Origin: Chloroflexota bacterium
GTDB taxonomy: Bacteria > Chloroflexota > Anaerolineae > JAAYZQ01
Direction: 5' to 3'
Assembly (NCBI GenBank): GCA_018606645.1
Contig: JAGVRI010000008.1
Coordinates: forward strand, 68,036 to 132,035
Length of the DNA: 64,000 nt
Shown: piece after piece, positions 1 through 64,000 of the stretch
How the letters are laid out: every line of letters begins with the position of its first letter
How positions within the stretch are numbered: the first letter of the stretch is position 1
The notes under the pieces: generated by a model
The model's database searches: none
What the model saw: only the letters and a program-made list of their open reading frames with translations
What the model was told of the DNA's origin: nothing
Position numbers and translations under genes: made by a program

Positions 1-80
1 GCCACAGCGGGCTTGTCAACCTACTGTGCACAGCCGCAGCAGAGTCAAAGGGACGACACGAACGTAAGGGAGGTGTTTCG

Positions 81-1217
81 ATGTCTGCCACGGATGAAAA
101 GGAGATTGCCCGCCTGCAAGCCTATTGGCGGGATGAGGTCGAAGCCGCCCAGGTATATCAGAAGCTGGCCGAAGCGGCTCAGGATGAACGAACCCGGCGG
201 CTTCTGTTGGAGATGCGCGATGCGGAGCAGCGTCATGCGGCGCGTTGGGAGGCGCGCATCCGCGAGCTGGGGGGCACCCTGCCACCGCCTCCGTCCGACC
301 GGCGAGCCCGCTGGCTGGGGTTCCTGGCCCGCCTGGGCGGACAGCAGCCGATCCTCCGTCGGTTGGAAGCGGTAGAGCGGGGGGCGATGGCCGGCTACGG
401 AGTCGACCTGGCTGACGCCGAGAGTGCGCGCATCGCGGCGGAAGCCCAGGCCGATGAGCACGGACACGCCATTGCCCTGCGGGCCATGGGCAGACCGCAA
501 GCCCAAGGAGTGGAGGCGATCCTCAGTCGGGAGCGCTGGCATCGTGGGGGCGGTGGGGCGATGCGCGATCTGATCTTTGGCATCAACGATGGGCTGGTTT
601 CGACTCTCAGCCTGGTGTCGGGGGTGGCCGGGGCCGACCCAGGCCGGGCGATCGTCCTGCTGGCCGGCTTGGCCGGTCTGCTGGCTGGCGCTATCTCCAT
701 GGCCGCCGGGGCCTATATCTCGACCAAGTCGCAACGGGAAGTCTACGAGGCAGAGGTGGCCCGCGAGCGGGAGGAGATCGAACAGGAACCGGAGGAGGAG
801 AAAGAAGAGCTGCGCATCCTCTACCAGCTCAAGGGGTTCAGCGCCGAGGAGGCGGAGCGGATGGTCGAGCGGGTCAGCCGGGAGCCGGAACTCTTTCTCG
901 AGGGTCTGGTGCGGGACGAACTGGGCTTAATGCCCGAAAGTTTTCCTAATCCATGGAAGGCAGGTGCCTTCTCCGGGGGATCGTTCATTCTCGGAGCCAT
1001 CGTCCCGCTAATCGGCTATCTCTTCCTACAGGGGCTGCCGGCTCTCTTCCTCTCGGTCACCCTGAGCATCGTCGCCCTCTTTGTCATCGGCGCGCTCAAG
1101 ACGGTGTTCACCGGCCTGCCATGGCTCAAGAGCGGTCTGGAGATGGTGGGTATTGGCATTTTTGCGACGGCGATTACCTACCTGATCGGTCGTATCTTTG
1201 GCGTGCAACTGTCATAG
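81..1217 (+). CDS. VIT1/CCC1-family iron/manganese transporter with N-terminal ferritin-like (rubrerythrin-type) domain
   Basis: C-terminal motif DLIFGINDGLVSTLSLVSGVAG and multiple TM segments typical of VIT1/CCC1 (DUF125); N-terminal EAAQ..EQRHA ferritin-like helix pattern. Confidence 0.7.
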   Translation: MSATDEKEIARLQAYWRDEVEAAQVYQKLAEAAQDERTRRLLLEMRDAEQRHAARWEARIRELGGTLPPPPSDRRARWLGFLARLGGQQPILRRLEAVERGAMAGYGVDLADAESARIAAEAQADEHGHAIALRAMGRPQAQGVEAILSRERWHRGGGGAMRDLIFGINDGLVSTLSLVSGVAGADPGRAIVLLAGLAGLLAGAISMAAGAYISTKSQREVYEAEVAREREEIEQEPEEEKEELRILYQLKGFSAEEAERMVERVSREPELFLEGLVRDELGLMPESFPNPWKAGAFSGGSFILGAIVPLIGYLFLQGLPALFLSVTLSIVALFVIGALKTVFTGLPWLKSGLEMVGIGIFATAITYLIGRIFGVQLS

Positions 1218-1438
1218 AACCGTCCGCCGCCAGCTCTCAGATTCATAGAAGGTGTCAATTCTGATCAAAATCCTCGACTCCCGAGCGAAAGGGAGTAGAG
1301 GCTTCAGACAATTCTCCGGCTAAAGCCTCGACTCCCGCGCATCCGCACACCAATCCACATGCGACTTGCAGAATCGAGGAAGGTGGAGTATCATTGCAAT
1401 GCATCGGAGCCACCAGAGCGAGAAGGGATGAATAAACC

Positions 1439-2902
1439 ATGGCGATCACAATTCTCGGCCTGGGACCCGGTGGGCCGGCGTATCTGACCCGCGAAGCATG
1501 GGACCTGCTCTGTGAGGCGGACGAAATCTATCTGCGCACCCGGCACCATCCCATTGTCGCTGCATTGCCAACCCATCTGGTGCTTCATAGCTTTGACGAG
1601 CTGTACCAGCAAGCTGACGACGTTGCCGAGGTGTATGAGACCATTGCACAGCGGATCATTGCCTTGGGGCAGCGGCCTCAGGGGGTGGTGTATGCAGTTC
1701 CAGGCCATCCGTGGGTAGGCGAGTCCTCGGTCCAGCGCATCGTCGCCCGCGCGCGCCAGATCGGTTTGCCGGTGCGCCTGGTCGAAGGCTTGAGCTTCAT
1801 CGAACCGACACTAGCTGTCCTCGAGGTGGATGCGCTGAACGGTCTGCAGGTCGCAGATGCCAGCGATCTGGCAGCCGCTCATCATCCGCCGCTCGACCCC
1901 GACCGACCGGCGCTCATCGGACAGCTTGATAGCCAGCAATTGGCCAGCGACGTCAAACTGACGTTAATGAATGCCTACCCGGATGAACACCCGGTGACCT
2001 TGGTACGGGCTGCCGGCACGCCCCAGTGCACCCGGATGACGATTCCTCTGTACGAACTCGATCAGGGGCAGCCGCTGGACCATCTGACATGTCTATACGT
2101 ACCGCCGCTACCCCACCCTGGCGGATTGCCGGCCCTTCAGGAGACGGTGGCCCGGCTGCGGGCGCCTGACGGTTGCCCGTGGGATCGAGAACAGAGTCAT
2201 CAAACGCTTCGTTCCAATTTGCTGGAGGAAACGTATGAAGTCCTGGCCGCCCTCGATGCCGATGATCCGGAAAGGTTGTGTGAAGAGCTGGGCGACCTGC
2301 TGATGCAGATCGCGATGCATGTCCAGATCGCTACGGAGGAGGGTACGTTTCGGTTTGCCGATGTGATCGGCCGGATTGACGCGAAGCTCAAACGTCGCCA
2401 TCCGCATGTCTTTGGCGGCCAGACCGTTCAAGACTCGGCTGAGGTACTGCGCAATTGGGAGGCGATCAAAGCGGACGAACGAGTGGCAGAAGGGCATGCG
2501 CCGCAATCCCGCCTGGAGGGGGTGCCGTCAGCGCTACCCGCCCTGGCCCGCGCCCAGGCGATTAGCGATCGGGCGGCGCGGTTGGGCTTTGACTGGTCGG
2601 ACGTCGAGGGGGTGCTCGACAAGGTTGTTGAAGAGGTGCGTGAACTCCGCGCCTGTGAGGATGCGGCGGCCCGGGAACGGGAAATGGGCGATCTGTTGTT
2701 CACGCTGGTCAATCTGGCTCGCTGGCTGGGGGTGGACGCTGAGAGTGCCTTACGGCGTGCCTGTGACCGCTTCACTCAGCGATTTGCCCAGATGGAACAG
2801 GAAGCCCGTTTGCAACACAGCGATTTTGCCTCCCTAGCCCCGGCTGAGCAGGAAGTCCTCTGGCAAAAGGCCAAGGCCCAGCAAGGGGAGGGCAGCGCCT
2901 GA
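1439..2902 (+). CDS. MazG-family NTP pyrophosphohydrolase fused to an N-terminal tetrapyrrole-methylase-like domain (YabN-type)
   Basis: N-terminus ITILGLGPGGPAYLTREAWDLL resembles tetrapyrrole methylase; C-terminal half has MazG-like EE..YE..A and ELGDLL motifs. Confidence 0.7.
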   Translation: MAITILGLGPGGPAYLTREAWDLLCEADEIYLRTRHHPIVAALPTHLVLHSFDELYQQADDVAEVYETIAQRIIALGQRPQGVVYAVPGHPWVGESSVQRIVARARQIGLPVRLVEGLSFIEPTLAVLEVDALNGLQVADASDLAAAHHPPLDPDRPALIGQLDSQQLASDVKLTLMNAYPDEHPVTLVRAAGTPQCTRMTIPLYELDQGQPLDHLTCLYVPPLPHPGGLPALQETVARLRAPDGCPWDREQSHQTLRSNLLEETYEVLAALDADDPERLCEELGDLLMQIAMHVQIATEEGTFRFADVIGRIDAKLKRRHPHVFGGQTVQDSAEVLRNWEAIKADERVAEGHAPQSRLEGVPSALPALARAQAISDRAARLGFDWSDVEGVLDKVVEEVRELRACEDAAAREREMGDLLFTLVNLARWLGVDAESALRRACDRFTQRFAQMEQEARLQHSDFASLAPAEQEVLWQKAKAQQGEGSA

Positions 2903-2913
2903 TTCGGTCTTCT

Positions 2914-3870
2914 GTGGATCATTGGGTCGGGTGTCTTGTGAAGATCCTTGTCACTGGAGGGGCCGGATTCATCGGCTCGCACGTCGTGGATGCCTATGTG
3001 GCGGAAGGCCATGACGTGATCGTTGTGGACAATCTGAGCTCGGGAAAGCGGGAGAATGTGCATCCGGCGGCCCGGCTGGTGGAAATGGATATCGGTGAGC
3101 CTAACCTTCTCGATCTGTTCCTGGCCGAACGGCCAGATGTGGTGAACCATCACGCAGCCAACCCGAGCGTCGTCACGTCATTGCGACAGCCTCTGTTTGA
3201 TGCGACCCAGAACATCCTGGGGACTCTGAATCTGTTAGAGGCGGCGCGTCGAGCCGGCGTGGCCAAGTTCATCTATAGCTCGTCTGGTGGGGCGATGTAT
3301 GGTCATCCCCGTTACCTGCCGGTCGATGAGACCCATCCAGTGAACCCCGTTTCCCCGTATGGGCTGAGCAAGTATACCGGCGAGCGCTATGTAAGCCTCT
3401 ATGGAACGGCGTATGGCTTGCGCTGGACCAGTTTGCGGTATGCCAACGTCTATGGCCCGCGCCAGGACCTGTGCGGGGAAGCGGGTGTCGTGGCTATCTT
3501 TTGTCAGAACCTCGTGGACGGAGTTGCCCCCGAGATTCACGGGGATGGAGAGCAGACGCGAGATTTTGTGTACGTAGACGATTGCGCACGAGCGAACGTG
3601 CTGGCACTGGAAGGAGGCGACGGCCAGGCGTACAATGTGGGTACCGGAGTGAACACCAGCATCCGCATGCTATTGTGCACTTTGATGGAAGTGACGGGTC
3701 GCATTGTGGAGCCCAGGCATGGCCCCCCTCGGCCGGGCGATGTCCGCCATTCGCGGCTGGATTGTACCAAGATTAAACAGGAGTTAGGCTGGCAGGCAGA
3801 GATCGATCTTGCCGAGGGCCTGGAACGAACGTGGAGCTACTTTTTGCAGAAAGCGGCGGGTTGTCGCTAG
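2914..3870 (+). CDS. NAD-dependent sugar epimerase/dehydratase, UDP-glucose 4-epimerase family (SDR)
   Basis: KILVTGGAGFIGSHVVD Rossmann motif, YxxxK (YGLSKY); start may be GTG at 2914 or 2938. Confidence 0.75.
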   Translation: MDHWVGCLVKILVTGGAGFIGSHVVDAYVAEGHDVIVVDNLSSGKRENVHPAARLVEMDIGEPNLLDLFLAERPDVVNHHAANPSVVTSLRQPLFDATQNILGTLNLLEAARRAGVAKFIYSSSGGAMYGHPRYLPVDETHPVNPVSPYGLSKYTGERYVSLYGTAYGLRWTSLRYANVYGPRQDLCGEAGVVAIFCQNLVDGVAPEIHGDGEQTRDFVYVDDCARANVLALEGGDGQAYNVGTGVNTSIRMLLCTLMEVTGRIVEPRHGPPRPGDVRHSRLDCTKIKQELGWQAEIDLAEGLERTWSYFLQKAAGCR

Positions 3871-3873
3871 CCG

Positions 3874-4362
3874 ATGAAACACTGGTACGCGGTATACACC
3901 AAGCCGAAGAAAGAGGCCCAGGTTCATGCGCTGTTGCAGGAACAGGGGCTGGAGACCTATCTGCCTGCCGTGCGGCGCAAGGTCCAACGGCGGGACCGAC
4001 CCGAGTGGGTGGTATACTTTCCCTGCTACCTCTTTGTCCGGGTTGATTTCCAGACCACGCCTCGCTCCTCCATTGACTGGTTGCCTGGGGTGCGGCATAT
4101 CGTTCGCTCCGGAGAACAACCCACGGTGGTAGCCGACGAGATTATCGAACTGATCCGTCAACGACTGGACAATCTGGAGATTGTGGGGTATAGTGATTTG
4201 AAGCAGGGCGACCGGGTGCGGATCACCGCCGGGCCTTTGCGGGACCTGGAAGCGATCTTTGACCGCCCCCTGCCGCCCAAGGAACGGGTTCGCATCTTGC
4301 TGGATGTCATGGGCCGGATGACGCCGGTCGAGATCGATCCCAGGCAGGTCGAGAAGCTCTAG
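3874..4362 (+). CDS. NusG/RfaH-family specialized transcription antiterminator paralog (NGN + KOW domains)
   Basis: MKHWYAVYTKPKKE..YLPA...FPCYLFVRVDF matches the RfaH/NusG NGN domain; C-terminal GDRVRITAGPLRDLEAIF is a KOW motif; small (162 aa) and embedded in a polysaccharide locus like RfaH/UpxY/LoaP paralogs. Confidence 0.75.
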   Translation: MKHWYAVYTKPKKEAQVHALLQEQGLETYLPAVRRKVQRRDRPEWVVYFPCYLFVRVDFQTTPRSSIDWLPGVRHIVRSGEQPTVVADEIIELIRQRLDNLEIVGYSDLKQGDRVRITAGPLRDLEAIFDRPLPPKERVRILLDVMGRMTPVEIDPRQVEKL

Positions 4363-4408
4363 ATAGCGTGGTTTTCGCCTGGCTCCCTACCTTCTCAGCG
4401 AAGAGAGG

Positions 4409-5527
4409 GTGGGGGAGTCCGGGTTTAGGTTGGGCCGGTCTGACGGACAGAGTTTGTCAGATCGGCGGAGCCTGCCCACAATTTTGCCCATCACATGGAG
4501 GACTAGATTGAGGATTTTGATAACCGGGGGGGCCGGTTTCATCGGGAGCAACCTGGCTCACCGGCTGATCGGACAGGGCCATGACGTGGTCGTCTATGAT
4601 AATTTATCGCGGCGAGGCGCGGACCAGAATGTCGCCTGGCTGCGAACCGAGCACGGCGATGCCTGGAGGTTGCTCCAGGCGGACATCCGCGATTTCGAGA
4701 CGCTGCGTGAAGCCGCAGCCGAGGTGGAGGTTGTCTATCACCTGGCTTCCCAGGTAGCGGTGACAACCTCTGTGCAAGACCCACGGTACGATTTTGAAGT
4801 GAACGCCCTAGGTACCTTCAACGTATTGGAGGCAGCGCGGCTTTCGGACCGCCGTCCTATCGTCCTCTACGCTTCCACCAACAAAGTCTATGGTGGGATG
4901 GAAGAGGTAGCCGTGATCGAGGGCGAGACTCGGTACGCCTACCGTGATTTCCCCTACGGCATTGCCGAGACCCATCCTCTCGACTTTCACTCGCCCTACG
5001 GTTGTTCCAAAGGAGCTGGCGATCAGTATGTGCGCGATTACGCCCGCATCTATGGCCTGCCGACGGTGGTCTTCCGTCAGTCGTGCATCTATGGTCCACG
5101 GCAATTCGGCGTCGAAGATCAAGGATGGGTTGCCTGGTTCCTGATTGCGGCCGTGACCGGCCAGCCGATCACCATTTACGGCGATGGTAAGCAGGTGCGC
5201 GACGTGTTGTGGGTGGATGACCTGTTGGACCTGTACCAAAAGGCGGTGGACCAGATCGAGATCTCTGCCGGGCAGGTCTATAACGTGGGAGGTGGACCGG
5301 ACAATACTCTGGCCGTGTGGAGCGAGTTGGGGCCGATGCTGGAGGATATCCTGGGTCGTCGCATCGAGGTGACCTACAGCGACTGGCGTCCCGGCGATCA
5401 GCGTATCTTTGTCGCGGACATCCGCAAGGCGGAGCGGGAGCTGGGATGGCGGCCCCGGGTGGGGAAGGAGGAGGGTGTGCGCCGCCTGGCAGCCTGGGTG
5501 GTGGAACATCGGCAGTTGTTTGTGTAG
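4409..5527 (+). CDS. NAD-dependent epimerase, CDP-paratose/tyvelose 2-epimerase-like (SDR)
   Basis: ILITGGAGFIGSNLAHRL..VVYDNLSRRGADQNVAWL resembles the Tyv/RfbE N-terminus; true start probably near 4500 (ORF track start 4409 is upstream of the Rossmann motif). Confidence 0.6.
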   Translation: MGESGFRLGRSDGQSLSDRRSLPTILPITWRTRLRILITGGAGFIGSNLAHRLIGQGHDVVVYDNLSRRGADQNVAWLRTEHGDAWRLLQADIRDFETLREAAAEVEVVYHLASQVAVTTSVQDPRYDFEVNALGTFNVLEAARLSDRRPIVLYASTNKVYGGMEEVAVIEGETRYAYRDFPYGIAETHPLDFHSPYGCSKGAGDQYVRDYARIYGLPTVVFRQSCIYGPRQFGVEDQGWVAWFLIAAVTGQPITIYGDGKQVRDVLWVDDLLDLYQKAVDQIEISAGQVYNVGGGPDNTLAVWSELGPMLEDILGRRIEVTYSDWRPGDQRIFVADIRKAERELGWRPRVGKEEGVRRLAAWVVEHRQLFV

Positions 5528-5715
5528 TGAGTAACATCCCGAAGACCACCTCGTTTCGGTGTACGGCTGAGGAGCGGGAAAGGCTTCTCTCGACGTTGCG
5601 AGAATCTCTGGCGACCAGAGAGAGCATCGTGTTTGCCTACGAGTACGGCTCGTTCTGGGTATGGATCTGAAGCCATTGCGTCACGCGGCTCTGAAGGAAG
5701 CGATGAATACAACGG

Positions 5716-6717
5716 TTGTTTCTGGAAAAGGATGATTTCGTGGCTTCTTATCTGGTGACCGGCTGTGCTGGCTTTATCGGATGGAAGGTGGCCGAGTTCC
5801 TGTTGGCTGAGGGCCACACCGTTGTCGGGGTGGATAATCTGAACGACGCCTACGACGTGCGCTTGAAGCGATGGCGCCTCACCCGGCTCCAGGACCAGCC
5901 GAATTTCACCTTCCACTGGTTGGATATCACCGACCGATCCGCGTTAGAACGTTCAACGTTCAATGTTCAACGTTTCGACGCCGTGATCAACCTGGCGGCA
6001 CGCGCCGGGGTGCGGCCCTCGGTGGAGAACCCGTGGGTGTACTATGAGACCAATGTGATGGGAACTCTGAACCTGCTGGAGCTGTGTCGGGAATTGGGGA
6101 TTGCCAAGTTTGTCCAGGCCTCAAGCTCCAGCGTGTATGGTCAAGGGAACCCGATGCCCTACCGCGAGGATCAGAACACCGACCATCCGCCTTCGCCCTA
6201 TGCGGCCTCGAAGAAAGCTGCGGAGACGTTGTGTTCGACCTATCATTCTCTCCATGGGCTGGACATTACCGTCCTCCGCTACTTTACGGTGTATGGTCCG
6301 GCGGGGCGGCCGGACATGAGTCCGTTTCGCTTTGTGCAGTGGATCAGCGAGGGGCGGCCGGTGACGATCTATGGCGATGGCACGCAGTCGCGGGATTTCA
6401 CCTACGTCGACGACATTGCGCGCGGTACCCTGGCTGCGCTCCGGCCGCTAGGCTTTGAGGTGATCAACCTGGGATCGGATCGGCCGATCGGGCTGATGGA
6501 TGCGATCCGGGTCATCGAGAAGCTGGTCGGTCGGCGGGCGCTGGTGGAATACCAGCCGCGCCATCCGGCGGATGTAAAGGATACCTGGGCGGAGATCGGC
6601 AAGGCGGAGTGGATGTTGGGCTGGCGGCCGGAGGTAGCCTTTGAGGAGGGAATGGCGCGGGTGGTGGAGTGGTATCGCGAGAATCGGGCGTGGGCGCGAG
6701 AGGTAGAGACGGGGTGA
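5716..6717 (+). CDS. NAD-dependent epimerase, UDP-glucuronate 4-epimerase-like (SDR)
   Basis: VTGCAGFIGWKVAEFLL..VVGVDNLNDAYDVRLKRWRL..F.FHWLDITD resembles CapI/WbnF/Gla-type nucleotide-sugar epimerases; YxxxK present (YAASKKA). Confidence 0.7.
   Translation: MFLEKDDFVASYLVTGCAGFIGWKVAEFLLAEGHTVVGVDNLNDAYDVRLKRWRLTRLQDQPNFTFHWLDITDRSALERSTFNVQRFDAVINLAARAGVRPSVENPWVYYETNVMGTLNLLELCRELGIAKFVQASSSSVYGQGNPMPYREDQNTDHPPSPYAASKKAAETLCSTYHSLHGLDITVLRYFTVYGPAGRPDMSPFRFVQWISEGRPVTIYGDGTQSRDFTYVDDIARGTLAALRPLGFEVINLGSDRPIGLMDAIRVIEKLVGRRALVEYQPRHPADVKDTWAEIGKAEWMLGWRPEVAFEEGMARVVEWYRENRAWAREVETG
5943..5978 (+). repeat. in-frame heptanucleotide array (GTTCAAC)x~4-5 inside the epimerase CDS, encoding RSTFNVQRF
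   Basis: direct reading: gttagaa c gttcaac gttcaat gttcaac gtttcga; 21 nt = 3 units keeps frame. Confidence 0.8.
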
Positions 6718-6783
6718 GAGACTGAAGGGCTGGTGAGGGTGGATTAATGAAATGCCAATTGGCCTGTAAGCGGAGCATTCTCA

Positions 6784-6894
6784 ATGATCAGGGCTGAAGT
6801 CATCTGCAAAGGTTTGAACAAGCTGGACGAATGCCTGGCAATCCTCCAGGGGCTGCGCTCGTACACGTTCGAGGAATTCAGCGCCAATTGGTAA
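6784..6894 (+). pseudogene. HepT/DUF86-like (HEPN toxin) N-terminal fragment, 36 codons then stop
   Basis: translation MIRAEVICKGLNKLDECLAILQGLRSYTFEEFSANW resembles the N-terminus of DUF86/HepT proteins (...tfEEFl.n motif) but is far too short. Confidence 0.3.
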
Positions 6895-6895
6895 G

Positions 6896-7147
6896 ATGAG
6901 AGAACTGGCTGGGATGGGAAAATATGAATTTGGCCGCCTGTTAGGGGAGCGAAGCATTGTGTGGCATTATGGCCGGGAGGAACTGAAGGACGACCTGGCG
7001 TATGCGCGTGGTGAGCAACACTTTACCGGTCCTCAACCCGGTGATTGTCGGTTGGCTTGCTCTGCTTCACGAGCAATTCGGAGAGGTACGGATTCCGGCA
7101 GCGGTCTTGGAGGAGTTGTGCCTCACCGAAGATCTGCGCGGCTCTGA
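6896..7147 (+). pseudogene. UPF0175-family antitoxin-like fragment
   Basis: GKYEFGRLLGERSI... resembles UPF0175 proteins; overlaps the next fragment in another frame. Confidence 0.3.
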
Positions 7148-7205
7148 AGCGGTGCAAGAGGCAGTACAGGCGAAGGCGGAATGTGTGCTGTTTGATGAGC
7201 GGTAA
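7002..7205 (+). pseudogene. DUF3368 (PIN-like toxin) C-terminal fragment
   Basis: NTLPVLNPVIVGWLALLHEQFGEVRIPAAVLEEL resembles the C-terminal part of DUF3368 proteins, which pair with UPF0175; only 67 codons. Confidence 0.3.
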
Positions 7206-7442
7206 GGACGAAAGGCTGCAAAATCGCTGGGGTTAAGGGTTACGGGGACTCTAGGGGGTTTTGATTCGCGCCCAGCGTGAGGGCAAGATGCCAACGTTAC
7301 GAGAGCCGATGGAAGAACTGCAGGAGAAGGCAGGTTTTCGCATTGGAGCGGATTTGTTTGCTGAGTTGCTGAGAGCGGCCGACGAAGAATGAGCGCCTGC
7401 CATTTTCTTAAATCGCGTGGGCTACATGGGGGATGGTGGCAG

Positions 7443-7580
7443 CGATTCAGGTCGTCGAGAAGCTGGTGGGCCGGCGGTCGCTGGTGGAATACCAGCGCCG
7501 TGGCATCCGGCGGATGTGAAGGATACCTGGGCGGAGATCGGCAAGGCGGAACCGGATGTTGGGCTGGTGGCGAGATCCGG
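7443..7580 (+). pseudogene. degenerate, frame-broken duplicate of the 3-prime end of the 5716..6717 epimerase gene
   Basis: about 90% nucleotide identity to 6503..6637 (tcgagaagctgg...ctggtggaataccagc...ggatacctgggcggagatcggcaaggcgga...) with small indels. Confidence 0.75.
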
Positions 7581-7622
7581 TTGAGACTTTTTGCGACGGG
7601 ACGAGTATGCTAGCTTCCACAA

Positions 7623-7651
7623 GTGACATGGATGATGTTGTGAGATAGAAT
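7623..7651 (+). promoter_or_regulatory. candidate sigma70-type promoter (GTGACA -17- TAGAAT) upstream of the GT4/wzx block
   Basis: hexamer spacing read directly; about 110 nt upstream of the 7764 start. Confidence 0.3.
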
Positions 7652-7763
7652 GGGGCGGTCAGTCAAGGTCAAGGGAACAGCAATCGCATACCTGCTCTCT
7701 GGAGGGTTCAGGTTCTTAAATGCGGCTGCTAGGAACAGGTTGGGTCAGGGAGATACAGCGTAG

Positions 7764-8936
7764 ATGTCTGAGGAAAAGCGGTTGAAGGTGTTGTTTATTA
7801 CTGCCTGGTATCCCACAAAGGAACACCCAATAGAGGGCATATTTGTGCGGGAGCATGCCAGAGCTGTTCGGCTTTACGACGATGTTGTTGTGCTCCACTG
7901 TGCAGGACCAGATCAGGGATTGAGCAAGCTTTGGCGGTTGGAATTGGAGAGCGATGCCAGCCTTACACAAGGCATTCCAACCTATCGAGTATGGTATCGG
8001 AGATCGAGGCTTCCCAAGGTTTCTTACTTGGGCTACCTTCTTAGTAGCCTCTGGGCGTTCGCTACCGTTGTAAAAGGTGGATTTCGTCCAAACGTGATTC
8101 ATGGGCATATTTATCAAGCAGGCGTGCCAGCGGTTCTAATTGGCAGGATGTTCCGTATTCCGGTGATCATAAGTGAGCATTACTCTGCTTTTCCAAGGCA
8201 TTTACTCTCCCGTCGCGAACTCTTGAAAGCACGTCTTGCGTTCACTTCGGCAGATCTCGTTCTACCTGTAAGCTACGCACTAAAAAATGGAATTGAGCAC
8301 TGTGGCATTCGGGCAAAGTTTGAGGTTGTGCCGAATGTCGTTGATGTGTCTCTGTTCCATCCCCCCGCTAGCAGGAATTCCGCACATGCGCTGAAGAGAA
8401 TCCTGTTCGTGGGGTTGTTGGATACTACTCACATAAAGGGGGTGCCAGATCTGCTGCAGGCGTTAGCCCGGTTACGAGAAGAGCGGAATGACTGGCATTT
8501 AGATATCGTGGGGGATGGGCCTGCGCGTGATGAATATGAACGACAGGTTCTGGAACTTGGGCTTGCTGGCAAGGTTACGTTTCATGGTATCAAATCCAAG
8601 GAAGACGTTGCTGAGTTTATGCGTCAGGCAGACTTTTTCGCATTGCCCAGCCTTTGGGACAATTTGCCCTGTGCAGCGATTGAGGCCGTGGCAAGTGGGT
8701 TGCCTATAGTTGCGACTTGTGCAGGCGGGATCCCCGAGATCGTTAAAGATACGGAAATGGGTTTCCTTGTACCACCGGGCAATGTGGTTGAGCTATCGAA
8801 AGCGATGGTGCGGATGATAGAGTGTTTAAATGAATTCGACCGCTGTGCAATTGCGGAGGAGGCCCGCAATCGATATGGGTTCGAGTCAGTGGGCGGTTTG
8901 ATGCATTCTATATATGCGAAGTATGGTGGGGGATGA
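7764..8936 (+). CDS. glycosyltransferase family 4 (GT-B fold)
   Basis: C-terminal PSLWDNLPCAAIEAVASGLPIVATCAGGIPEIV GT4 signature; lower GC than flanks. Confidence 0.75.
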   Translation: MSEEKRLKVLFITAWYPTKEHPIEGIFVREHARAVRLYDDVVVLHCAGPDQGLSKLWRLELESDASLTQGIPTYRVWYRRSRLPKVSYLGYLLSSLWAFATVVKGGFRPNVIHGHIYQAGVPAVLIGRMFRIPVIISEHYSAFPRHLLSRRELLKARLAFTSADLVLPVSYALKNGIEHCGIRAKFEVVPNVVDVSLFHPPASRNSAHALKRILFVGLLDTTHIKGVPDLLQALARLREERNDWHLDIVGDGPARDEYERQVLELGLAGKVTFHGIKSKEDVAEFMRQADFFALPSLWDNLPCAAIEAVASGLPIVATCAGGIPEIVKDTEMGFLVPPGNVVELSKAMVRMIECLNEFDRCAIAEEARNRYGFESVGGLMHSIYAKYGGG

Positions 8937-9046
8937 CTCTAACCGTTTAGCTCCCGAGAAGCTTGTTGCAGGCGGACAACAAGGATTATCCTTGCCCGAT
9001 GCAGAGCAGGAGAGTTTGAACTTTTAGAGGTCCTGAGCATTTCTCA

Positions 9047-10354
9047 ATGACTCGGAGAATCGTCGCATTGGTAAGAGACAAAGGCAGTAGAGCTACGTTT
9101 GCTCGAAATGTCACCTTAACTTTTTTTGTTCATGTCTTCTCTCTCCTCTTAGGAATTGCCACTTCTGCGATTATTGCCCGCCAGTTAGGGCCCGAGGGCA
9201 AGGGTGTCATGAACCTGGCTCTATTGTTGCCCGGGATGCTGGGGCTTTTCTTGAGTAGTGGGATTGGAGTGGCGAACGTGTACTTTGTGAGCTCGAGGCG
9301 TCTAAATGTGCCTACCCTTACAGCGAACTCCACTTGCTACGCTATGCTCTCCTTACTTGCTGGCGTCGGTATAATGGCCATTTTGGTTCCCACAGGTTGG
9401 CTGCAAATGTTAGTGCCGGGGGTTCCCATCTGGATCGTCCTGCTGACGATGTTGGCGCTTCCGATCGAGTTGCTCCGTGGTTACTTCAACGCAATTCTAC
9501 AAGGACTCCAACGAATTATTGCTGTCAACATAGTCAGTCTGGCTCAAAGTGCACTGGCGCTGACGTTCACTTTTGTGCTTGTTCTTGGCTTCCAACTGGG
9601 TGTGCTTGGTGCTGTCTTGTCTTCCTTGATGGCTGGAAGTATGGGCCTCATGAGCGTAGCTGTTCTTTTGCGCCGGGAAGGAGGCGTTTTCAGACCACGC
9701 CTGGATTTTATTGTTATGCGCTCGATGCTGTCCTTTGGCCTGCGAGGGCATGTGGGTAACGTTCTGCAATTCTTCAACTACCGCCTAGACCTGTTTGTTG
9801 TAAACTATTTCCTGGGACCGACAGCCGTAGGAATCTATAGCGTGTCAGTACGGCTTGCCGAGCTGTTGTGGTATCTTCCGAATGCGGTAGGCTTTGTTCT
9901 CTTTCCGAAAGCTGCAGCTAGCAAGCCGGAAGCGCTAAATGTCTTCACACCGAGAATCTTACGCACAACACTGGTTTTGACGGCGCTGGGCGCTCTTGGA
10001 CTCGCGCTCCTCGGCCGACCTGTCATACAGTTCATATACTCTTTCGCTTTTATTGAGGCTTATGTTCCGATGCTCGTGCTCTTGCCCGGTGTGGTACTGT
10101 TGGGAGGTTCTAAGGTACTGACTAATGAGATCGCTGGACGGGGCTACCCGCATTACAATTCCATAACCTCTGGCCTGGGACTTATACTGACATTGCTGCT
10201 GGACCTGCTGTTCATTCCACAATATGGTATAGTTGGTGCCTCCTTGGCATCCAGTCTCGCGTACACAGTGATTTTCTTTGCTGCAGCTACTTGCTATCGC
10301 GCTGTTAGTCGAAGGTCGGAAAAAATTGCACCTATCGGGTCGGTCGAACGATAG
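9047..10354 (+). CDS. wzx: Wzx-like oligosaccharide flippase (MOP/polysaccharide biosynthesis protein family)
   Basis: 435 aa, about 12 predicted TM helices, typical flippase layout and placement among GTs. Confidence 0.65.
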   Translation: MTRRIVALVRDKGSRATFARNVTLTFFVHVFSLLLGIATSAIIARQLGPEGKGVMNLALLLPGMLGLFLSSGIGVANVYFVSSRRLNVPTLTANSTCYAMLSLLAGVGIMAILVPTGWLQMLVPGVPIWIVLLTMLALPIELLRGYFNAILQGLQRIIAVNIVSLAQSALALTFTFVLVLGFQLGVLGAVLSSLMAGSMGLMSVAVLLRREGGVFRPRLDFIVMRSMLSFGLRGHVGNVLQFFNYRLDLFVVNYFLGPTAVGIYSVSVRLAELLWYLPNAVGFVLFPKAAASKPEALNVFTPRILRTTLVLTALGALGLALLGRPVIQFIYSFAFIEAYVPMLVLLPGVVLLGGSKVLTNEIAGRGYPHYNSITSGLGLILTLLLDLLFIPQYGIVGASLASSLAYTVIFFAAATCYRAVSRRSEKIAPIGSVER

Positions 10355-10436
10355 ATACGGACCACAGCAATTCCACGTGGCTGCGGCAGGGCTGGTTGCC
10401 GGGCAACACCCGTAAGACAGCCTGTGGGGCTGGTGG

Positions 10437-11795
10437 ATGACAGGACGCTGGGGGGAGATGAAACCGAAGGTGCCGAACCAAGTGCTCTTTATAGTGCATG
10501 ATTTTCCTCCACTGGGTGGCGGCAATGTGATGCGTGCACTAAAATTTATCAAGTATCTACCCGAATTTGGTTGGCAGCCTATCGTTCTCACGGTTGACAG
10601 CAAGTACTACCGGCCAGATTTACTGGATTATGCGTTATTAGAAGACCTTTCCACAACGACCCCAGTCTACCGGACTCGTAGTCTTCGCAAGGGGTACGAG
10701 CAAACGACTTCCGTTCGCCGATGCGCGCCGAGCAACAACAAAGCTCGTGCTGGATGGTTGTATAAGGCCGAGGACTGGTTAGTGGGTGGGTTAAGGATGG
10801 ATAACTTTCCTGGCCTCCGCTGGTTGCCGTATGCCTGTGCACACGCTCGAGTCGTTTTGGATCAAGCGCAGCGTGTAGACTTGATATTCACTACCTCACC
10901 ACCGCACGATGTTCATATGATCGGGCTTGTGTTGAGTAAGACTTATCGCTTGCCTTGGGTGGCAGACTTTCGCGATGGATGGATGGGTACTCAGATGTTT
11001 GTGTCACCCCATCCTTTGCGAAGATGGTTTGATAGAACTTGCGAGAGGTGCGTCATTTACAATGCGACGAGAATCATTTGTGCAACTGATCCCATCGCTA
11101 ATAACTTCAGCCAGCGTTATCGGGAGGCAAGGAACAAGATTCATACCCTATATAACGGGTTTGACCCTGGTGACTTTGAGATGCACGGCCCAACGTCAAA
11201 TGACGAAAACACGTTCTGTCTTGCATACGTGGGGTCAATGGGCTTACCGCATCGGAGTCCCGAGTTCTTCCTTAAGGCTGTCCGTTCTCTGGCCAGTAAG
11301 AATAAGGCTTTTGCGCAAAAGTGCAGAATTAGGTTTGTTGGACCTGTATGGCATTTTGACCTTACTGGTATGATCCACAACTTTGGAGTCAGTTCATTGT
11401 GCTCGGCCGTTGGGGCTGTTTCCCATGAACGGGCTGTACATTTGATGCAACAGGCAGATGTTTTGTTGTTATTCCTTAACGATCACGGGTTTGGTAGTGA
11501 TAGCATACTGACCGGTAAGTTTGGCGAGTATGTTGCGGCTCGGAAGCCGATTCTGGCAATGGTTCCAGAGGGAATCGCCGCGGATTTTATACGACAATAC
11601 GAGCTTGGCATTGTTGTCAGCCCTAATGATGTGACTGGCATAGAGCAGGCACTGTGTGAGCTGTTCTATCGCTGGCAGAGAGAAGAGTTACGGAATCCGG
11701 ATGTCTCGCAGTTGCTAGAACTGTTCAATCGCAGGCGAACCACAGAGAAGTTGGCGAGGATTTTTGGCGAGGCCATATTGTCCAGTGGGGTCTAA
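10437..11795 (+). CDS. glycosyltransferase, GT4-like with N-terminal glycosyltransferase-4-like domain
   Basis: N-terminus LFIVHDFPPLGGGNVMRALKFIKYLPEFGWQPIVLT; GT-B C-terminal half; alternative start at 10458. Confidence 0.6.
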   Translation: MTGRWGEMKPKVPNQVLFIVHDFPPLGGGNVMRALKFIKYLPEFGWQPIVLTVDSKYYRPDLLDYALLEDLSTTTPVYRTRSLRKGYEQTTSVRRCAPSNNKARAGWLYKAEDWLVGGLRMDNFPGLRWLPYACAHARVVLDQAQRVDLIFTTSPPHDVHMIGLVLSKTYRLPWVADFRDGWMGTQMFVSPHPLRRWFDRTCERCVIYNATRIICATDPIANNFSQRYREARNKIHTLYNGFDPGDFEMHGPTSNDENTFCLAYVGSMGLPHRSPEFFLKAVRSLASKNKAFAQKCRIRFVGPVWHFDLTGMIHNFGVSSLCSAVGAVSHERAVHLMQQADVLLLFLNDHGFGSDSILTGKFGEYVAARKPILAMVPEGIAADFIRQYELGIVVSPNDVTGIEQALCELFYRWQREELRNPDVSQLLELFNRRRTTEKLARIFGEAILSSGV

Positions 11796-11848
11796 GAGAA
11801 AACTGTTGAGCCCCGAAAGACGACAGTAACGATAATGGAGAGTTAACC

Positions 11849-12826
11849 TTGCGGACCTGCCCAACAGGGTATTCGACCGTAGGTGAGCAGAGCGGTAATC
11901 TGAAGGTGGGTGTTGTGTTGGTGAATTGGAACGGTGGCGAGTTGACAATACCCTGTATCAATTCGATCCTGGCTTCAAGTTATGCCCCGTGGCGAATATT
12001 AGTTATTGACAACGCTTCAACAGATGGATCGCCGGATCAGATCGCCAAGGTTTTCCCTGAGGTAATCCTTATCAGGAACAAAGAGAACCTTGGGTTCGCA
12101 GGGGGCAATAACATTGGTATTCGCGAGCTTATGCGAGCTGGTGCGGACTTGGTATGGATCCTGAATAATGACACCGTTATTGATGAAAAGTGCCTGGAGG
12201 CATTGGTACGGCAGATGGAAAAGGAACCAGACATTGCGGCCGCTACAGGAAAAATCCTGTATGAGACACCGCCAAATCGGATATGGTATGCTGGAGGATA
12301 CTGGCGGTACTGGTCTATGACCGCTCCTCACCGAGGACGGCTGGAAGTGGACAAAGGACAATACGACTGTGCGGCTGATGTGGATTTCATTTCCGGTTGC
12401 TGTATGTTGGTGAGGCATTGGGCCTTGGAAAGAAATGGCCTATTCAATGAACGGTATTTCGCCTACTTTGAAGATGTTGAGTGGTGTCTACGGGCGAGGA
12501 GTGCTGGCTTGCGTCTGCACTATGTTCCAAAGGCTGTCTTGTGGCATAAAGTCGCAGCTAGTGTACACAAAAATGCGATGGGTATAAGCGGTGGAAAGTC
12601 ACCACCGCTTGTGTATTACCTGACAACCCGTAATCATATCCTTTTGATTCGTCAGTATGCCGATTGGCCTTGGCAATGGATGTCAGCGCTGGTTTGTCTG
12701 CTGACTAGTCGTCTCTATTTGTCCTTGGGTCTAACTGTACTGGGGCGGTGGGACAAATTGCATAATCTGTGGCAAGGCGTATATGAAGGTTTGACAGATG
12801 GTCTGTGCTGTGACGTGGCTACGTAA
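11849..12826 (+). CDS. glycosyltransferase family 2 (rhamnosyltransferase/WbbL-like)
   Basis: VVLVNWNGGELTIPCINSIL...ILVIDNASTDGS and DxD region typical of GT2. Confidence 0.75.
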   Translation: MRTCPTGYSTVGEQSGNLKVGVVLVNWNGGELTIPCINSILASSYAPWRILVIDNASTDGSPDQIAKVFPEVILIRNKENLGFAGGNNIGIRELMRAGADLVWILNNDTVIDEKCLEALVRQMEKEPDIAAATGKILYETPPNRIWYAGGYWRYWSMTAPHRGRLEVDKGQYDCAADVDFISGCCMLVRHWALERNGLFNERYFAYFEDVEWCLRARSAGLRLHYVPKAVLWHKVAASVHKNAMGISGGKSPPLVYYLTTRNHILLIRQYADWPWQWMSALVCLLTSRLYLSLGLTVLGRWDKLHNLWQGVYEGLTDGLCCDVAT

Positions 12827-14105
12827 AGGTTTTCTGTTCTTGGCAGTGGTAGCCGCGACAATGCCTCGGCTGGTGGGCTCAGCCTATCTCAACCTGGCAT
12901 CCGTTTATCTGTTCCGTGGATTGTCGCAGAGTCATGTCTCTTTTTCGTATACAGCCGAACGTGCAGTATACGTGACAGAGGAAATAGGAGCGCGGGAATT
13001 GCAGCGAGCTAGTACATGGGCTAAGGCGGGATCAAACGTTGACGGTGATCATCCCCGTCTTCTCTGTGTGGCATTACGTGCAGCGTTCGGCCGTATGGAC
13101 TGGGGCGAGGTCGTGGATTCTGACTCGTCTTGTGACGATCTCAGCCTTAGAGCTCGAGCAGCGCCTTGGGCGGCCGTGGAGGGTCTGCGGCAGCTGCAGC
13201 GAGGCCGGCTTTCAGAAGCGCGGTATAGCTTCCGTCGATCTCTTGTCCAAGGCACAGGATTACTGAGCTTGTCCTTGGATCCATGGTTAAGGCAGGTTCG
13301 CGAGTCAGACGTTGACAGCCAGCTTGCTGGGACAGTGCTTCAGGCTGATGCTCCTCGCTTTCTTGTCGGGCGTATGGTGAATTATGAATGGCGTCCGAGT
13401 CCAGAACCTGTCTCCAAAGATTGGATGCTGGTGGGATATGACCTTGACGAAAGAGCGTTAGAACTCGGAGAGATGGTTGGGATGTCTATCTTCTGGCAGC
13501 CAAGAAATCCGGGTGCCCAGCCAGAAGCGGGTTGGCTGCGGGTTGGTGATTTCTGGCGTGAGGATTTGCGCTTGGTGAATCTGATCCCGGACGCGGGCTT
13601 TGAGTGGGAGGCAGAGGGTCAACCGGGCTGGTATGGTCCGTCTGATGCAACTCGGATTATACGCGTCGAGCGTAACGGCTACATGACCTATGCGAAAGCG
13701 ATCATGGCGAATCCAACTGGTGGAGGTACGATCGTCTCGACTCCAATTATGCCATTAGGGCGCGATTGCGCTTACCTGATCGGGGGATGGGTACGTAGTG
13801 AAGGCGGAGGTCCAACCTTGAGCGTAGTTTGGGCTGGGCTCGAGGATAAACCCGACGATCGCGCATTTCTTAACCTAATGGAGGGGATCAGAGACCTGCC
13901 ATGGACTCACGTTTCTGTGTTGGTTACTTCTCCTAAATCCGGAGCACGTGGGGTCTCAGTTTATGCCAGTAACTGGGCCGGTATTCGGCCTGAGGCTATG
14001 CGCCTTCCGGCACTCGTGGTGGTTGACAATATATTTCTAATTCCACTTTCGGTTCCCGGTGCAGCCAATCCGTGTGCCTTCTACGGCCTTAACAATGAAC
14101 AGTGA
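12798..14105 (+). CDS. secreted hypothetical protein with C-terminal CBM4/9-like (jelly-roll carbohydrate-binding) region
   Basis: N-terminal signal-like LFLAVVAATMPRLVGSA; C-terminal pattern NLIPDAGFEWE..GWYG...Y.LIGGWVRSEGGG...VVDNIF resembles CBM_4_9; no catalytic domain recognized; alternative start 12861. Confidence 0.45.
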   Translation: MVCAVTWLRKGFLFLAVVAATMPRLVGSAYLNLASVYLFRGLSQSHVSFSYTAERAVYVTEEIGARELQRASTWAKAGSNVDGDHPRLLCVALRAAFGRMDWGEVVDSDSSCDDLSLRARAAPWAAVEGLRQLQRGRLSEARYSFRRSLVQGTGLLSLSLDPWLRQVRESDVDSQLAGTVLQADAPRFLVGRMVNYEWRPSPEPVSKDWMLVGYDLDERALELGEMVGMSIFWQPRNPGAQPEAGWLRVGDFWREDLRLVNLIPDAGFEWEAEGQPGWYGPSDATRIIRVERNGYMTYAKAIMANPTGGGTIVSTPIMPLGRDCAYLIGGWVRSEGGGPTLSVVWAGLEDKPDDRAFLNLMEGIRDLPWTHVSVLVTSPKSGARGVSVYASNWAGIRPEAMRLPALVVVDNIFLIPLSVPGAANPCAFYGLNNEQ

Positions 14106-14147
14106 GCCGTGGTTGGTTAGGCAGGCCAGCAGAATAGTGATAACAGG

Positions 14148-15704
14148 ATGAGCATTTCGGCGCCACCCTCTCATGGGCTAATACCCCCGGTGATCAAAAC
14201 AGTGCCTTTCAGCGCCAGTGAAATGTTTCGCGCGACCAGGCCAGGTAGCTGGTATCGTTCAAATTGGCTTCGAACTGGACTGGGGCTGATGGTTCTCGTG
14301 ACTGTTCTGACTGCCCTTGCGACTGAAGCAACTTGGGAGTATTTGTTAGGCCAGCTGTCTCTAGCTCTAAGTGTATATGTATCATTATACATCCTATCCG
14401 ACCGCCCCTTGATTAGCCCGATCCAGGCAGTCGTATTCGTTTTCTACTGGTGGTTTGGCGTCGCTCCGGTGGTTTCTGCTGTCCATGCTTACCTGGCAGG
14501 GGCTCCAATCCGCGCTATCTATTACCAGGAGACGGGCAAGGAGGCGCTATGGATTGTGGCTTTCGGATTACCCCTCTATGCTATAGCGGCTAGACGGACT
14601 CTAGATTGGCTGGAAGAGAGAACTCGCCATGCCCGTTTTCTGATGCCAGATGGGTATTTCTACAAGCCTCGCACTTTGCTCGTCTATTGGTGTGTGGGAT
14701 GGCTGGCTTCGGTGGCAGTCCGAGGATTGGAGTTGCTTGGCATTCAGGGTATCACTGAAGTCAACTACCTTGGTGGAACGAGAACAGATATCTGGGTGGT
14801 AGGTGTCTTGCTCCAGATGGGGAGGATTTCTGACTTTGCCACTGTAAGCGTAATGGGCTACCTAAGTGCGCCGGCGCGATCCGTCCCGTGGTGGCTTAAG
14901 GCCATCGGCGTAGCCCTCATCGTGCAGGCGATGGCAGGTGCACTTACCAGTGGCATGAAGTTTGCCTTCGTCAGTCTATTTCTAGTCATCATATGCGCTC
15001 GTCTATCTACTACTCAGCGCCTTCCGTGGCGTTTCGTGCTATTGGTTCTATTTTTATACCTTGCCATAGTCGAGCCGTTTGTCATGTCTGCACGTCAACT
15101 GGCCACAGTGGTTCATGCATCCACCTCCTCAGAGCGAGAAGCCATCTTCCTTGATTATTTTCTTGAGGAGGGTATTAAGATACGGAGTGATTGGCGTGAC
15201 TGGAAGGTGAACTCCTTGTTTCGTGGCATCTATCCCCTCGCAGGTGAAGTGGTGCGTACAACGTCTTTGCTAGAGGGTGTATGGGACGGATCAACGATCT
15301 TATGGGGGCTTGAGGTCATCGTGCCCAGAATTTTGTCCCCGGAAAAGCCCGAGTCATCGATCGGTAATTTTTTCTCCAGGACGGTCGGGGTTTCGGCTGG
15401 TATCACCTCGCCTCAAGATTACATCAACAGCGTTGCCATAAGTATTCCGTTTGAACTTGTCGGGAATTTTGGATGGTGGGCCGGGGTCTTGTTCTTCCCG
15501 CTGTTTGGCTTGCTGTGGACATTCATTTGTGGTTGGCTACTTTCGGCGTCGAGGATCTCGGATCATCCTCTATCACCCATGTTTGTTATTATGACAATGG
15601 GGGTTGAACAACCTCTGGGTAGCTTTCTGGCTAGTGTTCGGAATCTCGTCATGCCTTTGGCCGTAGCCATGTTTCTTTGGATCTTGCTTCGCAAGAGACT
15701 GTAA
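14148..15704 (+). CDS. polytopic membrane protein, putative Wzy-like repeat-unit polymerase
   Basis: 518 aa with many TM helices and a large loop; no conserved motif, assignment by topology and context (next to wzx and GTs). Confidence 0.4.
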   Translation: MSISAPPSHGLIPPVIKTVPFSASEMFRATRPGSWYRSNWLRTGLGLMVLVTVLTALATEATWEYLLGQLSLALSVYVSLYILSDRPLISPIQAVVFVFYWWFGVAPVVSAVHAYLAGAPIRAIYYQETGKEALWIVAFGLPLYAIAARRTLDWLEERTRHARFLMPDGYFYKPRTLLVYWCVGWLASVAVRGLELLGIQGITEVNYLGGTRTDIWVVGVLLQMGRISDFATVSVMGYLSAPARSVPWWLKAIGVALIVQAMAGALTSGMKFAFVSLFLVIICARLSTTQRLPWRFVLLVLFLYLAIVEPFVMSARQLATVVHASTSSEREAIFLDYFLEEGIKIRSDWRDWKVNSLFRGIYPLAGEVVRTTSLLEGVWDGSTILWGLEVIVPRILSPEKPESSIGNFFSRTVGVSAGITSPQDYINSVAISIPFELVGNFGWWAGVLFFPLFGLLWTFICGWLLSASRISDHPLSPMFVIMTMGVEQPLGSFLASVRNLVMPLAVAMFLWILLRKRL

Positions 15705-15754
15705 ATGGTATTAGGATTCAGGGCTTTAATAGGCCATAAGGCGATACAAATGGT

Positions 15755-16981
15755 GTGAGCGATTCTATGCAGCGCACTAGGTTGCGGATCGTCATCCCCA
15801 CGCTCCACTATTTCCCTGATTTCCCTAGCGGTTCAGCCCGCCTCGCGTTTGATGAAGCGCTGCTACTAGCTAACCTCGGTCATGAAGTGTATGTTCTCAC
15901 ACAGGACATTAGAGGGGTTATGCCGGAATATTGTTTGCAGGATGGCCTTCATGTTCTGCGTTATCCAAGCCCACGGGCTGGCGTGTTTGACCCTAGACGC
16001 ATAACAATGCATCAGGAGCGAGCGAAGGACTTGTTGTCGCGCTACGTTGGCAATCAGGTGGATCTGGTCCACGGGCACTCTTTACTCCAGTTCGACGGTA
16101 CCTTGTCGCTGTATTATGGAAAGTGCAGGCAGGGCTATTCTGTACATTCACCGGTGCTCTTGGAGATGCGGGCTGCCAGTCGGGGAGTGCCGGTGCTAAA
16201 GCGTTGGTGGTTGAGAATGGTCGGGCGCTTGGCACATCGGATTGAGCGCCGGTGTCTAGCGAGTTCTGATTTCATTACGGTCGAATCTAACTATACAAGT
16301 TCTCTGCTGGGGGAGCTTCACGGTGACAGAATACTCAAGAAGACGCGGGTGATTCCAGGGTGGGTCGATGTGGAGAGATTCAGAATTATTCCCGATCGTG
16401 AAGAAGTGAAGTCCGCGTTGGGATGGCCGACAGATGTTCCTGTTTTCTTCACCCTGCGGCGCTTGGAGCCCCGCATGGGATTAGACCGTTTACTGAAGGC
16501 GCTGCATCAGGTCAAGCTAGCAGGGTGGCGGTTTCACATGATGATTGGGGGTGACGGCTCGTTGCGCACCCGGTTGGAGAGACTGACGTTCGAGCTGCAA
16601 CTCGATAAGCAGGTGTGCTTCGCTGGCTTTGTGCCTGAAGAGAAGCTGCCTCTGATGTATGGCGCGGCCGATGCATTCATTTTGCCCACGGCAGAGCTAG
16701 AGTGTTTTGGTCTGATTGCTTTGGAATCCCTGGCTTGCGGACGGCCAGTATTGGCGACGCCTGTCGCCGTGATACCTGAGCTTCTGGGTCACTTTGAACC
16801 GCGATGGATGGCTCAGAACGCCAGTGAAGATGGTATAGCGCAGTTGCTAATAGAGTTCCTGAGTGGGAAGCTGCCATCATATGAGCCGGAGTCGTTGAGA
16901 CGCACAGTGGTCAAGCACTACTCGAAAGAACGTGTGCTTGAAGAATTGGTAGCAGTAGCTTTGTCTGCAGGCAGACTGTAA
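15755..16981 (+). CDS. glycosyltransferase family 4
   Basis: ILPTAELECFGLIALESLACGRPVLATPVAVIPELL GT4 E-x7-E region. Confidence 0.75.
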   Translation: MSDSMQRTRLRIVIPTLHYFPDFPSGSARLAFDEALLLANLGHEVYVLTQDIRGVMPEYCLQDGLHVLRYPSPRAGVFDPRRITMHQERAKDLLSRYVGNQVDLVHGHSLLQFDGTLSLYYGKCRQGYSVHSPVLLEMRAASRGVPVLKRWWLRMVGRLAHRIERRCLASSDFITVESNYTSSLLGELHGDRILKKTRVIPGWVDVERFRIIPDREEVKSALGWPTDVPVFFTLRRLEPRMGLDRLLKALHQVKLAGWRFHMMIGGDGSLRTRLERLTFELQLDKQVCFAGFVPEEKLPLMYGAADAFILPTAELECFGLIALESLACGRPVLATPVAVIPELLGHFEPRWMAQNASEDGIAQLLIEFLSGKLPSYEPESLRRTVVKHYSKERVLEELVAVALSAGRL

Positions 16982-18271
16982 GTGATTTCTATCCGAAAGA
17001 CTTTACACTTTGACAGATTAGCTGCATCGGGCAGCGACTATGCGCCTGTGGATATGCCTTGTGGTTGTGATTCGAAGCAACTGAACATTCTGCACTTGGT
17101 CGCTTCGGTCGGGCAGCGTTCAGGAGGAGTCGGTCAGTCGTGCCTTGATCTTGTCCGGCACCAACGCGTCCTAGGACTTAATACGACAATCTGGAGCCTC
17201 ACTTCATCAACCGAGGCAGCTCAGACCGCTGGAGACTATGGGCTAGATGGAGCGAGTGTTGTCACTTATCCGGTTCTGGGGCCGCATTCCATTGGTTATA
17301 GCTCAGCTATGGAGAAAGCGATTGCCTCGGGCAGGGGAGCCATGTATGATGTTCTTCATCAACACAGCATCTGGATGGCTAACTCGCGTGCTGCCAATGA
17401 GTGGCGCGCCGCTTTCGGACGCCCAACGGTGGTAGCCCCTCATGGTACACTCGAGCATTATGCACTAAAGCGCTCGGCTTGGAAGAAATGGCTTGCAGCA
17501 GTTGCCTACGAGAACAAGAATCTCAGGTCGGCGTCTTGTTTGCATGCTACTTCGAACAGCGAGGCGGTCAGCTTTCGCAGATTTGGCCTTGTCAATCCAA
17601 TAGCGATCATTCCAAATGGTGTTTCCGAAACGTGGCTCCGCAGTACGGGTGACGCGGAGTGCTTCCGCCGTCGCTTCGGCATCCCGCCAGATCGACCATT
17701 CTTTCTGTTCCTTTCCAGAATACACCCGACAAAAGGTTTACCTTTGTTGCTGAAGGCTCTGTCAGGTCTTGGGCAACGAGGCAAGGACTGGTCTCTCGTG
17801 ATCGCAGGGCCGGATGAATGCCGGCACACAGAAGAACTTCAGGCTTTGATTCAGAGCCTAGGCATCGACAAACAGGTCATATTTGTCGGTCCACTTTATG
17901 GGCAAGACAAACGTGATGCTTTTGCAGCTGCCGATGTCTTTATCTTGCCCACCTATAGCGAGAACTTTGGCCTTGTCGTCGCTGAGGCTCTTGGTGCAGG
18001 TGTTCCGGTGTTGACGACACGAGGCGCACCATGGGAAGAGCTAGAAACTCATCAGTGCGGCTGGTGGGTAGATGTGGGTGAGATGGCCATTCGGGATGCC
18101 TTGTTGGACGCCATCCAGCGCTCGAAGGATGAGTTGGTGGCAATGGGACAGCGTGGCAAGGTGTTGGTTGCCGAGCGATACACCTGGCTGCAAGCAGCGC
18201 AAAGATCGCTAGAACTATATCATTGGCTATTGGGTCGAGGTAGGAAGCCAGACTTTGTGATAACCGATTGA
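16982..18271 (+). CDS. glycosyltransferase family 4
   Basis: ILPTYSENFGLVVAEALGAGVPVLTTRGAPWEEL; true start probably near 17087 (LNILHLVASVG). Confidence 0.7.
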   Translation: MISIRKTLHFDRLAASGSDYAPVDMPCGCDSKQLNILHLVASVGQRSGGVGQSCLDLVRHQRVLGLNTTIWSLTSSTEAAQTAGDYGLDGASVVTYPVLGPHSIGYSSAMEKAIASGRGAMYDVLHQHSIWMANSRAANEWRAAFGRPTVVAPHGTLEHYALKRSAWKKWLAAVAYENKNLRSASCLHATSNSEAVSFRRFGLVNPIAIIPNGVSETWLRSTGDAECFRRRFGIPPDRPFFLFLSRIHPTKGLPLLLKALSGLGQRGKDWSLVIAGPDECRHTEELQALIQSLGIDKQVIFVGPLYGQDKRDAFAAADVFILPTYSENFGLVVAEALGAGVPVLTTRGAPWEELETHQCGWWVDVGEMAIRDALLDAIQRSKDELVAMGQRGKVLVAERYTWLQAAQRSLELYHWLLGRGRKPDFVITD

Positions 18272-18493
18272 TGCACATTGTAGCAGTGTGTTGATTCGTG
18301 GATTCTTCGGATGCTTTTTTGAATTTGACATCTTTTGTGGTCTTCTGCTTGCGGCTATCAACGTTTTCCCCAAAATGAGTAGCGAAAAACTCTCTTGGTT
18401 GTTGTCACTGCTGGCAGAGAATTCAGGTGCCACCCAGATCGGGCGGGAATAACAGCCCTACAGGTTGGATTAGCGGCAAGGAGCTGGTACTTG

Positions 18494-19543
18494 ATGTTCA
18501 CAGGCAAGACTCTCCTCATCACCGGGGGCACCGGCACTTTTGGCAATGCCGTCCTCGACCGGTTTCTCAATACGGACATTGGGGAGATCCGCATCTTTTC
18601 CCGCGACGAGAAGAAGCAGCATGACATGCGGCTGGCCTACAACAATCGCAAGCTCAAATTCTACATTGGTGATGTGCGCCGGCCCGAAAGTTTGCTCGAT
18701 GCGATGGCCGGCGTGGATTTTGTCTTCCACGCCGCTGCGCTCAAGCAAGTGCCCTCTTGCGAGTTCTATCCCATGGAGGCGTTGTTGACCAATGCCGTGG
18801 GCGCGGAAAACGTGATGAACGCTGCATTAGCCAGCGGCGTCAAACGCGTGGTGCTCCTGAGCACGGACAAGGCCGCCTATCCGATCAACGCCATGGGCAT
18901 CTCCAAGGCGATGATGGAAAAACTGGCCATCGCCAAGTCCCGCGTGGCGGCCGATCGCGGGTGCGTTATCAGCATCACCCGCTACGGCAATGTCATGGCC
19001 TCGCGCGGCTCGGTAATTCCTCTCTTTGCCGAACAGATCCGGGCTGGTCAGCCGCTCACCGTCACCGATCCCACCATGACTCGTTTTATGATGAGCATTG
19101 ACGATGCACTGGACCTGGTGCTTCATGCTTTCACACAAGGGCAACCTGGCGATCTGTTTGTCCGCAAGGCACCTGCCGCGACCATCGAGACTTTGGCGTT
19201 GGCAATGAAACAGGTTTTTCAGGCTGATAACCCGATCCGGATCATCGGCACACGCCATGGCGAAAAAAAGTATGAAACCTTGCTGACCCGCGAGGAATTA
19301 CTCCATGCCCAGGACCTCGGCGACTATTATCGCGTGCAGGCCGACAATCGGGACCTCAACTATGCTCTCTACTTTAGCGAAGGCAAAGCCTCGTTGCCGG
19401 AGGAAGATTATAACTCGCATAACGCCCGGCGGCTGAGCCTGGCGGAGATGGTCGAGATGCTGCTGGGGCTTAAGTTCATTCAGGACCAACTGGCGGAGAT
19501 GAGAGAGCAGAGAACTGGCGTCAGGCTGGCTGCCGGCCTGTGA
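18494..19543 (+). CDS. fnlA: UDP-N-acetylglucosamine 4,6-dehydratase/5-epimerase (FnlA/CapE/WbjB family)
   Basis: MFTGKTLLITGGTGTFGNAVLDRFLNTDIGEIRIFSRDEKKQHDMRLAYNNRKLKFYIGDVR is near-identical in pattern to Cap5E/FnlA N-termini. Confidence 0.85.
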   Translation: MFTGKTLLITGGTGTFGNAVLDRFLNTDIGEIRIFSRDEKKQHDMRLAYNNRKLKFYIGDVRRPESLLDAMAGVDFVFHAAALKQVPSCEFYPMEALLTNAVGAENVMNAALASGVKRVVLLSTDKAAYPINAMGISKAMMEKLAIAKSRVAADRGCVISITRYGNVMASRGSVIPLFAEQIRAGQPLTVTDPTMTRFMMSIDDALDLVLHAFTQGQPGDLFVRKAPAATIETLALAMKQVFQADNPIRIIGTRHGEKKYETLLTREELLHAQDLGDYYRVQADNRDLNYALYFSEGKASLPEEDYNSHNARRLSLAEMVEMLLGLKFIQDQLAEMREQRTGVRLAAGL

Positions 19544-19555
19544 CTGGACGCTCCC

Positions 19556-20848
19556 ATGAACGTGCTGGTTACTGGATCGAGAGGCTTTATCGGGAAGAAC
19601 CTGATCGCGTGGCTGGCCCAGGAGACAGATGTACAGGTCCTGGAGTTTGATCTAGAGCACACCCAGTCGGAATTGGCGGAGCGACTGGCGGTGGCGGATC
19701 TGGTTTACCATCTGGCTGGCGTGAATCGGCCCCAGTCGGTGGAGGAATTCCATACCGGTAATGTGGAGCTGACGGCTCAGATCTGCGAACTGTTGCTGCG
19801 CAACGGCCGGGTCACGCCCATTGTGTTCTCCTCCTCGATCCAGGCGGAATTAGACAACCCGTATGGTGTCAGCAAACGTTGGGCTGAGGCGGTGCTGGCC
19901 GACTATGCCCAGCGCAGTAGCGCAGCCGTGGCCATCTTCCGCCTGTCCAACGTCTTTGGCAAGTGGTGTCGGCCTCACTACAACTCGGTGGTCGCTACCT
20001 TTTGCTACCAGATAGCTCACGACCTGCCGATCACGATCTCTGACCCCAGCCGGGAGGTGCCGCTGGTGCATGTGGACGACGTGGTCCAGGCGTTCTTGGA
20101 GGCAGGTGAAGAGATCACAAGGCAGAAGTCAGAGGTCAAAGGTCAGAGGTCAGAGGTCAGAAAGCGTCGAGACACCTTGCATTTCTCGCCGTTGGCCATC
20201 AAGGATCTACCCCTGACGGCTGGCAATCCCTCGCGAGCAACCCTTGTCTACTGCGAAGCACGGCCGATCTACACCGTCACGCTTGGCCGGCTGGCAGATC
20301 TGATCCGCTCCTTCCGTGCGAGTCGTCAGACGTTGGTGGCTCCGGATTTGAGCGATCCGTTCGTTTATAAGCTGTATGGCACCTATCTCTCCTATCTGGA
20401 GCCGAGTGACTTTGCCTATGACCTAACGCAGCGCACCGATGCCCGAGGCGCGCTCGCCGAGTTCATCAAATCGCCTGCTTTCGGTCAGATTTTTGTCTCG
20501 CGCACAAGACCGGGCGTCACCCGCGGCAACCATTTCCACCACACCAAGGCCGAGAAGTTCCTGGTACTGGAGGGGGAGGCCGTTATCCGGTTGCGAGCGA
20601 TCAGGAACCAGAGGACAGGGGTCGGAGGACAGAGGTCAGAGGTCGGGGATCAGGGGGCAGAGGGTGGTGGGCAGGGAGTAGAGGTGGTCGAGTATCGGGT
20701 GTCGGGGCGGGATTTTCGGGTGGTGGACATCCCGCCCGGTTACACCCACTCTATCGAGAACGTGGGGGACGGGGAGCTGGTGACTTTATTTTGGGCCAGT
20801 GAGGTCTTTGATTCGGACAAATCGGATACATATTACGAGCAAGTATGA
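19556..20848 (+). CDS. fnlB: UDP-2-acetamido-2,6-dideoxy-hexulose reductase/epimerase (FnlB/CapF/WbjC family; SDR + C-terminal cupin), with two heptamer-derived in-frame insertions
   Basis: colinear with S. aureus Cap5F ([95 protein letters not shown]). Confidence 0.85.
20127..20161 (+). repeat. heptanucleotide array AGTCAGA GGTCAAA (GGTCAGA)x3 inside the fnlB-like CDS
   Basis: direct reading; encodes [13 protein letters not shown], absent from CapF homologs. Confidence 0.85.
20608..20690 (+). repeat. degenerate heptanucleotide array (about 11 units, GGTCAGA-like) inside the cupin domain of the fnlB-like CDS
   Basis: GGACAGG GGTCGGA GGACAGA GGTCAGA GGTCGGG GATCAGG GGGCAGA ...; encodes [25 protein letters not shown] inserted where CapF has about 6 residues. 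Confidence 0.8.
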
Positions 20849-21978
20849 AAGTTGCTACGATTCTGGGTACGCGGCCTGAAATTATCCGCCTATCGCGGGT
20901 CATGGCTGCGCTGGACCGCTATACCGATCACGTCATCATCCATACTGGTCAGAACTATGACTATGAACTGAACCAGATCTTCTTTGAGGATCTGGAGATC
21001 CGCAGGCCAGACCTTTTTCTGGATGCTGCCGGCCAGACGGCGGCGGAGACCATCGGCTTGGTCATTGCACGGTCCGATGCGGTATTGCGCCAAATTCAAC
21101 CCGATGCGGTCCTGATTTTGGGCGACACCAACAGTTGTCTGGCGGCGATCGCCGCCAAGCGGTTAAAAATCCCTGTCTTTCATATGGAGGCCGGCAATCG
21201 TTGCTTCGACGAGCGAGTGCCGGAGGAGATCAATCGGCGCATTGTGGATCACATCAGCGATGTCAACCTGCCCTATTCGCAGATCTCGCGCGAATATCTG
21301 TTGCGTGAAGGGCTGCCGCCTGACCGGATCATTGTCACCGGCAGTCCGATGTACGAGGTCCTGCATTACTATATGCCAAAGATCAAGGCATCCGATGTCC
21401 TGAAGCGGCTGAACTTGCAGGCTCAGGAGTATTATTTGGTCAGCGCCCACCGTGAGGAGAACGTGGATGATCCGCAGCAGTTCGCTGCGTTGTTGGAGGT
21501 GCTGACGAACCTGGCAGAGATGGGGCATCGCGTGGTCGTATCTACGCATCCCCGTACGCGCAAGCGCATTGAAGCGACCGGTGTGGTGTTGCCGACCCGA
21601 GTAGAGCTGATGAAGCCCTTTGCCTTCTCCGACTATGTCCATCTGCAAATGCATGCTTGTGCCGTACTCTCTGATAGCGGTACCATCACGGAGGAGTCGT
21701 CCATCCTCAACTTCCCCGCGCTGAACATCCGTCAGGCGCACGAGCGGCCGGAGGGGATGGAAGAAGGGGCGGTGATGATGGTGGGGCTGGAGTGGAAACG
21801 CGTCCGGGAGGGGTTGGCGATTCTCGAAGGCCAGTCGCGCGGTGAGCGACGTACTCTGCGTATCGTGGCCGATTATGCCGTTCCCAACGTATCGGAGAAA
21901 GTGGTTCGTATCATCCTGAGCTACACAGACTATGTCAACCGGGTAGTGTGGCAAAGAACGATTGGAACGGGGTGCTGA
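20845..21978 (+). CDS. fnlC: UDP-N-acetylglucosamine 2-epimerase, non-hydrolysing (FnlC/CapG/WbjD family)
   Basis: [40 protein letters not shown] is the WecB/FnlC N-terminal signature; ATGA overlap with upstream and downstream genes. Confidence 0.85.
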
Positions 21979-23213
21979 TGCGTATCTTGCTTCTGACTCA
22001 GTGGTTTCAACCTGAGCCTACGAGCAAAGGGTTGCCTTTTGCCAAGGCGCTGGCAGGGCGTGGACATTACGTGGAAGTGCTCACCGGCTTTCCGAACTAT
22101 CCGGGGGGCAAGTTGTATCCTGGCTATCGAGTCCGTCCTTGGCAGCAGGAAATCATGGAGGGCATTCCCGTGAATCGGGTGGCGCTGTATCCTAGCCATG
22201 ACCGGTCTGGACTGCGCCGCATGGCCAATTACTTGAGTTTCGCGTTGGCCGCCCTGACCCTGGGGCCCTGGCTGGTATCAAGGCCTGAGATCATCCATGT
22301 GTACAACCTGGTTACGTTGATCCCCGCAGCTCTTCTGCTGCGATGGATATTCAGGGCCAAAGTGCTGTTGGACGTGCAGGACCTGTGGCCCGAGTCTGTG
22401 ATCAACTCCGGTATGTTGAACAATCGGCTACTTCATCGGATTCTGACGGCAGGCTCCATCTGGGCGTATCGGCAGGCTGACTGGATTACCGTTCAGTCGC
22501 CCGGCTTTCAACGGGCGTTAATACAACGCGGCGTGTCATCGGACCGGATCGAAGTGATCTATAACTGGTGCAATGAGGCTGAACAACGCCGTGCTCCGCG
22601 TGACGGGGCACTGGCCCAGCAACTGGGCCTGGACGGTCGTTTCAATGTGCTCTTTGCCGGCACGATGGGGGTCATGCAAGGTCTGGATACTGTCCTGGAG
22701 GCAGCGCGACTTTGCCATGGGCGTGTGCCGCAAGCTCAATTTGTACTGATCGGAGGTGGGGTGGAGCGAGATCGCCTAGAAGCCAAGGCGACTGCCATGG
22801 GCTTGACCAATGTGCGGTTCTTGCCCCGCCAGCCTCCTGACGGTATCGGACGTTTCTATGCACTGGCGGACGCGCTGCTCGTACATCTTAAGGATGACCC
22901 CTTGTTCCAGATCACCATTCCGTCCAAGACTCAAGCGTACCTGTATATGGGCAAACCGATCATCATGGCGGTTCGGGGTGATGCTGCAGAACTGGTTCAG
23001 CAGGCTGGGGCAGGATTGATGTGCGCGCCTGAAGATCCTGTCGCGCTGACCGACGCGGTAGCCTGCCTGGCAGCAATGGCTCCCGAGGAACGGGAACGGC
23101 TTGGGCGCTCTGGAGCCGAGTTTTATGCCCGGAATCTGTCCATGGAGGCCGGGGTCGATCGGTTTGAGCGACGGATGCAGCAGATCGTCCATTGCCCGGG
23201 CCCGAGACGGTGA
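21978..23213 (+). CDS. glycosyltransferase family 4, WbuB-like (putative L-FucNAc transferase)
   Basis: [40 protein letters not shown] resembles WbuB N-terminus; follows fnlABC as in O-antigen clusters. Confidence 0.7.
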   Translation: MRILLLTQWFQPEPTSKGLPFAKALAGRGHYVEVLTGFPNYPGGKLYPGYRVRPWQQEIMEGIPVNRVALYPSHDRSGLRRMANYLSFALAALTLGPWLVSRPEIIHVYNLVTLIPAALLLRWIFRAKVLLDVQDLWPESVINSGMLNNRLLHRILTAGSIWAYRQADWITVQSPGFQRALIQRGVSSDRIEVIYNWCNEAEQRRAPRDGALAQQLGLDGRFNVLFAGTMGVMQGLDTVLEAARLCHGRVPQAQFVLIGGGVERDRLEAKATAMGLTNVRFLPRQPPDGIGRFYALADALLVHLKDDPLFQITIPSKTQAYLYMGKPIIMAVRGDAAELVQQAGAGLMCAPEDPVALTDAVACLAAMAPEERERLGRSGAEFYARNLSMEAGVDRFERRMQQIVHCPGPRR

Positions 23214-23249
23214 TTCGAGATTTGAACGCACAAGTGGTGGTGCCAGGTC

Positions 23250-23468
23250 TTGGAACACAGCGATCAATTGAACATGCGGCAAGTGCTGCAACGCCGACGC
23301 GAGACCCATCGGAAAACGCTCCAACAGGACGTGGAACGTCTGACGACGGCCGCCGCAGCGCTGGGTGTCCAGCGGGTGGTCTTGTTTGGTTCTCTGGCAC
23401 GACAGGAGGCGCGTTTGACGAGCGACCTGGACTTTATGAAGCGTGAGCCACGCCGAGGTGTGCGGTGA
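23250..23468 (+). CDS. minimal nucleotidyltransferase (MNT) fragment or small ORF
   Basis: VLFGSLARQEARLTSDLDF = GS...DxD nucleotidyltransferase motif; only 72 codons, overlaps the next MNT ORF in a different frame. Confidence 0.35.
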   Translation: MEHSDQLNMRQVLQRRRETHRKTLQQDVERLTTAAAALGVQRVVLFGSLARQEARLTSDLDFMKREPRRGVR

Positions 23469-23869
23469 CTGATCGGCCCACGTTCGATCTGGCTGCCAGC
23501 CGGTCCTATCTCAGGTCCCGTCAGGAGCGGGAGTTTCGCGTCAGAGAGCAACGACGGCAGGAGGCGTTGCAGGCTGTGCGCGCGGCGGCTCAGTCTGTCC
23601 TGCCCCGCTTTCCTGGGGTGCGCCGGGCCTATCTGTTTGGTTCAGTGCTGCGCCCCGGCGCAATGCATGCTATGTCGGATGTCGACGTTGCCCTCGAAGG
23701 CGACCTCGATGCGGAAGCCTACTTTGCTGTCTGGCGCGAGCTGGAAAGGGCGGCTCCAGGTTGGCAGATCGAGCTGATCGAACTGGGCGTTGATGTATAC
23801 GTTTCCGCTCGCGTGCGTGAACAAGGGGAGCTGATCTATGAACGTGCAGATTCGGACGCTGAAAGCTGA
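23465..23869 (+). CDS. MNT-type nucleotidyltransferase, MntA-like antitoxin
   Basis: AYLFGSVLRPGAMHAMSDVDVALE motif; overlaps the downstream HEPN-like gene by 32 nt. Confidence 0.55.
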   Translation: MTDRPTFDLAASRSYLRSRQEREFRVREQRRQEALQAVRAAAQSVLPRFPGVRRAYLFGSVLRPGAMHAMSDVDVALEGDLDAEAYFAVWRELERAAPGWQIELIELGVDVYVSARVREQGELIYERADSDAES

Positions 23870-24317
23870 TATTTCGGCCGATCTCGAGGCAATCTCCGAG
23901 ATCTATCAGGCAATCCATCAGTTTGGAGCAGACCTGCGTGATGAGCGCGAACGCATTGTTGTTGCCTACTATCTGCACAATCTCTACTGCGCTTTCGAGA
24001 GCATTTTTGAGCGCATTGCGCAGACCTTTGGCAATCAGATTGCTGACCGTGCTGGTTGGCACGCCGATCTGTTGCGTCGGATGACGTTGGACATCGAGGG
24101 GGTGCGTCCACGCGTGCTGAGCGCGCCAGCCTATGACAGCCTGGACGAACTGCGTCGTTTCCGCCACGTGTTCCGCAGCGCGTATCGCCTGCGACTGGAT
24201 GCTGACCGACTGGCTTTGGTATATCGAAAGGCCCAGGCCTTGGAGCATGTCTATCGCGCTGACATTGAGCGATTTCTGGCCTTCCTGGATGACCTGCTGC
24301 AGGTCGAGGATGAGTGA
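23838..24317 (+). CDS. HEPN-like protein, putative HepT-like toxin partner of the upstream MNT
   Basis: all-helical 159 aa ORF immediately after and overlapping an MNT gene; candidate R-x-x-x-H (LRRFRHVFRSAY) motif; family assignment tentative. Confidence 0.4.
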   Translation: MNVQIRTLKADISADLEAISEIYQAIHQFGADLRDERERIVVAYYLHNLYCAFESIFERIAQTFGNQIADRAGWHADLLRRMTLDIEGVRPRVLSAPAYDSLDELRRFRHVFRSAYRLRLDADRLALVYRKAQALEHVYRADIERFLAFLDDLLQVEDE

Positions 24318-24951
24318 GCACAGAAGTATCCCGGTGTCCGATGGCGTCTACCGCCGCTACGGCAAACGCTTGTTGGACCTGGCGCTGACGGTTCCCGCGC
24401 TCGTTCTGCTCTCGCCGCTGCTGGCGCTCATCGCCGTCCTAGTGCGGGTGACGATGGGCGAGCCGGTGCTCTTCCGCCAGCAGCGTCCCGGGTTGCACGG
24501 CCAGCCGTTTATTCTGTACAAGTTCCGCACCATGACCGACGCCTATGACGCTGAAGGTCGAGTCCGTTCAGAGGCCGATCGTCTTACCCCGTTGGGCCGC
24601 TTGTTGCGGAGCGCCAGCCTGGATGAACTGCCCGAGCTGTGGAACGTGCTCAAGGGGGAAATGAGCCTGGTCGGCCCGCGGCCGCTGCTGATGAAATACC
24701 TGGAGCGCTACACGCCAGAGCAGGCCCGCCGCCATGAAGTGAGACCGGGCCTCACCGGTTGGGCGCAGGTCAACGGCCGGAATGCCATCTCCTGGGAGCA
24801 AAAGTTTGCCCTGGACGTGTGGTATGTGGACCATTTCTCGTTCTGGCTGGATCTGAAGATCATGGCGCTGACCGCCTGGAAAATCCTGAAGCGTGAGGGG
24901 ATCAGCCAGCCGGGCCATGTGACGATGGAAGAGTTCAGAGGTTCCTTGTAA
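24310..24951 (+). CDS. pglC: small phosphoglycosyl transferase, PglC-type (undecaprenyl-phosphate N,N-diacetylbacillosamine 1-phosphate transferase family)
   Basis: colinear with C. jejuni PglC: single N-terminal TM ([25 protein letters not shown]), [47 protein letters not shown]-terminal GHVTMEEF; start ATG 24310 overlaps the HEPN stop. Confidence 0.85.
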
Positions 24952-25217
24952 TGTCTAAACCGACGACGATAGTCTACACAAGTCATGCTCGGGAAAAGTT
25001 CGAGCTTCTGGCTCGCTATGGCTTCCCAATCACCCAGCAGCAAGTAGAAGATACAATCCGCGAGCCCACTTTGGTAATCAAGCAAACCGGTGGTAGACTG
25101 ATCGCGCAGAAGGAGATCGGCCAACACCATCTGTTGCGTGTGATTTACCGGATAGAAGGACAATTCGCCATTGTGATCACCTTCTATCCGGCGCGGAGGA
25201 GGCGTTATGAAACTTAG
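24951..25217 (+). CDS. DUF4258-family protein (putative toxin of a DUF4258/DUF2283 pair)
   Basis: 88 aa, ...HAREKFELLARYGFPITQQQVEDTI... pattern; followed by overlapping DUF2283-like gene. Confidence 0.45.
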   Translation: MSKPTTIVYTSHAREKFELLARYGFPITQQQVEDTIREPTLVIKQTGGRLIAQKEIGQHHLLRVIYRIEGQFAIVITFYPARRRRYET

Positions 25218-25425
25218 CTATGACCGCTCTGAGGATATTCTAACCATCGAGACCACAGAAGAAGGCGTCATTGAATATGCCGAACAAGTAGAGAGCTTTA
25301 TCGCGCACTTTAGTCACGATGGTAGACTGCTCGTACTTGAGATTCTAGATGCCAGCGAATTCCTGACCAATGTCTTCAAGAGTACGGTCCGTGATCCGGG
25401 AGAAAAGTTGCTGGTGACCGCCTAA
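25207..25425 (+). CDS. DUF2283-family protein (putative antitoxin partner)
   Basis: [47 protein letters not shown] matches the DUF2283 pattern (..YD.E.D.LYI). Confidence 0.5.
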
Positions 25426-25433
25426 CGGATTCG

Positions 25434-25955
25434 ATGATGGCAAACCGGGAGATTATCACACCGCAAGCGATGGCGAGCAGGCCATCGGCTGTGCAAAGGC
25501 CATCCTGCGCTTCTGTGCAGATTGCCTTTCTCGATAGGAACCAGGCCATCGCGGAGCTGGTCGAATGCGCCGGACGGCTGCTAGCGTGTGATGATCGGGT
25601 ACTTGCGGTCGGGTTGTTCGGTTCGCTGGCCCGGAGCCAAGCCCTGCCCAGGAGCGACGCTGACCTGCTCATTGTGAGAGAGCATCCCCAGCAACGCTGG
25701 TTCGACCGCATCCCGAGTTATGCCGACGCCTTTGCAGGCGTTTCGTTGCCGGTGGATGTCTTTCCCTACACGGTGGAGGAACTCAGGCGGATGATCGCGG
25801 GTCGTTCCGGCTTTCTGCGCACTATCCTGAGAGAAGTGATTCCCCTCGGCGGGGATGCTGAGATTTGGAGCGACTTATCAGGGGTCAGAGCTCGGCGGTC
25901 AGAGGTCAGGGATCAGGGGGATGACGGATGCCGATCAGGTCGGCGAAGGACTTGA
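25434..25955 (+). CDS. MNT-type nucleotidyltransferase; C-terminus extended through a heptamer array
   Basis: [25 protein letters not shown] motif; the last about 25 codons are read through the GGTCAGA-type array. Confidence 0.55.
25881..25922 (+). repeat. heptanucleotide array (GGTCAGA-like, about 6 units) at the MNT/four-helix-bundle gene junction
   Basis: GGGTCAG AGCTCGG CGGTCAG AGGTCAG GGATCAG GGGGATG. Confidence 0.75.
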
Positions 25956-26308
25956 TGGTATATCAGAAAGCCTATCAACTGGCAATGGCGGTGTTCGAGG
26001 CAAGCAAGGAGTTCCCACCGGAAGAACGGTTTGCCTTGACCAGCCAGATTCGCCGCTCGTCACGTTCGGTGTGCCTGAATCTGCGCGAGGCGTGGGCCAA
26101 GCGTCGCTATGAAGCACATTTCGTGAGCAAACTCACCGATTGTGACGGCGAAAACGGTGAAACTGACTCGTCGCTCGATTTTGCCCGGGATTGCGGCTAC
26201 ATCAATTCCGATGAGCACGCTCAGCTCACTGCCCTCTGCGCGGAAATCGGCAAAATGCTCGGTAGCATGCTCAACAACCCCACCCCATTTCTGATCTGTG
26301 ACCGCTGA
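25928..26308 (+). CDS. four-helix-bundle protein (23S rRNA intervening-sequence protein family; HEPN-related)
   Basis: [45 protein letters not shown] matches the conserved N-terminal half of this family. Confidence 0.6.
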
Positions 26309-26318
26309 TCTCTGACTT
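26290..26318 (-). repeat. heptanucleotide array in inverted orientation (reverse complement AGTCAGA GATCAGC GGTCACA GATCAG)
   Basis: direct reading; forms the 3-prime end of the four-helix-bundle CDS. Confidence 0.7.
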
Positions 26319-26325
26319 CTGTGGC

Positions 26326-26366
26326 ATCAGCCAGCCGGGGCATGTGACGGTAGAAGAGTTCAGATG
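26326..26366 (+). repeat. direct duplicate of the pglC 3-prime end (24901..24941), about 37/41 identical
   Basis: atcagccagccgggccatgtgacgatggaagagttcagagg versus atcagccagccggggcatgtgacggtagaagagttcagatg. Confidence 0.85.
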
Positions 26367-26392
26367 TCAGAGATCAGCGTCAAGGGGGATGG
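26357..26392 (+). repeat. heptanucleotide array (GTTCAGA TGTCAGA GATCAGC GTCAAGG GGGATGG) continuing from the duplicated pglC end
   Basis: direct reading. Confidence 0.7.
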
Positions 26393-26457
26393 ATGTGAGC
26401 ATCTATTGGCTTGACATCAGGGAGGCGCAGGCGCGAATTCACTAGGCAGCGCAACGT

Positions 26458-26739
26458 TTGGCGGAGAAGTACCCGGAGATCGAGGAGATCTGGCTCTTTG
26501 GATCACTGGCGTGCGGCGACGCGGTGCCGAGGAGTGACGCGGATTTGCTGATCGTCTTAAGCGATAGCGACCTGGCGTTTTGGGCTCGCTCCGTACGGTA
26601 TCAGCCCGAGTTTTGCGGGATCGGCGTGGATGTACTGGCGTACACTTGCGCTGAACTCTTGCATTTGCGAGACGAGTGCGGAGGACTGTGGCACGAGGTA
26701 GAACGTGAGGGCATCTGTTTGTTTTGGCGAGTGCCCTGA
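26458..26739 (+). CDS. MNT-type nucleotidyltransferase (antitoxin-like)
   Basis: [24 protein letters not shown] motif, 93 aa. Confidence 0.55.
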   Translation: MAEKYPEIEEIWLFGSLACGDAVPRSDADLLIVLSDSDLAFWARSVRYQPEFCGIGVDVLAYTCAELLHLRDECGGLWHEVEREGICLFWRVP

Positions 26740-26748
26740 GGAGGGCGG

Positions 26749-27414
26749 GTGAGCATCCGGCAAATCGCCATTTATGGAGCTGGAGGATTCGCGCGGGAGG
26801 TGGCCTGGCTGGTTCAGGCCTGCAACGAGGGAGTTGAGAGATACCAGGTCGTTTGTTTCATTGATGATGACGTCGGAAAACATGGCACAATCCTCAACGG
26901 CATCCCCATTATGGGCCTGGAGCGCGCCCGCCAGCGATTCCCCGAAGCGCGGGTGGTCGGCGGTGTGGGCAGTCCCCAAACCCGCCAACTCCTCATGGAG
27001 AAGGCAGCCCGGGTTGGATTCGAGTTCGATACAATCATCCATCCCAGGGTGGAGCGGTCCGCCTGGATCGAAATCGGCGCGGGCACGGTGATCTGCGCCG
27101 GGAATATCTTGACCACCAACATTGTCCTGGGGCGACACGTACAGATCAATCTAGATTGCACCGTCGGCCATGATGTGATCATGGGGGATTATACCACGTT
27201 GGCTCCGGGAGTCCACGTGTCGGGATGCGTGCACCTGGGTCGGCGGGTTTATGTCGGCACTGGCGCGGTGATTATCAACGGCACGCTCGAGGAGCCGATC
27301 CGGATTGGCGATGATGCAGTGATCGGTGCTGGCGCGTGCGTGATCGGATCGGTACCGGCTGGCGTGACGGTGGTCGGGGTACCGGCGCGCCCGTTGCCGC
27401 GCTCCCAATCATGA
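26749..27414 (+). CDS. PglD/NeuD/WbpD-family sugar N-acetyltransferase (Rossmann-like N-domain + left-handed beta-helix)
   Basis: IAIYGAGGFAREVAWLV...VVCFIDDD N-domain plus hexapeptide repeats. Confidence 0.7.
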   Translation: MSIRQIAIYGAGGFAREVAWLVQACNEGVERYQVVCFIDDDVGKHGTILNGIPIMGLERARQRFPEARVVGGVGSPQTRQLLMEKAARVGFEFDTIIHPRVERSAWIEIGAGTVICAGNILTTNIVLGRHVQINLDCTVGHDVIMGDYTTLAPGVHVSGCVHLGRRVYVGTGAVIINGTLEEPIRIGDDAVIGAGACVIGSVPAGVTVVGVPARPLPRSQS

Positions 27415-28088
27415 GGGACGAGACGAAAGCGTTGATGAGTGAAGAACACAGACGTCTGGTGGTCTATGGCGCCGGCGGCCATGCCAAAGTGGTGCTGGCG
27501 ACGATCGAGGCCGAGGGAAAGTACCAGGTGGTCGGTGTGCTCGATTACAATCCGGCCAGGCATGGTCAACAGGTCTATGGCTATCCGGTGCTGGGGGGCT
27601 GGGAACAGCTCGAAACGCTGCAAAGTCAGAACGTCTATGCGGCGTTTGTGGCGATTGGCGATAACGAGCATCGGGCCCAAGTGGCTCGGCGATTGATTGA
27701 GCATGGATTCGAGTTGGTCACGGCGATCCACCCATCAGTTGTCCGCCTGCGGGGTTCGTGCATCGGTCCGGGGACGCTGGTCGCACCGTATGCATTCGTC
27801 GGGGGCGATTGCACCATCGGCGATGGGGTTATCATCAACACGGGCGCGGTGGTGGGGCACGATAGCAGGGTCGGTTCCTGGGTACACATCGGCGCGGGTG
27901 TGATTTTGGCCGGACAAGCCCGGGTCGGGGACTATTCGTTCCTGGGCATCAGCGCGTCTGTGTTGCCCGGAGTGACGGTGGGTCGGCGGGTCATAGTCGG
28001 GGCCCATGCCGTGGTCACCGAAGACCTTCCGGACGATGTCACCGCGGTCGGGGTGCGGGCGCGGATCATCAAACAGAGGTCGCCTTGA
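27411..28088 (+). CDS. second PglD/NeuD-family sugar N-acetyltransferase (tandem paralog)
   Basis: LVVYGAGGHAKVVLATIEAEGKYQVVGVLD.N plus hexapeptide repeats; ATGA overlap with previous gene if start is 27411. Confidence 0.7.
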   Translation: MRDETKALMSEEHRRLVVYGAGGHAKVVLATIEAEGKYQVVGVLDYNPARHGQQVYGYPVLGGWEQLETLQSQNVYAAFVAIGDNEHRAQVARRLIEHGFELVTAIHPSVVRLRGSCIGPGTLVAPYAFVGGDCTIGDGVIINTGAVVGHDSRVGSWVHIGAGVILAGQARVGDYSFLGISASVLPGVTVGRRVIVGAHAVVTEDLPDDVTAVGVRARIIKQRSP

Positions 28089-29308
28089 GTAGATCCCAGA
28101 TGTCCATTCCCATGTCGTCTCCAGACATCACCGCCGCTGAGATCGAGGCGGTCAACCAGGTCCTCCGCACCCCGTATTTGAGTATTGGCCCTCAACTGGA
28201 ACAGTTCGAGCGGGCAGTGGCTTCCTATGTGGGTGTGGCCCACGCCATCGGCGTCAATTCTGGCACGAGCGGTCTGCACCTGTGCATGATCGCGGCTGGG
28301 GTTTCTGCCGGCGATCTGGTCATTACGTCGCCTTTCTCGTTCGTGGCTTCGGCCAACTGCATCCTGTACGAACGGGCGATTCCGGTCTTTGTCGATGTGG
28401 ACCCGGTGACGGGCAATCTGAATCCGGTCAGTGCAGCGGAAGCGGCTCACGACCTGAATCAGGGAGGGCGGATGGCCAAGCGCTGGCTTCCCCGATCGAT
28501 GGCTGACGCTCCGCGCGGCAAGCTGAAAGCCATCCTGCCGGTGCACTCCTTCGGACAACCTGCAGATATGGCACCGATCCTGGAGACCGCCCGCCAGCGT
28601 GGGGTGATGGTCGTCGAGGATGCGTGCGAGGCTTTGGGGGCGGAGTACCGGGGGCAGAAGGCCGGCACTCTGGGCACGGCGGCGGTTTTTGCGTTCTACC
28701 CGAACAAGCAGATCACCACCGGCGAAGGGGGTATGGTTGTCACCGACAGTGACCAGTGGGCGGCTCTCTTGCGTTCGCTGCGCAATCAGGGGCGCGACGT
28801 GTTCGACGCCTGGCTGAACCACACGCGCCTCGGCTACAACTACCGGCTGGATGAGCTGAGTGCGGCCTTGGGACTGGTGCAAATGGGGCGCATTGAAGAA
28901 CTGCTGGCGAAGCGCGAACGGGTGGCCGGCTGGTACAACGAGCGCCTAGCCGACCTGGAGTGGATCGAGCGGCCGCCCATCGTATCCACCACAACGCGCA
29001 TGTCGTGGTTTGTGTATGTCATCCGGGTCAGGCCGCCGATCAGCCGTGACGAGGTCATGCGCCGGCTGGCCGAGGTTGGCATCCCCAGCCGGCCTTATTT
29101 TACGCCGATCCATCTCCAGCCTTTTTACCGTCAGCGGTTTGGCTATCAACGCGGTGATTTCCCCGTGACCGAGTATCTGGGCGATGTGTGCCTGGCCTTG
29201 CCGTTTTCAAGTGTGATGCAGGAAGAGCAGGTGGACCAGGTGTGCGACCGGTTGCGGGCTGCGGTGATGGCGGCTCTTGGCAGTGCGGCGCCTGGTTCTG
29301 CCCCGTAG
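28085..29308 (+). CDS. DegT/DnrJ/EryC1/StrS-family PLP-dependent nucleotide-sugar aminotransferase (PglE/WbpE-like)
   Basis: family-typical N-terminus (ITAAEIEAVNQVLRTPYLSIGPQLEQFERAVASYVGVAHAIGVNSGTSGLHL) and length. Confidence 0.8.
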   Translation: MSRSQMSIPMSSPDITAAEIEAVNQVLRTPYLSIGPQLEQFERAVASYVGVAHAIGVNSGTSGLHLCMIAAGVSAGDLVITSPFSFVASANCILYERAIPVFVDVDPVTGNLNPVSAAEAAHDLNQGGRMAKRWLPRSMADAPRGKLKAILPVHSFGQPADMAPILETARQRGVMVVEDACEALGAEYRGQKAGTLGTAAVFAFYPNKQITTGEGGMVVTDSDQWAALLRSLRNQGRDVFDAWLNHTRLGYNYRLDELSAALGLVQMGRIEELLAKRERVAGWYNERLADLEWIERPPIVSTTTRMSWFVYVIRVRPPISRDEVMRRLAEVGIPSRPYFTPIHLQPFYRQRFGYQRGDFPVTEYLGDVCLALPFSSVMQEEQVDQVCDRLRAAVMAALGSAAPGSAP

Positions 29309-29350
29309 CCGGGTTGGGGTCTCAGATTCTTATACGGTTCAAGTAGAACG

Positions 29351-31225
29351 ATGCTGGCTCTGCGCAACCGACACTTTTTTGTTATCGATCTGATCCTGCT
29401 ACCCGTCACTGCCGTGTTGGCCTTTGCGATACGGCTTGACGCCCGGGGGATGGAAAGGTATCTGTCGGCCATGGCGCTTTTTGTTGCTCTGGCCGTGCCG
29501 ATCAAGCTGATTATCTTCCGCTGGTTAGGGCTCTATCGGCGGTTCTGGCGCTTTGCCAGCGTGGATGAGCTGCTGCTGATTGCCATGGCGGTGGGCATGA
29601 GCCTGGTGATCATTTTGGCGCTCATCCTGGGGGTGATCGTGCCCTTTCAGTGGATCAAAGGCTTCCCCCGCTCTGTCCCGTTGATCGACGCCTTGCTGAC
29701 CTTCGGCGTGGTGGGCGGGCCGCGCTTTGCGGTGCGACTGGCCGAGAAGAGACATCAACAGGAAAGGCGTCGGAAATGGAAGGGGCCGGAAAAACGGGTG
29801 CTAGTCATGGGGGCCGGCAGCGCGGGGACGACCGTTGTCAAGGAGCTGCAGGCCAACCCTCACCTGGGATTGGTGCCCTTTGGATTTGTAGACGATGACC
29901 AGCAGAAGCACGGGGTCCAGATCCTGGGTCTGCCGGTCCTGGGGGGGAGGGAGCGCATCCCGGATTTGGCGCGGCGCTATCGTATCGATGAAGTGATCAT
30001 TGCCATGCCGGCCGCGCCGGGCGCGGTGGTGCGCGAGATCGTCAAGATCTGCCAGCAGGCCGGTGTTCAGGTTCGCACCGTTCCCGGTTTGTCCGAGATC
30101 CTCTCTGGTCGGGTCAGCATCAGTCAGGTGCGGAAGGTGGATGTCGAGGACCTGCTGCGTCGGGAGCCGGTACAAACCGATACTCTGGCGTCGGAGCGGA
30201 TGTTGCGCGACTGCCGGGTGTTGGTGACCGGGGCGGGAGGATCGATCGGAAGTGAACTATGCCGACAGATTGCTCGCTACCGCCCTGCCCTTCTCATCCT
30301 GGCCGGACATGGCGAGAATAGCATCTTTGCTATTGCGAATGAACTTCAGCGGCAGTGGCCCGAGTTCCCCATCCGCCGGGCCATTGTGGATATCCGCGAC
30401 TTCGACCGGCTAAGTCAAATCTATGAGACGTATCGGCCTCAAACAGTCTTTCATGCCGCAGCCCATAAACATGTCCCGTTAATGGAAGAGAATATCGCCG
30501 AGGCGATCACCAATAATGTGCAAGGAACAGCCAATCTCCTGCATCTGTCCGAACTCTATGGCGTGGAACGCTTTGTCCTCATCTCTACCGACAAGGCGGT
30601 GAACCCTTCCAGCGTCATGGGGGCAACGAAATGGCTGGCTGAACGGCTGGTCCAGGCGTCAGCGCGGCGGACCGGTTCCGCGTACGTCTCGGTGCGTTTT
30701 GGCAATGTGCTGGAAAGCCGGGGGAGTGTGGTGCTCCTCTTTCGGGAACAGATCGCCCGCGGAGGGCCGGTGACAGTAACTCATCCGGATGTGTGCCGCT
30801 ACTTTATGACTATACCTGAGGCGGTACAACTGGTCTTGCAGGCCGCGGCCCTGGGTCAGGGCGGCGAGGTCTTTGTCCTGGATATGGGGGAACCGATCCG
30901 GATTGCCGATCTGGCCCGGGACATGATCCACCTTTCCGGGTTGGAGGTGGGCCGGGATATCGAGATCGTGTATACCGGGCTGAGGCCGGGCGAAAAGCTG
31001 ATGGAGGAGCTGGTTGCACCGGGTGAACAGGTGGTGCCGACCTGTCACGACAAGATATTGTCCCTCAATGGGACCGGGGATTGGGGCACTGCGGAACTGG
31101 AGCAGGCGGTGCAGGGACTGATCCACCTGGCTCGCCACGGGGACGAAGGTCAAATCCGCGCTAAACTCCGGGAGCTGGTGCCGCATTACAAGCCCTGTCC
31201 CTCTGGGCCGGGAGGCCGGATGTGA
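29351..31225 (+). CDS. membrane-anchored UDP-GlcNAc 4,6-dehydratase (PglF/CapD/WbpM family)
   Basis: four N-terminal TM helices, then VLVMGAGSAGTTVVKEL and VLVTGAGGSIGSEL Rossmann motifs, 624 aa as for PglF/WbpM. Confidence 0.8.
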   Translation: MLALRNRHFFVIDLILLPVTAVLAFAIRLDARGMERYLSAMALFVALAVPIKLIIFRWLGLYRRFWRFASVDELLLIAMAVGMSLVIILALILGVIVPFQWIKGFPRSVPLIDALLTFGVVGGPRFAVRLAEKRHQQERRRKWKGPEKRVLVMGAGSAGTTVVKELQANPHLGLVPFGFVDDDQQKHGVQILGLPVLGGRERIPDLARRYRIDEVIIAMPAAPGAVVREIVKICQQAGVQVRTVPGLSEILSGRVSISQVRKVDVEDLLRREPVQTDTLASERMLRDCRVLVTGAGGSIGSELCRQIARYRPALLILAGHGENSIFAIANELQRQWPEFPIRRAIVDIRDFDRLSQIYETYRPQTVFHAAAHKHVPLMEENIAEAITNNVQGTANLLHLSELYGVERFVLISTDKAVNPSSVMGATKWLAERLVQASARRTGSAYVSVRFGNVLESRGSVVLLFREQIARGGPVTVTHPDVCRYFMTIPEAVQLVLQAAALGQGGEVFVLDMGEPIRIADLARDMIHLSGLEVGRDIEIVYTGLRPGEKLMEELVAPGEQVVPTCHDKILSLNGTGDWGTAELEQAVQGLIHLARHGDEGQIRAKLRELVPHYKPCPSGPGGRM

Positions 31226-32445
31226 ACCCACAGAATCCAGAAGGGTTGGAATTGCTGGCGCGGTTATTGGCCGGCAATTCGCCGGGCGTGGAGATCGATT
31301 GGCAGGGGGTGCTTACGCTCGCTCGACGCCACGCGGTCCTGCCCCTTCTATACTGGGAGATCACCCGGCGCCAGGCCGCCGGCCTCTGGGACTTCTCGGT
31401 CCCCGGTGAGCTCTATGAGAAATTGCGCCGCGATTTTCTGGCAGCGGCGGCCCGGGCGATGGTGGCGGAGCGGCAATTGGCCCAGGTGCTCCAGGCGCTG
31501 GCCGAGGCCGGCGTGTCGACGCTGGTGGTCAAGGGCGCAGCAATGGGAGCCTACTATCCGGATCCGGCGCTGCGGAGCTACGGCGATCTCGATGTGGTGG
31601 TGCCCCACCATCAATTGGAGCAGGCAGCAACAGCGCTGTCCAGGATCGGCTATCGAGGTTCGGATCAGAAACAGTGGCGTCTGGCCCATCATTTTCATCT
31701 TTCGCCGTTGCATAGTGAGGATGGCCGACTGACCGTTGAGATCCACTGGCAGCTTGCCCGACCGAATCAACCATGGACCCTACCGATGGAGGAGCTATGG
31801 GCGCGGGCCATCCCCTGGTCGGTGGCCGGGCAACCCACGTTGCGCCTGGACGCGGTGGATACCGTGTTGTACCTGAGCCTTCATACCCTGATCCACCATC
31901 TGGCGCGGTTGGGATTGCGCCCACTATGCGATCTGAGACAGGTAATAAAGGACTGGGGGCCGCTTGAGTGGCAGGCCCTGGTCAGGCGGGCGGTGGAGTA
32001 TCGCTTGGCGCGGGCGGTGTATCTGATGTTGAGGCTGGCGGAGCAGATTTTGCAGGTCACGGTGCCGGCGCAGGTCAAAGAGGGCCTCGGTCCAGGCCTG
32101 GAGGAGCCCTCGTTGACGGAGTGGATCGCCGGCTTTCTGGCCTCGGACTCGCCATCGGCGCCGCACATGCCAGCCAGCGCCGTCCAGGCCTGGGCGCACG
32201 GGGCGGGGTCTAAGAAGTTCCGGTATTTGTGGCGGCGTCTGTATCCGCCGCGAGAGGAGATGGCATCCATTTATGGCATACCGCCGGATTCGCCCCGCAT
32301 CTGGTGGGCCTATCTGCAGCGTCCGTTTGATCTCCTCCGACGCTATCGCTCGGCCCTGGTACACATGGTCCGAAAGGACCCGAAGGCCATCGCCGTGTGG
32401 AAGCAGGAAACCTGGTTGAGGAAGTGGTTAGGGGAAGTGGCGTGA
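31222..32445 (+). CDS. uncharacterized nucleotidyltransferase-family protein (NTP_transf_5-like)
   Basis: YGDLDVVVPHHQLEQAATAL..GY motif and size typical of the 'uncharacterised nucleotidyltransferase' family; tentative. Confidence 0.4.
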   Translation: MNPQNPEGLELLARLLAGNSPGVEIDWQGVLTLARRHAVLPLLYWEITRRQAAGLWDFSVPGELYEKLRRDFLAAAARAMVAERQLAQVLQALAEAGVSTLVVKGAAMGAYYPDPALRSYGDLDVVVPHHQLEQAATALSRIGYRGSDQKQWRLAHHFHLSPLHSEDGRLTVEIHWQLARPNQPWTLPMEELWARAIPWSVAGQPTLRLDAVDTVLYLSLHTLIHHLARLGLRPLCDLRQVIKDWGPLEWQALVRRAVEYRLARAVYLMLRLAEQILQVTVPAQVKEGLGPGLEEPSLTEWIAGFLASDSPSAPHMPASAVQAWAHGAGSKKFRYLWRRLYPPREEMASIYGIPPDSPRIWWAYLQRPFDLLRRYRSALVHMVRKDPKAIAVWKQETWLRKWLGEVA

Positions 32446-32465
32446 CGGAGGGGCTGTCTACCAAG

Positions 32466-32493
32466 TTGTCCTTTCGCGGGAATATGGTATAAT
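32466..32493 (+). promoter_or_regulatory. candidate sigma70-type promoter TTGTCC -16- TATAAT upstream of the wzc-like gene
   Basis: hexamers read directly; places the likely start at ATG 32550 rather than 32508. Confidence 0.4.
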
Positions 32494-32549
32494 CTTCCCG
32501 GGTCAGGTTGGCAGCGGCGGGTCGTCATATCCAAACGGAGAACGGATCA

Positions 32550-34253
32550 ATGGAACTTGTACAGTATTGGCACTTGGTGCGCAAATGGTTGTGGCTCATC
32601 GTCCTGGGGAGCGTTCTAGCTGGTGGTATGGCGTTTGTCGTCAGTCGAAACATGACGCCGGTCTATCAGGCCAACACGACTCTGCTGATCACGCCGGGCG
32701 GGGCGCAGGGGCTGGATAACTACACGAATCTCATGGCCAGCGAACGACTGGCCCGGACCTATGCACAATTGGTGGTCAGCCCCTCTATCCTGCAGCAGAC
32801 GTATCAGCGGGTAGCAGAAATCTGGGGCGCAGACGCAACTAACCGAAGACCACTCTCTGGCTTTTCGGTTTCCGCCGAACCGGTCCGGGACACCCAGCTC
32901 TTGCGCATCGCCGTCACCGGCACCGATCCGGAACTGATCGCCGTGGCAGCCAACACGGCGGCTCAGGTGTTCATCGAATGGCAGACCACGATCCGCAAGT
33001 CGCGGTATGCCGACGCCCAGGACAAGCTCACGGCCGAGATGCATCAGGTGGAGGCCAACATCCAGGAACTCGAAGCCCAGATCCAGGCGCTTGAGGCGGA
33101 AGAGAGTGAGGATAATGCGGAAACAGTGGCTCGCTTGCGGGAGGAACTGACCCGCTATCGCAGCAGTTACTCGGCCTTGCTGAACAGCTACTCCAGCCTC
33201 ACCCTGTCGGAAGCCAGTTCGGGGGATACGGTCACGGTCGTGTCGGAGGCGGTGCGACCGGCAGCGCCGATCCGTCCCCAGGTGATGCGGAACACGATAC
33301 TGGCGGCCATTGTCGGCGCCATGTTGGCCATCGGCGTGGCCTACCTGGTTGAGTACCTGGATGATACGGTCAAAACCCCTGATGACCTTCGGGTGGCCGA
33401 TCTGAATGTCGTCGCTGCGGTGCAGGAGATGCATCTCAATAGCAAAGGACCTGGCCGGGAACCGTTTGTCCTAAAGGAGCCGAAATCGCTCGTGGCCGAA
33501 GCGTATCGCACCCTCCGCACCAACCTGCAGTTCTCGTCCCTGGATCGTCCCTTGCGCAGCCTGGTGGTGACCAGCGCCGTAGCCACGGAGGGGAAAACGA
33601 CGACGGCTGCCAACTTGGCGGTGGTGCTGGCTCAGGCGGGCAAGCGGGTAGTGCTGGTGGACGCTGACCTGCGCCGTCCCTCTGCCCACAAGTTATTTGG
33701 CCTGTCCAATCGCGATGGACTGACCACGGCCCTGGTGCAGGACCCAGGCCAGTTGGATGGCTATCTGCAGGACACCCCAGTGGAGAACCTGCGGGTGTTG
33801 ACCTCGGGGCCGGTTCCGCCCAACCCCCAGGAACTGTTGGGGTCGCAGCGCATGGAGGAGCTGCTCCGCCAGCTCGAGCAGGCTTCTGACATTGTGCTGG
33901 TGGATACTCCACCCTCTCTGGTGGTTGCTGATGCCAACGTCTTGGCCGCTCGCACCGACGGGGTCTTGCTGGTGGTCAATGCCGGAACGACCCGCCGGGC
34001 GGCTATTCAGCAGGCGGTCGCCAGCCTGCGGCAGATCGGGGCCCACGTGGTGGGCGCTGTGCTCAACCGGGTGAATGTCCGGGGCGGCCGCGGGTACTAT
34101 TACTACTATTCCTACTACTCCCACTACTATCGTGACGAAGAGAAAGATGGCAGGCGCAATCTGATCGCTCGCCTGCGGCGTCGGAGGCCGCGTTCCACTC
34201 GCAGCGAATCGACCGAGGGTGTGCCGTCTGAGAGTCGGGAAAAGGAGGAGTAG
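32550..34253 (+). CDS. wzc: polysaccharide co-polymerase fused to BY-kinase (Wzc/PCP-2 family tyrosine autokinase)
   Basis: two TM segments around a coiled-coil periplasmic domain, Walker A VTSAVATEGKTTTAANLA, and C-terminal tyrosine cluster GGRGYYYYYSYYSHYY. Confidence 0.8.
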   Translation: MELVQYWHLVRKWLWLIVLGSVLAGGMAFVVSRNMTPVYQANTTLLITPGGAQGLDNYTNLMASERLARTYAQLVVSPSILQQTYQRVAEIWGADATNRRPLSGFSVSAEPVRDTQLLRIAVTGTDPELIAVAANTAAQVFIEWQTTIRKSRYADAQDKLTAEMHQVEANIQELEAQIQALEAEESEDNAETVARLREELTRYRSSYSALLNSYSSLTLSEASSGDTVTVVSEAVRPAAPIRPQVMRNTILAAIVGAMLAIGVAYLVEYLDDTVKTPDDLRVADLNVVAAVQEMHLNSKGPGREPFVLKEPKSLVAEAYRTLRTNLQFSSLDRPLRSLVVTSAVATEGKTTTAANLAVVLAQAGKRVVLVDADLRRPSAHKLFGLSNRDGLTTALVQDPGQLDGYLQDTPVENLRVLTSGPVPPNPQELLGSQRMEELLRQLEQASDIVLVDTPPSLVVADANVLAARTDGVLLVVNAGTTRRAAIQQAVASLRQIGAHVVGAVLNRVNVRGGRGYYYYYSYYSHYYRDEEKDGRRNLIARLRRRRPRSTRSESTEGVPSESREKEE

Positions 34254-34254
34254 C

Positions 34255-36750
34255 ATGGGCGAGGGGCATCCTCAATCCAGCCCCCGACTGCGAGCGGTTT
34301 TTCTTGTTCTTCTTCCCGTTTTGGTACTCGTCATTGGATTGTTACAAGTTCAGCGGGCTGCTGCGGCCGACCCGAACTGTCCGGTTCCTCTGACCGAGCG
34401 GCAACGATATGGATTTGTGGCGACGTCCGCCAACTGGCCACAGCAGTTCGACTATGCGTCTCTCAATGCCGGCTGGGTGGTGGACTTTGCCTATCGGACC
34501 TACAGTGGGCCCCCGCCCGGTCTCGATCGGGCGTTGGTCATCCGCATCCACGAGGGCTATCGGGTGGACCCGGCACGGTTGGGCCCGGTGGTGGATAGCA
34601 ACCCGGGCGTCATCTGGCTGATCGGCAACGAGCCGGACTGTGTCTGGCAGGACAACGTCCGGCCCGAGGAGTACGCCCGCATCTACCATGACCTCTATGC
34701 TTTTATCAAGAGCCGGGATGCAAGCGGCCAGGTGGCAGCCGGGGGCATTGTCCAGCCGACACCCCTGCGCCTGGAGTACCTGAACCGGGTCCTGGCCGCC
34801 TACCAGGCCCGCTACCGGCAGGCGATGCCGGTAGATGTATGGAACATCCACAATGCCATACTCAACGAGGTGAGTTGTGACTATGATCCCGGCAACTGTT
34901 GGGGGGCGGGGATTCCGCCGGGCATTGACGCTCCATTTGGCGAGGTCCGGTTGATCGACGACAATGACAATATGACCCTGTTCCGCAATCAGATCTGGGC
35001 CTTCCGCCAGTGGATGGCCGACCATGGCTATGGCAGCTACCCGCTGATCGTCACCGAATATGGGGTCCTGATGCCGGCGAGTTATGGCTTTGGTCCGAGC
35101 CGGGTGAACACCTTTATGAACAACACTTTTGCCTTTTTCCAGAACACGACCCATCCCAGCCTGGGCGATCCGACGGACGGTTGGCGGCTGGTGCAGCGCT
35201 GGGCTTGGTTCAGTCTGGATGTGCCGCCCTGGAATCCGATGACAGGGGGCTTTAACGGCAACCTCTTTGATCCGGATACGACCTCGAAAACGGTCTATGG
35301 ACTGAACTATAGCAACCAGACGGGCGCGTTTCCTCCGGTGGAATATGCAGATCTGGCGCTGGGCGCCTGGCGGGTGGGGCCCACGGTGGATCTGGCCGGC
35401 CCTGGCCAGCCCATCACCTGGACGGTTCAGATTCGGATCGTGAACCTGGGGACGGCCGATGCGGGAGGGTTTACCGTTCGTCTGACGTACACCGGCCCGG
35501 TGAGCGGTGTGCTGGAACAGACGATGTCCGGCCTGGCTCACTCTTCGGCGGCGTGGCGTACGTTTGTCCTGTCTGACCTGCCAATGGGCCGCTATGACCT
35601 CTCCCTGGAGATCGACGCCGCCGCTCAGGTGAACGAATCGCGGGAGTGCAACAACCAGGCGATGATGACGCTCATCGCGCCGCAGTTCCGCTATCAGCTT
35701 CCACTGGTCCCGAACCTGCGGACGGGGGCGTCGGTGCAAGGCGTCGCTTCCTCGGCGCCCGTTCGGGAGTCGGGGGTTCCATCTAAAACGACAGAGGCTG
35801 CCTCGGTGGAGCCCGGCTTTCGGGAGTTCCCGGTGCCGACTGCGGCCAGCTACCCCGGGCAGATCGCCATCGACGGCCAGGGCCGGGTATGGATCACGGA
35901 GCGGGATGCCAATCAGATCGCCCGCTTTGATCCCCAGAGCGAGACCTGGGTGGAATACCCCATCCCCACCGCCAACAGTCAGCCGTGGGGACTGGCTGCC
36001 GATGGGCAGGGCAACATCTGGTTCGCCGAGACGGCAGCAAATCAGATCGCCCGGCTGGTGGAAGCCAGCGGCGCGGTCACCGAATATCCGGTTCCCACGC
36101 CCAACAGTCAGCCGTGGGAGGTGGCCGTCAGTGGGAACGTGGTCTGGTTCACGGAAAAGGCGGGGAACCGGATCGGCAACCTGGTACCGGGCACGGGAGC
36201 CGTCACCGAATATCTGGTTCCGACCGCGAACGCCGAACCCCGCGGACTGGCGGTTTCGGGCAATGAGGTATGGTTTGTCGAGGGCGCGGCGAACAAGCTG
36301 GGCCGGTACAATATCAGTACCGGGCAATTCTTCGAGGTGGCCAGGCCAGCCGGCAGTCTCCCCCAGGACATTGTGTTAAATCCAGTCGGCCAACCCTGGT
36401 TCACCGAAGCGGGCGGGAATCGGATAGTCAAGTTCGAGCCGTCTACCGTTGGGTGGTGGATCGTCATCAACGCGGTGACGCCCAACAGCGAACCGTACGG
36501 CATCGCCATGGAAGGCAGCAAGGCGGTGTGGTTCACGGAACGTGCCGCGAATCGACTGGCGCGCTATGATGCTGCTCGCAACCGCATCTTTGAGTATGTG
36601 CTCCCCACGCCCAACAGCGCCCCGACCGGGGTGGTGGTGGACGGCAATGGTTGCGCCTGGTACGCTGCCCCCGGGGCCAATCGCATTGCTCGCCTGTGCC
36701 CCCCGCCGAACCGCTTCACCTATATCCCGGTGATCTACAAACGCTGGTAG
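34255..36750 (+). CDS. secreted multidomain protein: GH-clan-A-like (TIM-barrel glycoside hydrolase-like) domain + CARDB domain + seven Vgb-type beta-propeller repeats
   Basis: strong SD AAGGAGG 6 nt upstream of ATG 34255; signal peptide; IWLIGNEPD and LIVTEYG motifs about 135 residues apart (clan GH-A acid/base and nucleophile pattern); CARDB-like ...ESRECNN...; seven repeats of EYP.PT.NS.P.G.A....G.WF.E...N.I.R. Confidence 0.6.
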   Translation: MGEGHPQSSPRLRAVFLVLLPVLVLVIGLLQVQRAAAADPNCPVPLTERQRYGFVATSANWPQQFDYASLNAGWVVDFAYRTYSGPPPGLDRALVIRIHEGYRVDPARLGPVVDSNPGVIWLIGNEPDCVWQDNVRPEEYARIYHDLYAFIKSRDASGQVAAGGIVQPTPLRLEYLNRVLAAYQARYRQAMPVDVWNIHNAILNEVSCDYDPGNCWGAGIPPGIDAPFGEVRLIDDNDNMTLFRNQIWAFRQWMADHGYGSYPLIVTEYGVLMPASYGFGPSRVNTFMNNTFAFFQNTTHPSLGDPTDGWRLVQRWAWFSLDVPPWNPMTGGFNGNLFDPDTTSKTVYGLNYSNQTGAFPPVEYADLALGAWRVGPTVDLAGPGQPITWTVQIRIVNLGTADAGGFTVRLTYTGPVSGVLEQTMSGLAHSSAAWRTFVLSDLPMGRYDLSLEIDAAAQVNESRECNNQAMMTLIAPQFRYQLPLVPNLRTGASVQGVASSAPVRESGVPSKTTEAASVEPGFREFPVPTAASYPGQIAIDGQGRVWITERDANQIARFDPQSETWVEYPIPTANSQPWGLAADGQGNIWFAETAANQIARLVEASGAVTEYPVPTPNSQPWEVAVSGNVVWFTEKAGNRIGNLVPGTGAVTEYLVPTANAEPRGLAVSGNEVWFVEGAANKLGRYNISTGQFFEVARPAGSLPQDIVLNPVGQPWFTEAGGNRIVKFEPSTVGWWIVINAVTPNSEPYGIAMEGSKAVWFTERAANRLARYDAARNRIFEYVLPTPNSAPTGVVVDGNGCAWYAAPGANRIARLCPPPNRFTYIPVIYKRW

Positions 36751-36758
36751 AGCCTGGT

Positions 36759-38111
36759 GTGAGTCCTCAGACCCCTCGTCCGATCGAGCGCAAGAGCGCT
36801 CCCCCTTGGCTGGTCTGGCTGGAGATCGGAATGGTCTCCTTGGCCGCCCCGTTTTTGCTCTTCCCGACCTTCCAACGGCGTGGGACGGTCACCGCTCTGG
36901 CTGCCCTAATCCTGGTCTGGATGTTCCGATGGTTGGTCACCGGCCGGCCCGGCGCCCCGACTCCTTTGGATGTCTCGCTGCTGGTGTTGAGCCTGACGAT
37001 TCCCATTGCCGTCTGGGCCTCGGCCTTGCCAGAAGTGACCCTTCCCAAACTGACCGGCCTGATCCTGGGGCTGGCCGTCTTGCGGCTGACCACTGCCGCC
37101 GTGCGCACGCGGCGCGGTCTGACAGGTGCGACGGCTGCCTTTCTGGTCGTTGGTCTGGGGGTGGCGATATTCGGGGCGCTGGCTACGGCATGGCCAGACA
37201 AGTGGCGGGCGGTGGAATTCTTGCTGAATGCTCTCCCGCAATGGTTGCAAGGCCTGCCGGGTGCTGAAGCGGGCATCAACCCCAACGAGTTGGCCGGCGC
37301 GTTGATCATGGTGATACCGGTGTCATTGGCAATGCTTGTGGCGCCGACGGCCGGACATCCATGGCGCGGTTGGGCGGTGCGCCTCCTGGGATTGTTCCTT
37401 TCGCTGTTCCTGGGTGTCTTGCTTTTCCTCACTCAATCGCGCAGTGCCTGGATTGGCCTGGCCGTGGGGTTGGCGACGATGATCGGCCTCCGCTGGCGCT
37501 GGGCGCGCATTCTGCTTGCGGGTGCACTCGCGGCGGTGGTCCTCATCCTGTGGCGGCTGGGACCTGAATCGGTTATGCAAAGGCTCTTTCAGGTGGTGAA
37601 TCAGAGCGAAATCGGGGGACTGGTCGGCACAGTCAGCCTTGAGGGACGGATGGAGATATGGAACCGGGCGCTATATGCCATCCAGGACTTTCCGTTCACC
37701 GGCACGGGGTTGGGGACCTTTCGCCAGGTGGTACGAGTGCTATATCCTCTGTTTCTGATCGGTCCGGATTTTGACATCGGCCATGCCCACAATGTGTTCC
37801 TGCAAGTGGCGCTGGACCTGGGGCTGCCGGGGCTGATCGCCTATCTGGCGCTGGTAGGGACGGCCGGATGGTTCTGCTGGCGGGCCGCGCAGTCTGCAAG
37901 GAGCCCGGACCGATGGCTGGCCGTTGGCGTACTGGGTTCTCTGGCCGCGTTCCACACCTACGGAATGACCGATGCCATTGCTCTGGGCGCCAAGCCGGGC
38001 GTGGTCTTTTGGTTGCTGGTGGCCCTGGCCGTGCTTCTGGGGACGATCGGCCAGAGAGCAGAAACGGATTCACACGAAACCATGACATCGGCTGAGGCAG
38101 CAGACGGATGA
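36759..38111 (+). CDS. O-antigen ligase/polymerase-family membrane protein (Wzy_C domain)
   Basis: polytopic; LFLTQSRSAWIGLAVGLATM block typical of the Wzy_C/O-antigen ligase domain; start approximate (GTG 36759 or downstream ATG). Confidence 0.6.
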   Translation: MSPQTPRPIERKSAPPWLVWLEIGMVSLAAPFLLFPTFQRRGTVTALAALILVWMFRWLVTGRPGAPTPLDVSLLVLSLTIPIAVWASALPEVTLPKLTGLILGLAVLRLTTAAVRTRRGLTGATAAFLVVGLGVAIFGALATAWPDKWRAVEFLLNALPQWLQGLPGAEAGINPNELAGALIMVIPVSLAMLVAPTAGHPWRGWAVRLLGLFLSLFLGVLLFLTQSRSAWIGLAVGLATMIGLRWRWARILLAGALAAVVLILWRLGPESVMQRLFQVVNQSEIGGLVGTVSLEGRMEIWNRALYAIQDFPFTGTGLGTFRQVVRVLYPLFLIGPDFDIGHAHNVFLQVALDLGLPGLIAYLALVGTAGWFCWRAAQSARSPDRWLAVGVLGSLAAFHTYGMTDAIALGAKPGVVFWLLVALAVLLGTIGQRAETDSHETMTSAEAADG

Positions 38112-40453
38112 TCGACGGGTGGGGCGTTTTCAGCCAGGCACTGTGGATTATCGGCCTGGCGGTCAATCTGGCGGTAATCAGCACGGCGAACTATCAGGCC
38201 CAGGTGGAGCGGGTTCGCTTGCGACAGAAACTGGGCGAAGCTGGGTTCCAGCTTGGGATCAACCTGGGCATGGTTCTGTTTTGCGTGGGACTGCTTCTTG
38301 CCGGACGTTCCTGGTGGGAGAAGGCGCTGTGGGGCCTGGTGGGCGTGTCATTTTTGGCCCAGTTGCTCTGGGTCGGGCGCGTAAGGTTCTTGGCCTCCTC
38401 ACGCGCCGTACTTCGAGAGGAAGCGTCCCAACCCGAACCTTCAGCCGAAACCGCGAAACCGCGCTCAGGGGGACCGCGCCGCTGGCTGGGCATGGTATTC
38501 CTGGTGGCAGGGGTGTTGATCCTGCTGGGCTGGCTGGTGGTGACCAGTGTCCAGGTGTTTCAGCATACCCTCTCGCTCCGTGCCCATCTCCAATCGTTGG
38601 AAAGGGTCGCGCGGGGCAACATCAGCCGGTTAGGGCCGGCTGAATGGAAAGAGGCTGGAGGCCATCTGACCGGGATGCGCCAGGACCTGGAGGCCTTGGA
38701 TGCTCAGCTAGGGCCTTTTCTGCCGCTGGGACGTTTCCTGGGCTGGGTACCGACCTATGGAGGGGACCTGGCGGCAGCTCCTGATCTCCTGGACTTGGCG
38801 GTGGCGATGGTCAGCGCCGGGGACCGGACATTCCGTGCTCTGGCGCCGGCTCTGGACCTTCTTGCTGGCGAGGAATCCGGTACGGACGCCGGGGCAGCAA
38901 TAACCGAGCGCTTGCTTTCGATATTGGAGACGGCGCAACCGGAGTTGCAGGCGGCGCAGCAAGAGCTGGCGATGGCCCAGGAACTGCGGTCCCGTCTTGA
39001 CCGGAACCGGTTGTCCCCCCAAGTGGCTGGATTGCTCGATCGGTTGGATCGCTATGGGCCATGGTTCGAGACGGCCGTGCAGGGGGCAAGCCTGGCCCCG
39101 GGCCTGTTGGGGGCGGAAGAAGCACGAACCTATCTCATCCTGGCCCAAAACAACCAGGAATTACGGGCTACTGGCGGCTTTATCAGCGGGGTGGGTGAAC
39201 TCAGAATTCGGAAAGGGCGTTTGGAATCGTTGACGTTCAGCGATAGTTACGCGGTGGACAACCTGGCGGTGCCCCATGATCTGACTCCGGTTGATTTTCA
39301 GCGGACTCTGTTCGGACAGTTGTGGTTTTTCCGGGACACGAACTGGGATCCGGATTTTCGCACTTCGGCCCGGCGCGCCCTGGAAGTCTATGCCCGGGAC
39401 CGGGGGGTGCGGGCTGATGGCGTCATCGCTCTGGATCTGACCGCCCTCCAACGCCTGGTGAAGGCGGTGGGTCCGCTCCAGGTGGAAGGCATTGCCGAAC
39501 CGGTGACCGGTCAGAATCTGCTCCAGGTGCTCCGCCAGGAATGGGGCCGGTCGTCGGCCGAAGAGGGGCAAGAATGGCGTGAGTGGTGGCTGCATCGCAA
39601 AGATTTTATGGGTCCTATCGCTCGGGCGCTGATGGAAAGGCTCACAACAGGTCGAGGCTTGCAAGCAGCAGCCTTGATCCCAGCCTTGATCCAGATTCTG
39701 GAGGAGAAACATCTGCTGATCTATATGGCTGATCCTGAGGTGGCCGAGTTGCTGCGCGCCAGAAACTGGGATGGAGCGTTGGTAGCCCCGCCTGCATCGG
39801 ATGCCTTGTTGGTGGTAGATACGAATGTCGGTTTCAACAAAGTGGATGTCAACATTGAGCGCTCGATTCATTACCAGGTGGATTTGACGACTCCAGAGAA
39901 CCCCCGGGCGCAACTGGTTCTGACCTACCAGAACCAAAGCCGCCGCGTGGCGGAGGCGTGTATCCAGGAAGCGCGGTATGGCCGTACCTACGCCGACATG
40001 ACCGAGCGCTGCTACTGGGACTATGTTCGAGTGTATGTGCCCGCGGGTAGTCAGCTTGTATCGGGACCGCCACCCGCCCTGCCGGCCGGCAGCCTGTTGG
40101 CTCGCAGCGGCGAGGCCTACCCTCAGCCGCCGATCAGTCCGACGCTCCAGGCTGACGATTGGGAGGTATGGACGGTGTTCTTTGCCCTGGAGCCGCTGGG
40201 GCAGCAGACGTGGACGTTTGTGTATGACTTGCCGCCTGATGTGTTGGATTATAGTCCCGATGGGTCGGTTCGCTACCGACTTTGGGTTTTCAAACAACCC
40301 GGCACGGGAGCCGCGCCGCTTGAGGTAGAGCTCGTGCTGCCAGCGAATAGCAAAGTGGTGAGTGCATCGCCCAAGGATCTGCCTGTGATCTCCACCGATT
40401 TGAAGGTGGACCGCACGTTCGAGCTTCTGTTTCGAAGGGAGACCCGTCCATGA
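38108..40453 (+). CDS. large membrane-anchored extracytoplasmic protein, uncharacterized (possibly DUF4012 family)
   Basis: N-terminal TM helices then about 600 soluble residues; motif LILAQNNQELRATGGFISGVGE recalled as DUF4012-like but not verifiable here; ATGA overlap with upstream ligase gene. Confidence 0.45.
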   Translation: MIDGWGVFSQALWIIGLAVNLAVISTANYQAQVERVRLRQKLGEAGFQLGINLGMVLFCVGLLLAGRSWWEKALWGLVGVSFLAQLLWVGRVRFLASSRAVLREEASQPEPSAETAKPRSGGPRRWLGMVFLVAGVLILLGWLVVTSVQVFQHTLSLRAHLQSLERVARGNISRLGPAEWKEAGGHLTGMRQDLEALDAQLGPFLPLGRFLGWVPTYGGDLAAAPDLLDLAVAMVSAGDRTFRALAPALDLLAGEESGTDAGAAITERLLSILETAQPELQAAQQELAMAQELRSRLDRNRLSPQVAGLLDRLDRYGPWFETAVQGASLAPGLLGAEEARTYLILAQNNQELRATGGFISGVGELRIRKGRLESLTFSDSYAVDNLAVPHDLTPVDFQRTLFGQLWFFRDTNWDPDFRTSARRALEVYARDRGVRADGVIALDLTALQRLVKAVGPLQVEGIAEPVTGQNLLQVLRQEWGRSSAEEGQEWREWWLHRKDFMGPIARALMERLTTGRGLQAAALIPALIQILEEKHLLIYMADPEVAELLRARNWDGALVAPPASDALLVVDTNVGFNKVDVNIERSIHYQVDLTTPENPRAQLVLTYQNQSRRVAEACIQEARYGRTYADMTERCYWDYVRVYVPAGSQLVSGPPPALPAGSLLARSGEAYPQPPISPTLQADDWEVWTVFFALEPLGQQTWTFVYDLPPDVLDYSPDGSVRYRLWVFKQPGTGAAPLEVELVLPANSKVVSASPKDLPVISTDLKVDRTFELLFRRETRP

Positions 40454-41082
40454 AGCGGAGAGATGACCGATGGACCTGGATCGTGGCCCTGGCCGGGATG
40501 CTGATCATCCGGTTACTCGCCGGGGGTGGGGGAAGCGATCTGACCGTCCAGGCTGACCGTCCGAACCAGACGATCCCGACTCCAACCACGCCGGCTCCCC
40601 CGGTTGCCTCACCGACGCCCAAAGCTACATTCACCTCTGTGCCCACGGAACCGCCGGTCACGCCTCGGCCGGCGACCGAAACAGCACCGGCACTTGATAC
40701 TCTTACGCCGACGGCGATGCCGGTTTCGCCGTCACCCACCGCCACTGCCCCGGTCCCCGGCACCCCATCTCCATCGGTGACTGTTCCCGGACCGACGGAG
40801 ACACCGACTGCCACCTCTGAACCAGAACAGAAACCCGTTTCGGTCAGTCCCACTTCCCCGATACCACCATCGGCCCCGGCATTAAGCGTCACCCCAGAAC
40901 TGGCGCAACCCACTCCGGTTGCCTCCAGGGAGGTCGCGCCGACTCCGGAGGCCACTGCACCGACGCCTCCTGCTGCGGAGGCTCGATCCGGATGGTGGTC
41001 CTGGCCGTACCTGTGGATCGCCGTGGGTTTGATCTTGATCGGCGCCGGATTGGTCATGCTGGTGCGACGGCGAAGCTCATGA
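40450..41082 (+). CDS. Pro/Thr/Ser-rich low-complexity protein with N- and C-terminal TM segments
   Basis: PTPTTPAPPVASPTPKATFTSVPTEPPVTPRP... linker flanked by hydrophobic segments; ATGA overlaps on both sides. Confidence 0.45.
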   Translation: MKRRDDRWTWIVALAGMLIIRLLAGGGGSDLTVQADRPNQTIPTPTTPAPPVASPTPKATFTSVPTEPPVTPRPATETAPALDTLTPTAMPVSPSPTATAPVPGTPSPSVTVPGPTETPTATSEPEQKPVSVSPTSPIPPSAPALSVTPELAQPTPVASREVAPTPEATAPTPPAAEARSGWWSWPYLWIAVGLILIGAGLVMLVRRRSS

Positions 41083-42395
41083 CCATTGGTTCGCCCTCCC
41101 GTCGATCGGCGATGCTGGCGTTAACGCTGGTGATCGTGGGGGCGGTTCTGATCGGATGGAGTCTGGTCCGCCTGTGGCCCCACGTCGTTCCTCAATCCGG
41201 CCCGGCAGTCACCGTGTCGCCCACCGTTCCACCTGCGACGGCTACCGAGCCGATCCTGCCTCCTGCCCCCACGGGGCTGTCCCTCGCTACTCAGGAGCGG
41301 CCCATCCACGCCACCCCCTCCCCTCGCTTCCAGACTGCGTCCCCGACGGCAACCGCTGTGGTAGGAGCCGGGCTCTCCCCGACACCGTCGGTGGGTCCGG
41401 GGCCGGTCACGCTGGCGCCATCCTCCAGCTTTACTCCGTCCTCTGTGCCTTCGGCGACGCCAGTACCAGTGTCAAAGGGGCTGTATTCCTTGCGACAGCG
41501 ATTGGGCGTTGGCGCCTCGAGTCGGCGCGTGACACAGGAGGTCGCCCGCGAACTGGAGTTCGGTTGGTACCTGGACTGGACGGCTCGGGCCGACGCGTTT
41601 CGGTCGCCTGAGGTGGAATATCTGCCCATGATCCGGATCAAGAACGGCCAGCCGCATCTGAAGGGGGACGCCCTGCGCCAGGCGGTGAAGGCTCTGCCTG
41701 GAGCGGTATGGCTGATTGGCAATGAACCGGATGTCAAATGGCAGGATAACGTCCCGCCAGAGGTGTATGCCCAGGTCTATCATGATCTGTACGACCAGCT
41801 CAAAGTCCTCGATCCCGCCTGTCAGGTGGCCATCGGCGGCGTGTCGCAGCCAACCCCTCTGCGGATGCGGTACCTGAACCTGATTCTGGAGGCGTACCAG
41901 AGCCAGTACGGCGAGCCCATGCCGGTGGACGTGTGGAACGTGCACAACTTTATCTTGCGTGAAGAACGGGATAGTTGGGGGGTGGACATTCCCCCGGGCC
42001 TGACCGAGCAGACTGGCATCCTGTATGAAATCACCGATCACGATGACCTGACCATCTTCCGTCAGCAGATCGTCGAGTTTCGGAAGTGGATGCGGGACCG
42101 AGGCCAGCAAGATAAACCCCTTATCGTCAGTGAGTACGGGATTCTCATGCCCAATGAGTATGGATTTCCCGCGCGCCGAGTCGAGCAGTTTATGGTGGAC
42201 ACCTTTGAGTTCTTTCGCACAGCGGTCGATCCCGCGTTGGGTTATGCCGCCGACGGGTATCGACTGGTGCAACGTTGGTGCTGGTTCAGTCTGGCCGATC
42301 CCCGCTATCCAACCGGCAACCTCGTCCAACTGGAGAGTGGACAACTGACCCCCCTCGGCAAAGCATTTCGATCCTACGCTGAGTCCCCCCACTAA
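41079..42395 (+). CDS. membrane-anchored GH-clan-A-like protein, paralog of the N-terminal domain of 34255..36750
   Basis: AVWLIGNEPDVKWQDNVPPEVYAQVYHDLYDQLK..QVAIGGVSQPTPLRMRYLN..MPVDVWNVHNFIL..KPLIVSEYGILMP aligns block-for-block with the 34255 protein; N-terminal TM + P/S/T linker. Confidence 0.6.
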   Translation: MTIGSPSRRSAMLALTLVIVGAVLIGWSLVRLWPHVVPQSGPAVTVSPTVPPATATEPILPPAPTGLSLATQERPIHATPSPRFQTASPTATAVVGAGLSPTPSVGPGPVTLAPSSSFTPSSVPSATPVPVSKGLYSLRQRLGVGASSRRVTQEVARELEFGWYLDWTARADAFRSPEVEYLPMIRIKNGQPHLKGDALRQAVKALPGAVWLIGNEPDVKWQDNVPPEVYAQVYHDLYDQLKVLDPACQVAIGGVSQPTPLRMRYLNLILEAYQSQYGEPMPVDVWNVHNFILREERDSWGVDIPPGLTEQTGILYEITDHDDLTIFRQQIVEFRKWMRDRGQQDKPLIVSEYGILMPNEYGFPARRVEQFMVDTFEFFRTAVDPALGYAADGYRLVQRWCWFSLADPRYPTGNLVQLESGQLTPLGKAFRSYAESPH

Positions 42396-42713
42396 CAGCC
42401 TATCCGAAAACTCGGACTACTCCCGCCGCGCCACGGCCCGATGGCGGACTGTCGCCCGCTGTGAGCAGGTCTTGGGCTGGTGCTGGCAGGAAGCCTCTCG
42501 GTGTGACCATCGGCCGCCCTACCGGGAGCCATCGTCTCCGCCAACTTGATCCGGCTGTTGCAAAGTAGATTGACAAGCCCGTTGCGGTTTTGTGGAACAG
42601 CCCAGGAGAGTGGACGCCTTCGCTGGGTTCTGCGTGATTCTGTTCCGGCTGAAGCTTCCACTCCCAGCGGGTGTTGGACCTTGCAGCAGCTCTAGCCGAC
42701 CACGCCAGTCGGC

Positions 42714-42742
42714 TTGACAGAGGTAGTGCTATCTGCTAAAAT
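42714..42742 (+). promoter_or_regulatory. candidate sigma70 promoter TTGACA -17- TAAAAT for the TetR gene
   Basis: hexamers read directly. Confidence 0.45.
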
Positions 42743-42764
42743 GATACCGACCGGTCGGTATCAT
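42741..42764 (+). promoter_or_regulatory. perfect 24-bp palindrome ATGATACCGACC|GGTCGGTATCAT, putative TetR operator overlapping the -10
   Basis: exact inverted repeat, 15 nt upstream of the TetR start. Confidence 0.6.
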
Positions 42765-42778
42765 TTTCGGAGAGAACA

Positions 42779-43426
42779 ATGGCTACCCAACGACGAGGAG
42801 AAGAAACGCGTTCCCATATTCTGGACGTTGCCCTGGAATGTTTTGCCCGAAACGGCTATGACGCCACCAGTGTAGCAGAGATCTGCTCTCAGGCTGGTGT
42901 CACCAAGGGGGCCTTCTATCATCACTTCTCGGGCAAGCAGTCTCTCTTTCTGGATTTGCTGGAGCGCTGGTTGCAAGGCGTCGATGTCCAGTTGGAAGAA
43001 GCCCACCTCGAGGGGCGGAGTGTGCCGGAGGAGTTACTTCATATGACGGCGCTGGTCGGGCGGGTCTTCCAGGAAGCGAGAGGGAAACTTCCAATTTTCC
43101 TGGAGTTTCTGACCAAAGCCGGGCAGAGTCCTATCGTCTGGCAGGCGACAGTCGTACCCTTTCGCAAGTATCAGCGGTTCTTTGCCGGTCGGATCCAGCA
43201 GGGGATTGAGGAGGGGGCATTCGAGGCGGTGAATCCAGAAATGGCAGCCAACGTCCTCTTGTCTTTTTCGGTCGGGTTGGTGGCGTTGGGTCTGTTGGAC
43301 CCCCATGGCGCGGATTGGGCCCAGGTGGCCCAGGAAGGCATGAGGATCATGCTGGATGGACTGAGAAAGCATCAACGCGACTCAGCGATGAACGATAACA
43401 AACCACGAGAAGGGATGGGAAGATGA
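42779..43426 (+). CDS. TetR/AcrR-family transcriptional regulator
   Basis: N-terminal HTH TRSHILDVALECFARNGYDATSVAEICSQAGVTKGAFYHHFSGKQSLF. Confidence 0.85.
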   Translation: MATQRRGEETRSHILDVALECFARNGYDATSVAEICSQAGVTKGAFYHHFSGKQSLFLDLLERWLQGVDVQLEEAHLEGRSVPEELLHMTALVGRVFQEARGKLPIFLEFLTKAGQSPIVWQATVVPFRKYQRFFAGRIQQGIEEGAFEAVNPEMAANVLLSFSVGLVALGLLDPHGADWAQVAQEGMRIMLDGLRKHQRDSAMNDNKPREGMGR

Positions 43427-44460
43427 AGGTATTGCTTACTGGAGCATTTGGCAACATTGGCCAGAGTACACTGGCCGAGCTCATTCGAAAAGGGTATACG
43501 GTACGCTGTTTTGATGTCCCCACCCGGGCCAACCGGAAGGCGGCTCGCCGATTTCGAGGTCAGATCGAAGTGATCTGGGGTGACTTGCGCCGCCCGGAGG
43601 ATGTGGCGGCCGCAGTGCGTGATCAGGAGGCAGTGATCCACCTGGCTTTTATCATCCCCAAGCTGTCCGTCACTGGGTTCGAGTGTGAGGAACACCCGGA
43701 CTGGGCGTGGGAGATCAATGTCGGCGGCACCCGGAATCTTCTGGAGGCGATGAAGGCGATGGCTCAGCCTCCGAGACTGCTTTTTGCGTCATCGTATCAC
43801 ATCTACGGCCGCACTCAGGATCAACCGCCACCCAGAAAGGCGACCGATCCGGTCCAGCCGGTTGAACATTACGCTCATCACAAGATCGAATGTGAGGCCA
43901 TGATCCGTGCCTCTGGACTGGAATGGGCTATCCTGCGGCTCGCTGCGACGCTGCCTATCGCCTTGAGGCTGGATCCAGGGATGTTCGATGTGCCGCTCTT
44001 TAACCGGATGGAGTATGTGCACACGCGGGATGTAGGTCTGGCTTTTGCCAATGCGGTCTCTCATCCGGATGTGTGGGGCAAGATCTTGTTGATCGGGGGA
44101 GGTCCCCGCTGTCAGTACACCTATGGAGAGATCGTCCGCCGCGTATTGGAGAGTATGGGGCTTGGGATGTTGCCGGAAGAAGCGTTTACCAAAGTCCCGT
44201 TCCCTACCGACTGGATCGATACAACCGAGAGCCAGCGGCTTCTCCAGTACCAGCGGCATACCCTGGATGACTATATACAGGATATGCTCAGCCAACTGGG
44301 CTATCGGCGGTACCTGATCCGCGTGTTTCGCCCGCTGATCCGGTTCATGCTGTTGAGACAATCGCCGTATTACCGTCCGGCCCAGGCGCGATGGTTCACC
44401 GTGCTCAGCCAGGGACTCAAGATGCTGAAGGGCAAGCCTGGTAGGGTTGGCATCCATTAG
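43423..44460 (+). CDS. NAD-dependent epimerase/dehydratase-family SDR protein
   Basis: MKVLLTGAFGNIGQSTLAEL Rossmann motif; ATGA overlap with TetR gene. Confidence 0.65.
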   Translation: MKVLLTGAFGNIGQSTLAELIRKGYTVRCFDVPTRANRKAARRFRGQIEVIWGDLRRPEDVAAAVRDQEAVIHLAFIIPKLSVTGFECEEHPDWAWEINVGGTRNLLEAMKAMAQPPRLLFASSYHIYGRTQDQPPPRKATDPVQPVEHYAHHKIECEAMIRASGLEWAILRLAATLPIALRLDPGMFDVPLFNRMEYVHTRDVGLAFANAVSHPDVWGKILLIGGGPRCQYTYGEIVRRVLESMGLGMLPEEAFTKVPFPTDWIDTTESQRLLQYQRHTLDDYIQDMLSQLGYRRYLIRVFRPLIRFMLLRQSPYYRPAQARWFTVLSQGLKMLKGKPGRVGIH

Positions 44461-44498
44461 GCATGACCTTGGGGAGAACTTGCCGACCCGCATCGGGC

Positions 44499-44533
44499 GC
44501 GGCTGTCTTGGGTGAGACAGCCGCGTTTTTCTT
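44499..44533 (+). terminator. Rho-independent terminator (10-bp GC-rich stem, 6-nt loop, GTTTTTCTT tail)
   Basis: GCGGCTGTCT tgggtg AGACAGCCGC gtttttctt read directly. Confidence 0.6.
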
Positions 44534-44683
44534 ATAGGTCGGAATCGTTGAGTGGAACGACTCTTCAGCCTGAGCGGAACTCGACGGCTCTGGTTTGCCT
44601 GCCTTGGATTCATCAAGTATAATGGAGGGGATGTCGCAGACGTAAGAAGGAACCCTTCTAGCAATGGCGCAGAGGAGGACCCA

Positions 44684-45841
44684 ATGGATTTCAAATTGAC
44701 CGAAGAACAGAAGATGATCCAGGCGATGGCCAGGGATTTTGCCCAAAAAGAGATCAAGCCGATTGCCGCCCGGATTGACGAAGAGGCGATCTTTCCTGTC
44801 GAAACAGTCAAAAGAATGGGTGAGCTTGGGTTTATGGGCATCGAGATCCCGGAAGAATATGGCGGGGCCGGGATGGATACGATCAGTTACGTACTGGCGG
44901 TCATCGAGATCTCCAAGGCGTGCGCTTCACACGGGGTGATCATGTCGGTCAACAACTCTCTGGTCTGCTATGGCCTGTATGCATTTGGCACTGAGCGGCA
45001 GAAGGAAACATTTCTGGTCCCCCTGGCGAGTGGGAAGAAGCTAGGGGCTTACTCGCTGACCGAGCCCCAGGCAGGTTCTGACCCGGCCAGCATACGCTGT
45101 ACAGCCGAATATGATCCGGTTGCGGACGAATATGTCATCAGTGGGACCAAAGCCTGGGTGACGAGCGGTCCTAATGCGGATGTGATTATCTTGTTCGCCA
45201 TGACCGACCGGAGCAAGGGGAGCCGGGGGATTTCAGCCTTTATCGTCGATACCAAACGTCCTGGTTTCTCGGTGGGCAAAGTGGAACCCAAACTGGGCAT
45301 TCGCGCGTCTCATACTTCAGAACTGATCTTTGAGAACTATCGTCTACCAGCCTGGCACCGGTTGGGGGACGAGGGGATGGGGCTCAAGATCGCCCTGGCC
45401 ATCCTGGATGCCGGGCGGATTGGCATTGCGGCTCAGGCGGTTGGCATCGCCGAAGCTGCCTACGAGGCAGCTCGCGACTATGCCAAGGAGCGGGAACAGT
45501 TCGGTCAGCGCATTGCCGAGTTCCAAGCCATCCAATGGATGTTGGCTGACATGAAGACACGTATCGAAGCATCTCGCCTGTTGACCTATCAGGCAGCGTT
45601 GGCCAAGGAGGAGGCGAAAAAGTCGGGACAACGCTACAGCCTTGAGGCTTCCATGGCCAAGCTCTTTGCGTCGGAAACGGCGATGTGGGTGACGACCAAG
45701 GCCATCCAGATCTTTGGAGGCAATGGCTATAGCAAAGAGTATCCGGTGGAGCGTTACTTCCGGGATGCCAAGATTACGGAGATCTATGAAGGGACCAGCG
45801 AAATCCAGCGGCTGGTAATAGCCCGGAGTATCCTGTCGTGA
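44684..45841 (+). CDS. acyl-CoA dehydrogenase (short/medium-chain, butyryl-CoA dehydrogenase-like)
   Basis: MDFKLTEEQKMIQAMARDFAQKEIKPIAARIDEE..FP and C-terminal IYEGTSEIQRLVIAR are classic ACAD signatures. Confidence 0.85.
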   Translation: MDFKLTEEQKMIQAMARDFAQKEIKPIAARIDEEAIFPVETVKRMGELGFMGIEIPEEYGGAGMDTISYVLAVIEISKACASHGVIMSVNNSLVCYGLYAFGTERQKETFLVPLASGKKLGAYSLTEPQAGSDPASIRCTAEYDPVADEYVISGTKAWVTSGPNADVIILFAMTDRSKGSRGISAFIVDTKRPGFSVGKVEPKLGIRASHTSELIFENYRLPAWHRLGDEGMGLKIALAILDAGRIGIAAQAVGIAEAAYEAARDYAKEREQFGQRIAEFQAIQWMLADMKTRIEASRLLTYQAALAKEEAKKSGQRYSLEASMAKLFASETAMWVTTKAIQIFGGNGYSKEYPVERYFRDAKITEIYEGTSEIQRLVIARSILS

Positions 45842-45883
45842 GAGGAGTCGTGGTAGATTCTCTTGCCTCTTGAGCCAGGGATA

Positions 45884-46858
45884 ATGCTCGATCTGGGAAT
45901 TGTCATTGTCAATTACAATGTCCGCGATCTTTTGCGGGAGTGCCTGGCGTCGGTCCTGGAGAGCCGGGGGGATTTTACTTTTGAGGTGTGCGTGGTGGAT
46001 AATGGCTCGGGGGATGGCAGCGCCGAGATGGTGGCTTGCGACTTCCCCCAGGTACGCCTTATCCAGGCGGAAAACCAGGGCTATGCGGCGGGAAACAATC
46101 TAGGGTTGCGCGCCTTTGGGTTTCGGGACAAGCGGGAAGCGGAGAGCAGCGAGGATCAAGGAGAAGCGGAGGCGCTGCCCCGCTATCTATTGCTGCTGAA
46201 TCCTGATACCGTGCTGCCGCCGTCAGCCCTGGCCGATATGCTCGCCTTCATGGAGGAGCATCCTCGGGCGGGCGTCGCCGGCCCTCGTCTGGTGCGCGAG
46301 GACGGCAGCCTCGATTATGCCTGTCGGCGGAGTTTCCCCACGCCGGAAGTGGCTTTCTATCGGTTCTCTGGCTTGAGTCGGTTGTTCCCGCGCAGCCGGC
46401 GCTTCGGTCGCTACAATGTCACCTACCTGTCGCCCGACGTAACGACCGAAGTGGACTCGGTCGTCGGCGCCTTTATGCTGATCCGCAGCGAGGTACTGAC
46501 CCAGATCGGCCTGCTGGATGAACGATATTTCATGTACGCTGAAGACCTTGACTTTTGCTATCGGGCCAAGCAGCACGGCTGGCAGGTGTGGTACAATGCC
46601 GACGTGGTCGTGCTCCACTACAAGGGTGAATCAAGCCGACAAAGAAGCTCGTTCGCCACCCTCCAGTTCTATCGAACAATGCGCTTGTTCCACGATAAGC
46701 ACTACAAAGAACAGACCTTCTTCCTGGTGAACTGGATGATCTATGCGGCGGTGGCTCTTATGGGCGGGTGGGCGCTCTTGCGGGATCGAATGCGGCCAGC
46801 CGGTCAGCGGGGCGTGGCCTCGGCAGTCCCAGTGAGTGGGGGAAAGAGATCGAAATGA
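45884..46858 (+). CDS. glycosyltransferase family 2
   Basis: IVIVNYNVRDLLRECLASVL...VCVVDNGSGDGS. Confidence 0.75.
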   Translation: MLDLGIVIVNYNVRDLLRECLASVLESRGDFTFEVCVVDNGSGDGSAEMVACDFPQVRLIQAENQGYAAGNNLGLRAFGFRDKREAESSEDQGEAEALPRYLLLLNPDTVLPPSALADMLAFMEEHPRAGVAGPRLVREDGSLDYACRRSFPTPEVAFYRFSGLSRLFPRSRRFGRYNVTYLSPDVTTEVDSVVGAFMLIRSEVLTQIGLLDERYFMYAEDLDFCYRAKQHGWQVWYNADVVVLHYKGESSRQRSSFATLQFYRTMRLFHDKHYKEQTFFLVNWMIYAAVALMGGWALLRDRMRPAGQRGVASAVPVSGGKRSK

Positions 46859-48264
46859 AGCATAGAGCGAATCTCTTGTTCACCGTGTTGCTGGTACTCA
46901 ACGACGCGGCCATGGTCGTTGTCGCTTTCTACCTGGCCTATTGGCTGCGTCGCGTGGTGCCCGTGCCTCCAGCCATCAATATTGCACCCTTTGCGAATTA
47001 TGCCACGATGGTGATCATCCAGGTCATTGTCATGATCACCGTCTACTTTTTCTCCCGCCTGTACGACTTGAAACGGACCATGCCCCGGCTGGATGAATTC
47101 TACCGCCTCTTCGCGGTGACTTCGGTGGGCACCCTCATCACCGTGGCCCTTACCGCGATCCTGTTCAAGAACAGCACGCTCGAACTGGACTTTCCTCGGG
47201 TGATGATCATTTATGCCTGGCTTCTCACGGTGTTCCTGGTTGCCCTTGGTCGGTCCGTGCTGGTGATGGTGCGGAATTGGCTCCGCCGACGAGGGATATG
47301 GACAGACCGGCTGCTGATCGTAGGGACCGGGGATGTGGGACGGATGATCTTGCAAAAGGTTCGGCAGATGCCGCAGTTGGGCTATCAGGCCATCGGCTTT
47401 GTGGACGGGGAGCTTCCTTCGGGTCAGGAGATCATGGGCGTACCGGTGTTAGGCACGGTGGAGGATATCCCGGATCTGATCAAAGCTCACGGCATTCAGG
47501 AGGTAATCATTGGCCGTCCCGAGCTGAGCCATGAGGAACTGCTGGACATCATCGCCCGTTGTGAACGAGGCCAGGTAGGGATCAAGATCTTCCCGGATCT
47601 ATTCCAGATCATTGCCACCGAGCTCAGCATCGGGGACCTGGGCGGGTTACCGTTGCTCAGTGTACGGGATGTCGCTCTGCGGGGTTGGAAGCTAACGCTT
47701 AAGCGGGCGGTGGATCTGGTGGGCAGCGCGGTGCTGTTGGTGCTGCTTTCGCCGTTCCTGATGCTGGTGGCACTGGCTATCAAGCTGGATTCGCGAGGGC
47801 CCGTCTTCTACGCCCAGGAGCGAATGGGTCTGGATGCCAAACCGTTCTGGTGCCTGAAATTTCGCTCGATGCACACCGAGGCTGAGAAAGACGGACCCGG
47901 TTGGACCGTCGAGCAAGATCCGCGCGTGACGCGCCTGGGCCGGTTCATCCGTCGCTTTTCAATTGATGAGCTGCCGCAACTGATCAATGTGCTGTTAGGG
48001 GAAATGAGCCTGGTGGGTCCACGGCCTGAGCGACCGGTCTACGTCGAGCAATTCCGGCGCAGCATCCCTCGCTACATGGACCGCCACCGTGAAAAAGCGG
48101 GCATGACCGGCTGGGCGCAGGTGAATGGGCTTCGAGGGGACACGTCTATCGCCGAGCGAACCAAGTATGATCTATGGTATATTGAGAACTGGTCGCTCTG
48201 GCTTGATTTCAAGATCATGCTTCGGACTCTTTTGCGTATCTTTGGCGATCGTCACGCTTATTGA
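46855..48264 (+). CDS. full-length polyprenyl-phosphate hexose-1-phosphate transferase (WbaP/WcaJ/EpsL family initiating enzyme)
   Basis: N-terminal TM block, central Rossmann-like domain, C-terminal sugar-transferase domain with [24 protein letters not shown] and GWAQVNG. Confidence 0.8.
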   Translation: MKHRANLLFTVLLVLNDAAMVVVAFYLAYWLRRVVPVPPAINIAPFANYATMVIIQVIVMITVYFFSRLYDLKRTMPRLDEFYRLFAVTSVGTLITVALTAILFKNSTLELDFPRVMIIYAWLLTVFLVALGRSVLVMVRNWLRRRGIWTDRLLIVGTGDVGRMILQKVRQMPQLGYQAIGFVDGELPSGQEIMGVPVLGTVEDIPDLIKAHGIQEVIIGRPELSHEELLDIIARCERGQVGIKIFPDLFQIIATELSIGDLGGLPLLSVRDVALRGWKLTLKRAVDLVGSAVLLVLLSPFLMLVALAIKLDSRGPVFYAQERMGLDAKPFWCLKFRSMHTEAEKDGPGWTVEQDPRVTRLGRFIRRFSIDELPQLINVLLGEMSLVGPRPERPVYVEQFRRSIPRYMDRHREKAGMTGWAQVNGLRGDTSIAERTKYDLWYIENWSLWLDFKIMLRTLLRIFGDRHAY

Positions 48265-51200
48265 GACTGACTGGCCCTTTCCTGGTCCGATCGTTTGGTG
48301 GTGATCGCCTTTTTGATCTCATCTAGAAGCATCTCGACCGACAATGGTTTGGTCAGATATTGATCGGCTCCCAAACCCAACACGTGTACGCGGTCCTTTT
48401 CCTTATCCACGGGACTGGCGGTGATCACCACAATGGGGATGGAGCGGGTCGCCTCGTTCCCTTTGAGTTCTCGAATCACCTCGTAGCCATCCAGTCCAGG
48501 CATCTTGAGATCAAGCAAGATCAGGTCCGGTGGGTGTTGTTGCACCAGGTCCAGGGCCTGTTGACCCTCCGAAGCGGTCCCCACCTGGTAGCCATGGAAC
48601 GTCAGCGCCTGTTTCAAAAAGTCCAAAATATCAGGATCGTCATCCACGACCAGCACCTGGTCGGCCTGCTTGGTTCCAGCGCGGGATAAGGCCTGGCGGA
48701 CGCTGTGCAGCAGCTTTTCCTCATCGAAGGGCTTGACGACATAATCCACGGCGCCAAGGGCATATCCCTCTTCGGCGTGGTTGAGAATGGAGACCAGGAT
48801 GACAGGGATCGGCGCCGTCACCGGATCTCTCTTGAGTTGTTCCAACAGGTCGAATCCGTCTTGACCAGGAAGCATGATGTCCAAGGTGATCACCTGAGGT
48901 TGCTCTTCTCTGGCCAACCACAATGCGTCCTCGCCACTTCCGGCGAGGAGGACCTGGTATCCTTCCAACTCGAGATGTCGTCGCATCAGGAGTGCCAGGT
49001 CAGGATCGTCCTCAACAACCAGGATTTTGGATCGGCGGCCGCTCACGGTGGCGGGCTCGGGAGTCAATAATTCCGGCGGGATCTCGGGTGTAGCGTGAAC
49101 CGTGCGTGGCAAAGTGAAGCTGAAAGTAGAACCCTCTCCAAGTTTGCTCTCGACCCAGATCTGGCCGCCCAATAACTCTACGAACATCTTGACGATAGAC
49201 AACCCCAGACCGGTGCCACGGACCTCTCGCACCAGCGGATGATCGACTCGATAGAAGCGGTCAAAGATCCGCCCGATATCGTCTGGGCTGATGCCGATGC
49301 CGGTATCGCTCACATCCACCTGGACAAATCCTTCGGTGGGCTGCACCGAGATGCGGACTCGACCTCCACTGGGCGTATATTGCCAGGCGTTCGCGAGCAG
49401 GTTGTTCAGTATCTGGGTAACGCGGGCTGCGTCCCCACGCACCTGGGGCACGTCGGGTGGCGCCTGCCATTCCAGCGTCAGGTCTTTCTCGCGATATTGC
49501 TCCTGAAAAGCGATGACTGCGTCGGTGATGATCTGGCCCAGGTCCAAGGGCTCGATATTGAGACGTAGGCGCCCCGTTTCGATCCGCGAGATATCTAGAA
49601 TGTCGTTCACCAGAGCGGTCAGCCGATCGGCGTTCGATTTGATGATTTGCAAGAAACTGCGCTGGGCATCGGTAAGGCCCCCGGCCATGCCCAGGAACAG
49701 CAGATCGGTATAGCCTTTTATCGAGGTCATGGGAGTGCGAAGTTCGTGGGACACCGTCGAAATGAATTCGTTTTTCAGCCGCTCTACCTCGGCTTCCCGG
49801 CTAATGTCCTGCAGGGCTGCAACCAGGCCGGGCGGCTCCCCGCTGGCTGTGATCAGGGGTGTGATGTGCACCATCAGCACCCGATTCCCCGCTTCCAGGC
49901 GGACTGTTCCGCTTTGCAGGAGCTGGTTCTCATCCTTGGTCTCCAGTCGGGTGCGGAGTTCATGGTAGAGAGCCTGGGCAAGCTCGCATTGAGATGGTGT
50001 AGTTCCCAATCCCAGCATGAACCGGAAATGCCGTCCCTCGATCTTCTCTGCCGAGAACCCCAACAGCTCTTCAGCTACCGGGTTGACCAGGAGCACCTGC
50101 CCAGCGGGGTCCAAGACTAGAACGCCGTCCGCGATCGACTCCAGGATGGCCCGGTTCTTGGCCGCTTCGGCCCGCAGCACCTGGAGCATCTTCCCCAATT
50201 GATCGGCCTGTTCCGTAATGTAGCTGTATAAATCGGAGTTGTTGACCGCCACCGCAATCTGGGCCGCAGCGGCGGTGACCAGCCGCAAATGGTCCTCTGT
50301 AAAGTATCCGATCTCCGGATGTCCTAATGTAATCACGCCCAGGATGTCGCCGCCGCCCAGGGCCAGGGGAGCAGCGATGACTGACCGCACATTCAGGGTC
50401 GTTCCATTGATCTCGATCCAGCGGGGATCCTCCGCAATGTCGGGGACGAGCACTGGGGTGCGGTGGTCCAGGACCCAACCGGCCAGGCCCACGCCACTGC
50501 GCAGGGGAGTGCGCTCGCCTTTCCTTGCTCGCCCCTCATCGGGCCCCAGCGCCGCTCTCAGGTGGAGATAGCCTGTTTCCTGATCGAGTAAGGTAATCGT
50601 GCCATACTGAATTCCTAGCGCTTCTGCGAAGAGCTGGAGGGCGTGCTGGAGGACCCGTTGCAGATCGAACATGGCACTCAATTCACTGGTAATGCGGTAC
50701 AAGGTTTCGGCCCGATCTCGTTGAATTGTCAATTCGTGCAAGGCCTCAGCCAGATCTCGCGTGCGGGCCTCGACCCGGTCCTCGAGTTCATTGCTCAGAT
50801 TCACGATCCTCCGGTAAAGTTGGGCATTGCGCACAGCCACAGCCACCTGGGCGGCAATCGTGGACAGGAGGGCCAGCTCTTGTTCGCCATAGAGGCCTTC
50901 TCGATCGTAGCTCTGAACTGCCATCACTCCGACCACCTGGTCGGCAACGATCAGCGGCACTCCCATCCATGACTGGGCCCACTCTTGCGGTGACTCAATC
51001 CCATGTTCCTCATAAAAGGCCATCTGCTCCTGCCTACTTCGGAACAGCACCGGCTGACGGGTACGGATCATGTAGCCGATCAATCCTTCTTCTAATCTAT
51101 ATCGGGCCGGTGGTTCCGGTTGGCCATCTTTCAAAGCGTAGGCCAGTTCCCACTCGTCACTACCTTGGTCATGGGTGGCTACCAGGAAGCTGGTAGTATC

Positions 51201-52994
51201 CAGAACCCGCCCCACCTGCTGGTGTACGGTTTGCAAGAGATCGTCCAGTTGTAGAGCACTGTTGATGGCCCAGCCGATCTCGTTGACCGTGGCCAGTTCC
51301 TGCACCCGTTGCTGTAGCTGTTCGAACAAACGGGCGTTTTCCACGGCGATCGCTGCTTGATTGGCAAAAATGGAGAGCATTTCCAAAGTAGAACGGGAGG
51401 GGCGTTGGCCATCTTGCGGACCGTCCACAGAGATGTAGCCTAACAGTCGCCCGCCAGCGCCTCTCAACGGCGCCAGGAGCATGTCGTCCGGGTGCCACTG
51501 TCCCTCATGCCACTCGCGGATGGCCGGCATGGGAACCAGCGTATGGACCTCGGATTCCCAGTCTTGTTGCTTCTGAAAGGGGAAGAAGTAGCACAGGCCC
51601 TGGCGATACTCCTCGCGAAAGAGCCGTTCATAGCGTTCTGCCGGTTGAACGACTGCTTTCATCTCCTCGAACATGGCCAGGGGCACGCCAGCCGCTGCCA
51701 CCCGATGGACCATCGGAGGAGTGCCTTTGATCACGTTGATGACTACATAGTTAAAGCCCACTGTCTCCTGGATCGCGTAGGCAATCTCTTCCAGGATCTC
51801 TTCCAGGGGAACATCGGCCCGAAGCTTGTGGCTGACCTTCAGCAAACTGCCCATCTGTTCGCTGCGGCGCCGCAAGGCAGCGTTGAGTTGGACCTGTTCC
51901 TCGTAACGCATGGCATTGCCAATGGCAATCGATGCCTGTTCGGCCAGCGCCTGGACAAAATTCAGGTCCTCTGGGCTGAACGCCTCAACCCTGGTATGTT
52001 GCAAATGGATCAGACCCACCGTCTCGCCTTCGTACAAGATCGGCACAGCCATTGATGAACGTACGTCGGCCTGGGGCCAGGCTGCATCGCTCTCGATTCC
52101 AACATCGTTCATGAGCTGCGCCCTGCTGCTCTCCAGAGCCTCACGGGTGAGGCGGCAGTGCATCGGATCCAGGTTCGCAAGGACCTGCTGTTCTTCGGTT
52201 GAACCTCCATAGGCGGTGTGCAAGGTGAACTGTCCGGAGCTTGGTTCTTTGATCATGACATATCCACGAACTGCCCGGGTGGTCTGAGCCGCTGCTTCGA
52301 GGACCACTCGCAGGATGTGGTCTCGATCCAAGGTAGCCGTCAGCTCGCGAGCGATATGCTGCAGGGCCATCCATTCTTCCATCTGAGCGGGCGGCTCATG
52401 GTCAAGACGTCCGTCCGGGTTGCGGCAAGAAGTGCGTTCCAACTGTTCTCGGGAGGAGTGCACGATCAAAGTCAATCCCACGTAGATCAACAGACTACCG
52501 ATGAGCGGCACCCAGAACGATCCGCTCTCCAAGGTCCAGAACGATCCGTTCTCCAAGATCCAGGAAGTTGACCCTGAGCAGACAAACAGAAACCAGACAA
52601 TACCATTTGCGGCCAGGGCCGGCCCCAGGTCCAGGCGGGCGGCTATCAGCCCGATCAGGCTGCATCCCCACAATGCGGCCTGCATCGGGGAGCCACGGGT
52701 CCCCCAGAAGGCCCAGCCGGCGAAGGCGATGTCCGCTGCCGTCCATCCCCAGCCTTTCCACTGCGCCGGGCAAAACCGAGCCAATCCCCAATAGGCGGCA
52801 ATATGACCTCCCGCGGCCGCCACCAAAGCCAGGGCCCTGAGCCAGTCGCGCTCCAACGCCGCATAGCTTACGGGGAACAAGATTGCTATGCGCAACACCC
52901 AGACCAGGGCGTGCTCAATAGGATTGTGGGGCCAGATAAGCAGGTTCCTTTTGTTCGTGACTCTCGGTTGCAACCTGCGTTTCCTCCTGGACAC
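48258..52994 (-). CDS. 1578-aa hybrid sensor histidine kinase: N-terminal TM region, multiple GAF and PAS domains, HisKA + HATPase_c, two C-terminal receiver domains
   Basis: H-box SHELRTPMTSIKGYTDLL, G-box GTGLGLSIV, REC motifs KILVVEDDPDLA..LDIMLPGQDGF and QVLVVDDDPDIL..LDLKMPGLDGY. Confidence 0.8.
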   Translation of the reverse strand: MSRRKRRLQPRVTNKRNLLIWPHNPIEHALVWVLRIAILFPVSYAALERDWLRALALVAAAGGHIAAYWGLARFCPAQWKGWGWTAADIAFAGWAFWGTRGSPMQAALWGCSLIGLIAARLDLGPALAANGIVWFLFVCSGSTSWILENGSFWTLESGSFWVPLIGSLLIYVGLTLIVHSSREQLERTSCRNPDGRLDHEPPAQMEEWMALQHIARELTATLDRDHILRVVLEAAAQTTRAVRGYVMIKEPSSGQFTLHTAYGGSTEEQQVLANLDPMHCRLTREALESSRAQLMNDVGIESDAAWPQADVRSSMAVPILYEGETVGLIHLQHTRVEAFSPEDLNFVQALAEQASIAIGNAMRYEEQVQLNAALRRRSEQMGSLLKVSHKLRADVPLEEILEEIAYAIQETVGFNYVVINVIKGTPPMVHRVAAAGVPLAMFEEMKAVVQPAERYERLFREEYRQGLCYFFPFQKQQDWESEVHTLVPMPAIREWHEGQWHPDDMLLAPLRGAGGRLLGYISVDGPQDGQRPSRSTLEMLSIFANQAAIAVENARLFEQLQQRVQELATVNEIGWAINSALQLDDLLQTVHQQVGRVLDTTSFLVATHDQGSDEWELAYALKDGQPEPPARYRLEEGLIGYMIRTRQPVLFRSRQEQMAFYEEHGIESPQEWAQSWMGVPLIVADQVVGVMAVQSYDREGLYGEQELALLSTIAAQVAVAVRNAQLYRRIVNLSNELEDRVEARTRDLAEALHELTIQRDRAETLYRITSELSAMFDLQRVLQHALQLFAEALGIQYGTITLLDQETGYLHLRAALGPDEGRARKGERTPLRSGVGLAGWVLDHRTPVLVPDIAEDPRWIEINGTTLNVRSVIAAPLALGGGDILGVITLGHPEIGYFTEDHLRLVTAAAAQIAVAVNNSDLYSYITEQADQLGKMLQVLRAEAAKNRAILESIADGVLVLDPAGQVLLVNPVAEELLGFSAEKIEGRHFRFMLGLGTTPSQCELAQALYHELRTRLETKDENQLLQSGTVRLEAGNRVLMVHITPLITASGEPPGLVAALQDISREAEVERLKNEFISTVSHELRTPMTSIKGYTDLLFLGMAGGLTDAQRSFLQIIKSNADRLTALVNDILDISRIETGRLRLNIEPLDLGQIITDAVIAFQEQYREKDLTLEWQAPPDVPQVRGDAARVTQILNNLLANAWQYTPSGGRVRISVQPTEGFVQVDVSDTGIGISPDDIGRIFDRFYRVDHPLVREVRGTGLGLSIVKMFVELLGGQIWVESKLGEGSTFSFTLPRTVHATPEIPPELLTPEPATVSGRRSKILVVEDDPDLALLMRRHLELEGYQVLLAGSGEDALWLAREEQPQVITLDIMLPGQDGFDLLEQLKRDPVTAPIPVILVSILNHAEEGYALGAVDYVVKPFDEEKLLHSVRQALSRAGTKQADQVLVVDDDPDILDFLKQALTFHGYQVGTASEGQQALDLVQQHPPDLILLDLKMPGLDGYEVIRELKGNEATRSIPIVVITASPVDKEKDRVHVLGLGADQYLTKPLSVEMLLDEIKKAITTKRSDQERASQSQ

Positions 52995-53026
52995 GGGGAA
53001 AGCTCCTTAGCCTATGCCCGTTGGGT

Positions 53027-53911
53027 TCAACCACGACGTCGCGCCTCGGCCGCCACCTCGGTGATCTCTCGAATGTCGGAAAAAGGAACGGTGTCGTGCT
53101 GGATCTGTCCAATGGCTAATGTCATCAAAGGCGCTCGCTGCGTTCTGCCGCTGCTGTCCACGATTTCGACGTAACCGCGCTCCCGATCCTTGAAACTATA
53201 GAAAGTGACAACCTCGTTCTGGAAACGTTGTTGGAGGCGAGCCTTCATGGGGGCAGCGGCCTCCGGGGTGGTGATGATCAGAAAATCATCCCGGCCGATA
53301 TGGCCGACAAATTCGGTCCCGGCGCCGAGTTCATCCACGACCTCGGTGAGGAGCATCGCCGTGAAACGCAGTACATCATCACCGGCCACGAACCCGTAGA
53401 CGTCGTTGAATTCGTCCATGTGATTGACCCCGATGTACAACAATGCCCAATCCTTGCGGCGCATAAGCTGACGAAGCTGGTCTTCAATCAGTTTACTGCT
53501 AGGCAAGCCGGTCACCGGGCTGGTCAGGCTCAGTCGGTTAGCTCGCTGGAGTGAATTCTGTACCCGGAGCAGCAAGAGCTGCAGATCGAAGGGTTTGGTG
53601 ATATAGTCATCGGCTCCCAGTTCCAGACCGGCAATCTGATCGCTCCGTTCGTCCCGCTGGGTCAGGAAGATAATCGGGATGTGGCTGGTGCGGAGGTTGG
53701 CACGCAAGCGACGGCAGACCTCATATCCATCGATGTCGGGCAACATGATATCCAGGATAATCAGGTGAGGCAGCTTGCGCCGGCATATGTCCAGCGCTTC
53801 TTCGCCACGGAGGGCGACCATCGTTTCAAACCCCTGGGAATCGAAATAGATTCGTAGCATTTTGGAAATATCCACGTCATCCTCGACGATAAGTAAACGA
53901 CCCTTGCCCAT
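53027..53911 (-). CDS. response regulator with GGDEF domain carrying a degenerate GRDDF active-site motif
   Basis: REC N-domain (LLIVEDDVDI...LDIMLPDIDGY); GGDEF-fold C-domain with HIGRDDFLII where RYGG(D/E)EF is expected. Confidence 0.7.
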   Translation of the reverse strand: MGKGRLLIVEDDVDISKMLRIYFDSQGFETMVALRGEEALDICRRKLPHLIILDIMLPDIDGYEVCRRLRANLRTSHIPIIFLTQRDERSDQIAGLELGADDYITKPFDLQLLLLRVQNSLQRANRLSLTSPVTGLPSSKLIEDQLRQLMRRKDWALLYIGVNHMDEFNDVYGFVAGDDVLRFTAMLLTEVVDELGAGTEFVGHIGRDDFLIITTPEAAAPMKARLQQRFQNEVVTFYSFKDRERGYVEIVDSSGRTQRAPLMTLAIGQIQHDTVPFSDIREITEVAAEARRRG

Positions 53912-53992
53912 CTCGCTTCATTCCTCCCTTGCCCTTGGATTCTTTCATCTCTCGCAGTGCCTAGCCGGCTTTTGCTGGTATCCATCAGTTTC

Positions 53993-55078
53993 TCAGATTT
54001 TGACATACAATGCCTGGTGAGCTTTCTGCTTAACCCGTGCGATCATTTCAGGGGTCAGGTTCTTTCCCAGGCTGTACAGATTTGAAAGGTGAAACCCGTG
54101 TTTCCGGGCCAGTTGAGCGATCTCGTCAATTCGTTGCAGAGATAGTTCTTTGCCGAGAGTAAAACACTCGTACCGCCCTTCCAGGGTAAGGATCATCGTC
54201 TCGGCCATACAGCCGTAGACTGTGCCTGGCGGAAGGCCAATGTCAAACCCGAGGTTCATTTCTCCGGGAACAGCCGCCACTCCGCCATCGATCAGGAGCA
54301 CATCAGTTCGCACTCTGCGGACCTCAGGGTGGACGCTGGGAGGGCGGGCCACATCACACACGATGGCTCCCCGTTTGAGGTGCTCCGGTTTGATGATGGG
54401 GACCGTCGCACTGGAAACGGCCACCACCAGATCGGCTTCCGAAAGGGCGGCGAGATCGGTGGCGACCACGGCCTGAGTTCCAAATGATTCGACCAGGTGC
54501 TGCACTGCCTGTAATCGATCTCTGTGGCGGCCGATCAGGATCAGTCTGGGAACGTTTCGGGCAAGCAAGTGGCTGCACGCTTTTCCCAAAGAGCCTGAAG
54601 CGCCCACGATCGCGGCCGAGCAATCTGTCAATTCGATATTCATCCGCTTTGCCGCCTCATGAACCGCCTCCATGGTGAGAGCGACGGTATAGCTGTGGCC
54701 AGTCGTGACCGGTATCGACAAGCGGTTCGAAATGGTAACGCCGGCATCTCCGACGACGGAGGTAAAGGCTCCTAACCCCAACAGCCGGGCGCCTAGCCGT
54801 TCAGCAAGATGGCCCGTCTGGACGATTTTGTCATAGGCGGTGGACAGGGGGGCCTGGAGCATCTGTTTTGGTGTGAGAGGGCAGGCCAGCAACCAGCCTT
54901 CGATCTCTTGTCCCGTGGCTTCCGAACGGATGCCGGTGATGTGGGCCAGACGGACGGGAGGAAAGAAGCGGGAGCCAAAGTCTACCACGGACGGCGGCAG
55001 CCTGCCCAGCAAGGGAAATTTGCGGGCGACATCCCTTTGAGGTTCGACAGGATGGACTATAAAGGCAAAAGAGGTCAT
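53993..55078 (-). CDS. NAD(P)-binding Rossmann-fold oxidoreductase, shikimate/quinate dehydrogenase-like
   Basis: glycine-rich loop AIVGASGSLGKA and overall two-domain layout; family assignment tentative. Confidence 0.35.
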   Translation of the reverse strand: MTSFAFIVHPVEPQRDVARKFPLLGRLPPSVVDFGSRFFPPVRLAHITGIRSEATGQEIEGWLLACPLTPKQMLQAPLSTAYDKIVQTGHLAERLGARLLGLGAFTSVVGDAGVTISNRLSIPVTTGHSYTVALTMEAVHEAAKRMNIELTDCSAAIVGASGSLGKACSHLLARNVPRLILIGRHRDRLQAVQHLVESFGTQAVVATDLAALSEADLVVAVSSATVPIIKPEHLKRGAIVCDVARPPSVHPEVRRVRTDVLLIDGGVAAVPGEMNLGFDIGLPPGTVYGCMAETMILTLEGRYECFTLGKELSLQRIDEIAQLARKHGFHLSNLYSLGKNLTPEMIARVKQKAHQALYVKI

Positions 55079-55134
55079 CCTTACCGGTCCAGACGATGAA
55101 TTACTTGCCTTCTATTCCGTCCGTTCACCAGCTA

Positions 55135-56382
55135 TTAACGCGGGTAGAATCTTGGATGCAACCCGGCGTCGGGCCATCGAAGATGGTCGCTGTCCTCGTA
55201 GGTGACATTGTGCGAAATCACAGACCTCGTATCCGTGTGGGCCAGCACTACATCTGATTCGATGGTTCTGGCCGGATAAATGGTCAGATCGGCCCCGATA
55301 CGGCAATGATGCCCGACACATCCCCCCAGCACAGTCATGCCCACTTCTTCCAGTTGGCCACGATGGAGAGTCCGAAGTGGCTTGGGGATCAGGTTAAAGT
55401 CGGTAAAGGTTGTGCCTGCACCGACGAACGAATCCCGTCCAACCACACAGAATTGGAGACAGGCGTTCTGGGCCACCATGGTGTCTTCCATCAAGGTGGT
55501 CATGAACAGCGAAGCACGGAACGGGAGATAACAGCGATCGCCGACGACGCTGATCAGCAGTTTGTTCCCATGCAAGATACTGACATTGTTGCCGATGATG
55601 CAGTTCGAAATGACCACGCCAGCCCCGATGTAGACATTGTCGCCGATGACGGTGGGTCCCTGAATCACGGCCGTGGGATCGATCTGGGTGTTGCGGCCGA
55701 CCTTGACCAGTTTGGAGCAGGAGAGAAACTGTTTCCGTTCCAGCAGGGCCCTCCAAAAGATCGAAAGCCGCACACCGAGTTTGTCCAGACTTCTCTCCAT
55801 CCGCGCCCCCTCGGCCAGAACGCCAAACAGGCAGTTGGCGGTAAAGATGTGCACCCAGTTCTCAATGGATAGGAAAGCCCGCAAGGGAATCTGAAAAATC
55901 AGATCCCCCTTCTCGTCCGACATATGCGTGGGGACGTGGTAGGATCCAAACTCGTAGGCACCCGTATCGATCACCAGAGGTCGGGTGATCTCTTCCAGTC
56001 CGCGGGGGTAATACCACATATTGGCCACGTAGACATCGCCTTCTCGTCGAATGCCACTCTGCAGAGGCAAGGCGTGCCTGTTGATGACCGGATCGTCCAA
56101 GGAAAAGGCCACACGGCATGCTTTTCCCAGCCTTCGAGCTTTAGCCAGAAAGGTCTCGATAAACGCCTGGTCGAAAAAGAGGTTATCCTGGTAGATCAAA
56201 GTCTCTTCGTATTGGTCGGGCGGAATCTGCTCAAAGAAATCTACCTCAAGCTCCGAGGTGCAGCACGGTTCGAGCAAATCCTTCTGATGCAGCCACAGCG
56301 GCTTGTTCAGCACCCTCAGATCGCGTGCCGGCTCGTTGAACGGTGAGATCTTGCGTTTGTCACGAATCACTACTATTCTCAT
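55135..56382 (-). CDS. hexapeptide-repeat (left-handed beta-helix) protein, GlmU C-terminal-like, with an N-terminal nucleotidyltransferase-like domain
   Basis: runs of [LIV]G.N..IG....I hexapeptides in the C-terminal 200 aa. Confidence 0.45.
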   Translation of the reverse strand: MRIVVIRDKRKISPFNEPARDLRVLNKPLWLHQKDLLEPCCTSELEVDFFEQIPPDQYEETLIYQDNLFFDQAFIETFLAKARRLGKACRVAFSLDDPVINRHALPLQSGIRREGDVYVANMWYYPRGLEEITRPLVIDTGAYEFGSYHVPTHMSDEKGDLIFQIPLRAFLSIENWVHIFTANCLFGVLAEGARMERSLDKLGVRLSIFWRALLERKQFLSCSKLVKVGRNTQIDPTAVIQGPTVIGDNVYIGAGVVISNCIIGNNVSILHGNKLLISVVGDRCYLPFRASLFMTTLMEDTMVAQNACLQFCVVGRDSFVGAGTTFTDFNLIPKPLRTLHRGQLEEVGMTVLGGCVGHHCRIGADLTIYPARTIESDVVLAHTDTRSVISHNVTYEDSDHLRWPDAGLHPRFYPR

Positions 56383-56391
56383 GTTGCCCCA

Positions 56392-57045
56392 CTAGTCCAG
56401 GGGCCTCTTGCCCACCCGGTAAGTGCAGCTTGGATCTCCCTTGGCAATGCACAGAACCTCTTCCACCGGGATGTTCTTGCCGCCTGTCACCCAGTGCAAT
56501 CCCTCTTGTAAGAGGCCCAACCCACCATAGCAGATTGGGATTTCAGCCTTGCGTCCCCAGCACACGGGACAGCGGTCAATATGGTAGTAGAAGTGGTTCG
56601 CATCCTCTTCGATCCGGACGATTTGATCGCTGGTTTTGTTAAAGGTCTCGGCCATCGCATTCAGGCCGATCTTGACCTTGACCCCCAGTGGGAGCAAACG
56701 GAATGCCAGGTCCGCAATGCCCATCACTGCGGCAAAGTCTTTGAGCGCATAGTACAGGCCCGCCCGTCCGGCTCGGATGGCCAGTCCCTTTCCGCCCCGT
56801 GGTCCGTACATATCTTCCAGTGCCTGGTTGAGGGCTCCCATCTCATCAAAACTCCAGCCGAGGTCCAGGTTGTTGGGCGGATAATTGTTGATCCGATGGC
56901 GCAGCCTGGCATAGTTGAGCACTGCGTTCACTCCATTTTTCCCCATCACATCTTCCAGGGCCAGCAGGAACATGCGGCCCATTTTGTTGGGCCAATAGTA
57001 TTGTGGAGTGAGTATTCGGTTGTCCTGTTCGTCATTGTCTGTCAT
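56392..57045 (-). CDS. V4R (4-vinyl-reductase-type small-molecule-binding) domain protein
   Basis: C-terminal CPVCWG...PICYGGLGLLQEGLHWVTGG cysteine pattern resembles V4R domains; tentative. Confidence 0.4.
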   Translation of the reverse strand: MTDNDEQDNRILTPQYYWPNKMGRMFLLALEDVMGKNGVNAVLNYARLRHRINNYPPNNLDLGWSFDEMGALNQALEDMYGPRGGKGLAIRAGRAGLYYALKDFAAVMGIADLAFRLLPLGVKVKIGLNAMAETFNKTSDQIVRIEEDANHFYYHIDRCPVCWGRKAEIPICYGGLGLLQEGLHWVTGGKNIPVEEVLCIAKGDPSCTYRVGKRPLD

Positions 57046-57094
57046 TCGCGTGCCAGCTTTAAAGGTTTCGGTTCTCCACAGGCCATCGGGTCGC

Positions 57095-57877
57095 TTACGA
57101 GGCCAGAAAATCCATCAAGATGGAATAGAATTGCTCAGGCTCATCCAGCATAGGGAAGTGTCGGGAGCCGGCCATCATCTCGACTCGCGCTGCCGGTACG
57201 CTATCGAACAATTCTGCCTGGCGGGGGTCCACGATCTTGTCGCCTCGTCCATACACCCCCAAGGTGGGCATCTGCAATTCTCCGATTCTAGGTCTCAGAT
57301 CGGTGTGATGGAGCGAGTGAATGCTCCACAGAAAAGATTCCAGGGTCATTTTGGATAGGTCGTGCATGAGCAACTGATACCACTGGCTCCAATTGGCAGC
57401 GATCCAGGGAGCAAACAGTTTGATACCCAGACGCAGCAGTGAGGGGGAGTTCCAGACGAGAAAGGCGATCCATGGATACCCGGCGAGCTTCAAGAAGATG
57501 TTTAATGAGCGGCCGTCGATCGGGGAACCGACGGCAGCTACCTTCTCAACCCGTTCAGGATGATCGAGGGCCAGGTTCAAAGCCACTGTCCCTCCCATAG
57601 AATGGCCGATCACCGGCGCACGGGAGATGCCCAACTGCTCCATGAACTGATCCACCAGGTCCACAAAATCAGCGAGTGAATATTTTTCTCGGCGTTTATC
57701 CGATTCGCCAAATCCCCAGAAATCCAAGGCATAGGTTCGGTATCGGGACGAGAGGGCTTCCATTGTGCCCAGCCAACACCCCCAGGAACCGAGCCAACCA
57801 TGGAGCAACACCACCGGCCTGCCCCGGCCTACCACCTCATAATGGACGATCCCCTGATCGGTAACGACCGAGCTCAA
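57095..57877 (-). CDS. alpha/beta-fold hydrolase
   Basis: HGWLGS oxyanion region and GHSMGG nucleophile elbow. Confidence 0.7.
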   Translation of the reverse strand: MSSVVTDQGIVHYEVVGRGRPVVLLHGWLGSWGCWLGTMEALSSRYRTYALDFWGFGESDKRREKYSLADFVDLVDQFMEQLGISRAPVIGHSMGGTVALNLALDHPERVEKVAAVGSPIDGRSLNIFLKLAGYPWIAFLVWNSPSLLRLGIKLFAPWIAANWSQWYQLLMHDLSKMTLESFLWSIHSLHHTDLRPRIGELQMPTLGVYGRGDKIVDPRQAELFDSVPAARVEMMAGSRHFPMLDEPEQFYSILMDFLAS

Positions 57878-57914
57878 CGTCTCTCTCTGATGCGGACCTG
57901 TGCCTGAGGGCTTG

Positions 57915-58286
57915 TCAGATCAGCCGCCCCAAATCCTCGGCAGCGCGTCGCATGTCAAGGAATACTAACCCCAACTTGGCGTCCGGACGGGCAAGTACTG
58001 TAAGGACAGCCTCTTCTCCTACCGCACTCAGGATCACATAACCATTCGTTCCACGGATATATACCTGTTCGAGCGTCCCCCGCCGGAGCTCACTGGCGAT
58101 CCGTTCTCCCAGGCTGAGCATGGCTGCGCTCATCGCCGAGACGCGCTCTTCCTCCACATCCGGGGGCAGGGCCGAGGCGATGATCAACCCGTCCACGCTG
58201 ACCAAAGCCGAAGCCTCGATGTCGGGCGTGCTGTGCTGCAAATCTTTGAGCCGTACCACCATCTGTTCTGTGCGTGTACGTGGCAT
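57915..58286 (-). CDS. roadblock/LC7-domain protein (MglB-like)
   Basis: 123 aa; ...ALVSVDGLIIAS....EEERVSAMSAAMLSLGERIA... typical roadblock pattern. Confidence 0.6.
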   Translation of the reverse strand: MPRTRTEQMVVRLKDLQHSTPDIEASALVSVDGLIIASALPPDVEEERVSAMSAAMLSLGERIASELRRGTLEQVYIRGTNGYVILSAVGEEAVLTVLARPDAKLGLVFLDMRRAAEDLGRLI

Positions 58287-58341
58287 AGAGCCCTACCTCC
58301 TTGCCGCCAAGGGCGGATGATACCGCACGGTCAGCGCTCGC

Positions 58342-58872
58342 TTATTCAGGCACCGTTTCCAGAATACTATACAATAGTTCCAGCAGAACCTTCTTTACAC
58401 TCTCTTTGTCGGTGGCCACACAGGGCAGCACTTTGACCCCAGGATGGATCTTGAGAGCGATGCGCAAATCCTCCACCGGCCATGCATCTGCCAGGTCCTG
58501 CTTGTTCGCCGCTACTACATAGGGCGTGTCGGCATAAGTCCGAAACACATCCAGAATCTGTCTCGCCTCGCGGAAGGTTTCAGGGCGTGTGCTGTCTACC
58601 AGGACGATAAAGCCCAGCATCCCCTCCGAGAGGATCTCCCACATGAAATCAAAACGCTTTTGCCCAGGTGTCCCAAATAGATACAGGACCAGATCGTTAT
58701 CCACCGTGATCCGGCCAAAGTCCATGGCCACCGTAGTTTCCTTTTTGATCCGGGATGAGGTATCGGTAATCTTGCGTTCGGTCGAGACGACCTCGATCTC
58801 GCTTACGGACCGAATGAATTCCGTCTTGCCTGCGTTGAACGGCCCAGTAATCACCATCTTTACCGTCTGCAT
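58342..58872 (-). CDS. small Ras-like GTPase (MglA-like ATP/GTP-binding protein)
   Basis: G1 GPFNAGKT, G3 LFGTPGQ, G4 ANKQD; start likely at MQTVKMVITG. Confidence 0.65.
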   Translation of the reverse strand: MQTVKMVITGPFNAGKTEFIRSVSEIEVVSTERKITDTSSRIKKETTVAMDFGRITVDNDLVLYLFGTPGQKRFDFMWEILSEGMLGFIVLVDSTRPETFREARQILDVFRTYADTPYVVAANKQDLADAWPVEDLRIALKIHPGVKVLPCVATDKESVKKVLLELLYSILETVPE

Positions 58873-58950
58873 CTCTGCGTCTATCCTATTTGTCTTCCAT
58901 CGGTTGAGATACTGCCACACACGGGACGCGTGTTGAGCTAGATGCCAGAA

Positions 58951-59769
58951 TCACAAACGCTTGATGCGGTTGATCAACTTGTGGATGACCGAGCGTTTGG
59001 CTGCCGGCGAGCGAGAAACCATTTCGGTGACCGGGGGTTGCTTCGGCGGCAGACCTTCGGGCTCCACGATCTCGACCAGGCCGACCTGAAGGAGACCATA
59101 GACCAGCTTGCGAATTTGAAATTCATCCATGCCGATCCGCTGGGCGATCTGTTTGATCGAGTTGCGAGGGTTGATATAGGAGATGACCCGCCACTCGTCC
59201 ACGGTGAGGTTGATGTTGCGCAGTTGGGTTTGAGGACGATCGGTAAACTTGAGGGCCATGTTCAGGTCCGGCAATTCGTCTTTGAGTCGTTCCCACTCCT
59301 TCATCCGGCGGCTGCCTTCGAGGATGATATTCTCCAGGTCAATGGACACGGTGATCACATCCTCAGAGGGCAACCGGTTAGGCTCAAAATGGAACAGACC
59401 ATCGGACCAGGCAAACAGGCCATACACAGTCTCCAGGATGTCGCGTCGGACGCTATCCACGATATCACGTTGGCTCAGATAACCAGCGCTGATGAGGAGC
59501 ATAGCCAGTTCCTTGTCGCTGCGATCGGCCGCGTGTTGGCGGATGCCTCGCGCCTGCTCCTCGGTAAGCCGACCTGCACGGGCCAACATGCTGGTCAGGT
59601 GCCCGTCCTGGCCGCTGGTAGCCGCGTACACCAATTTGCCTTCTCGGAAGAACAAGGACGTCACACCGGAAGGAACCTGGATGGTCAAGGCACCGGTCTT
59701 GCGGGCCAGATGAATCAGATTCAGGAGTTGGGTTGTGCTAAAGTCCCTGAGGTTGCCTTTTAGCGCCAT
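58951..59769 (-). CDS. DUF4388 (PATAN-like) domain protein
   Basis: N-terminus GNLRDFSTTQLLNLIHLARKTGALTI matches the DUF4388 signature; first gene of the minus-strand operon. Confidence 0.55.
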   Translation of the reverse strand: MALKGNLRDFSTTQLLNLIHLARKTGALTIQVPSGVTSLFFREGKLVYAATSGQDGHLTSMLARAGRLTEEQARGIRQHAADRSDKELAMLLISAGYLSQRDIVDSVRRDILETVYGLFAWSDGLFHFEPNRLPSEDVITVSIDLENIILEGSRRMKEWERLKDELPDLNMALKFTDRPQTQLRNINLTVDEWRVISYINPRNSIKQIAQRIGMDEFQIRKLVYGLLQVGLVEIVEPEGLPPKQPPVTEMVSRSPAAKRSVIHKLINRIKRL

Positions 59770-59867
59770 GTCGATCGATCCTCAACCCGCCATCAGATTG
59801 GGCACAACACTTGGACCGAGGGATGAACGGCTGAGCCCCGGCCTGCTCCCGGAAACCATCTTGGCTC

Positions 59868-59896
59868 ATTATACCCGGTCTCTAAGGATATGTCAA
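59868..59896 (-). promoter_or_regulatory. consensus sigma70 promoter on the minus strand (TTGACA -17- TATAAT) driving the DUF4388-GTPase-roadblock operon
   Basis: reverse complement reads TTGACA TATCCTTAGAGACCGGG TATAAT; about 90 nt upstream of the 59769 start. Confidence 0.55.
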
Positions 59897-59948
59897 CCGT
59901 CTTACGGGTCCAATCCAGAGGCGTAATTGACTTGGGCTCCAGGCGGAC

Positions 59949-59978
59949 TTGAAGAAAAATCCTTGGCTGTGCTATAAT
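59949..59978 (+). promoter_or_regulatory. divergent sigma70-type promoter TTGAAG -18- TATAAT for the 60035 gene
   Basis: hexamers read directly. Confidence 0.45.
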
Positions 59979-60034
59979 GGGCAACGCTCACTACGAGACG
60001 AAAAGCTGTTCCGAGCCAGGGAGGGCCAGTCCGA

Positions 60035-61300
60035 ATGGATGAAAGACGAAGAGGATGGGGAATGGCGGCCGTTGCGGCGGGGCTTTTTCTGGTTGCTCTC
60101 TATCTTGGGAGCTGCCTGGCGCCCAATGACGGCGATGTGACGCCCACGCCGACCAAGACGCCGCGGCCTATCAGTACCCTGGCCTCGGTGCTCCCCACCT
60201 GTACTCCAACGCCCTCTCCGTCGGCCCTTCCGGCCTTGGCCGTAGCGCCAGTCTCCACCGATGTCCTGGTCTTGAATCCGACAGCAGTAGTGACCCCAAC
60301 CCTCACCCCGTGGCCCACGCTGGCTCCAGGAATTTGTCCCCTTACGGGCAAGCCGGTGAGCGATCTGGCTTTGTTGGAGCGACGTCCGCTGGCCATCAAG
60401 GTCCAGAATGCGACCCTGTCTCGTCCTCAGTTCGGTCTGCCCCAGGCTGACCTGGTCTACGAACATCTCTCTGAAGCCGGGATCACCCGTTTCACGGCTA
60501 TTTATCTCTGTCAGCAAGTCCAGAAGGTCGGGTCTGTCCGCAGCGCGCGCTTCATTGACCTGGAGATCCCGGCGATGTACAAGAGCCTCTTCGCCTTTTC
60601 TGGAACCAGCCCCGGCTTGTATCCCAAGTTCAAAAACGCAGACTTTCGAGAGCGTGAATTCTGGTACGATCAAGGCATCCATTCGGAAGGGTTTTATCGT
60701 GACCAGGAGCTACGCGCCAAGGGGGTTCCGATCGAGCACACCCTTTTCGCCGATGCGGTCAAGATTTGGGAGATCGCCGACCGATTGGGGATCAATCAGC
60801 CCCAGGATCTGCAGGGATTGGCGTTCTCGGCCGAGACGCCGTCGGGCGGCGAGCCAGCTCCTCATATCCACATTCCATATCCCCATCGGGATATGATCGT
60901 GGACTATTACTATGATCCGGCTCTGGGTGTGTACCGTCGGTGGGACGGGAATCAACCCCATGTGGACGCAGCAACGGGTGAACCGATCACGGTCACCAAC
61001 GTCGTCGTCATCTATGCCAACCACGTAGACGCTGATTTCTACGAGGATTATCCACGGACCAACCATCCCTCGGTCCAGATCCAGTTGTGGGGCACCGGCC
61101 CGGCGGTCATCTTTCGCGATGGTCAGGCGTTTGAAGGGCTGTGGGCTCGTCCGAAACGAGAGGACATGGTGGTCTTTCGCGATCCAACTGGACAGGTTCC
61201 CATTCCGTTGAAGCCAGGCAATACCTGGATTCAACTGGTCCCGTTGCCAGGCCACCGTTGGACCTTTGAAGTGACATGGGATGCGCAGCCTGAGCCCTGA
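60035..61300 (+). CDS. putative lipoprotein with Pro/Thr-rich linker and DUF3048-like (YerB-like) C-terminal domain
   Basis: signal + LGSC lipobox-like site; ..RPLAIKVQNATLSRPQFGLPQADLVYEHLSEAGITRFTAIY..VGSVRSARF resembles DUF3048; tentative. Confidence 0.4.
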   Translation: MDERRRGWGMAAVAAGLFLVALYLGSCLAPNDGDVTPTPTKTPRPISTLASVLPTCTPTPSPSALPALAVAPVSTDVLVLNPTAVVTPTLTPWPTLAPGICPLTGKPVSDLALLERRPLAIKVQNATLSRPQFGLPQADLVYEHLSEAGITRFTAIYLCQQVQKVGSVRSARFIDLEIPAMYKSLFAFSGTSPGLYPKFKNADFREREFWYDQGIHSEGFYRDQELRAKGVPIEHTLFADAVKIWEIADRLGINQPQDLQGLAFSAETPSGGEPAPHIHIPYPHRDMIVDYYYDPALGVYRRWDGNQPHVDAATGEPITVTNVVVIYANHVDADFYEDYPRTNHPSVQIQLWGTGPAVIFRDGQAFEGLWARPKREDMVVFRDPTGQVPIPLKPGNTWIQLVPLPGHRWTFEVTWDAQPEP

Positions 61301-61336
61301 GTTGATTCAATTGTTAAGGAACCATATCCGCAGCCT

Positions 61337-62152
61337 GTGGGCCCGGATGCCATTGTGATTTGGATTATAGCATACGGCTCAGTCCGACACAATAGGCTTT
61401 TGGTAAGGGATGGGGGGCAGTCAGGGGCGAACGGATATGGTGGAGAGGTAACAGGTTGCGTGTCTGCTCGAGGAATTGGCCAGGGCCCGCGAGAACTGTC
61501 CGGCCGTGATGGTCCGATCGCTCACCATGTGCAGCCCTGGCTCCAGGCCAGGGTGAAACTGATGCCTGACCTGTTGGTTCAGTCACCCCCCTGGGTTCGT
61601 GCCGTGTTCGATCATGCCTGGGTGCCGGTGCGGATGCTGGCTCAACAGCTCCAGTGTTTGCCCGCTGCTTTGTGGGCGTTTCTCCTGAGCTGCCAGGGAG
61701 GTTACGTGGTGCTCACTGCTGGCGAGTCCCAGTATGCTCCCGGCCCCGCGACCCTTCGGCGTCGAACGGTGCAGAATGTAGCTTGGATCTCGATCCAGGA
61801 CCTGGCCCGGAACAGCGAACGGCCGCTTCACATTATCGGCCATCTGATCGATCACCACCTGGGATGCGCGGGCGAGGAGGGCCCCTGGTTCTCTGAAGGA
61901 GGAGGGGTAGTGCCGATTTGGAGGGAAGAGGGGGCGCGACTTCAGGGATTGTTTGCGCTCGGTTATGGGGTCGATGAGATAGCGCGGTTGAGCCTACGCG
62001 ATTATTTTGCCCAATCGCTGGCTTATTATTGCCGGGACCGAAAGCATCTGAACATGGTCGATCCACCAATGGAAAGATGGCTTCGTCACACATTATGGAA
62101 TCGAACCTTCTGGCAAGTTGCTGTCCAAGGACAGCGTTCATCCGATACGTGA
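61337..62152 (+). CDS. hypothetical protein
   Basis: ORF only; no recognizable motif; start uncertain. Confidence 0.25.
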   Translation: MGPDAIVIWIIAYGSVRHNRLLVRDGGQSGANGYGGEVTGCVSARGIGQGPRELSGRDGPIAHHVQPWLQARVKLMPDLLVQSPPWVRAVFDHAWVPVRMLAQQLQCLPAALWAFLLSCQGGYVVLTAGESQYAPGPATLRRRTVQNVAWISIQDLARNSERPLHIIGHLIDHHLGCAGEEGPWFSEGGGVVPIWREEGARLQGLFALGYGVDEIARLSLRDYFAQSLAYYCRDRKHLNMVDPPMERWLRHTLWNRTFWQVAVQGQRSSDT

Positions 62153-62165
62153 GGGAAGGTAGACC

Positions 62166-63182
62166 GTGATCACTTTGGGTCAGATTGGACTGGGCCGCTG
62201 GGGACCGAATGTCCTGCGCAATTTCATGAGCCTACCTGGCGGTCGGGTGAAGAGATGTTGTGATCTGGACGAACGGGCTCTGGCCAGGGCCAGATCGTCC
62301 TATCCCGATTTGCAGATCACCACTGAGTATGGCGAGCTGCTTGACGATCCGGAAATCGATGCGATCGTGATCACTTCGTCAGCTCGCTCGCACTATGCGC
62401 TGGCGAAGGCGGCTCTAGAACAGGGAAAGCATGTTTTTGTGGAAAAGCCGCTGGCATTGCGCGTAACGGAAGGGCAGGAGTTGGTTTCTCTGGCGCGGAA
62501 GCAGGGCCTGCGCCTCATGGTGGGGCACCTCCTGCTGTATCATCCGGCGGTCCAGCGGCTGAAGGCGTATATCGACAGTGGCGAGTTGGGCGAGATCCGC
62601 TATATCTATTCACAACGGCTGAATCTGGGACAGGTCCGTCAGGATGAGAATGCGATGTGGAGCCTGGCTCCGCACGACATTTCGGTCGCCCTCTATCTGT
62701 TAGATCGGGAGCCCGAATCGGTCAGCGCCCAGGGACGCGACTATCTACGCGTCGGCGTGCCCGATCTGGTCTTTCTGACGATGAGCTTTGCCAACGGCGT
62801 GCTGGCTCACTGCCATGTAAGCTGGCTGGACCCCCATAAGGTGCGGAGCTTTACCGTGGTAGGGAGCAAAAAGATGGCGGTGTTCGACGATATGGCCGGT
62901 CGTGAGAAGCTGCGCATCTTTGATCAGGGGGTGGATTTCCCGGAGGTGGGGTATGGCGACCTGCACACGTTGCGCTTTGGCGATATCTATATCCCGCGTA
63001 TTGACATGACCGAACCACTGGCCCTGGAATGTCAGCACTTCCTGGAGTGTGTCCGGGATGGAAAGACCCCTCTAACCGACGGAGAGAACGGCCTGGCTGT
63101 GTTGCGAGTGTTGACGGCTGCCCAGCAATCCCTTGATCGAGAGGGAGAGCGGGTTGTGCTTCAAGACGTTGCAGGGACTTGA
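62166..63182 (+). CDS. Gfo/Idh/MocA-family NAD-dependent oxidoreductase (WbpB-like nucleotide-sugar 3-dehydrogenase candidate)
   Basis: N-terminal Rossmann GQIGLGRWGPNVLRNF and conserved EKP (FVEKPLA) motif. Confidence 0.7.
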   Translation: MITLGQIGLGRWGPNVLRNFMSLPGGRVKRCCDLDERALARARSSYPDLQITTEYGELLDDPEIDAIVITSSARSHYALAKAALEQGKHVFVEKPLALRVTEGQELVSLARKQGLRLMVGHLLLYHPAVQRLKAYIDSGELGEIRYIYSQRLNLGQVRQDENAMWSLAPHDISVALYLLDREPESVSAQGRDYLRVGVPDLVFLTMSFANGVLAHCHVSWLDPHKVRSFTVVGSKKMAVFDDMAGREKLRIFDQGVDFPEVGYGDLHTLRFGDIYIPRIDMTEPLALECQHFLECVRDGKTPLTDGENGLAVLRVLTAAQQSLDREGERVVLQDVAGT

Positions 63183-63191
63183 GGGGAGAAG

Positions 63192-63944
63192 ATGAGCCAG
63201 GCGAGCATTGATCCGACCGCTGAACTGGGAGAAGGTTGCCACTTGGGGCAGAACGTTGTGGTGATGGAAGGAGTCAGACTGGGAAAAGGCGTCGTCGTCG
63301 GGCATCACGTGGTTCTCCATCCCGGCACAGTCCTGGGGGACGAGGTGACGGTGGGGGATCACAGTGTGCTGGGTCGGCAGCCCAAGCCGGCCAAAACGAG
63401 CACGCTGAGGTCTGCCGACGAACTCGCGCCGCTGGAAATCGGGTCCGGCACCACCGTCGGTAGCGGCGTGGTGCTCTATGCGGGAACTCGCATTGGCTGC
63501 GATTGTTTCATCGCCGACCATGCGTTCATCCGCGAGAAATGTGTGATCGGTGATGCGGTTTTAATTGGTCGCGGGGTCACGGTGGAAAACGAAACGACCA
63601 TTGGCTCCTACACCAAGATCCAGTCTCAGGCGTACATCACTGCCTGGACCACCATTGAGGATCACGTCTTTATTGCTCCCTGTGTGGTGACGACCAACGA
63701 CAATTTCATGGGACGCACGGCGGAGCGCTTCAAGTACCGGAAGGGGCCTACCATCCGATATGGCGCCCGGGTGGGAGCGAACGTGACTCTACTGCCGGGC
63801 ATTACCGTCGGCCGAGAGGCGTTTGTGGCCGCGGGTTCCGTGGTCACCCGGGATGTGCCTGACGAGACGCTGGTGATGGGGAGTCCGGCACGGCCGGTGC
63901 GGGCGGTGCCGGAGCGGGAGTTCGTGGAGCCTCCTGCTGGATGA
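63192..63944 (+). CDS. hexapeptide-repeat N-acetyltransferase (WbpD-like)
   Basis: continuous left-handed beta-helix hexapeptide pattern; directly downstream of the Gfo/Idh/MocA gene as in wbpB-wbpD pairs. Confidence 0.65.
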
Positions 63945-64000
63945 AAACGACCACGTATGGGTGCTGATACGTTGACGAAGGCCCGCTTGCTGTTGATCCG

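Follow-up and report, generated by a model that had tools for sequence, protein, structure and literature searches.

The gap of about 1 kb on the 3′ side of a sugar-epimerase gene (positions 6718-7763 of the window, i.e., of the whole 64,000-nucleotide stretch of DNA analysed) is probably the eroded remnant of a toxin-antitoxin (TA) cassette, which would have been inserted in the 3′ part of the epimerase gene with a long duplication of its target (estimated probability, about 0.6). The junction is read, by analogy, as an old, inactivated case of "insertion with long target duplication", here with RNase-type TA cassettes, and the route by which small selfish gene pairs get into these sugar-synthesis loci seems to be repeatable and to duplicate the target. 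The movement of chromosomal TA pairs between genomes is poorly understood: they are termed mobile, and most of them carry no mobility gene.

No intact gene occurs in the gap, in agreement with the initial annotation, in which only fragments had been discerned. The remains of two TA pairs come first, and a part of the epimerase gene then recurs in broken form. The features of the junction, all on the plus strand, are as follows.

5740..6717, plus strand: intact NAD-dependent sugar epimerase (UDP-glucuronate 4-epimerase-like), the target gene (Pfam Epimerase, E 2e-64; GDP_Man_Dehyd, E 4e-63)
6490..6632, plus strand: left copy of the segment, within the epimerase ORF at approximately codons 251-298 of its 325 (alignments; self-blastn)
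6784..6894, plus strand: HepT (DUF86) RNase toxin, first 36 codons, ending at TAA (phmmer, then PF01934 in homologues)
6896..7001 (right end approximate), plus strand: UPF0175 antitoxin, C-terminal half (Pfam PF03683, E 4.4e-7, profile positions 40-74 of 75)
7002..7392, plus strand: PIN-like (DUF3368) toxin pseudogene, nearly full-length (BLASTP, tblastx, tblastn, Pfam)
7430..7575, plus strand: right copy of the segment, non-coding relic with two frameshifting indels, GC 65.8% (alignments; self-blastn)
7576..7763, plus strand: low-GC spacer (51.6%), the left edge of a low-GC glycosyltransferase block of about 10.7 kb (GC profile, segment GC)

Toxin-antitoxin remnants and the duplicated segment

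The epimerase comprises 325 amino acids, and its relatives in two other loci, L083 and L002, are 82% and 72% identical, respectively. An identical protein is recorded (P0009); exact-protein look-ups, run with P0009 and with the epimerase at two alternative starts, gave no match.

The first fragment in the gap, a 36-codon ORF described earlier as a HepT-like start, gave no direct Pfam or NCBIfam match. A word-indexed search recovered the fragment alone, and an exhaustive search was needed for its homologues; exhaustive phmmer then detected five proteins (P0003, P0004, P0006, P0007 and P0008), with 65-77% identity across residues 1-35 (E 7e-6 to 3e-4). The four that were scanned (all except P0008) match the HepT-like family PF01934 from profile position 2, three of them above the Pfam cut-off, and the earlier description is thus upheld. 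Type VII HepT/MntA systems are recognized by a complete HEPN domain with an RX4-6H motif and by an adjacent MntA; here only the 36 N-terminal codons are left, and the catalytic C-terminal part is gone. The MntA partner is absent, as the 66 nt between the epimerase stop and the HepT start contain no MNT ORF. An MNT remnant upstream of the epimerase gene (5528-5670), by which an old MNT-HepT operon would have enclosed the intact epimerase, was suspected and set aside: BLASTP, NCBIfam and a homologue search were all negative for this segment, and its comparison with a small MNT profile (hhalign) gave an E-value of only 0.018, a weak lead.

The UPF0175-like piece was confirmed by the HMM search. 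Its N-terminal portion of about 39 profile positions is deleted, its ORF continues out of context to 7147, and it is 39% identical (E 6e-6) to the C-terminus of the UPF0175 protein of L002. The DUF3368-like C-terminus reported initially belongs to the family named (Pfam on 7261-7392, E 8e-6, at 26.1 bits slightly below the cut-off of 27.3), but it is the tail of an almost complete PIN pseudogene rather than a mere C-terminus. This pseudogene is collinear with the intact 160-residue toxin of L002, as seen by tblastx and by BLASTP (E 2e-16, with a visible gap), and by tblastn its two parts fall in two frames. Its lesions are an in-frame stop codon (TAA, 7203-7205), a +1 frameshift in the vicinity of 7257-7263, and the loss of about 30 codons after codon 40. 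An intact UPF0175/PIN pair would consist of two adjacent or overlapping ORFs with matches to PF03683 and PF11848; the family matches are present here, and both genes are damaged. The fragments thus represent the same families as known type VII HepT/MntA and UPF0175/PIN(DUF3368) pairs, with significant matches and in the usual gene order, but in contrast to those pairs every copy at the junction is truncated or disrupted.

Alignment of 6490-6632 with 7430-7575 yielded 125 matches, 18 mismatches and 3 gap columns over the 146-nt copy, the gaps representing 2 nt added after CCAG and 1 nt added at GGAG/GGAACC in the right copy. The segment is the strongest short-range direct repeat of the 64-kb window (self-blastn E 7e-41). 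The initial annotation had placed an indel-disrupted copy of about 90% identity at 6503..6637 and 7443..7580; the copy, its indels and its general location stand, while the identity is nearer 86-87% and the four ends were 5-13 nt off. The longest exact word common to both copies (32 nt) lies in the middle of the repeat rather than at an edge. The edges are sharp: in shuffle tests the similarity stopped at 6490/7430 on the left and at about 6632/7575 on the right. A protein-level resemblance past the end of the copy (RDPVETFCDG versus RPEVAFEEG) was considered and rejected, being not significant at the DNA level.

The right copy is sub-terminal: the last 85 nt of the gene (6633-6717) were not duplicated, so that the segment is an internal piece and not, as first described, the 3′ end proper. 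Owing to this missing stretch, continuity of the window copy with native downstream sequence cannot be checked, a point that was counted against the insertion. Differences between the copies at codon positions 1, 2 and 3 number 7, 3 and 8. The frameshifts, together with the loss of conserved residues in the right copy (LMDA to MVAA and PRHPAD to PWHPAD), bear out the earlier description of it as degenerate. The junction as a whole is dead DNA, with a present function unlikely.

The right copy begins 712 nt after the epimerase stop, and only TA-family matches occur within that distance. The GC content of the cargo (54.6%) is lower than that of the epimerase gene (61.2%), which in turn is lower than that of the right copy. 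Neither the ORF list nor Pfam revealed an integrase or transposase ORF in 6718-7763, and tyrosine or serine recombinase ORFs were absent both from this interval and from the cargo of the second island of the window and of loci L083 and L168 (see below). A tRNA search of positions 1-30000 was negative, no RNA families were detected in 5400-8000, and none of the cargo regions examined is bounded by terminal inverted repeats.

Contigs assembled independently from the short reads of run SRR16588181 (Logan) reproduce the structure: contig L082 corresponds to window positions 6580-7533 and contig L001 to positions 7521-18757. Both contigs break within the shared 32-mer, and short-read contigs end within the epimerase gene, at the repeat.

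Related junctions in the window and in other genomes

The layout of gene end, TA cargo and duplicated gene end had been proposed to recur, and this was supported by other loci. Within the window, the island near 23.2-26.7 kb, which had been singled out as the matching case, indeed consists of a 45-nt repeat flanking four intact small genes.

24898..24942, plus strand: left copy, the tail of a Bac_transf sugar-transferase gene, just past its Pfam domain
24951..26308, plus strand: cargo, all intact, comprising a DUF4258-like/DUF2283 pair, an MNT nucleotidyltransferase and a 23S_rRNA_IVP four-helix-bundle gene (Pfam, ORFs)
26323..26367, plus strand: right copy of the 45-nt tail of the sugar-transferase gene (89% identity, E 7e-9)

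The closest relative found is L083 (ERZ4756918), whose left flank is about 81% identical to that of the window at the nucleotide level over a 5.3-kb blastn alignment, with gene order in common over about 6 kb. In L083 the epimerase gene is followed by DUF5615 and DUF433 genes (minus strand), by a duplicate, 94 codons long, of the epimerase 3′ end, in which the stop is in register, and by UPF0175 and DUF3368 genes. The layout is the same, with another TA pair. A tract of 212 nt is perfectly identical, and like the window repeat it begins at GGGCTGATGG. Beyond this tract the L083 copy is diverged and still epimerase-coding, and the 36 nt to the left of it are about 67% identical (EIIDLGCDEPV versus EVINLGSDRPI). 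The last four codons differ between the two copies, such that the copy ends in REVEMG and the L083 gene in REVATE, the window gene ending in REVETG (each followed by the stop). Judging from these sequences, the mosaic would fit the recombination of two alleles better than a plain fill-in duplication. The repeat of the window and that of L083 begin at one and the same nucleotide; the two may share one ancestral event and may not be independent, which was counted against the insertion. The spacer 7576..7763 had no match in L083.

Locus L168 contains a different epimerase gene whose 3′ end occurs twice, with a DUF2281/PemK pair in between. The stop of the right-hand version overlaps the ATG of the next gene (ABC2), which identifies the right copy as the native end. 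An ORF following the IVP gene of the same locus was considered as a copy of the same epimerase and rejected; it proved to be the main part of a distinct epimerase gene that the IVP element interrupts, and the true duplication sits further to the right, around the PemK pair. Two further loci carry an MNT/HEPN pair between 77-nt repeats (L086) and an AbiEii-like gene between 76-nt repeats that overlap an epimerase 5′ end (L037). The direct repeats of adjacent gene ends that flank the PemK, MNT/HEPN and AbiEii modules on other contigs are 76-340 nt in length.

The same TA genes were also detected intact. In L002, MNT, HepT, UPF0175 and PIN genes are located directly upstream of the intact orthologous epimerase, in the order shown by the window fragments and then the relic, and in L006 the same set occurs in this order downstream of the orthologous epimerase. 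The recurrence of this order beside orthologous epimerases in two distant metagenome-assembled genomes marks the cargo as a recurrent companion of the gene and not a random visitor. Between the window, L083 and L002, identity is only 24-40% for the TA proteins, versus 72-82% for the epimerases. TA pairs also occur beside epimerases without flanking repeats (L172 and L173); these repeat-free pairs, and the missing MntA before HepT, were counted against the insertion. A plain tandem duplication involving the epimerase gene was observed in L005.

An empty (single-copy) site was found neither in a GTDB scan nor in two metagenome scans or the protein look-ups; L083 was the sole close relative retrieved, and its site is filled by other cargo. 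A third relative bearing the slot was lacking among about 170 loci, and a wobble-degenerate DNA pattern for DTWAEIGKAE had no match in metagenome contigs.

Proposed and alternative histories of the junction

In the proposed course of events, the original cassette would have comprised a HepT-type pair, the MntA partner of which was since lost, followed by a UPF0175/PIN-DUF3368 pair. Its entry into the 3′ part of the epimerase gene would have duplicated at least 143 nt of the target. The left copy is in frame, such that the epimerase stays intact, and the right copy, as useless DNA, would have decayed. A single later deletion may have joined HepT codon 36 to approximately codon 40 of UPF0175, and the PIN gene would have gained its stop and its frameshift and lost internal codons. 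When the low-GC glycosyltransferase block came in, everything to the right of 7575 would have been removed, including the remainder of the displaced gene end. Because no unoccupied site was found, we infer the insertion itself, as we do the origin of the duplication in the same event. The considerations counted in its favour were the anatomy of the repeat and the TA fragments, the loci L083, L168, L086 and L037, the second island of the window, the GC content of the cargo, the lack of mobility genes, and the agreement with published insertions with long target duplication.

The relic could instead descend from a full second copy of the gene, given that four TA genes precede the intact epimerase in L002. 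A [TA block + epimerase] unit would have been duplicated in tandem, or a new allele would have recombined beside the old one, and random deletions, tolerated because of redundancy, would have worn away one of the gene copies together with the TA genes, with no special insertion mechanism. This account is rather unlikely, although the gene order of L002 is that of the window fragments and then the relic, the relic is internal and truncated at either end, and plain tandem duplications of the epimerase exist (L005). The MNT-like N-terminal fragment at 5528-5670 would also favour it, but received no support from BLASTP, NCBIfam or the homologue search. In L083 a tandem unit is excluded, as the UPF0175/PIN pair after the copy differs from the DUF5615/DUF433 pair between the copies, and in L168, where the copy joins the next gene by overlapping stop and start, a tandem origin would need a precise second deletion. 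Random erosion likewise does not predict that the copies of the window and L083 should share their left edge to the nucleotide, unless a partial copy was inherited. No trace of a simple tandem duplication was found at the window junction, where 6633-6760 and 7579-7763 share no similarity; the downstream sequences differ in L083 and L168 too.

A single ancestral duplication in the common ancestor of the window and L083 was judged improbable as an explanation, though it would account for the repeats that begin at the same nucleotide of the same gene. The arms would then have served as a docking site at which TA cassettes were swapped by double crossover, and gene conversion would have kept each copy like its own gene. 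Each copy is in fact closest to the gene of its own genome, the 212-nt perfect tract of L083 resembles a conversion tract, and the cargo families differ, their proteins being far less similar than the epimerases. However, the UPF0175/PIN pair lies to the left of the copy in the window and to the right in L083, so that extra steps would be needed; the copy occurs in two genomes only, in which shared ancestry and independent events are inseparable, and the roughly 170 loci supplied no third bearer of the slot.

Chance similarity or an assembly artefact, i.e., a mis-joined strain variant of the epimerase amid small ORFs that are noise, has a negligible likelihood: the run is metagenome-like and short-read contigs break exactly at the repeat, but the repeat is highly significant, its frameshifts and lost conserved residues do not befit a functional strain allele, variants specific to the copy occur in independent Logan unitigs to either side of the shared 32-mer, and the fragments match their families significantly in the expected order.

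Comparison with known modes of insertion

Insertion with long target duplication has so far been described for restriction-modification (R-M) systems (Nobusato et al. 2000, Gene 259:99; Furuta, Abe & Kobayashi 2010, PMC2853133). The published repeats measure 46-423 bp and often span the stop or start codon of the neighbouring gene, which thereby survives (PMC2853133; PMC3874152). Furuta et al. (2010) recognized such insertions by repeats of >30 bp, a single occurrence of the repeated sequence at a related empty site, an insert of <20 kb with no other mobile-element genes, and R-M cargo. At the window junction, the repeat is 146 nt in length with 125 of 146 columns identical, and the insert of 712 nt contains no mobile-element genes. 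The cargo, however, consists of HepT, UPF0175 and PIN/DUF3368 remnants rather than R-M genes, and the junction is therefore filed as a variant and not as a strict member of the class.

As in the R-M insertions, the cargo of the loci presented here is small, of the addiction type, and devoid of transposase or integrase, and it is flanked by direct repeats of the target of tens to hundreds of base pairs (45, about 146, and 212-290 nt). In contrast to the R-M insertions, the cargo consists of RNase-type TA pairs (HepT, PIN, PemK, HEPN/MNT), and the published cases rest on comparison with empty sites, none of which was found here. The mechanism suggested by Furuta et al. relies on DNA double-strand breakage by the restriction enzyme (PMC2853133), which RNase toxins cannot supply. 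A literature search, incomplete in its coverage, returned no report of TA pairs that move by long target duplication. If TA pairs do use the R-M route, that route would be independent of DNA cleavage by the cargo and would give small selfish or defence modules in general a way into genomes.

Integrase-mediated islands insert at the 3′ terminus of a gene for a tRNA or a protein and bring along a surrogate 3′ end, which results in the attL/attR duplication. The present junctions resemble them in that the gene is kept whole and the duplicate or displaced end is found on the far side of the cargo, the right copy carrying the native end in L083 and L168. Unlike such islands, they contain no integrase gene in or near the cargo, which measures about 0.7-1.4 kb, and no tRNA is present at positions 1-30000 of the window; their repeats are long, imperfect and variable in extent, and not a short exact att core. 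Integron gene cassettes are marked by an attC site and a nearby IntI integrase; the ORF lists for 1-32 kb include no integrase-like ORFs, and the repeats derive from the coding part of the gene next to the cargo.

In Campbell-type integration, a single crossover brings in a circle that bears a piece of the target, and the cargo ends up flanked by two copies of the piece. This process, like homology-facilitated illegitimate recombination, is known mainly from suicide plasmids and laboratory constructs. It would predict both the mosaic identity in L083 and a right copy that starts abruptly and ends in native sequence. The likeliest mechanism for the proposed insertion, tentatively put forward at less than even odds, is single-crossover homologous integration of this kind, by circularised DNA with TA genes and an epimerase 3′-end fragment from a previous host, followed by gene conversion between the copies. 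A natural source of circular molecules combining TA genes and homology is hypothetical. Break repair or template switching with long staggered ends is a less probable alternative mechanism.

A broader and rather doubtful extension is that TA pairs, possibly along with the four-helix-bundle IVP genes, might be recombinase-free mobile cassettes in Chloroflexota and neighbouring phyla. A travelling fragment of a host gene end would then act as a homology arm, or "address", for insertion beside an orthologous gene by host recombination, which would duplicate the arm; the arms could subsequently allow excision as a circle and exchange of cargo. If true, such cassettes would explain the MNT-HepT-UPF0175-PIN order beside orthologous epimerases in different phyla (L002, L006 and the window). 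Target-duplicating entry of TA pairs would likewise explain the TA genes interleaved in the polysaccharide loci of these bacteria, and the gene-end relics that border variable glycosyltransferase blocks, which are useful landmarks in reconstructing the history of a locus. At the border of the present block, a promoter-like site (7623-7651, scan score 10/12) is located within the low-GC spacer.

An epimerase segment repeated across toxin–antitoxin remnants

Part of the UDP-glucuronate 4-epimerase-like gene (5740-6717, + strand) is found a second time within the junction that follows it (6718-7763). The segment 6490-6632 has a counterpart at 7430-7575 (125 matches, 18 mismatches, 3 gap columns), and in a self-comparison the pair was the strongest short-range direct repeat of the 64-kb window (E 7e-41). 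The structure was seen again in two independent Logan contigs from run SRR16588181, one corresponding to 6580-7533 and the other (L001) to 7521-18757, both of which stop within a 32-nt word common to gene and copy. The repeat described in the initial annotation is thus real, but it does not represent the extreme 3′ end of the gene. In shuffle tests, no similarity was detected left of 6490/7430 or right of ~6632/7575, so that the copy is a sharply bounded, sub-terminal piece, and the final 85 nt of the gene are missing from it.

Two insertions in the copy (2 nt after CCAG and 1 nt at GGAG/GGAACC) each cause a frameshift. The differences from the gene are distributed over codon positions 1/2/3 as 7/3/8, and some conserved residues have been lost (e.g., LMDA to MVAA and PRHPAD to PWHPAD), as expected from free decay. 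One cluster of changes, GAGTGGAT to GAACCGGAT, includes the 1-nt indel and creates AACCGGAT (7550-7557), the exact reverse complement of ATCCGGTT just past the right edge (7575-7582); it could be a single quasi-palindrome template-switch mutation.

The following toxin–antitoxin (TA) remnants lie between gene and copy:

6784-6894, HepT N-terminal fragment, a 36-codon ORF (phmmer relatives matching PF01934)
6896-~7001, UPF0175 antitoxin, C-terminal half only (profile positions 40-74 of 75; Pfam E 4.4e-7)
7002-7205, N-terminal part of a PIN-like toxin, the same toxin as the next piece (reads MRVVSNTLPVLNPVIVGWLALLHEQFGEVRIPAAVLEEL...)
7261-7392, DUF3368 match (Pfam E 8e-6, slightly under the Pfam cut-off)

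All three families originally proposed for these fragments were confirmed. The toxin pseudogene aligns collinearly with its intact homologue in L002, an Anaerolineae MAG (160 aa; BLASTP E 2e-16; tblastx); relative to that homologue, it carries an in-frame TAA at the position of a Q, is frameshifted near 7257-7263 (two frames in tblastn) and has lost ~30 codons. The 36-codon ORF gave no direct Pfam or NCBIfam match, and a word-indexed search returned nothing beyond the ORF itself. Five short proteins with 65-77% identity to residues 1-35 (E 7e-6 to 3e-4) came from an exhaustive phmmer search against 1.84 billion representatives; all four that were scanned matched PF01934 (HepT-like) from profile position 2, three of them above the Pfam cut-off, and the HepT assignment holds through these relatives. 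The five closest relatives (P0003, P0004, P0006, P0007 and P0008) are all 57-95 aa long and diverge or end past the N-terminal half; it therefore seems that truncation is common in this HepT subfamily, or that these copies are located at contig ends. The HepT fragment ends at codon 36 and the UPF0175 piece starts at the next codon, at about profile position 40, and one deletion is enough to explain both truncations. Searches of the junction for RNA families, tRNAs and terminal inverted repeats were negative. The junction is likely to be without present function.

A 47-codon ORF separating the two epimerase genes (5528-5670, ending ...RESIVFAYEYGSF) is similar to MNT antitoxins at their N-terminus and GS motif; the hhalign match to MNT is weak (E 0.018), and BLASTP, NCBIfam and a homologue search gave nothing. 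The same intergenic place in the closest relative, contig L083, holds a fragment (9740-9883) that looks DUF86-like, with no Pfam support.

Comparable layouts in relatives and other loci

Sequenced relatives of this organism are few. Among GTDB species representatives, the best epimerase is 72% identical (L002), and a degenerate DNA pattern matched nothing in metagenome contigs. A closer relative came from a protein search: P0010, 82% identical, is encoded on the 69-kb contig L083, whose gene order ahead of the epimerase agrees with that of the window for ~6 kb (5.3 kb of aligned flank, ~81% identical at the nucleotide level). This orthologous epimerase shows the same architecture with cargo from a different family, in the following order downstream of the gene:

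first, a DUF5615 toxin and DUF433 antitoxin, opposite strand
second, a copy (94 codons) of the 3′ end of the epimerase, its stop codon in phase with that of the gene
third, UPF0175 and a DUF3368 gene cut at its C-terminus
fourth, an unrelated variable block

Gene and copy in L083 share a perfectly identical tract of 212 nt, which starts at the same GGGCTGATGG as the window repeat. The 36 nt to its left are only ~67% identical, still epimerase-reading (EIIDLGCDEPV versus EVINLGSDRPI), and to its right the final four codons differ: the copy ends in REVEMG* (compare REVETG* in the window gene), the L083 gene in REVATE*. The L083 counterpart (6959-7890) of another window epimerase gene (2914-3870) was called as two overlapping ORFs of 134 and 191 aa and is probably frameshifted.

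The junction had also been likened to island 2, the second TA-type island of the window (24898-26367), and the two do share a layout, although the island 2 repeat is much shorter. There, a second copy (26323-26367; 89% identical, E 7e-9) exists of the last 45 nt but nine of a Bac_transf sugar-transferase gene (24898-24942), and the cargo comprises four intact small genes: a DUF4258-like/DUF2283 pair, an MNT nucleotidyltransferase and a 23S_rRNA_IVP (IVP) four-helix-bundle gene. In L168, an Anaerolineales MAG, another epimerase gene has its 3′ end duplicated, with a DUF2281/PemK pair separating the two copies; the stop of the right copy and the start codon of the gene after it overlap, and the right copy is thus the native end. 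Repeats of 77 nt enclose an MNT/HEPN pair in L086, and 76-nt repeats overlapping the epimerase 5′ end enclose an AbiEii-like gene in L037. With such layouts in L083, L168, L086 and L037, the proposal of a recurring combination of TA cargo and gene-end duplicate is broadly right, and we read the junction as an old, inactivated example of recurrent entry of small TA cassettes into these polysaccharide loci.

A survey of 1.73 Mb of fetched loci for direct-repeat pairs 300-4000 nt apart, leaving out protein-internal and multi-copy repeats, gave roughly a dozen pairs (a hand count with no matched control). TA-type cargo was enclosed by four of them (L037b, L083, L086 and L168) and a four-helix-bundle gene by one (L037a); the remainder include tandem gene copies and ordinary genes. 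The TA pairs of L172 and L173 had no flanking repeats. Among the fetched loci, fragments of this epimerase were found elsewhere only in L083 and L005. In the latter, a Poribacteria chromosome, a plain tandem duplication (7997-10150) covers a 288-aa gene together with codons 1-46 of the orthologous epimerase (158 nt, 82% identical); this gene has thus been partly copied there with no TA genes involved.

Origin of the duplication and the adjoining low-GC block

In the version that we favour, with a probability of about 35-40%, the chromosome would have recombined, by a single crossover, with a DNA circle bearing TA genes and a gene-end fragment, and gene conversion between the copies would have followed. 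The mosaic identity in L083 is better explained by the meeting of two epimerase alleles than by fill-in of a staggered break; this also applies to L168 and, less clearly, to the window, where the repeat includes a 54-nt segment (94% identical) and a 67-nt segment (85%). The duplication leaves the upstream ORF whole and native sequence ahead of the downstream gene, and the insertion is consequently near-neutral within an operon, which would favour its survival. No empty site was found among the relatives searched (GTDB, metagenome contigs, protein search).

The junction and its gene can also be read as a TA block flanked by epimerases, one of which has since decayed. Intact MntA, HepT, UPF0175 and PIN genes lie directly upstream of the epimerase in L002, and MNT, HepT-like, UPF0175 and PIN genes directly downstream in L006 (a Thermodesulfobacteriota MAG), in both cases in the order of the window fragments, which makes this arrangement of gene, TA remains and gene fragment readable in such terms. 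Between the window, L083 and L002, the TA proteins share only 24-40% identity, whereas the epimerases are 72-82% identical, and the cassettes are therefore not simple orthologues.

The architecture matches the “insertion with long target duplication” reported for restriction-modification systems (PMC2853133; PMC3874152), whose repeats of 46-423 bp often include a stop or start codon (PMC2853133); its TA cargo makes the present case a variant of this known rearrangement type. The mechanism was tentatively tied by the authors to DNA breakage by the cargo (PMC2853133). Here, unlike in those insertions, the cargo encodes RNases, so DNA breaks made by it cannot be the cause. Plain tandem duplication is excluded in the well-preserved cases, since in L083 the cargo does not reappear past the second copy and in L168 the copy is joined precisely to the next gene. 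For an integrase-type event, an integrase, a tRNA and a short exact core are missing.

The GC content changes along the junction as follows:

5740-6717, epimerase gene, 61.2%
TA debris, 54.6%
7430-7575, copy, 65.8%
7576-7763, 51.6%
7764-18271, glycosyltransferase block, 51.9%

The drop past the copy places its right edge at the left edge of the low-GC block, the arrival of which probably deleted what was left of the displaced gene end. At 7623-7651 there is a promoter-like site, a consensus match only. The block (~7600-18300) comprises 10.7 kb of glycosyltransferase, flippase and polymerase-like genes at ~52% GC, versus ~60% on either side, and its left edge adjoins the epimerase relic. Contig L001 stops at 18757, where no repeat is present; this end may reflect strain variation at the right border.

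Repeat arrays and IVP genes

A search for CAGAGGT arrays in the window gave 10 matches, versus 0 expected by chance. The IVP gene of island 2 (25928-26308) is bracketed by inverted arrays of a ~7-nt, CAGAGGT-like tandem repeat (region 25878-26385), located at 25878-25919 (plus strand), at 26290-26320 (reverse complement) and again past the 45-nt copy. In L168 (1204-1800), an IVP gene with inverted GGAGACAAG arrays lies inside, and splits, another epimerase gene; an IVP gene of L037 (6054-6954) lies between 89-nt direct repeats, and L173 3634-4044 belongs with these cases. The IVP gene and its arrays have the look of a small mobile element whose arms are the repeat arrays. Two in-frame CAGAGGT heptamer arrays (20109-20171 and 20595-20685) also occur in the CapF-like epimerase/cupin gene (19556-20848), adding protein runs, e.g., of 12 and 14 residues. 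Short GC-rich units of the CCCTTCGGC...GCTCAGGACAAG type, resembling miniature repeat elements, were observed in L168 (2168-2214, 2345-2390 and 3420-3467) and L052 (2927-3967), in frame within coding regions and again in the decayed copy.

Follow-up and report, generated by a model that had tools for sequence, protein, structure and literature searches.

A relic of a second pglC 3′ end beside a heptamer-flanked cassette in a strain-variable glycan locus

Introduction

Intervening sequences with an S23p/PF05635 open reading frame (ORF) are found in the 23S rRNA genes of Leptospira and Coxiella, and the Pfam family takes its name from them. Homology-facilitated illegitimate recombination has reportedly been described in naturally transformable bacteria. 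Under this mechanism a complete gene should be followed by foreign DNA and then by the leftover 3′ part of the recipient allele; the copies are expected to be diverged, and neither a recombinase nor terminal inverted repeats should be present. Short tandemly repeated repetitive (STRR) heptamers are said to occur in heterocystous cyanobacteria.

Here, we focus on the interval between a GT4 gene and pglD in a 64,000-nt stretch of Chloroflexota DNA, termed the window. An initial annotation of the sequence described this interval as a toxin–antitoxin (TA) island bracketed by a duplicated pglC 3′ end; its observation is partly confirmed and its interpretation partly supported. ORFs were assigned with Pfam and NCBIfam (table 1). 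The sequences used for comparison are all short metagenomic contigs, here given L numbers. The sister strain is represented by L082 and L176, contigs from two runs joined by a 333-nt overlap at 99.7%, and has 94% nucleotide identity to the window.

Table 1. Features of the window, in window positions.
Feature	Position	Strand	Evidence or remark
Epimerase copy 1	6490..6628	+	3′-proximal part of NAD-dependent epimerase gene 5716-6717
Epimerase copy 2, decayed relic with frameshifts	7430..7571	+	blastn E 7e-41, 86.6% over 142 nt
MNT1, nucleotidyltransferase fragment, 72 aa, pseudogene-like	23250..23468	+	Pfam NTP_transf_2 E 2e-4, residues 38-62 only
MNT2, MntA-like nucleotidyltransferase, apparently intact	23465..23869	+	Pfam Polbeta E 7e-9
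HepT-like HEPN toxin candidate	23838..24317	+	Pfam HepT-like_2 E 1e-29, profile positions 2-109 of 110
pglC/EpsL-type small phosphoglycosyl transferase, functional copy	24310..24951	+	Pfam Bac_transf E 2e-65
r1 (repeat copy 1)	24898..24942	+	native pglC 3′ end
DUF4258-like small ORF	24951..25217	+	Pfam DUF4258 E 0.024, sub-threshold
DUF2283 small ORF, partner of DUF4258-like ORF	25207..25425	+	Pfam DUF2283 E 2e-7
HEPN (PF05168) relic, last 38 codons, frame intact	25421..25537	+	tblastn with L083 HEPN residues 93-130, 71%
MNT3 nucleotidyltransferase	25434..25955	+	Pfam NTP_transf_2 E 2e-6; HEPN partner lost
514-nt block, window-present, sister-absent	25880..26393	+	blastn against L176
A+, upstream heptamer array	25880..25920	+	GGTCAGA-type units, then GGGGGATG
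Four-helix-bundle gene (PF05635 23S_rRNA_IVP/TIGR02436)	25928..26308	+	Pfam E 4e-31; TIGR02436 E 1e-28
B-, downstream heptamer array, inverted	26289..26321	-	encodes last residues of four-helix-bundle protein, FLICDR*
r2 (repeat copy 2)	26323..26367	+	relic of pglC 3′ end, inside loop of B-/C+ hairpin
C+, third heptamer array	26358..26379	+	direct orientation relative to A+
MNT4 remnant	26389..26739	+	Pfam Polbeta E 2e-9

Gene content of the interval

Orthologues of pglC are 80–83% identical in the syntenic clusters L083 and L085. Adjacency of pglC and pglD is usual elsewhere, as first proposed: pglD starts within 200 nt of pglC in 43 of 75 usable PglC loci of other genomes, and GT4, pglC, pglD and pglE are contiguous in L085, an 80%-identical relative. 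L083, a 77%-identical relative, has the order pglC-HEPN-MNT3-pglD, with 75–83% nucleotide identity throughout. No integrase or transposase is present within 23.2–26.8 kb, in agreement with the initial annotation.

All four nucleotidyltransferase (MNT) ORFs originally listed are real, but MNT1 is a fragment, MNT4 is truncated, and the HepT-like_2 gene is the sole HEPN-type gene present in the island. This gene overlaps MNT2, its candidate partner, and its stop overlaps the start of pglC; MNT2 matches the NCBIfam model MntA_antitoxin at E 2e-9, which is under that model's cut-off. The sister contig L082 diverges from the window within MNT1, at 23367/23368, and is without 23368–24189; MNT2 is missing from this strain and just the last 55 codons of the HepT-like gene are left. 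The proposed DUF4258/DUF2283 pair holds for DUF2283, while the full-length DUF4258 match reaches 15.4 bits against a cut-off of 25; the DUF4258-like ORF is 98% identical in L082. The second ORF called HEPN-like encodes the four-helix-bundle protein, which has PDB relatives 2gsc and 2rld and no similarity to HEPN profiles. Its assignment to HEPN was rejected, with an hhalign probability of 0.15%.

The HEPN relic overlaps the start of MNT3, L083 keeps an intact HEPN gene at the same position, and copy b in L097 has the same breakpoint, AACGGATTCGATGATG, as the relic. Since an MNT3 orthologue (72% identical) also lies between pglC and pglD in L083, MNT3 is an old resident rather than part of a recent insert, and its position is ancestral. 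Homology of MNT3 to its orthologues stops at about 25879, and the ORF then runs on through the heptamer array. MNT4 is missing about 20 N-terminal residues relative to its family, the members of which are 140–155 aa long and preceded by a HEPN gene; it has an in-frame TAG at 26443–26445 and a possible restart TTG at 26458. An intact orthologue (129 aa) with an upstream HEPN gene, HEPN', is found in L176.

Most TA genes of the interval are decayed: two HEPN toxin genes are missing or shortened, MNT1 and MNT4 survive as fragments, and which TA pairs remain intact differs between the window and the sister strain. Of the two roles suggested for the TA genes, stabilizing exchangeable glycan cassettes or hitch-hiking on them, the first has no support, and the pattern fits hitch-hiking and decay. 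In the HEPN/MNT modules of this interval, decay has typically removed the toxin and retained the antitoxin-like MNT.

The direct repeat at the pglC 3′ end

The repeat described initially as 41 nt is genuine and slightly longer, r1 and r2 sharing 40 of 45 bases. Such a match is expected about 5e-10 times by chance across the whole window, and scores 54 bits, compared with a best of 30 bits in 30 shuffles of the window. The relic r2 still encodes the PglC C-terminus, its translation corresponding to PglC residues 197–210 (tblastn E 3e-4), and r1 is bounded by the heptamer-like motifs GGGATCAG and GTTCAGAGGT. The repeats enclose only the right half of the island instead of bracketing it, and with MNT4 further right, r2 falls short of the block's right edge.

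An independent Logan contig (L001 from SRR16588181, 2004 nt) is 100% identical to window positions 24805–26808, spanning r1, the cassette, r2 and the start of pglD; a collapsed-repeat artefact, which had been named as a possible source of the match, is therefore unlikely. The same contig speaks against an assembly chimera, an order existing in no cell that would arise if the assembler switched from one strain variant to another at a heptamer array. In favour of a chimera are the repetitive arrays, the metagenome-type source contig and the heterogeneous population, the window differing from both L082 and L176. The arrays are imperfect and only 20–40 nt long, however, and r1 and r2 differ at five positions; we find a chimera scarcely credible.

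The epimerase copies form a second case in the window of a relic around TA debris: copy 2 lies downstream of UPF0175 and DUF3368 fragments (6896–7392; Pfam E 1e-7 for each). This relic and a second pglC relic in L097 are two further examples of sugar-gene 3′ parts left behind at junctions, in support of the earlier proposal. Changes at codon positions 1, 2 and 3 number 2, 0 and 3 between r1 and r2, and 7, 2 and 7 between the epimerase copies. The scarcity of second-position changes pooled over both pairs (2 of 21; binomial P ~0.013) suggests that the copies had diverged as functional alleles before they were joined, an argument resting on 21 substitutions. In r2 the end of a second pglC gene has genuinely been left behind; it is a recombination scar, as the initial annotation had it, and not the footprint of a single insertion.

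The sister strain and the 514-nt block

The sister strain keeps pglC, the DUF4258-like ORF, DUF2283, MNT3 and MNT4; a second pglC end, the cassette and the heptamer arrays are absent from its corresponding region (L082 and L176). By blastn, L176 positions 1–285 match window 25598–25879 and positions 717–1095 match 26394–26772. The 514-nt block between these matches contains the four-helix-bundle gene between inverted arrays and, after these, the pglC relic joined to the third array. It is replaced in the sister by 431 nt, which include HEPN', intact, and 12 codons from the start of MNT4. This cassette-free state could be either ancestral or derived.

A single insertion of the TA block into the pglC 3′ end, with a target-site duplication of about 45 bp bracketing the insert, was the initial reading. 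Direct repeats do flank the DUF4258-like ORF, DUF2283, MNT3 and the four-helix-bundle gene, and pglC and pglD are neighbours in many genomes. The sister strain, however, carries the same TA genes with no r2, an arrangement that the initial annotation had named as evidence against itself. Neither indel boundary (25880, 26393) matches the repeats, the divergence of MNT3 from its counterpart at this site in L083 is vertical-like, the repeats leave out MNT4 and the island's left half, and the copies are just 89% identical. Contradicted in this way, the insertion is very improbable.

The four-helix-bundle cassette and its heptamer arrays

The four-helix-bundle gene lies between inverted (GGTCAGA)n heptamer arrays, and gene and arrays together form a cassette. 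C+ and the following GGGGGATGGATG copy the 5′ edge of this cassette (A+ plus GGGGGATGACGGATG); the direct repeat pairs 25887–25923 with 26355–26391 at 76%, and C+ matches inverted B- at 18 of 19 bases. Inverted arrays are present in about 68 of 70 homologous metagenome cassettes, which take up differing slots within this type of cluster, and the slots of both cassettes and HEPN-MNT3 modules vary between contigs. The closest cassette relative (L087–L095, 89% amino acid identity) keeps the junction intact, in the order pglC 3′ end, + array, four-helix-bundle gene and - array. L097 has its second pglC relic (3886–3936) adjoining a heptamer array, and L096 has a decayed cassette with a junction between MNT3 and cassette. 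Judged from these sequences, r2 with C+ looks like the junction between pglC 3′ end and cassette array that is intact in L087 and L097. None of about 88 other cassette loci has a copy of the upstream flank downstream of the cassette, and the relic arrangement is therefore rare. A Cap5F-like gene in the window has an in-frame 33-aa insertion containing a heptamer array (20127..20160, +), which is lacking in the L083 orthologue, and a second in-frame array (20620..20646, +) in a 21-aa insertion, 86% identical to A+.

The B-/C+ hairpin, with r2 in its loop, has a predicted energy of -50.4 kcal/mol (z -4.6), and A+ is predicted to pair with B- around the ORF both here and in 68 of 70 cassette loci, much like 23S rRNA intervening-sequence stems. 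The strength of this folding would suit a functional relic, with the hairpin as an RNA processing site, terminator or attenuator and the pglC origin incidental. The loop sequence is nevertheless found at this locus alone, there is no Rfam match and the sister strain is without the hairpin; we consider such a function highly improbable.

Movement of the cassette itself is unlikely, though a more serious possibility. The cassette would first have stood directly after pglC, and a circular or tandem intermediate including 45 nt of left flank would have formed by copying or excision. It would then have re-integrated about 1 kb downstream, in the place of HEPN', by crossover in its heptamer array. 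L087 and L097 show pglC end, A+, gene and B- in succession, of which the window order (A+, gene, B-, pglC end, C+) is an exact circular permutation. C+ duplicates A+ together with its GGGGGATG flank, the entire unit corresponds to a single indel against the sister strain, and the resident pglC terminates in a heptamer-like TTCAGAGGT, a possible footprint. Cassettes occupy many slots and are 72–89% identical across metagenomes, with named matches from three phyla (Chloroflexi, Opitutaceae, Deltaproteobacteria); being better conserved than their neighbours, they are implied to be mobile. A recombinase is absent, however, the flank copy recurs at no other cassette locus, and the five differences in 45 positions make a recent intragenomic move less than obvious. 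Copy a in L097 also has TTCAGGGGT with no adjoining cassette, so the 'footprint' may be native sequence.

Proposed recombination between diverged alleles

The account that we favour, believing and doubting it in about equal measure, is repeated homology-anchored illegitimate recombination between diverged glycan-locus alleles, together with cassette turnover. The relic lies with the cassette in the 514-nt indel, the sister strain has an intact HEPN'-MNT4 at this site, and both parental junction types occur elsewhere. The GT4–pglD interval would be a strain-variable 'junkyard' accumulated through such recombination, its residents being mostly decayed HEPN/MNT modules, the DUF4258-like/DUF2283 pair and one copy of the four-helix-bundle cassette, which is widespread. 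r2 would be the 3′ end left by a displaced pglC, fused to C+ and the start region of the cassette formerly downstream of it; the fusion point falls in the nucleotide region at which related contigs have such arrays next to pglC.

No parental alleles were recovered from this population, and the history is therefore rebuilt from more distant contigs; from these we infer the order of events and the mechanism of recombination. One allele would have had pglC, the small genes, 'HEPN-MNT3 and a cassette, and the other pglC, a cassette and then HEPN'-MNT4-pglD. Anchored by homology upstream and joined illegitimately where the pglC 3′ end has array-like motifs (GGGATCAG ... GTTCAGAGGT), a recombination would have stacked the first allele onto the second and left 45 nt of the second pglC. 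A later deletion, covering the body of the second cassette, HEPN' and the opening codons of MNT4, would have joined the cassette ribosome-binding site and ATG in frame to MNT4. Against this model, two steps are required, stacking and then deletion. The island itself is ordinary mosaicism, and the cassette is possibly worth separate study.

Comparison with known systems

The predictions of homology-facilitated illegitimate recombination, the mechanism that we infer, match both relic pairs in the window; a difference is that one window junction lies in repeat arrays, which may contribute recombination activity of their own. HEPN/MNT modules (type VII MntA-HepT, and PF05168 HEPN followed by MNT) are resembled by the overlapping MNT2 and putative HepT-like_2 pair, and in L083, L176 and L175 members of the MNT3 and MNT4 families have an overlapping HEPN gene before them. 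The window differs in that its two PF05168 HEPN partners are gone or cut to 38 codons and MNT1 and MNT4 are fragments.

Integron cassettes with attC sites share with the window cassette a small promoter-less gene, an imperfect inverted-repeat structure on the 3′ side, occupation of different slots and a conceivable circular intermediate. Unlike them, the window cassette has repeats on both sides of the gene, built of tandem heptamers with no GTTRRRY core, and neither integrase nor attI is seen in the region. STRR heptamers are likewise tandem heptanucleotide arrays in intergenic DNA, whereas the window arrays are paired and inverted around one gene family. Within the library searched, no paper was found connecting STRR-type arrays with PF05635 genes; a Nostoc plasmid has a four-helix-bundle gene flanked by heptamer arrays.

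The 23S rRNA intervening sequences have an ORF of the same family, bracketed by inverted repeats with a long RNA stem predicted. The window element, in contrast, is located between protein-coding genes of a glycan operon, outside an rRNA gene, and its inverted repeats are tandem heptamer arrays. The heptamer unit varies by lineage (GGTCAGA in the window, GAGCAGG in the Nostoc plasmid, GAAGACG in L050) yet stays complementary.

The second pglC 3′ end

The 3′ end of pglC occurs twice in the glycan operon. A repeat search of the window recovers a 45-nt direct repeat, at 24898–24942 (r1) and 26323–26367 (r2), with 40/45 positions identical (89%). About 5e-10 repeat-type matches of this length are expected by chance in the whole window, and within 21–29 kb the self-match scores 54 bits versus a best of 30 bits in 30 composition-preserving shuffles. 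Copy r1 is the native end of the Bac_transf/PglC-EpsL gene 24310–24951 (Pfam E 2e-65), while the in-frame translation of r2 matches the PglC C-terminus (tblastn E 3e-4). In an independent assembly, Logan contig L001 (SRR16588181), 24805–26808 recurs at 100% identity, which argues against an assembly artefact. The duplicated end described in the initial annotation is thus real, as is the lack of an integrase or transposase, since no ORF of 23250–26739 has a recombinase match in Pfam; the observation as a whole was nevertheless partly mis-described. Array-like motifs, GGGATCAG and GTTCAGAGGT, are found in the pglC 3′ end, one at each border of the repeat.

Self-comparison reveals only two relic-type repeats in the window, the pglC pair and an epimerase pair. 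The 3′-proximal 139 nt (6490–6628) of the epimerase gene 5716–6717 recur at 7430–7571 as a decayed, frameshifted relic (86.6% identity over 142 nt, blastn E 7e-41), with UPF0175 and DUF3368 (PIN-like) fragments lying between the two copies. When the r1–r2 differences are pooled with those of the epimerase relic, only 2/21 fall at second codon positions, which suggests that divergence took place while both were functional alleles, prior to their joining. The proposal that sugar-gene 3′ ends serve as recombination junctions holds as a pattern of leftovers around toxin–antitoxin (TA) genes, at pglC and the epimerase, but not as a dedicated mechanism; these leftovers are probably a by-product of allele replacement.

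Two further features of the window were recorded. A near-perfect 42-nt palindrome (42732–42773, 90% self-complementary) lies within the intergenic gap from ORF 40992–42395 to ORF 42779–43426. A second Bac_transf domain, 45% identical, lies at 47701–48243, at the end of ORF 46768–48264, which gives the cluster two candidates for the initiating phosphoglycosyl transferase.

Small genes around pglC

Features of the TA island and the cassette (window positions)
Feature	Coordinates	Basis or position
MNT fragment (MNT1), 72 aa	23250–23468	Pfam/NCBIfam
MNT2, MntA-like MNT	23465–23869	Polbeta/NTP_transf_2 match
HepT-like_2	23838–24317	E 1e-29
DUF4258-like ORF	24951–25217	Sub-threshold match, E 0.024
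DUF2283	25207–25425	Pfam
Cryptic HEPN (PF05168) relic, last 38 codons	25421–25537	Overlaps MNT3 start
MNT3	25434–25955	Pfam/NCBIfam
A+ array	25880–25920	Upstream of four-helix-bundle gene
Four-helix-bundle protein, 23S_rRNA_IVP/TIGR02436	25928–26308	Pfam and NCBIfam
B− array	26289–26321	Inverted orientation, downstream of four-helix-bundle gene
C+ array	26358–26379	Third array
MNT4	26458–26739	Pfam/NCBIfam

The MNT2 and HepT-like genes are adjacent with a 32-nt overlap, and by gene order and family matches they constitute a putative type VII MntA–HepT pair, with MNT2 scoring 37 on the NCBIfam MntA equivalog, under the cut-off of 60. No intact, overlapping upstream HEPN (PF05168) gene accompanies MNT3 or MNT4 in the window: 38 C-terminal HEPN codons are left before MNT3 and zero before MNT4. 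Intact HEPN–MNT pairs do occur in five comparison contigs (L083, L096, L097, L098 and L176). MNT4 is itself a truncated remnant, since the family length is 140–155 aa; an in-frame TAG (26443) follows the point where its homology begins (26395). DUF2283 scores 31.2 bits (cut-off 23); the DUF4258 match spans the full profile at 15.4 bits (cut-off 25). A literature search on HEPN/MNT genes in O-antigen clusters found nothing specific.

Comparison with a sister strain and other relatives

The sister strain is represented by two contigs, L082 (SRR27730040) and L176 (SRR27730047), which overlap by 333 nt at 99.7% and are ~94% identical to the window. It carries pglC, the DUF4258-like and DUF2283 genes, the HEPN relic and MNT3; immediately after MNT3 come an intact HEPN gene (HEPN′, 129 aa) and an intact MNT4 (129 aa) that reads CAG at the position of the window TAG. 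No second pglC end is present in the sister strain. The alignment breaks exactly at 25879/25880 and 26393/26394, and between these points a 514-nt window block, comprising A+, the four-helix-bundle gene, B−, the pglC relic and C+, stands in place of 431 nt of the sister. The initial annotation had taken the repeats as the probable scar of an insertion or recombination event that doubled the end of the target gene. Target-site duplication is rejected, as the sister keeps the DUF4258-like gene, DUF2283, MNT3 and MNT4 without r2, the indel corresponds to 25880–26393 and not to the repeat-bounded 24943–26322, and the repeats are only 89% identical, with no Pfam recombinase match in 23250–26739.

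L082 also lacks window positions 23368–24189 (the end of MNT1, MNT2 and the 5′ part of HepT); together with the intact HEPN′–MNT4, this loss means that the intact TA pairs differ between window and sister. After MNT4 the sister has a pglD1::pglD2 deletion fusion, so sugar genes too vary between strains. At this fusion (L176 1072–1110, window 26749–27443) pglD1 is reduced to its first 8 codons, which run straight into pglD2, and ~670 nt are gone. The 48-nt tail of L082 was considered as a decayed pglC relic, and discarded: its alignment score of 23–27 is matched or beaten by chance window sites, and L176 shows that the tail leads into HEPN′.

No close genome was found among species representatives, where the best PglC match is 70%, and there are no exact-protein matches to the window PglC, PglF or HepT. 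Adjacency of pglC and pglD is common elsewhere: the pglD start lies <200 nt from pglC in 43/75 usable loci, and in L085/L086 (PglC 80%) the order GT4–pglC–pglD–pglE is contiguous, with no intervening small genes. Two other contigs, L083 and L084, are syntenic with the window from FnlA to PglE at ~77% nucleotide identity, in the order GT4, two small ORFs, pglC, an intact HEPN gene, an MNT3 orthologue, pglD1, pglD2 and pglE. The position of this orthologue makes MNT3 an old resident of the slot between pglC and pglD. The HEPN partner of the window MNT3 has lost its 5′ two-thirds, and the DUF4258-like/DUF2283 pair occupies that place. The slot between GT4 and pglC holds MNT1, MNT2 and HepT in the window instead of the two small ORFs (66 and 102 aa, no Pfam match) of L083 7492–8000; L083 also has a 463-nt gap (4661–5124) from Cap5F to Epimerase_2, genes that overlap in the window. 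The island represents the mosaicism that is ordinary for a variable glycan locus.

The four-helix-bundle gene and its heptamer arrays

The gene between A+ and B−, together with these arrays, forms a cassette that is a more interesting lead than the island itself. Its product matches PF05635 at 108 bits (cut-off 33.8) and TIGR02436 at 99.4 (cut-off 24), with 2gsc and 2rld as relatives in the PDB. The initial annotation listed this ORF as a second HEPN-like gene, an assignment that fails on profile tests: there is no HEPN Pfam match at E≤0.01, and hhalign against the PF05168 alignment returns a probability of 0.15%. Nor is the protein Avd, the DGR accessory protein (NF033474 39.3 bits, cut-off 80), and no RT-like ORF is found among the gene's neighbours. 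An integron-like reading was set aside, there being no integrase and no attC core.

The motif GGTCAGAGGTCAG, allowing ≤2 mismatches, occurs 14 times versus 2 expected, in five clusters: A+, B− and C+ near the cassette, and two within the Cap5F-like gene. The pglC relic occupies the loop of an inverted repeat (18/19) made by B− and C+, for which a hairpin of −50.4 kcal/mol (z −4.6) is predicted; in the predicted fold of 25870–26400 A+ is paired with B− around the ORF. A direct repeat (D2) is formed by A+ with flank GGGGGATGACGGATG and C+ with flank GGGGGATGGATG. The Cap5F/FnlB-like ORF (19556–20848) has in-frame insertions of ~33 and ~21 aa, at 20095–20263 and 20600–20665, that are largely GGTCAGA heptamer array and are missing from the 71%-identical L083 orthologue; the second of these arrays is 86% identical to A+ (25879–25920). 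Literature searches on PF05635/TIGR02436 with repeats, heptanucleotide arrays and the array sequences found nothing specific, and no paper on PF05635 genes with inverted heptamer arrays, an outcome bounded by the incomplete coverage of the literature searched, and no proof of novelty.

Homologues of the four-helix-bundle protein number >7,900 at E≤1e-20. The best are 72–89% identical, with named matches in three phyla (Chloroflexi, Opitutaceae and Deltaproteobacteria); PglC is ~60% identical across phyla. At 68/70 non-redundant metagenomic cassette loci, the upstream and downstream 90 nt can form a duplex at ≤−30 kcal/mol, with a mean of −69 kcal/mol compared with −37 for a same-orientation control. 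Complementarity is only slightly greater within than across loci (−69 versus −63 kcal/mol, P 0.02), because most loci share the same heptamer unit. Covariation of the arrays is clearer in lineages with differing units, whose flanks stay complementary: CCTGACT types, GAAGACG (L050) and GAGCAGG/CCTGCTC on a Nostoc plasmid. In that plasmid (L177, Nostoc flagelliforme pNFSY06, 1430–1950) the gene is 53% identical and the inverted arrays are enclosed by an outer inverted repeat, GCGATTTTGTGAGAT / ATCTCACAAAATCGC. Of the 40 matching entries in the plasmid collection, 21 come from Nostoc, and every other named genus is cyanobacterial as well.

The closest cassette relative (89%, L087–L095) directly follows a gene of pglC type, the ORF of which continues into the + array. 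L097 carries, in order, a pglC 3′ fragment, HEPN–MNT3a, a second HEPN–MNT pair, a second pglC relic (REGINQPGHAMMEEFWG*) adjoining a + array, the cassette, and a HEPN–MNT3b truncated at the same breakpoint as the window HEPN relic. In L096, HEPN–MNT3 is followed by a decayed cassette. Elsewhere (L098, L108, L110 and L131) the cassette is located between FnlA and Cap5F or between Cap5F and Epimerase_2, and L098 has HEPN–MNT3 in the latter slot as well. Further small TA-like ORFs, Phd/YefM-like and PIN-like as judged by eye, surround the cassettes at L096 1204–3180 and 3959–4285 and L097 1345–2010; in L097 a PIG-L deacetylase gene replaces the 5′ two-thirds of a pglC gene.

Origin of the relic

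These comparisons support reading the second pglC end as a recombination scar. Judged by sequence, the relic, C+ and GGGGGATGGATG appear to be a copy of the junction between a pglC end and the 5′ edge of a cassette, intact in L087 and L097, and the junction of MNT3 with the cassette has a counterpart in L096. The simplest history using ordinary processes, to which we give about even weight, has two steps. Two alleles of the locus would first have been stacked, by a join that relied on homology on its upstream side and was illegitimate on the other, within the 3′ end of pglC, where GGGATCAG and GTTCAGAGGT could supply microhomology. A deletion would then have taken the body of the second cassette, HEPN′ and the 5′ end of MNT4. 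We regard as rather unlikely the alternative in which the cassette itself moved, via a circular or tandem intermediate that took 45 nt of flank along. Circularly permuting the L087 order gives exactly the order found in the window, as such a move would produce, and at ~88 other cassette loci no downstream copy of the upstream flank was found, bar an unrelated low-complexity match.

Significance and relation to known systems

Surface-glycan loci are among the fastest-exchanged parts of bacterial genomes. This locus is a nucleotide-level record of the debris of such exchange: apparently stacked alleles, antitoxin-like genes left without partners and remnants of gene ends, with a still-intact TA pair that differs between closely related strains. 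The more general lead is a very common small gene, of unassigned function, that is nearly always bracketed by inverted heptamer arrays and whose position varies within a single conserved type of cluster. A broader joint reading, which we regard as improbable in its entirety, is that PF05635/TIGR02436 genes in inverted heptamer arrays are a recombinase-less mobile cassette, the equivalent in protein operons of the intervening sequences of 23S rRNA. Such a cassette would pass from phylum to phylum, settle at the 3′ ends of genes in loci of glycan or defence type, displace neighbours (HEPN toxins, for example) and now and then take along part of the flank it had left; the arrays would double as RNA stem and recombination substrates, and the pglC relic would be the first ‘transduced flank’ to reveal a circular or tandem intermediate. 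Were the cassette able to move without a recombinase, or were it processed as intervening sequences are, this would explain both the widespread and puzzling annotations ‘four helix bundle protein’ and ‘S23 ribosomal protein’ and the origin of the in-frame heptamer arrays within genes, such as the Cap5F-like gene.

The TA parts of the window belong to known HEPN/MNT families and are mostly incomplete. As for the scar, the window layout and the divergence of the copies are compatible with homology-facilitated illegitimate recombination, which would leave an entire gene, then foreign DNA, then a diverged remnant of the recipient's own gene; the array-like motifs bordering r1 and r2 on either side may represent the microhomology expected at the illegitimate joint. 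With the intervening sequences of 23S rRNA the cassette has its ORF family and a predicted flanking stem in common. A scan of 23000–27000 found no rRNA or Rfam match (E≤1); whereas intervening sequences reside in a helix of 23S rRNA, from which RNase III excises them, the window cassette belongs to a glycan operon, with MNT3 on one side and MNT4 on the other.

Follow-up and report, generated by a model that had tools for sequence, protein, structure and literature searches.

Intervening sequences (IVSs) of 23S rRNA that carry an S23p/IVP ORF are known from Coxiella burnetii, where they lie in helix 45, and from Leptospira and Xanthomonas. Questions about where they come from, how they move and what their four-helix-bundle ORF does date back to about 1990. 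The 23S IVS of Coxiella is 428 nt long and has a 28-bp terminal stem that is cut by RNase III, and two to three tandem GACAGAT heptamers precede the start codon of its S23p gene (PMC4990558). This was the only paper obtained when the literature was searched for the exact strings and for IVP together with heptamers, and no description of such a layout of arms around an IVP gene outside rRNA was found there.

In the 64-kb window (the whole stretch of DNA analysed, 64,000 nucleotides), we observed heptamer arrays of the type CAGRGGT (equivalent to GGTCAGR) in both orientations, two of them on either side of an IVP gene. We consider it likely that these two, arrays C and D, are the inverted arms of a 443-nt IVS-like cassette placed around the IVP gene, between protein-coding genes. 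The features concerned are as follows.

20123 to 20157, + strand: array A, heptamer units in frame within the interdomain linker of a fnlB/capF-like gene.
20609 to 20664, + strand: array B, an in-frame heptamer array splitting the cupin (Polysacc_synt_C) domain of the same fnlB/capF-like gene.
24898 to 24942, + strand: native pglC 3' end, partner of a 45-nt direct repeat, ending in the single unit TTCAGAGGT.
25879 to 25920, + strand: array (arm) C, six CAGRGGT-type units, CAGGGGT, CAGAGCT, CGGCGGT, CAGAGGT, CAGGGAT and CAGGGGG.
25928 to 26308, + strand: IVP gene, 126 aa, of the four-helix-bundle, 23S-rRNA-intervening-sequence protein family, bAvd-related; its FLICDR and TGA are encoded by arm D.
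26279 to 26321 (listed units 26287 to 26321), − strand: array (arm) D, reading in reverse complement CAGAAGT, CAGAGAT, CAGCGGT, CACAGAT and CAGAAAT.
26323 to 26367, + strand: pglC 3' remnant, direct repeat of 24898 to 24942, 45 nt, 89% identity.
26354 to 26388, + strand: array E, CAGATGT, CAGAGAT, CAGCGTC and AAGGGGG.
26389 to 26739, + strand: MNT2 nucleotidyltransferase gene, downstream of array E, with an in-frame TAG at codon 19.

The units are arranged head to tail in at least three copies, above chance, and their period of 7 was detected by TRF. With at most one mismatch allowed, GRTCAGRGRTCAG matched 14 times in the window, against a mean of 1.08 in shuffled sequences, and none of 100 shuffles reached 14, so a chance origin of the arrays was rejected. 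The phased units confirmed the positions and both orientations given for C, D and E in an earlier note on this DNA, and supported its reading of them as one repeat family. That note had missed arrays A and B, as well as the inverted pair made by C and D around the IVP gene. Beyond these five arrays, the family is absent from the rest of the window. The string ACGGATGC that follows TCAGGG is common to the window and another locus, L125, possibly by chance.

Arrays A and B show that the family is tolerated inside a protein. The Polysacc_synt_C domain of the fnlB/capF-like gene was matched in two stretches, and fnlB homologues about 61% identical to it carry inserts of differing length at the sites of both arrays. 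We take A and B to be in-frame expansions of the CAGRGGT family at two tolerant sites of fnlB. The earlier note had tied the arrays to toxin-antitoxin (TA) genes or cassette junctions; their in-frame presence in fnlB, and in many phyla, speaks against this tie.

The IVP gene product belongs to PF05635 (E=3.6e-31) and TIGR02436 (99.4 bits, cutoff 24), and it matches PDB 2GSC and 2RLD. It also matches the bAvd-like family PF22296 (E=3.3e-12), and stays below the Avd equivalog cutoff of NF033474 (39.3 bits against 80). The protein is under strong purifying selection: in its core, pN is 0.147 and pS is 0.835, a saturated value, giving a dN/dS of about 0.07. Because the synonymous sites are saturated, the arms must have persisted over a long divergence. 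For the same reason we discarded recent horizontal transfer as the cause of the identity of about 80% across phyla, which strong constraint explains equally well. Relatives of the IVP subfamily were practically absent from viral contigs, where a single weak match was obtained.

Arms C and D form a 42-nt inverted repeat that encloses the whole IVP gene, and together with it make up a stem-loop cassette whose loop is the gene itself. The arms pair unit for unit, with about 33 pairs over 35 positions, six of them G.U. The C-D duplex has a predicted energy of −63.6 kcal/mol, compared with −32.8 ± 4.4 kcal/mol for shuffled sequences, and none of 300 shuffles reached it. In the minimum free energy fold of 25860 to 26410, D partners C and not E. 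Terminal inverted repeats that form a long stem enclosing the ORF are one mark of an IVS with an S23p/IVP gene, and C and D have this form. We had regarded the G.U pairs as evidence for a stem in the sense RNA, as the G lies in arm C in all six; this argument was dropped, since the folding algorithm itself biases the count of G.U against A.C pairs (616 against 119). The cleaner comparison, of arm duplex energies in sense and antisense over 75 loci, showed equal stability (−85.7 and −85.8 kcal/mol, p=0.55), so the energies give no sign of selection on a sense RNA over an inverted repeat at the DNA level. Rfam contained no RNA family matching 19000 to 27500.

Both arms are also read by the neighbouring genes. 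As the earlier note had observed, array C forms the tail of the MNT ORF at 25434 to 25955 (MNT1), and array D encodes the ...PFLICDR end of the IVP ORF with its TGA stop. [quoted passage not shown] Its 3' end, AGGGGGATGACGG, is a Shine-Dalgarno-like sequence (GGAGG/GGGGG) ahead of the IVP start codon. Arm D has TGA in all three + strand frames, so every reading frame ends in the (−) arm. With a stop-free (+) arm and a stop-rich (−) arm, a short intergenic gap can hold the cassette without long fusion proteins. In IVP homologues, too, the protein ends are encoded by the arrays (..PFLISDR, ..PFLLTSDH).

The layout recurs widely. In a set of 75 metagenomic loci with both flanks, whose IVP proteins are 72 to 89% identical to that of the window, we looked for at least three phased (+) units within 110 nt upstream and at least three (−) units from −40 to +110 nt of the match end. 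A (+) heptamer arm, the IVP gene and a (−) arm were found in this order in 63 of the 75 loci. The upstream (+) arm was present in 64 and the downstream (−) arm in 72, and the wrong orientation was seen in only 1 and 4 loci, respectively. Among 148 control ORFs (other ORFs of the same loci), none had both arms, and of the 138 mechanical ORFs of the window only the IVP ORF did. The arm duplexes of these close homologues have a median energy of −82.6 kcal/mol and a median z of −5.2. In the arm-bearing IVP loci, the number of units per arm varies from 3 to 18. The dominant units in 62 loci are CAGAGGT, CAGAAGT and CAGAGAT, and unit types co-vary between the two arms of one locus (permutation p<0.0005). 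Both neighbours were co-directional with the IVP gene in 27 of 37 loci.

The same layout was found with other unit sequences. The IVP genes of L016 and L004 display it, the units of the latter being GTTTTCA, and 10 of 14 distant, plasmid-borne IVP homologues have inverted arms of 7-mers or 8-mers of unrelated sequence; distant units include GTTTTCA, AAGGTTY and AAAGCTA. At two distant loci, L208 and L221, the arrays are direct, not inverted. One of these ten, an Azospirillum IVP locus that we take by sequence similarity to be a 23S rRNA helix-45 IVS, has arms made of CAGAGGA, CGGATGA, CAGAGGA and CGGAGGA.

CAGRGGT-family arrays themselves occur in many bacterial phyla. An IVP gene lies beside the array in one of about 120 array-bearing genome loci, and a jackhmmer search of 120 such loci yielded just two further IVP genes. 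Most CAGRGGT arrays are thus not beside an IVP gene, and must also exist independently. The arrays do not imply an IVP gene; the reverse nearly holds. Where arrays form pairs, the order (+)(−) was found 24 times and the order (−)(+) 5 times, mostly in weak pairs.

Comparison with close relatives places the left boundary of the cassette. L122, whose pglC is 98% identical, and L213 part from the window precisely where the first unit of arm C starts, and the collinearity of L122 stops at 25878/25879. In both, MNT1 is followed at once by a degenerate pglC remnant (..GISQPG..) that has no array. The L122 contig ends before the right boundary, so that the comparison covers the left side, and a target-site duplication was seen at neither 25879 nor 26321.

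The duplication of the 45-nt pglC end, noticed earlier, was borne out, as was the view that the native end TTCAGAGGT is a single natural unit; it encodes the F-R-G that is conserved at the C-terminus of pglC homologues. The remnant is old, left behind when a cassette inserted into the end of pglC. It starts with GGCATCAGCC and finishes with GTTCAGA, both heptamer-like TCAG motifs, which makes a role for microhomology or seeding plausible. In L129 a pglC remnant precedes the IVP arm and is fused to the (+) arm, and in L127 a pglC-like gene stands immediately before the cassette. Array E continues from the TTCAGA of the remnant and ends with AAGGGGG directly before the ATG of MNT2 at 26389. It is a solitary array of the (+) type, and we tentatively propose that it grew out of the TTCAGAGGT end of the remnant or arose there by conversion; it now serves as the MNT2 leader. 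Given its early TAG, MNT2 is a pseudogene unless it restarts at TTG 26458.

The earlier note had proposed that the arrays lie at recombination scars, where rearrangement may have occurred by microhomology or slippage, and that D and E flank a small mobile unit with a pglC fragment as terminal inverted repeats. This interpretation was partly supported. The D/E inverted repeat is real (26303 to 26321 and 26361 to 26379), with 19-nt arms that are 95% complementary (18/19), a duplex energy of −45.8 kcal/mol against −26.3 ± 4.3 kcal/mol, and a hairpin of z=−4.1 over a 39-nt spacer. The arrays do adjoin a genuine pglC relic whose heptamer-like ends make microhomology plausible, they do belong to a small cassette-like unit, and the fusion in L129 and the position of the cassette in L127 fit as well. 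However, L122 and L213, relatives without arm C, have the remnant but no arrays beside it; the remnant therefore predates the arrays and cannot be their product. D pairs better with C than with E, the (−)-loop-(+) order is rare, and no target-site duplication is visible around the supposed unit. Moreover, D-remnant-E recurred nowhere among about 220 fetched loci except in L121, a 2-kb contig identical to the window, and in this sample does not behave like a MITE. We judge the mobile D/E unit very unlikely. The arrays could instead be ordinary heptanucleotide simple sequence repeats (SSRs), arisen by slippage wherever a seed like CAGAGGT was at hand, and it would then mean nothing for function that they surround the IVP gene. 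Heptameric SSRs are known to be over-represented in many bacteria (Mrazek 2007, cited in PMC4692102 and PMC4679880), the arms differ freely in their number of units, and the native pglC end offers a ready-made unit. The length differences of the heptamer-coded inserts at the two fnlB sites, and the arrays of many phyla without a nearby IVP gene, agree with slippage too. Slippage alone, however, fails on the polar inverted pair seen in most loci and in no control, and it leaves unexplained the persistence of the arms despite saturated synonymous sites, the co-variation of unit types between arms, and the same layout built from unrelated 7-mers in distant lineages and in an rRNA IVS. An origin by slippage without function is thus improbable, though somewhat less so than the D/E unit.

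A role as binding sites for the IVP itself deserves more weight, but we still think it rather unlikely. In this reading, the Avd-related protein, a putative toroidal pentamer, would recognise the arrays as autoregulatory operators or RNA sites, and arrays without an IVP gene would be further targets. Avd binds RNA and the reverse transcriptase in diversity-generating retroelements (DGRs), and XCC0516 (PDB 2GSC) is a homopentamer. The strict association of the gene with period-7 arrays whatever their unit, the strong purifying selection on the protein and the ends of C and E immediately before start codons are consistent with binding sites, and the direct arrays of L208 and L221 fit them better than they fit a stem. 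Against this, the protein core is conserved across lineages whose unit sequences are very different, and the inverted orientation and the co-variation of the arms suit a stem rather than a binding array. The repeats might also form G-quadruplexes and act in regulation, like GGGAATC/GGGGAYT of Xanthomonas and Nostoc: CAGGGGT variants, common in other genomes, carry G4 tracts, and sites just after stop codons on the sense strand, as well as inverted pairs, match the description given for those repeats (PMC4692102). Unit composition led us to reject this idea as highly improbable. At least four consecutive tracts of three or more G are needed; array C reaches three, and neither D nor E contains such a tract. 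The dominant units of the 62 loci cannot form a stable G-quadruplex, and the distant arms are not G-rich.

We therefore return to the IVS-like cassette. It lies between the end of MNT1 and the older pglC 3' remnant, in a polysaccharide/toxin-antitoxin operon. Since no mobility enzyme was seen and the IVP gene is co-oriented with its neighbours, it is probably transcribed together with the other genes there. Once transcribed, C and D would anneal to a double-stranded stem at least 33 bp long, and RNase III acts on stems of this kind in the excision of rRNA IVSs. By analogy, RNase III may process this stem, and cleavage would release or insulate the IVP message. The arms probably change by slippage of units, and yet stay concordant.

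A broader reading, which we offer tentatively and regard as possible rather than probable, is that IVP genes with inverted period-7 arms are widespread selfish IVS-like cassettes. They would settle in transcribed spacers only, and would do no harm there, since the host cuts them out of the RNA or apart within it; their habitats would include rRNA helix loops and the operon gaps cas6|cas4, cas10|cmr3, fnlA|fnlB, fnlB|fnlC and pglC|next gene. Spread might proceed by recombination between the arms and the far more numerous IVP-less hairpins of same-heptamer arrays; these hairpins would be non-autonomous versions of the cassette, with the 7-nt repeats perhaps recognised by the IVP pentamer. On this reading, rRNA would be no more than one of the habitats of a general class of elements. 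The arm-gene-arm module is common and conserved outside rRNA, in ordinary operons of many phyla, and the excess of heptanucleotide repeats in bacteria becomes tied through it to a specific gene family. For annotation, the arms matter in that they give neighbouring proteins artificial-looking low-complexity tails (QRSEVRG..., ..FLISDR) and break metagenome assemblies.

Compared with other repeats and elements, the cassette shares some features with each. Long heptanucleotide SSRs, such as the cyanobacterial STRR, the GGGNATC-type repeats of Xanthomonas and Nostoc (PMC4692102) and TAACTGA of Beggiatoaceae (PMC4679880), likewise consist of tandem 7-nt units of variable copy number, occur as inverted pairs, are tolerated in frame, and prefer gene ends and positions just upstream of starts between co-directional genes. 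The CAGRGGT unit was not found in the bacterial literature searched. The window differs from long SSRs in that its arrays form a polar pair and enclose a gene of one particular family, an association not reported in those papers, and from the GGGNATC type in that most of its units cannot form a G-quadruplex. The TAACTGA leader repeats have another unit but a similar position, as C and E end 0 to 7 nt before ATGs. Like MITEs and REP/BIME, the cassette and its relatives are short, intergenic, hairpin-forming inverted repeats, dispersed, multicopy and located between co-directional genes. Unlike them, their arms are tandem SSR arrays instead of unique terminal inverted repeats, with no visible target-site duplication and no associated transposase or RAYT-type gene, and the cargo is a conserved non-enzymatic protein. 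With Avd of DGRs, the IVP shares a homologous four-helix-bundle fold; the neighbours examined here belong to sugar biosynthesis or to TA systems and include neither a reverse transcriptase nor a template/variable repeat pair.

The rRNA IVSs are inserted in helix 25 or 45, whereas the window cassette lies inside an operon, between MNT1 and the pglC remnant, and its arms are longer and explicit tandem arrays. The ORF of the Coxiella IVS is reported to be decaying, unlike the IVP of the window with its strong purifying selection. Excision by RNase III is a feature of the rRNA IVSs that the cassette may share. Nevertheless, the two have the same protein family (PF05635/TIGR02436), the Azospirillum locus, read as a 23S IVS, has heptamer arms of the CAGAGGA type, and the window cassette resembles the Coxiella IVS both in size, 443 nt against 428 nt, and in its tandem heptamers, which stand immediately before the start codon as the two to three GACAGAT units do.

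A phased-unit scan of the 64 kb identified five real arrays of CAGRGGT-type heptamers; Tandem Repeats Finder gave a period of 7. The degenerate two-unit pattern matched 14 times, compared with 1.08 expected, and no shuffle reached 14. Arrays C, D and E lie where the earlier note had placed them; A and B were absent from it.

Heptamer arrays of the window
Array A: 20123-20157, in frame within the fnlB/capF-like ORF 19556-20848
Array B: 20609-20664, in frame within the same fnlB/capF-like ORF 19556-20848
Array C: 25879-25920, (+) strand, CAGGGGT CAGAGCT CGGCGGT CAGAGGT CAGGGAT CAGGGGG
Array D: 26287-26321, (-) strand, reverse complement CAGAAGT CAGAGAT CAGCGGT CACAGAT CAGAAAT
Array E: 26354-26388, (+) strand, CAGATGT CAGAGAT CAGCGTC AAGGGGG

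Read from the sequence, (CAGRGGT)n has no stop in any of three frames and abundant Shine-Dalgarno-like motifs, and its complement meets TGA in each frame within 21 nt. Also in frame, within ORF 5716-6717, is an array of another heptamer at 5948-5974, (AACGTTC) x3.9, coding for ..LERSTFNVQRF...

The earlier note took D and E as an inverted pair flanking a duplicated pglC end. The 19-nt D/E inverted repeat is real, but the pair was mis-assigned, since D pairs better with C, around the gene between them. C and D constitute a 42-nt inverted repeat. Their RNA is paired across 33 of 35 positions, unit against unit in register, and the deviant third units, CGGCGGT of C and CAGCGGT of D, lie opposite each other too. 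The C-D duplex reached -63.6 kcal/mol, compared with -32.8 ± 4.4 for shuffles, 0 of 300 of which attained it. D-E pairing was weaker (-45.8 versus -26.3 ± 4.3 kcal/mol for shuffles; hairpin z = -4.1), and in the minimum-energy fold of 25860-26410 the partner of D is C, not E, enclosing the whole ORF 25928-26308. This ORF encodes a four-helix-bundle protein of the 23S-rRNA-intervening-sequence family (IVP; PF05635, E = 3.6e-31; TIGR02436 also matched), closest in solved structure to 2GSC and 2RLD; it fell under the cutoff for Avd of diversity-generating retroelements. C, the IVP gene and D form a 443-nt stem-loop cassette, whose upstream arm, read on the coding strand, is the purine-rich one. 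The feature is an IVP cassette like an intervening sequence (IVS), with heptamer-array arms, housed in an operon and not in rRNA. The interpretation in the earlier note was partly right: the arrays form one repeat family, are part of a small cassette and lie beside a recombination relic.

We found the same layout among close homologues. IVP homologues number in the thousands; the 120 best share 76-89% identity, most of them have exactly 126 aa, and they end in array-encoded tails (such as ..PFLISDR, ..PFLISDL, ..PFLLTSDH). A metagenome scan returned 80 loci, 75 with both flanks present. At least three phased (+) units stood within 110 nt upstream of the gene in 64 of these 75, at least three (-) units around or after its stop in 72, and both arms together in 63; the wrong orientation was seen in 1 and 4 loci. 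Both arms surrounded none of 148 other ORFs of the same loci; of 138 mechanical ORFs in the window, the IVP ORF alone has both. The median arm duplex was -82.6 kcal/mol (median z -5.2). Rare unit variants, such as CAGGAGT or CAGACGT, occur on both arms of one locus, and same-locus arms are more alike than arms across loci (permutation p<0.0005). Both neighbours were co-directional with the IVP gene in 27 of 37 long-flank loci. The IVP core has pN 0.147, a saturated pS of 0.835 and dN/dS of about 0.07: the protein is functional, and the arms have been maintained over long divergence.

The heptamer itself is widespread. Scanning species-representative genomes for CAGRGGT x3 gave at least 120 loci, spanning, among the matches listed, Verrucomicrobiota, Acidobacteriota, Planctomycetota, Chloroflexota, Cyanobacteria, Bacteroidota and others. 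Opposite-strand neighbours among these matches were (+)-loop-(-) in 24 cases and (-)(+) in five, mostly weak two-unit matches; the former are hairpins, often directly after stop codons, and loops between opposite-strand arrays run from 6 nt up, mostly under about 125 nt. Only two of the array-bearing loci listed hold an IVP gene, both flanked by inverted heptamer arrays: L016 (Rhodothermales; unit CAGAGGT) and L004 (Pyrinomonadaceae; GTTTTCA / TGAAAAC, arms of 27 nt and 96% complementary). Other tandem heptamers (CAGGGAA, CATTCAT, GCAATCC, CTCGGTA, TTTCAAG) occur near CAGRGGT arrays in several loci, e.g. L107, L038, L120, L019 and L087, which suggests a general process generating or tolerating heptamer repeats in these genomes.

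We also compared 14 distant homologues (31-53% identity) from annotated plasmids. In ten of them the arms are inverted and built of 7-mers or 8-mers whose sequences are unrelated, the units being CAGGGAG, TAGGGAG, GGGTGTA, AAGGTTY, GTGACAG or GGAGATA-like; one has a half arm adjoining an ISL3 insertion, and in another the pattern is ambiguous. Among the ten is Azospirillum lipoferum 4B plasmid AZO_p2 (L211, 1370-2000), with an unannotated IVP ORF between arms of CAGAGGA CGGATGA CAGAGGA CGGAGGA and their inverse; its flanks presumably resemble 23S rRNA helix-45 sequence. Two are exceptions to the stem model, with direct, not inverted, arrays: Oscillatoria nigro-viridis (L208, GGGAGAG-type units) and Pseudanabaena galeata (L221, (AAAGCTA)n / (AAAGCCA)n). 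IVP genes with heptamer arrays were also seen inside CRISPR-Cas operons of Anabaena sp. 90 pANA02 (L212), Pseudanabaena pPg_01 (L221) and Picosynechococcus PCC 7003 (L220). In two of these genera the gene lies between cas6 and cas4; in the third its neighbours are cas10 and cmr3.

As to the history of the island, the duplication of the pglC end was confirmed together with the D/E repeat: 45 nt at 24898-24942 and 26323-26367, 89% identical. The native end, TTCAGAGGT, is a single unit, as had been noted, and simply codes for F-R-G; the C-terminus ..EEF[RM]G.. is common to pglC homologues. The relatives are Chloroflexota. In L123 and L124 pglC is followed directly by pglD, and in L125, L214 and L215 the order is pglC-HEPN-MNT-acetyltransferase, HEPN and MNT being toxin-antitoxin (TA)-type genes and MNT a nucleotidyltransferase gene. 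Of that HEPN gene the window retains just the last ~35 codons (25418-25528), an 88-aa ORF and a DUF2283 gene standing in place of the rest (24951-25425); by comparison with the HEPN end of L125, the first ~30 codons of the "MNT" ORF (MNT1) are this 3' remnant read in another frame. Directly upstream of pglC (23250-24317) lie an MNT fragment, an MNT gene and a HepT-like (HEPN) gene, so TA-type genes stand on both sides of it.

L122, whose pglC is 98% identical, shares the left part with the window and is collinear to 25878; the divergence begins precisely with arm C's first unit. After MNT1, L122 and L213 have a degenerate pglC 3' remnant (..GISQPG..) and a second HEPN gene, with no array there. 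The pglC remnant is therefore what an old insertion of a cassette at the end of pglC left behind; several lineages have it in common, and the IVP cassette (25879-26321) came later, between MNT1 and the remnant. The direction of cause in the earlier note, from arrays to rearrangement, is therefore wrong. Its suggestion that D, remnant and E might recur as a MITE-like unit found no support in the fetched loci, none of which has a second copy. In other loci the cassette fills different gaps of this gene cluster: it comes straight after a pglC-like gene in L127 and follows a longer pglC remnant in L129, and it lies between fnlA-like and fnlB-like genes (L130) or between fnlB and the epimerase (L140, L142, L163). 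The HEPN-remnant-plus-MNT1 segment occurs twice in L129 (527-977 and 2420-2857), flanking the block HEPN2-MNT2'-pglC remnant-IVP cassette, a sign of tandem duplication inside the island.

Array E begins right at TTCAGA of the pglC remnant, and its end, AAGGGGG, directly abuts the MNT2 ATG. Over its first 19 nt, E agrees with the outer part of D, reverse-complemented, at 18 of 19 positions, a better match than C gives. E may be left over from an earlier arm, may have grown from the natural seed, or may have arisen by conversion from D. MNT2 (26389-26739) has an in-frame TAG at codon 19 and is a pseudogene unless translation restarts at TTG 26458.

Array B splits the cupin domain of the fnlB/capF-like ORF into two Pfam stretches. 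Homologues with about 61% identity (L125, L130, L140/L142) have heptamer-coded inserts at precisely these two places, the linker between the domains and a loop of the cupin; the inserts vary in length, the shortest being RSQRSE. A and B are SSR-like expansions and contractions at tolerant sites, in sense orientation and stop-free in every frame. L140 and L142 also have a very long pure (TAGAGGA) array of ~13 units upstream of the IVP gene (~1895-1985 in L142), which fnlB reads through to gain a long low-complexity tail; the (-) arm there is only weak.

In the operon transcript, the arms would fold into a long duplex that RNase III may cut, by analogy with rRNA IVSs; such cutting would insulate the cassette and so make it tolerable within transcribed spacers. 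Overall, a test for RNA selection specific to the sense strand was negative, which leaves room for a DNA-level role that the inverted arms may have. Two hypotheses for the spread of the cassette are recombination of its arms with the numerous hairpins that share the heptamer but lack an IVP gene, and binding of the repeats by a putative IVP pentamer.

A general excess of heptameric repeats is already known (PMC4692102, PMC4679880), and the known classes include GGGNATC (PMC4692102) and TAACTGA repeats (PMC4679880). No description of IVP genes outside rRNA bracketed by heptamer arrays was found in the literature searched; the window cassette is one case of this association. The Coxiella burnetii IVS, 428 nt with a 28-bp terminal stem, is excised by RNase III and has two or three tandem GACAGAT heptamers ahead of the S23p start (PMC4990558). 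Such an IVS lies in rRNA, whereas the window cassette lies in an operon.
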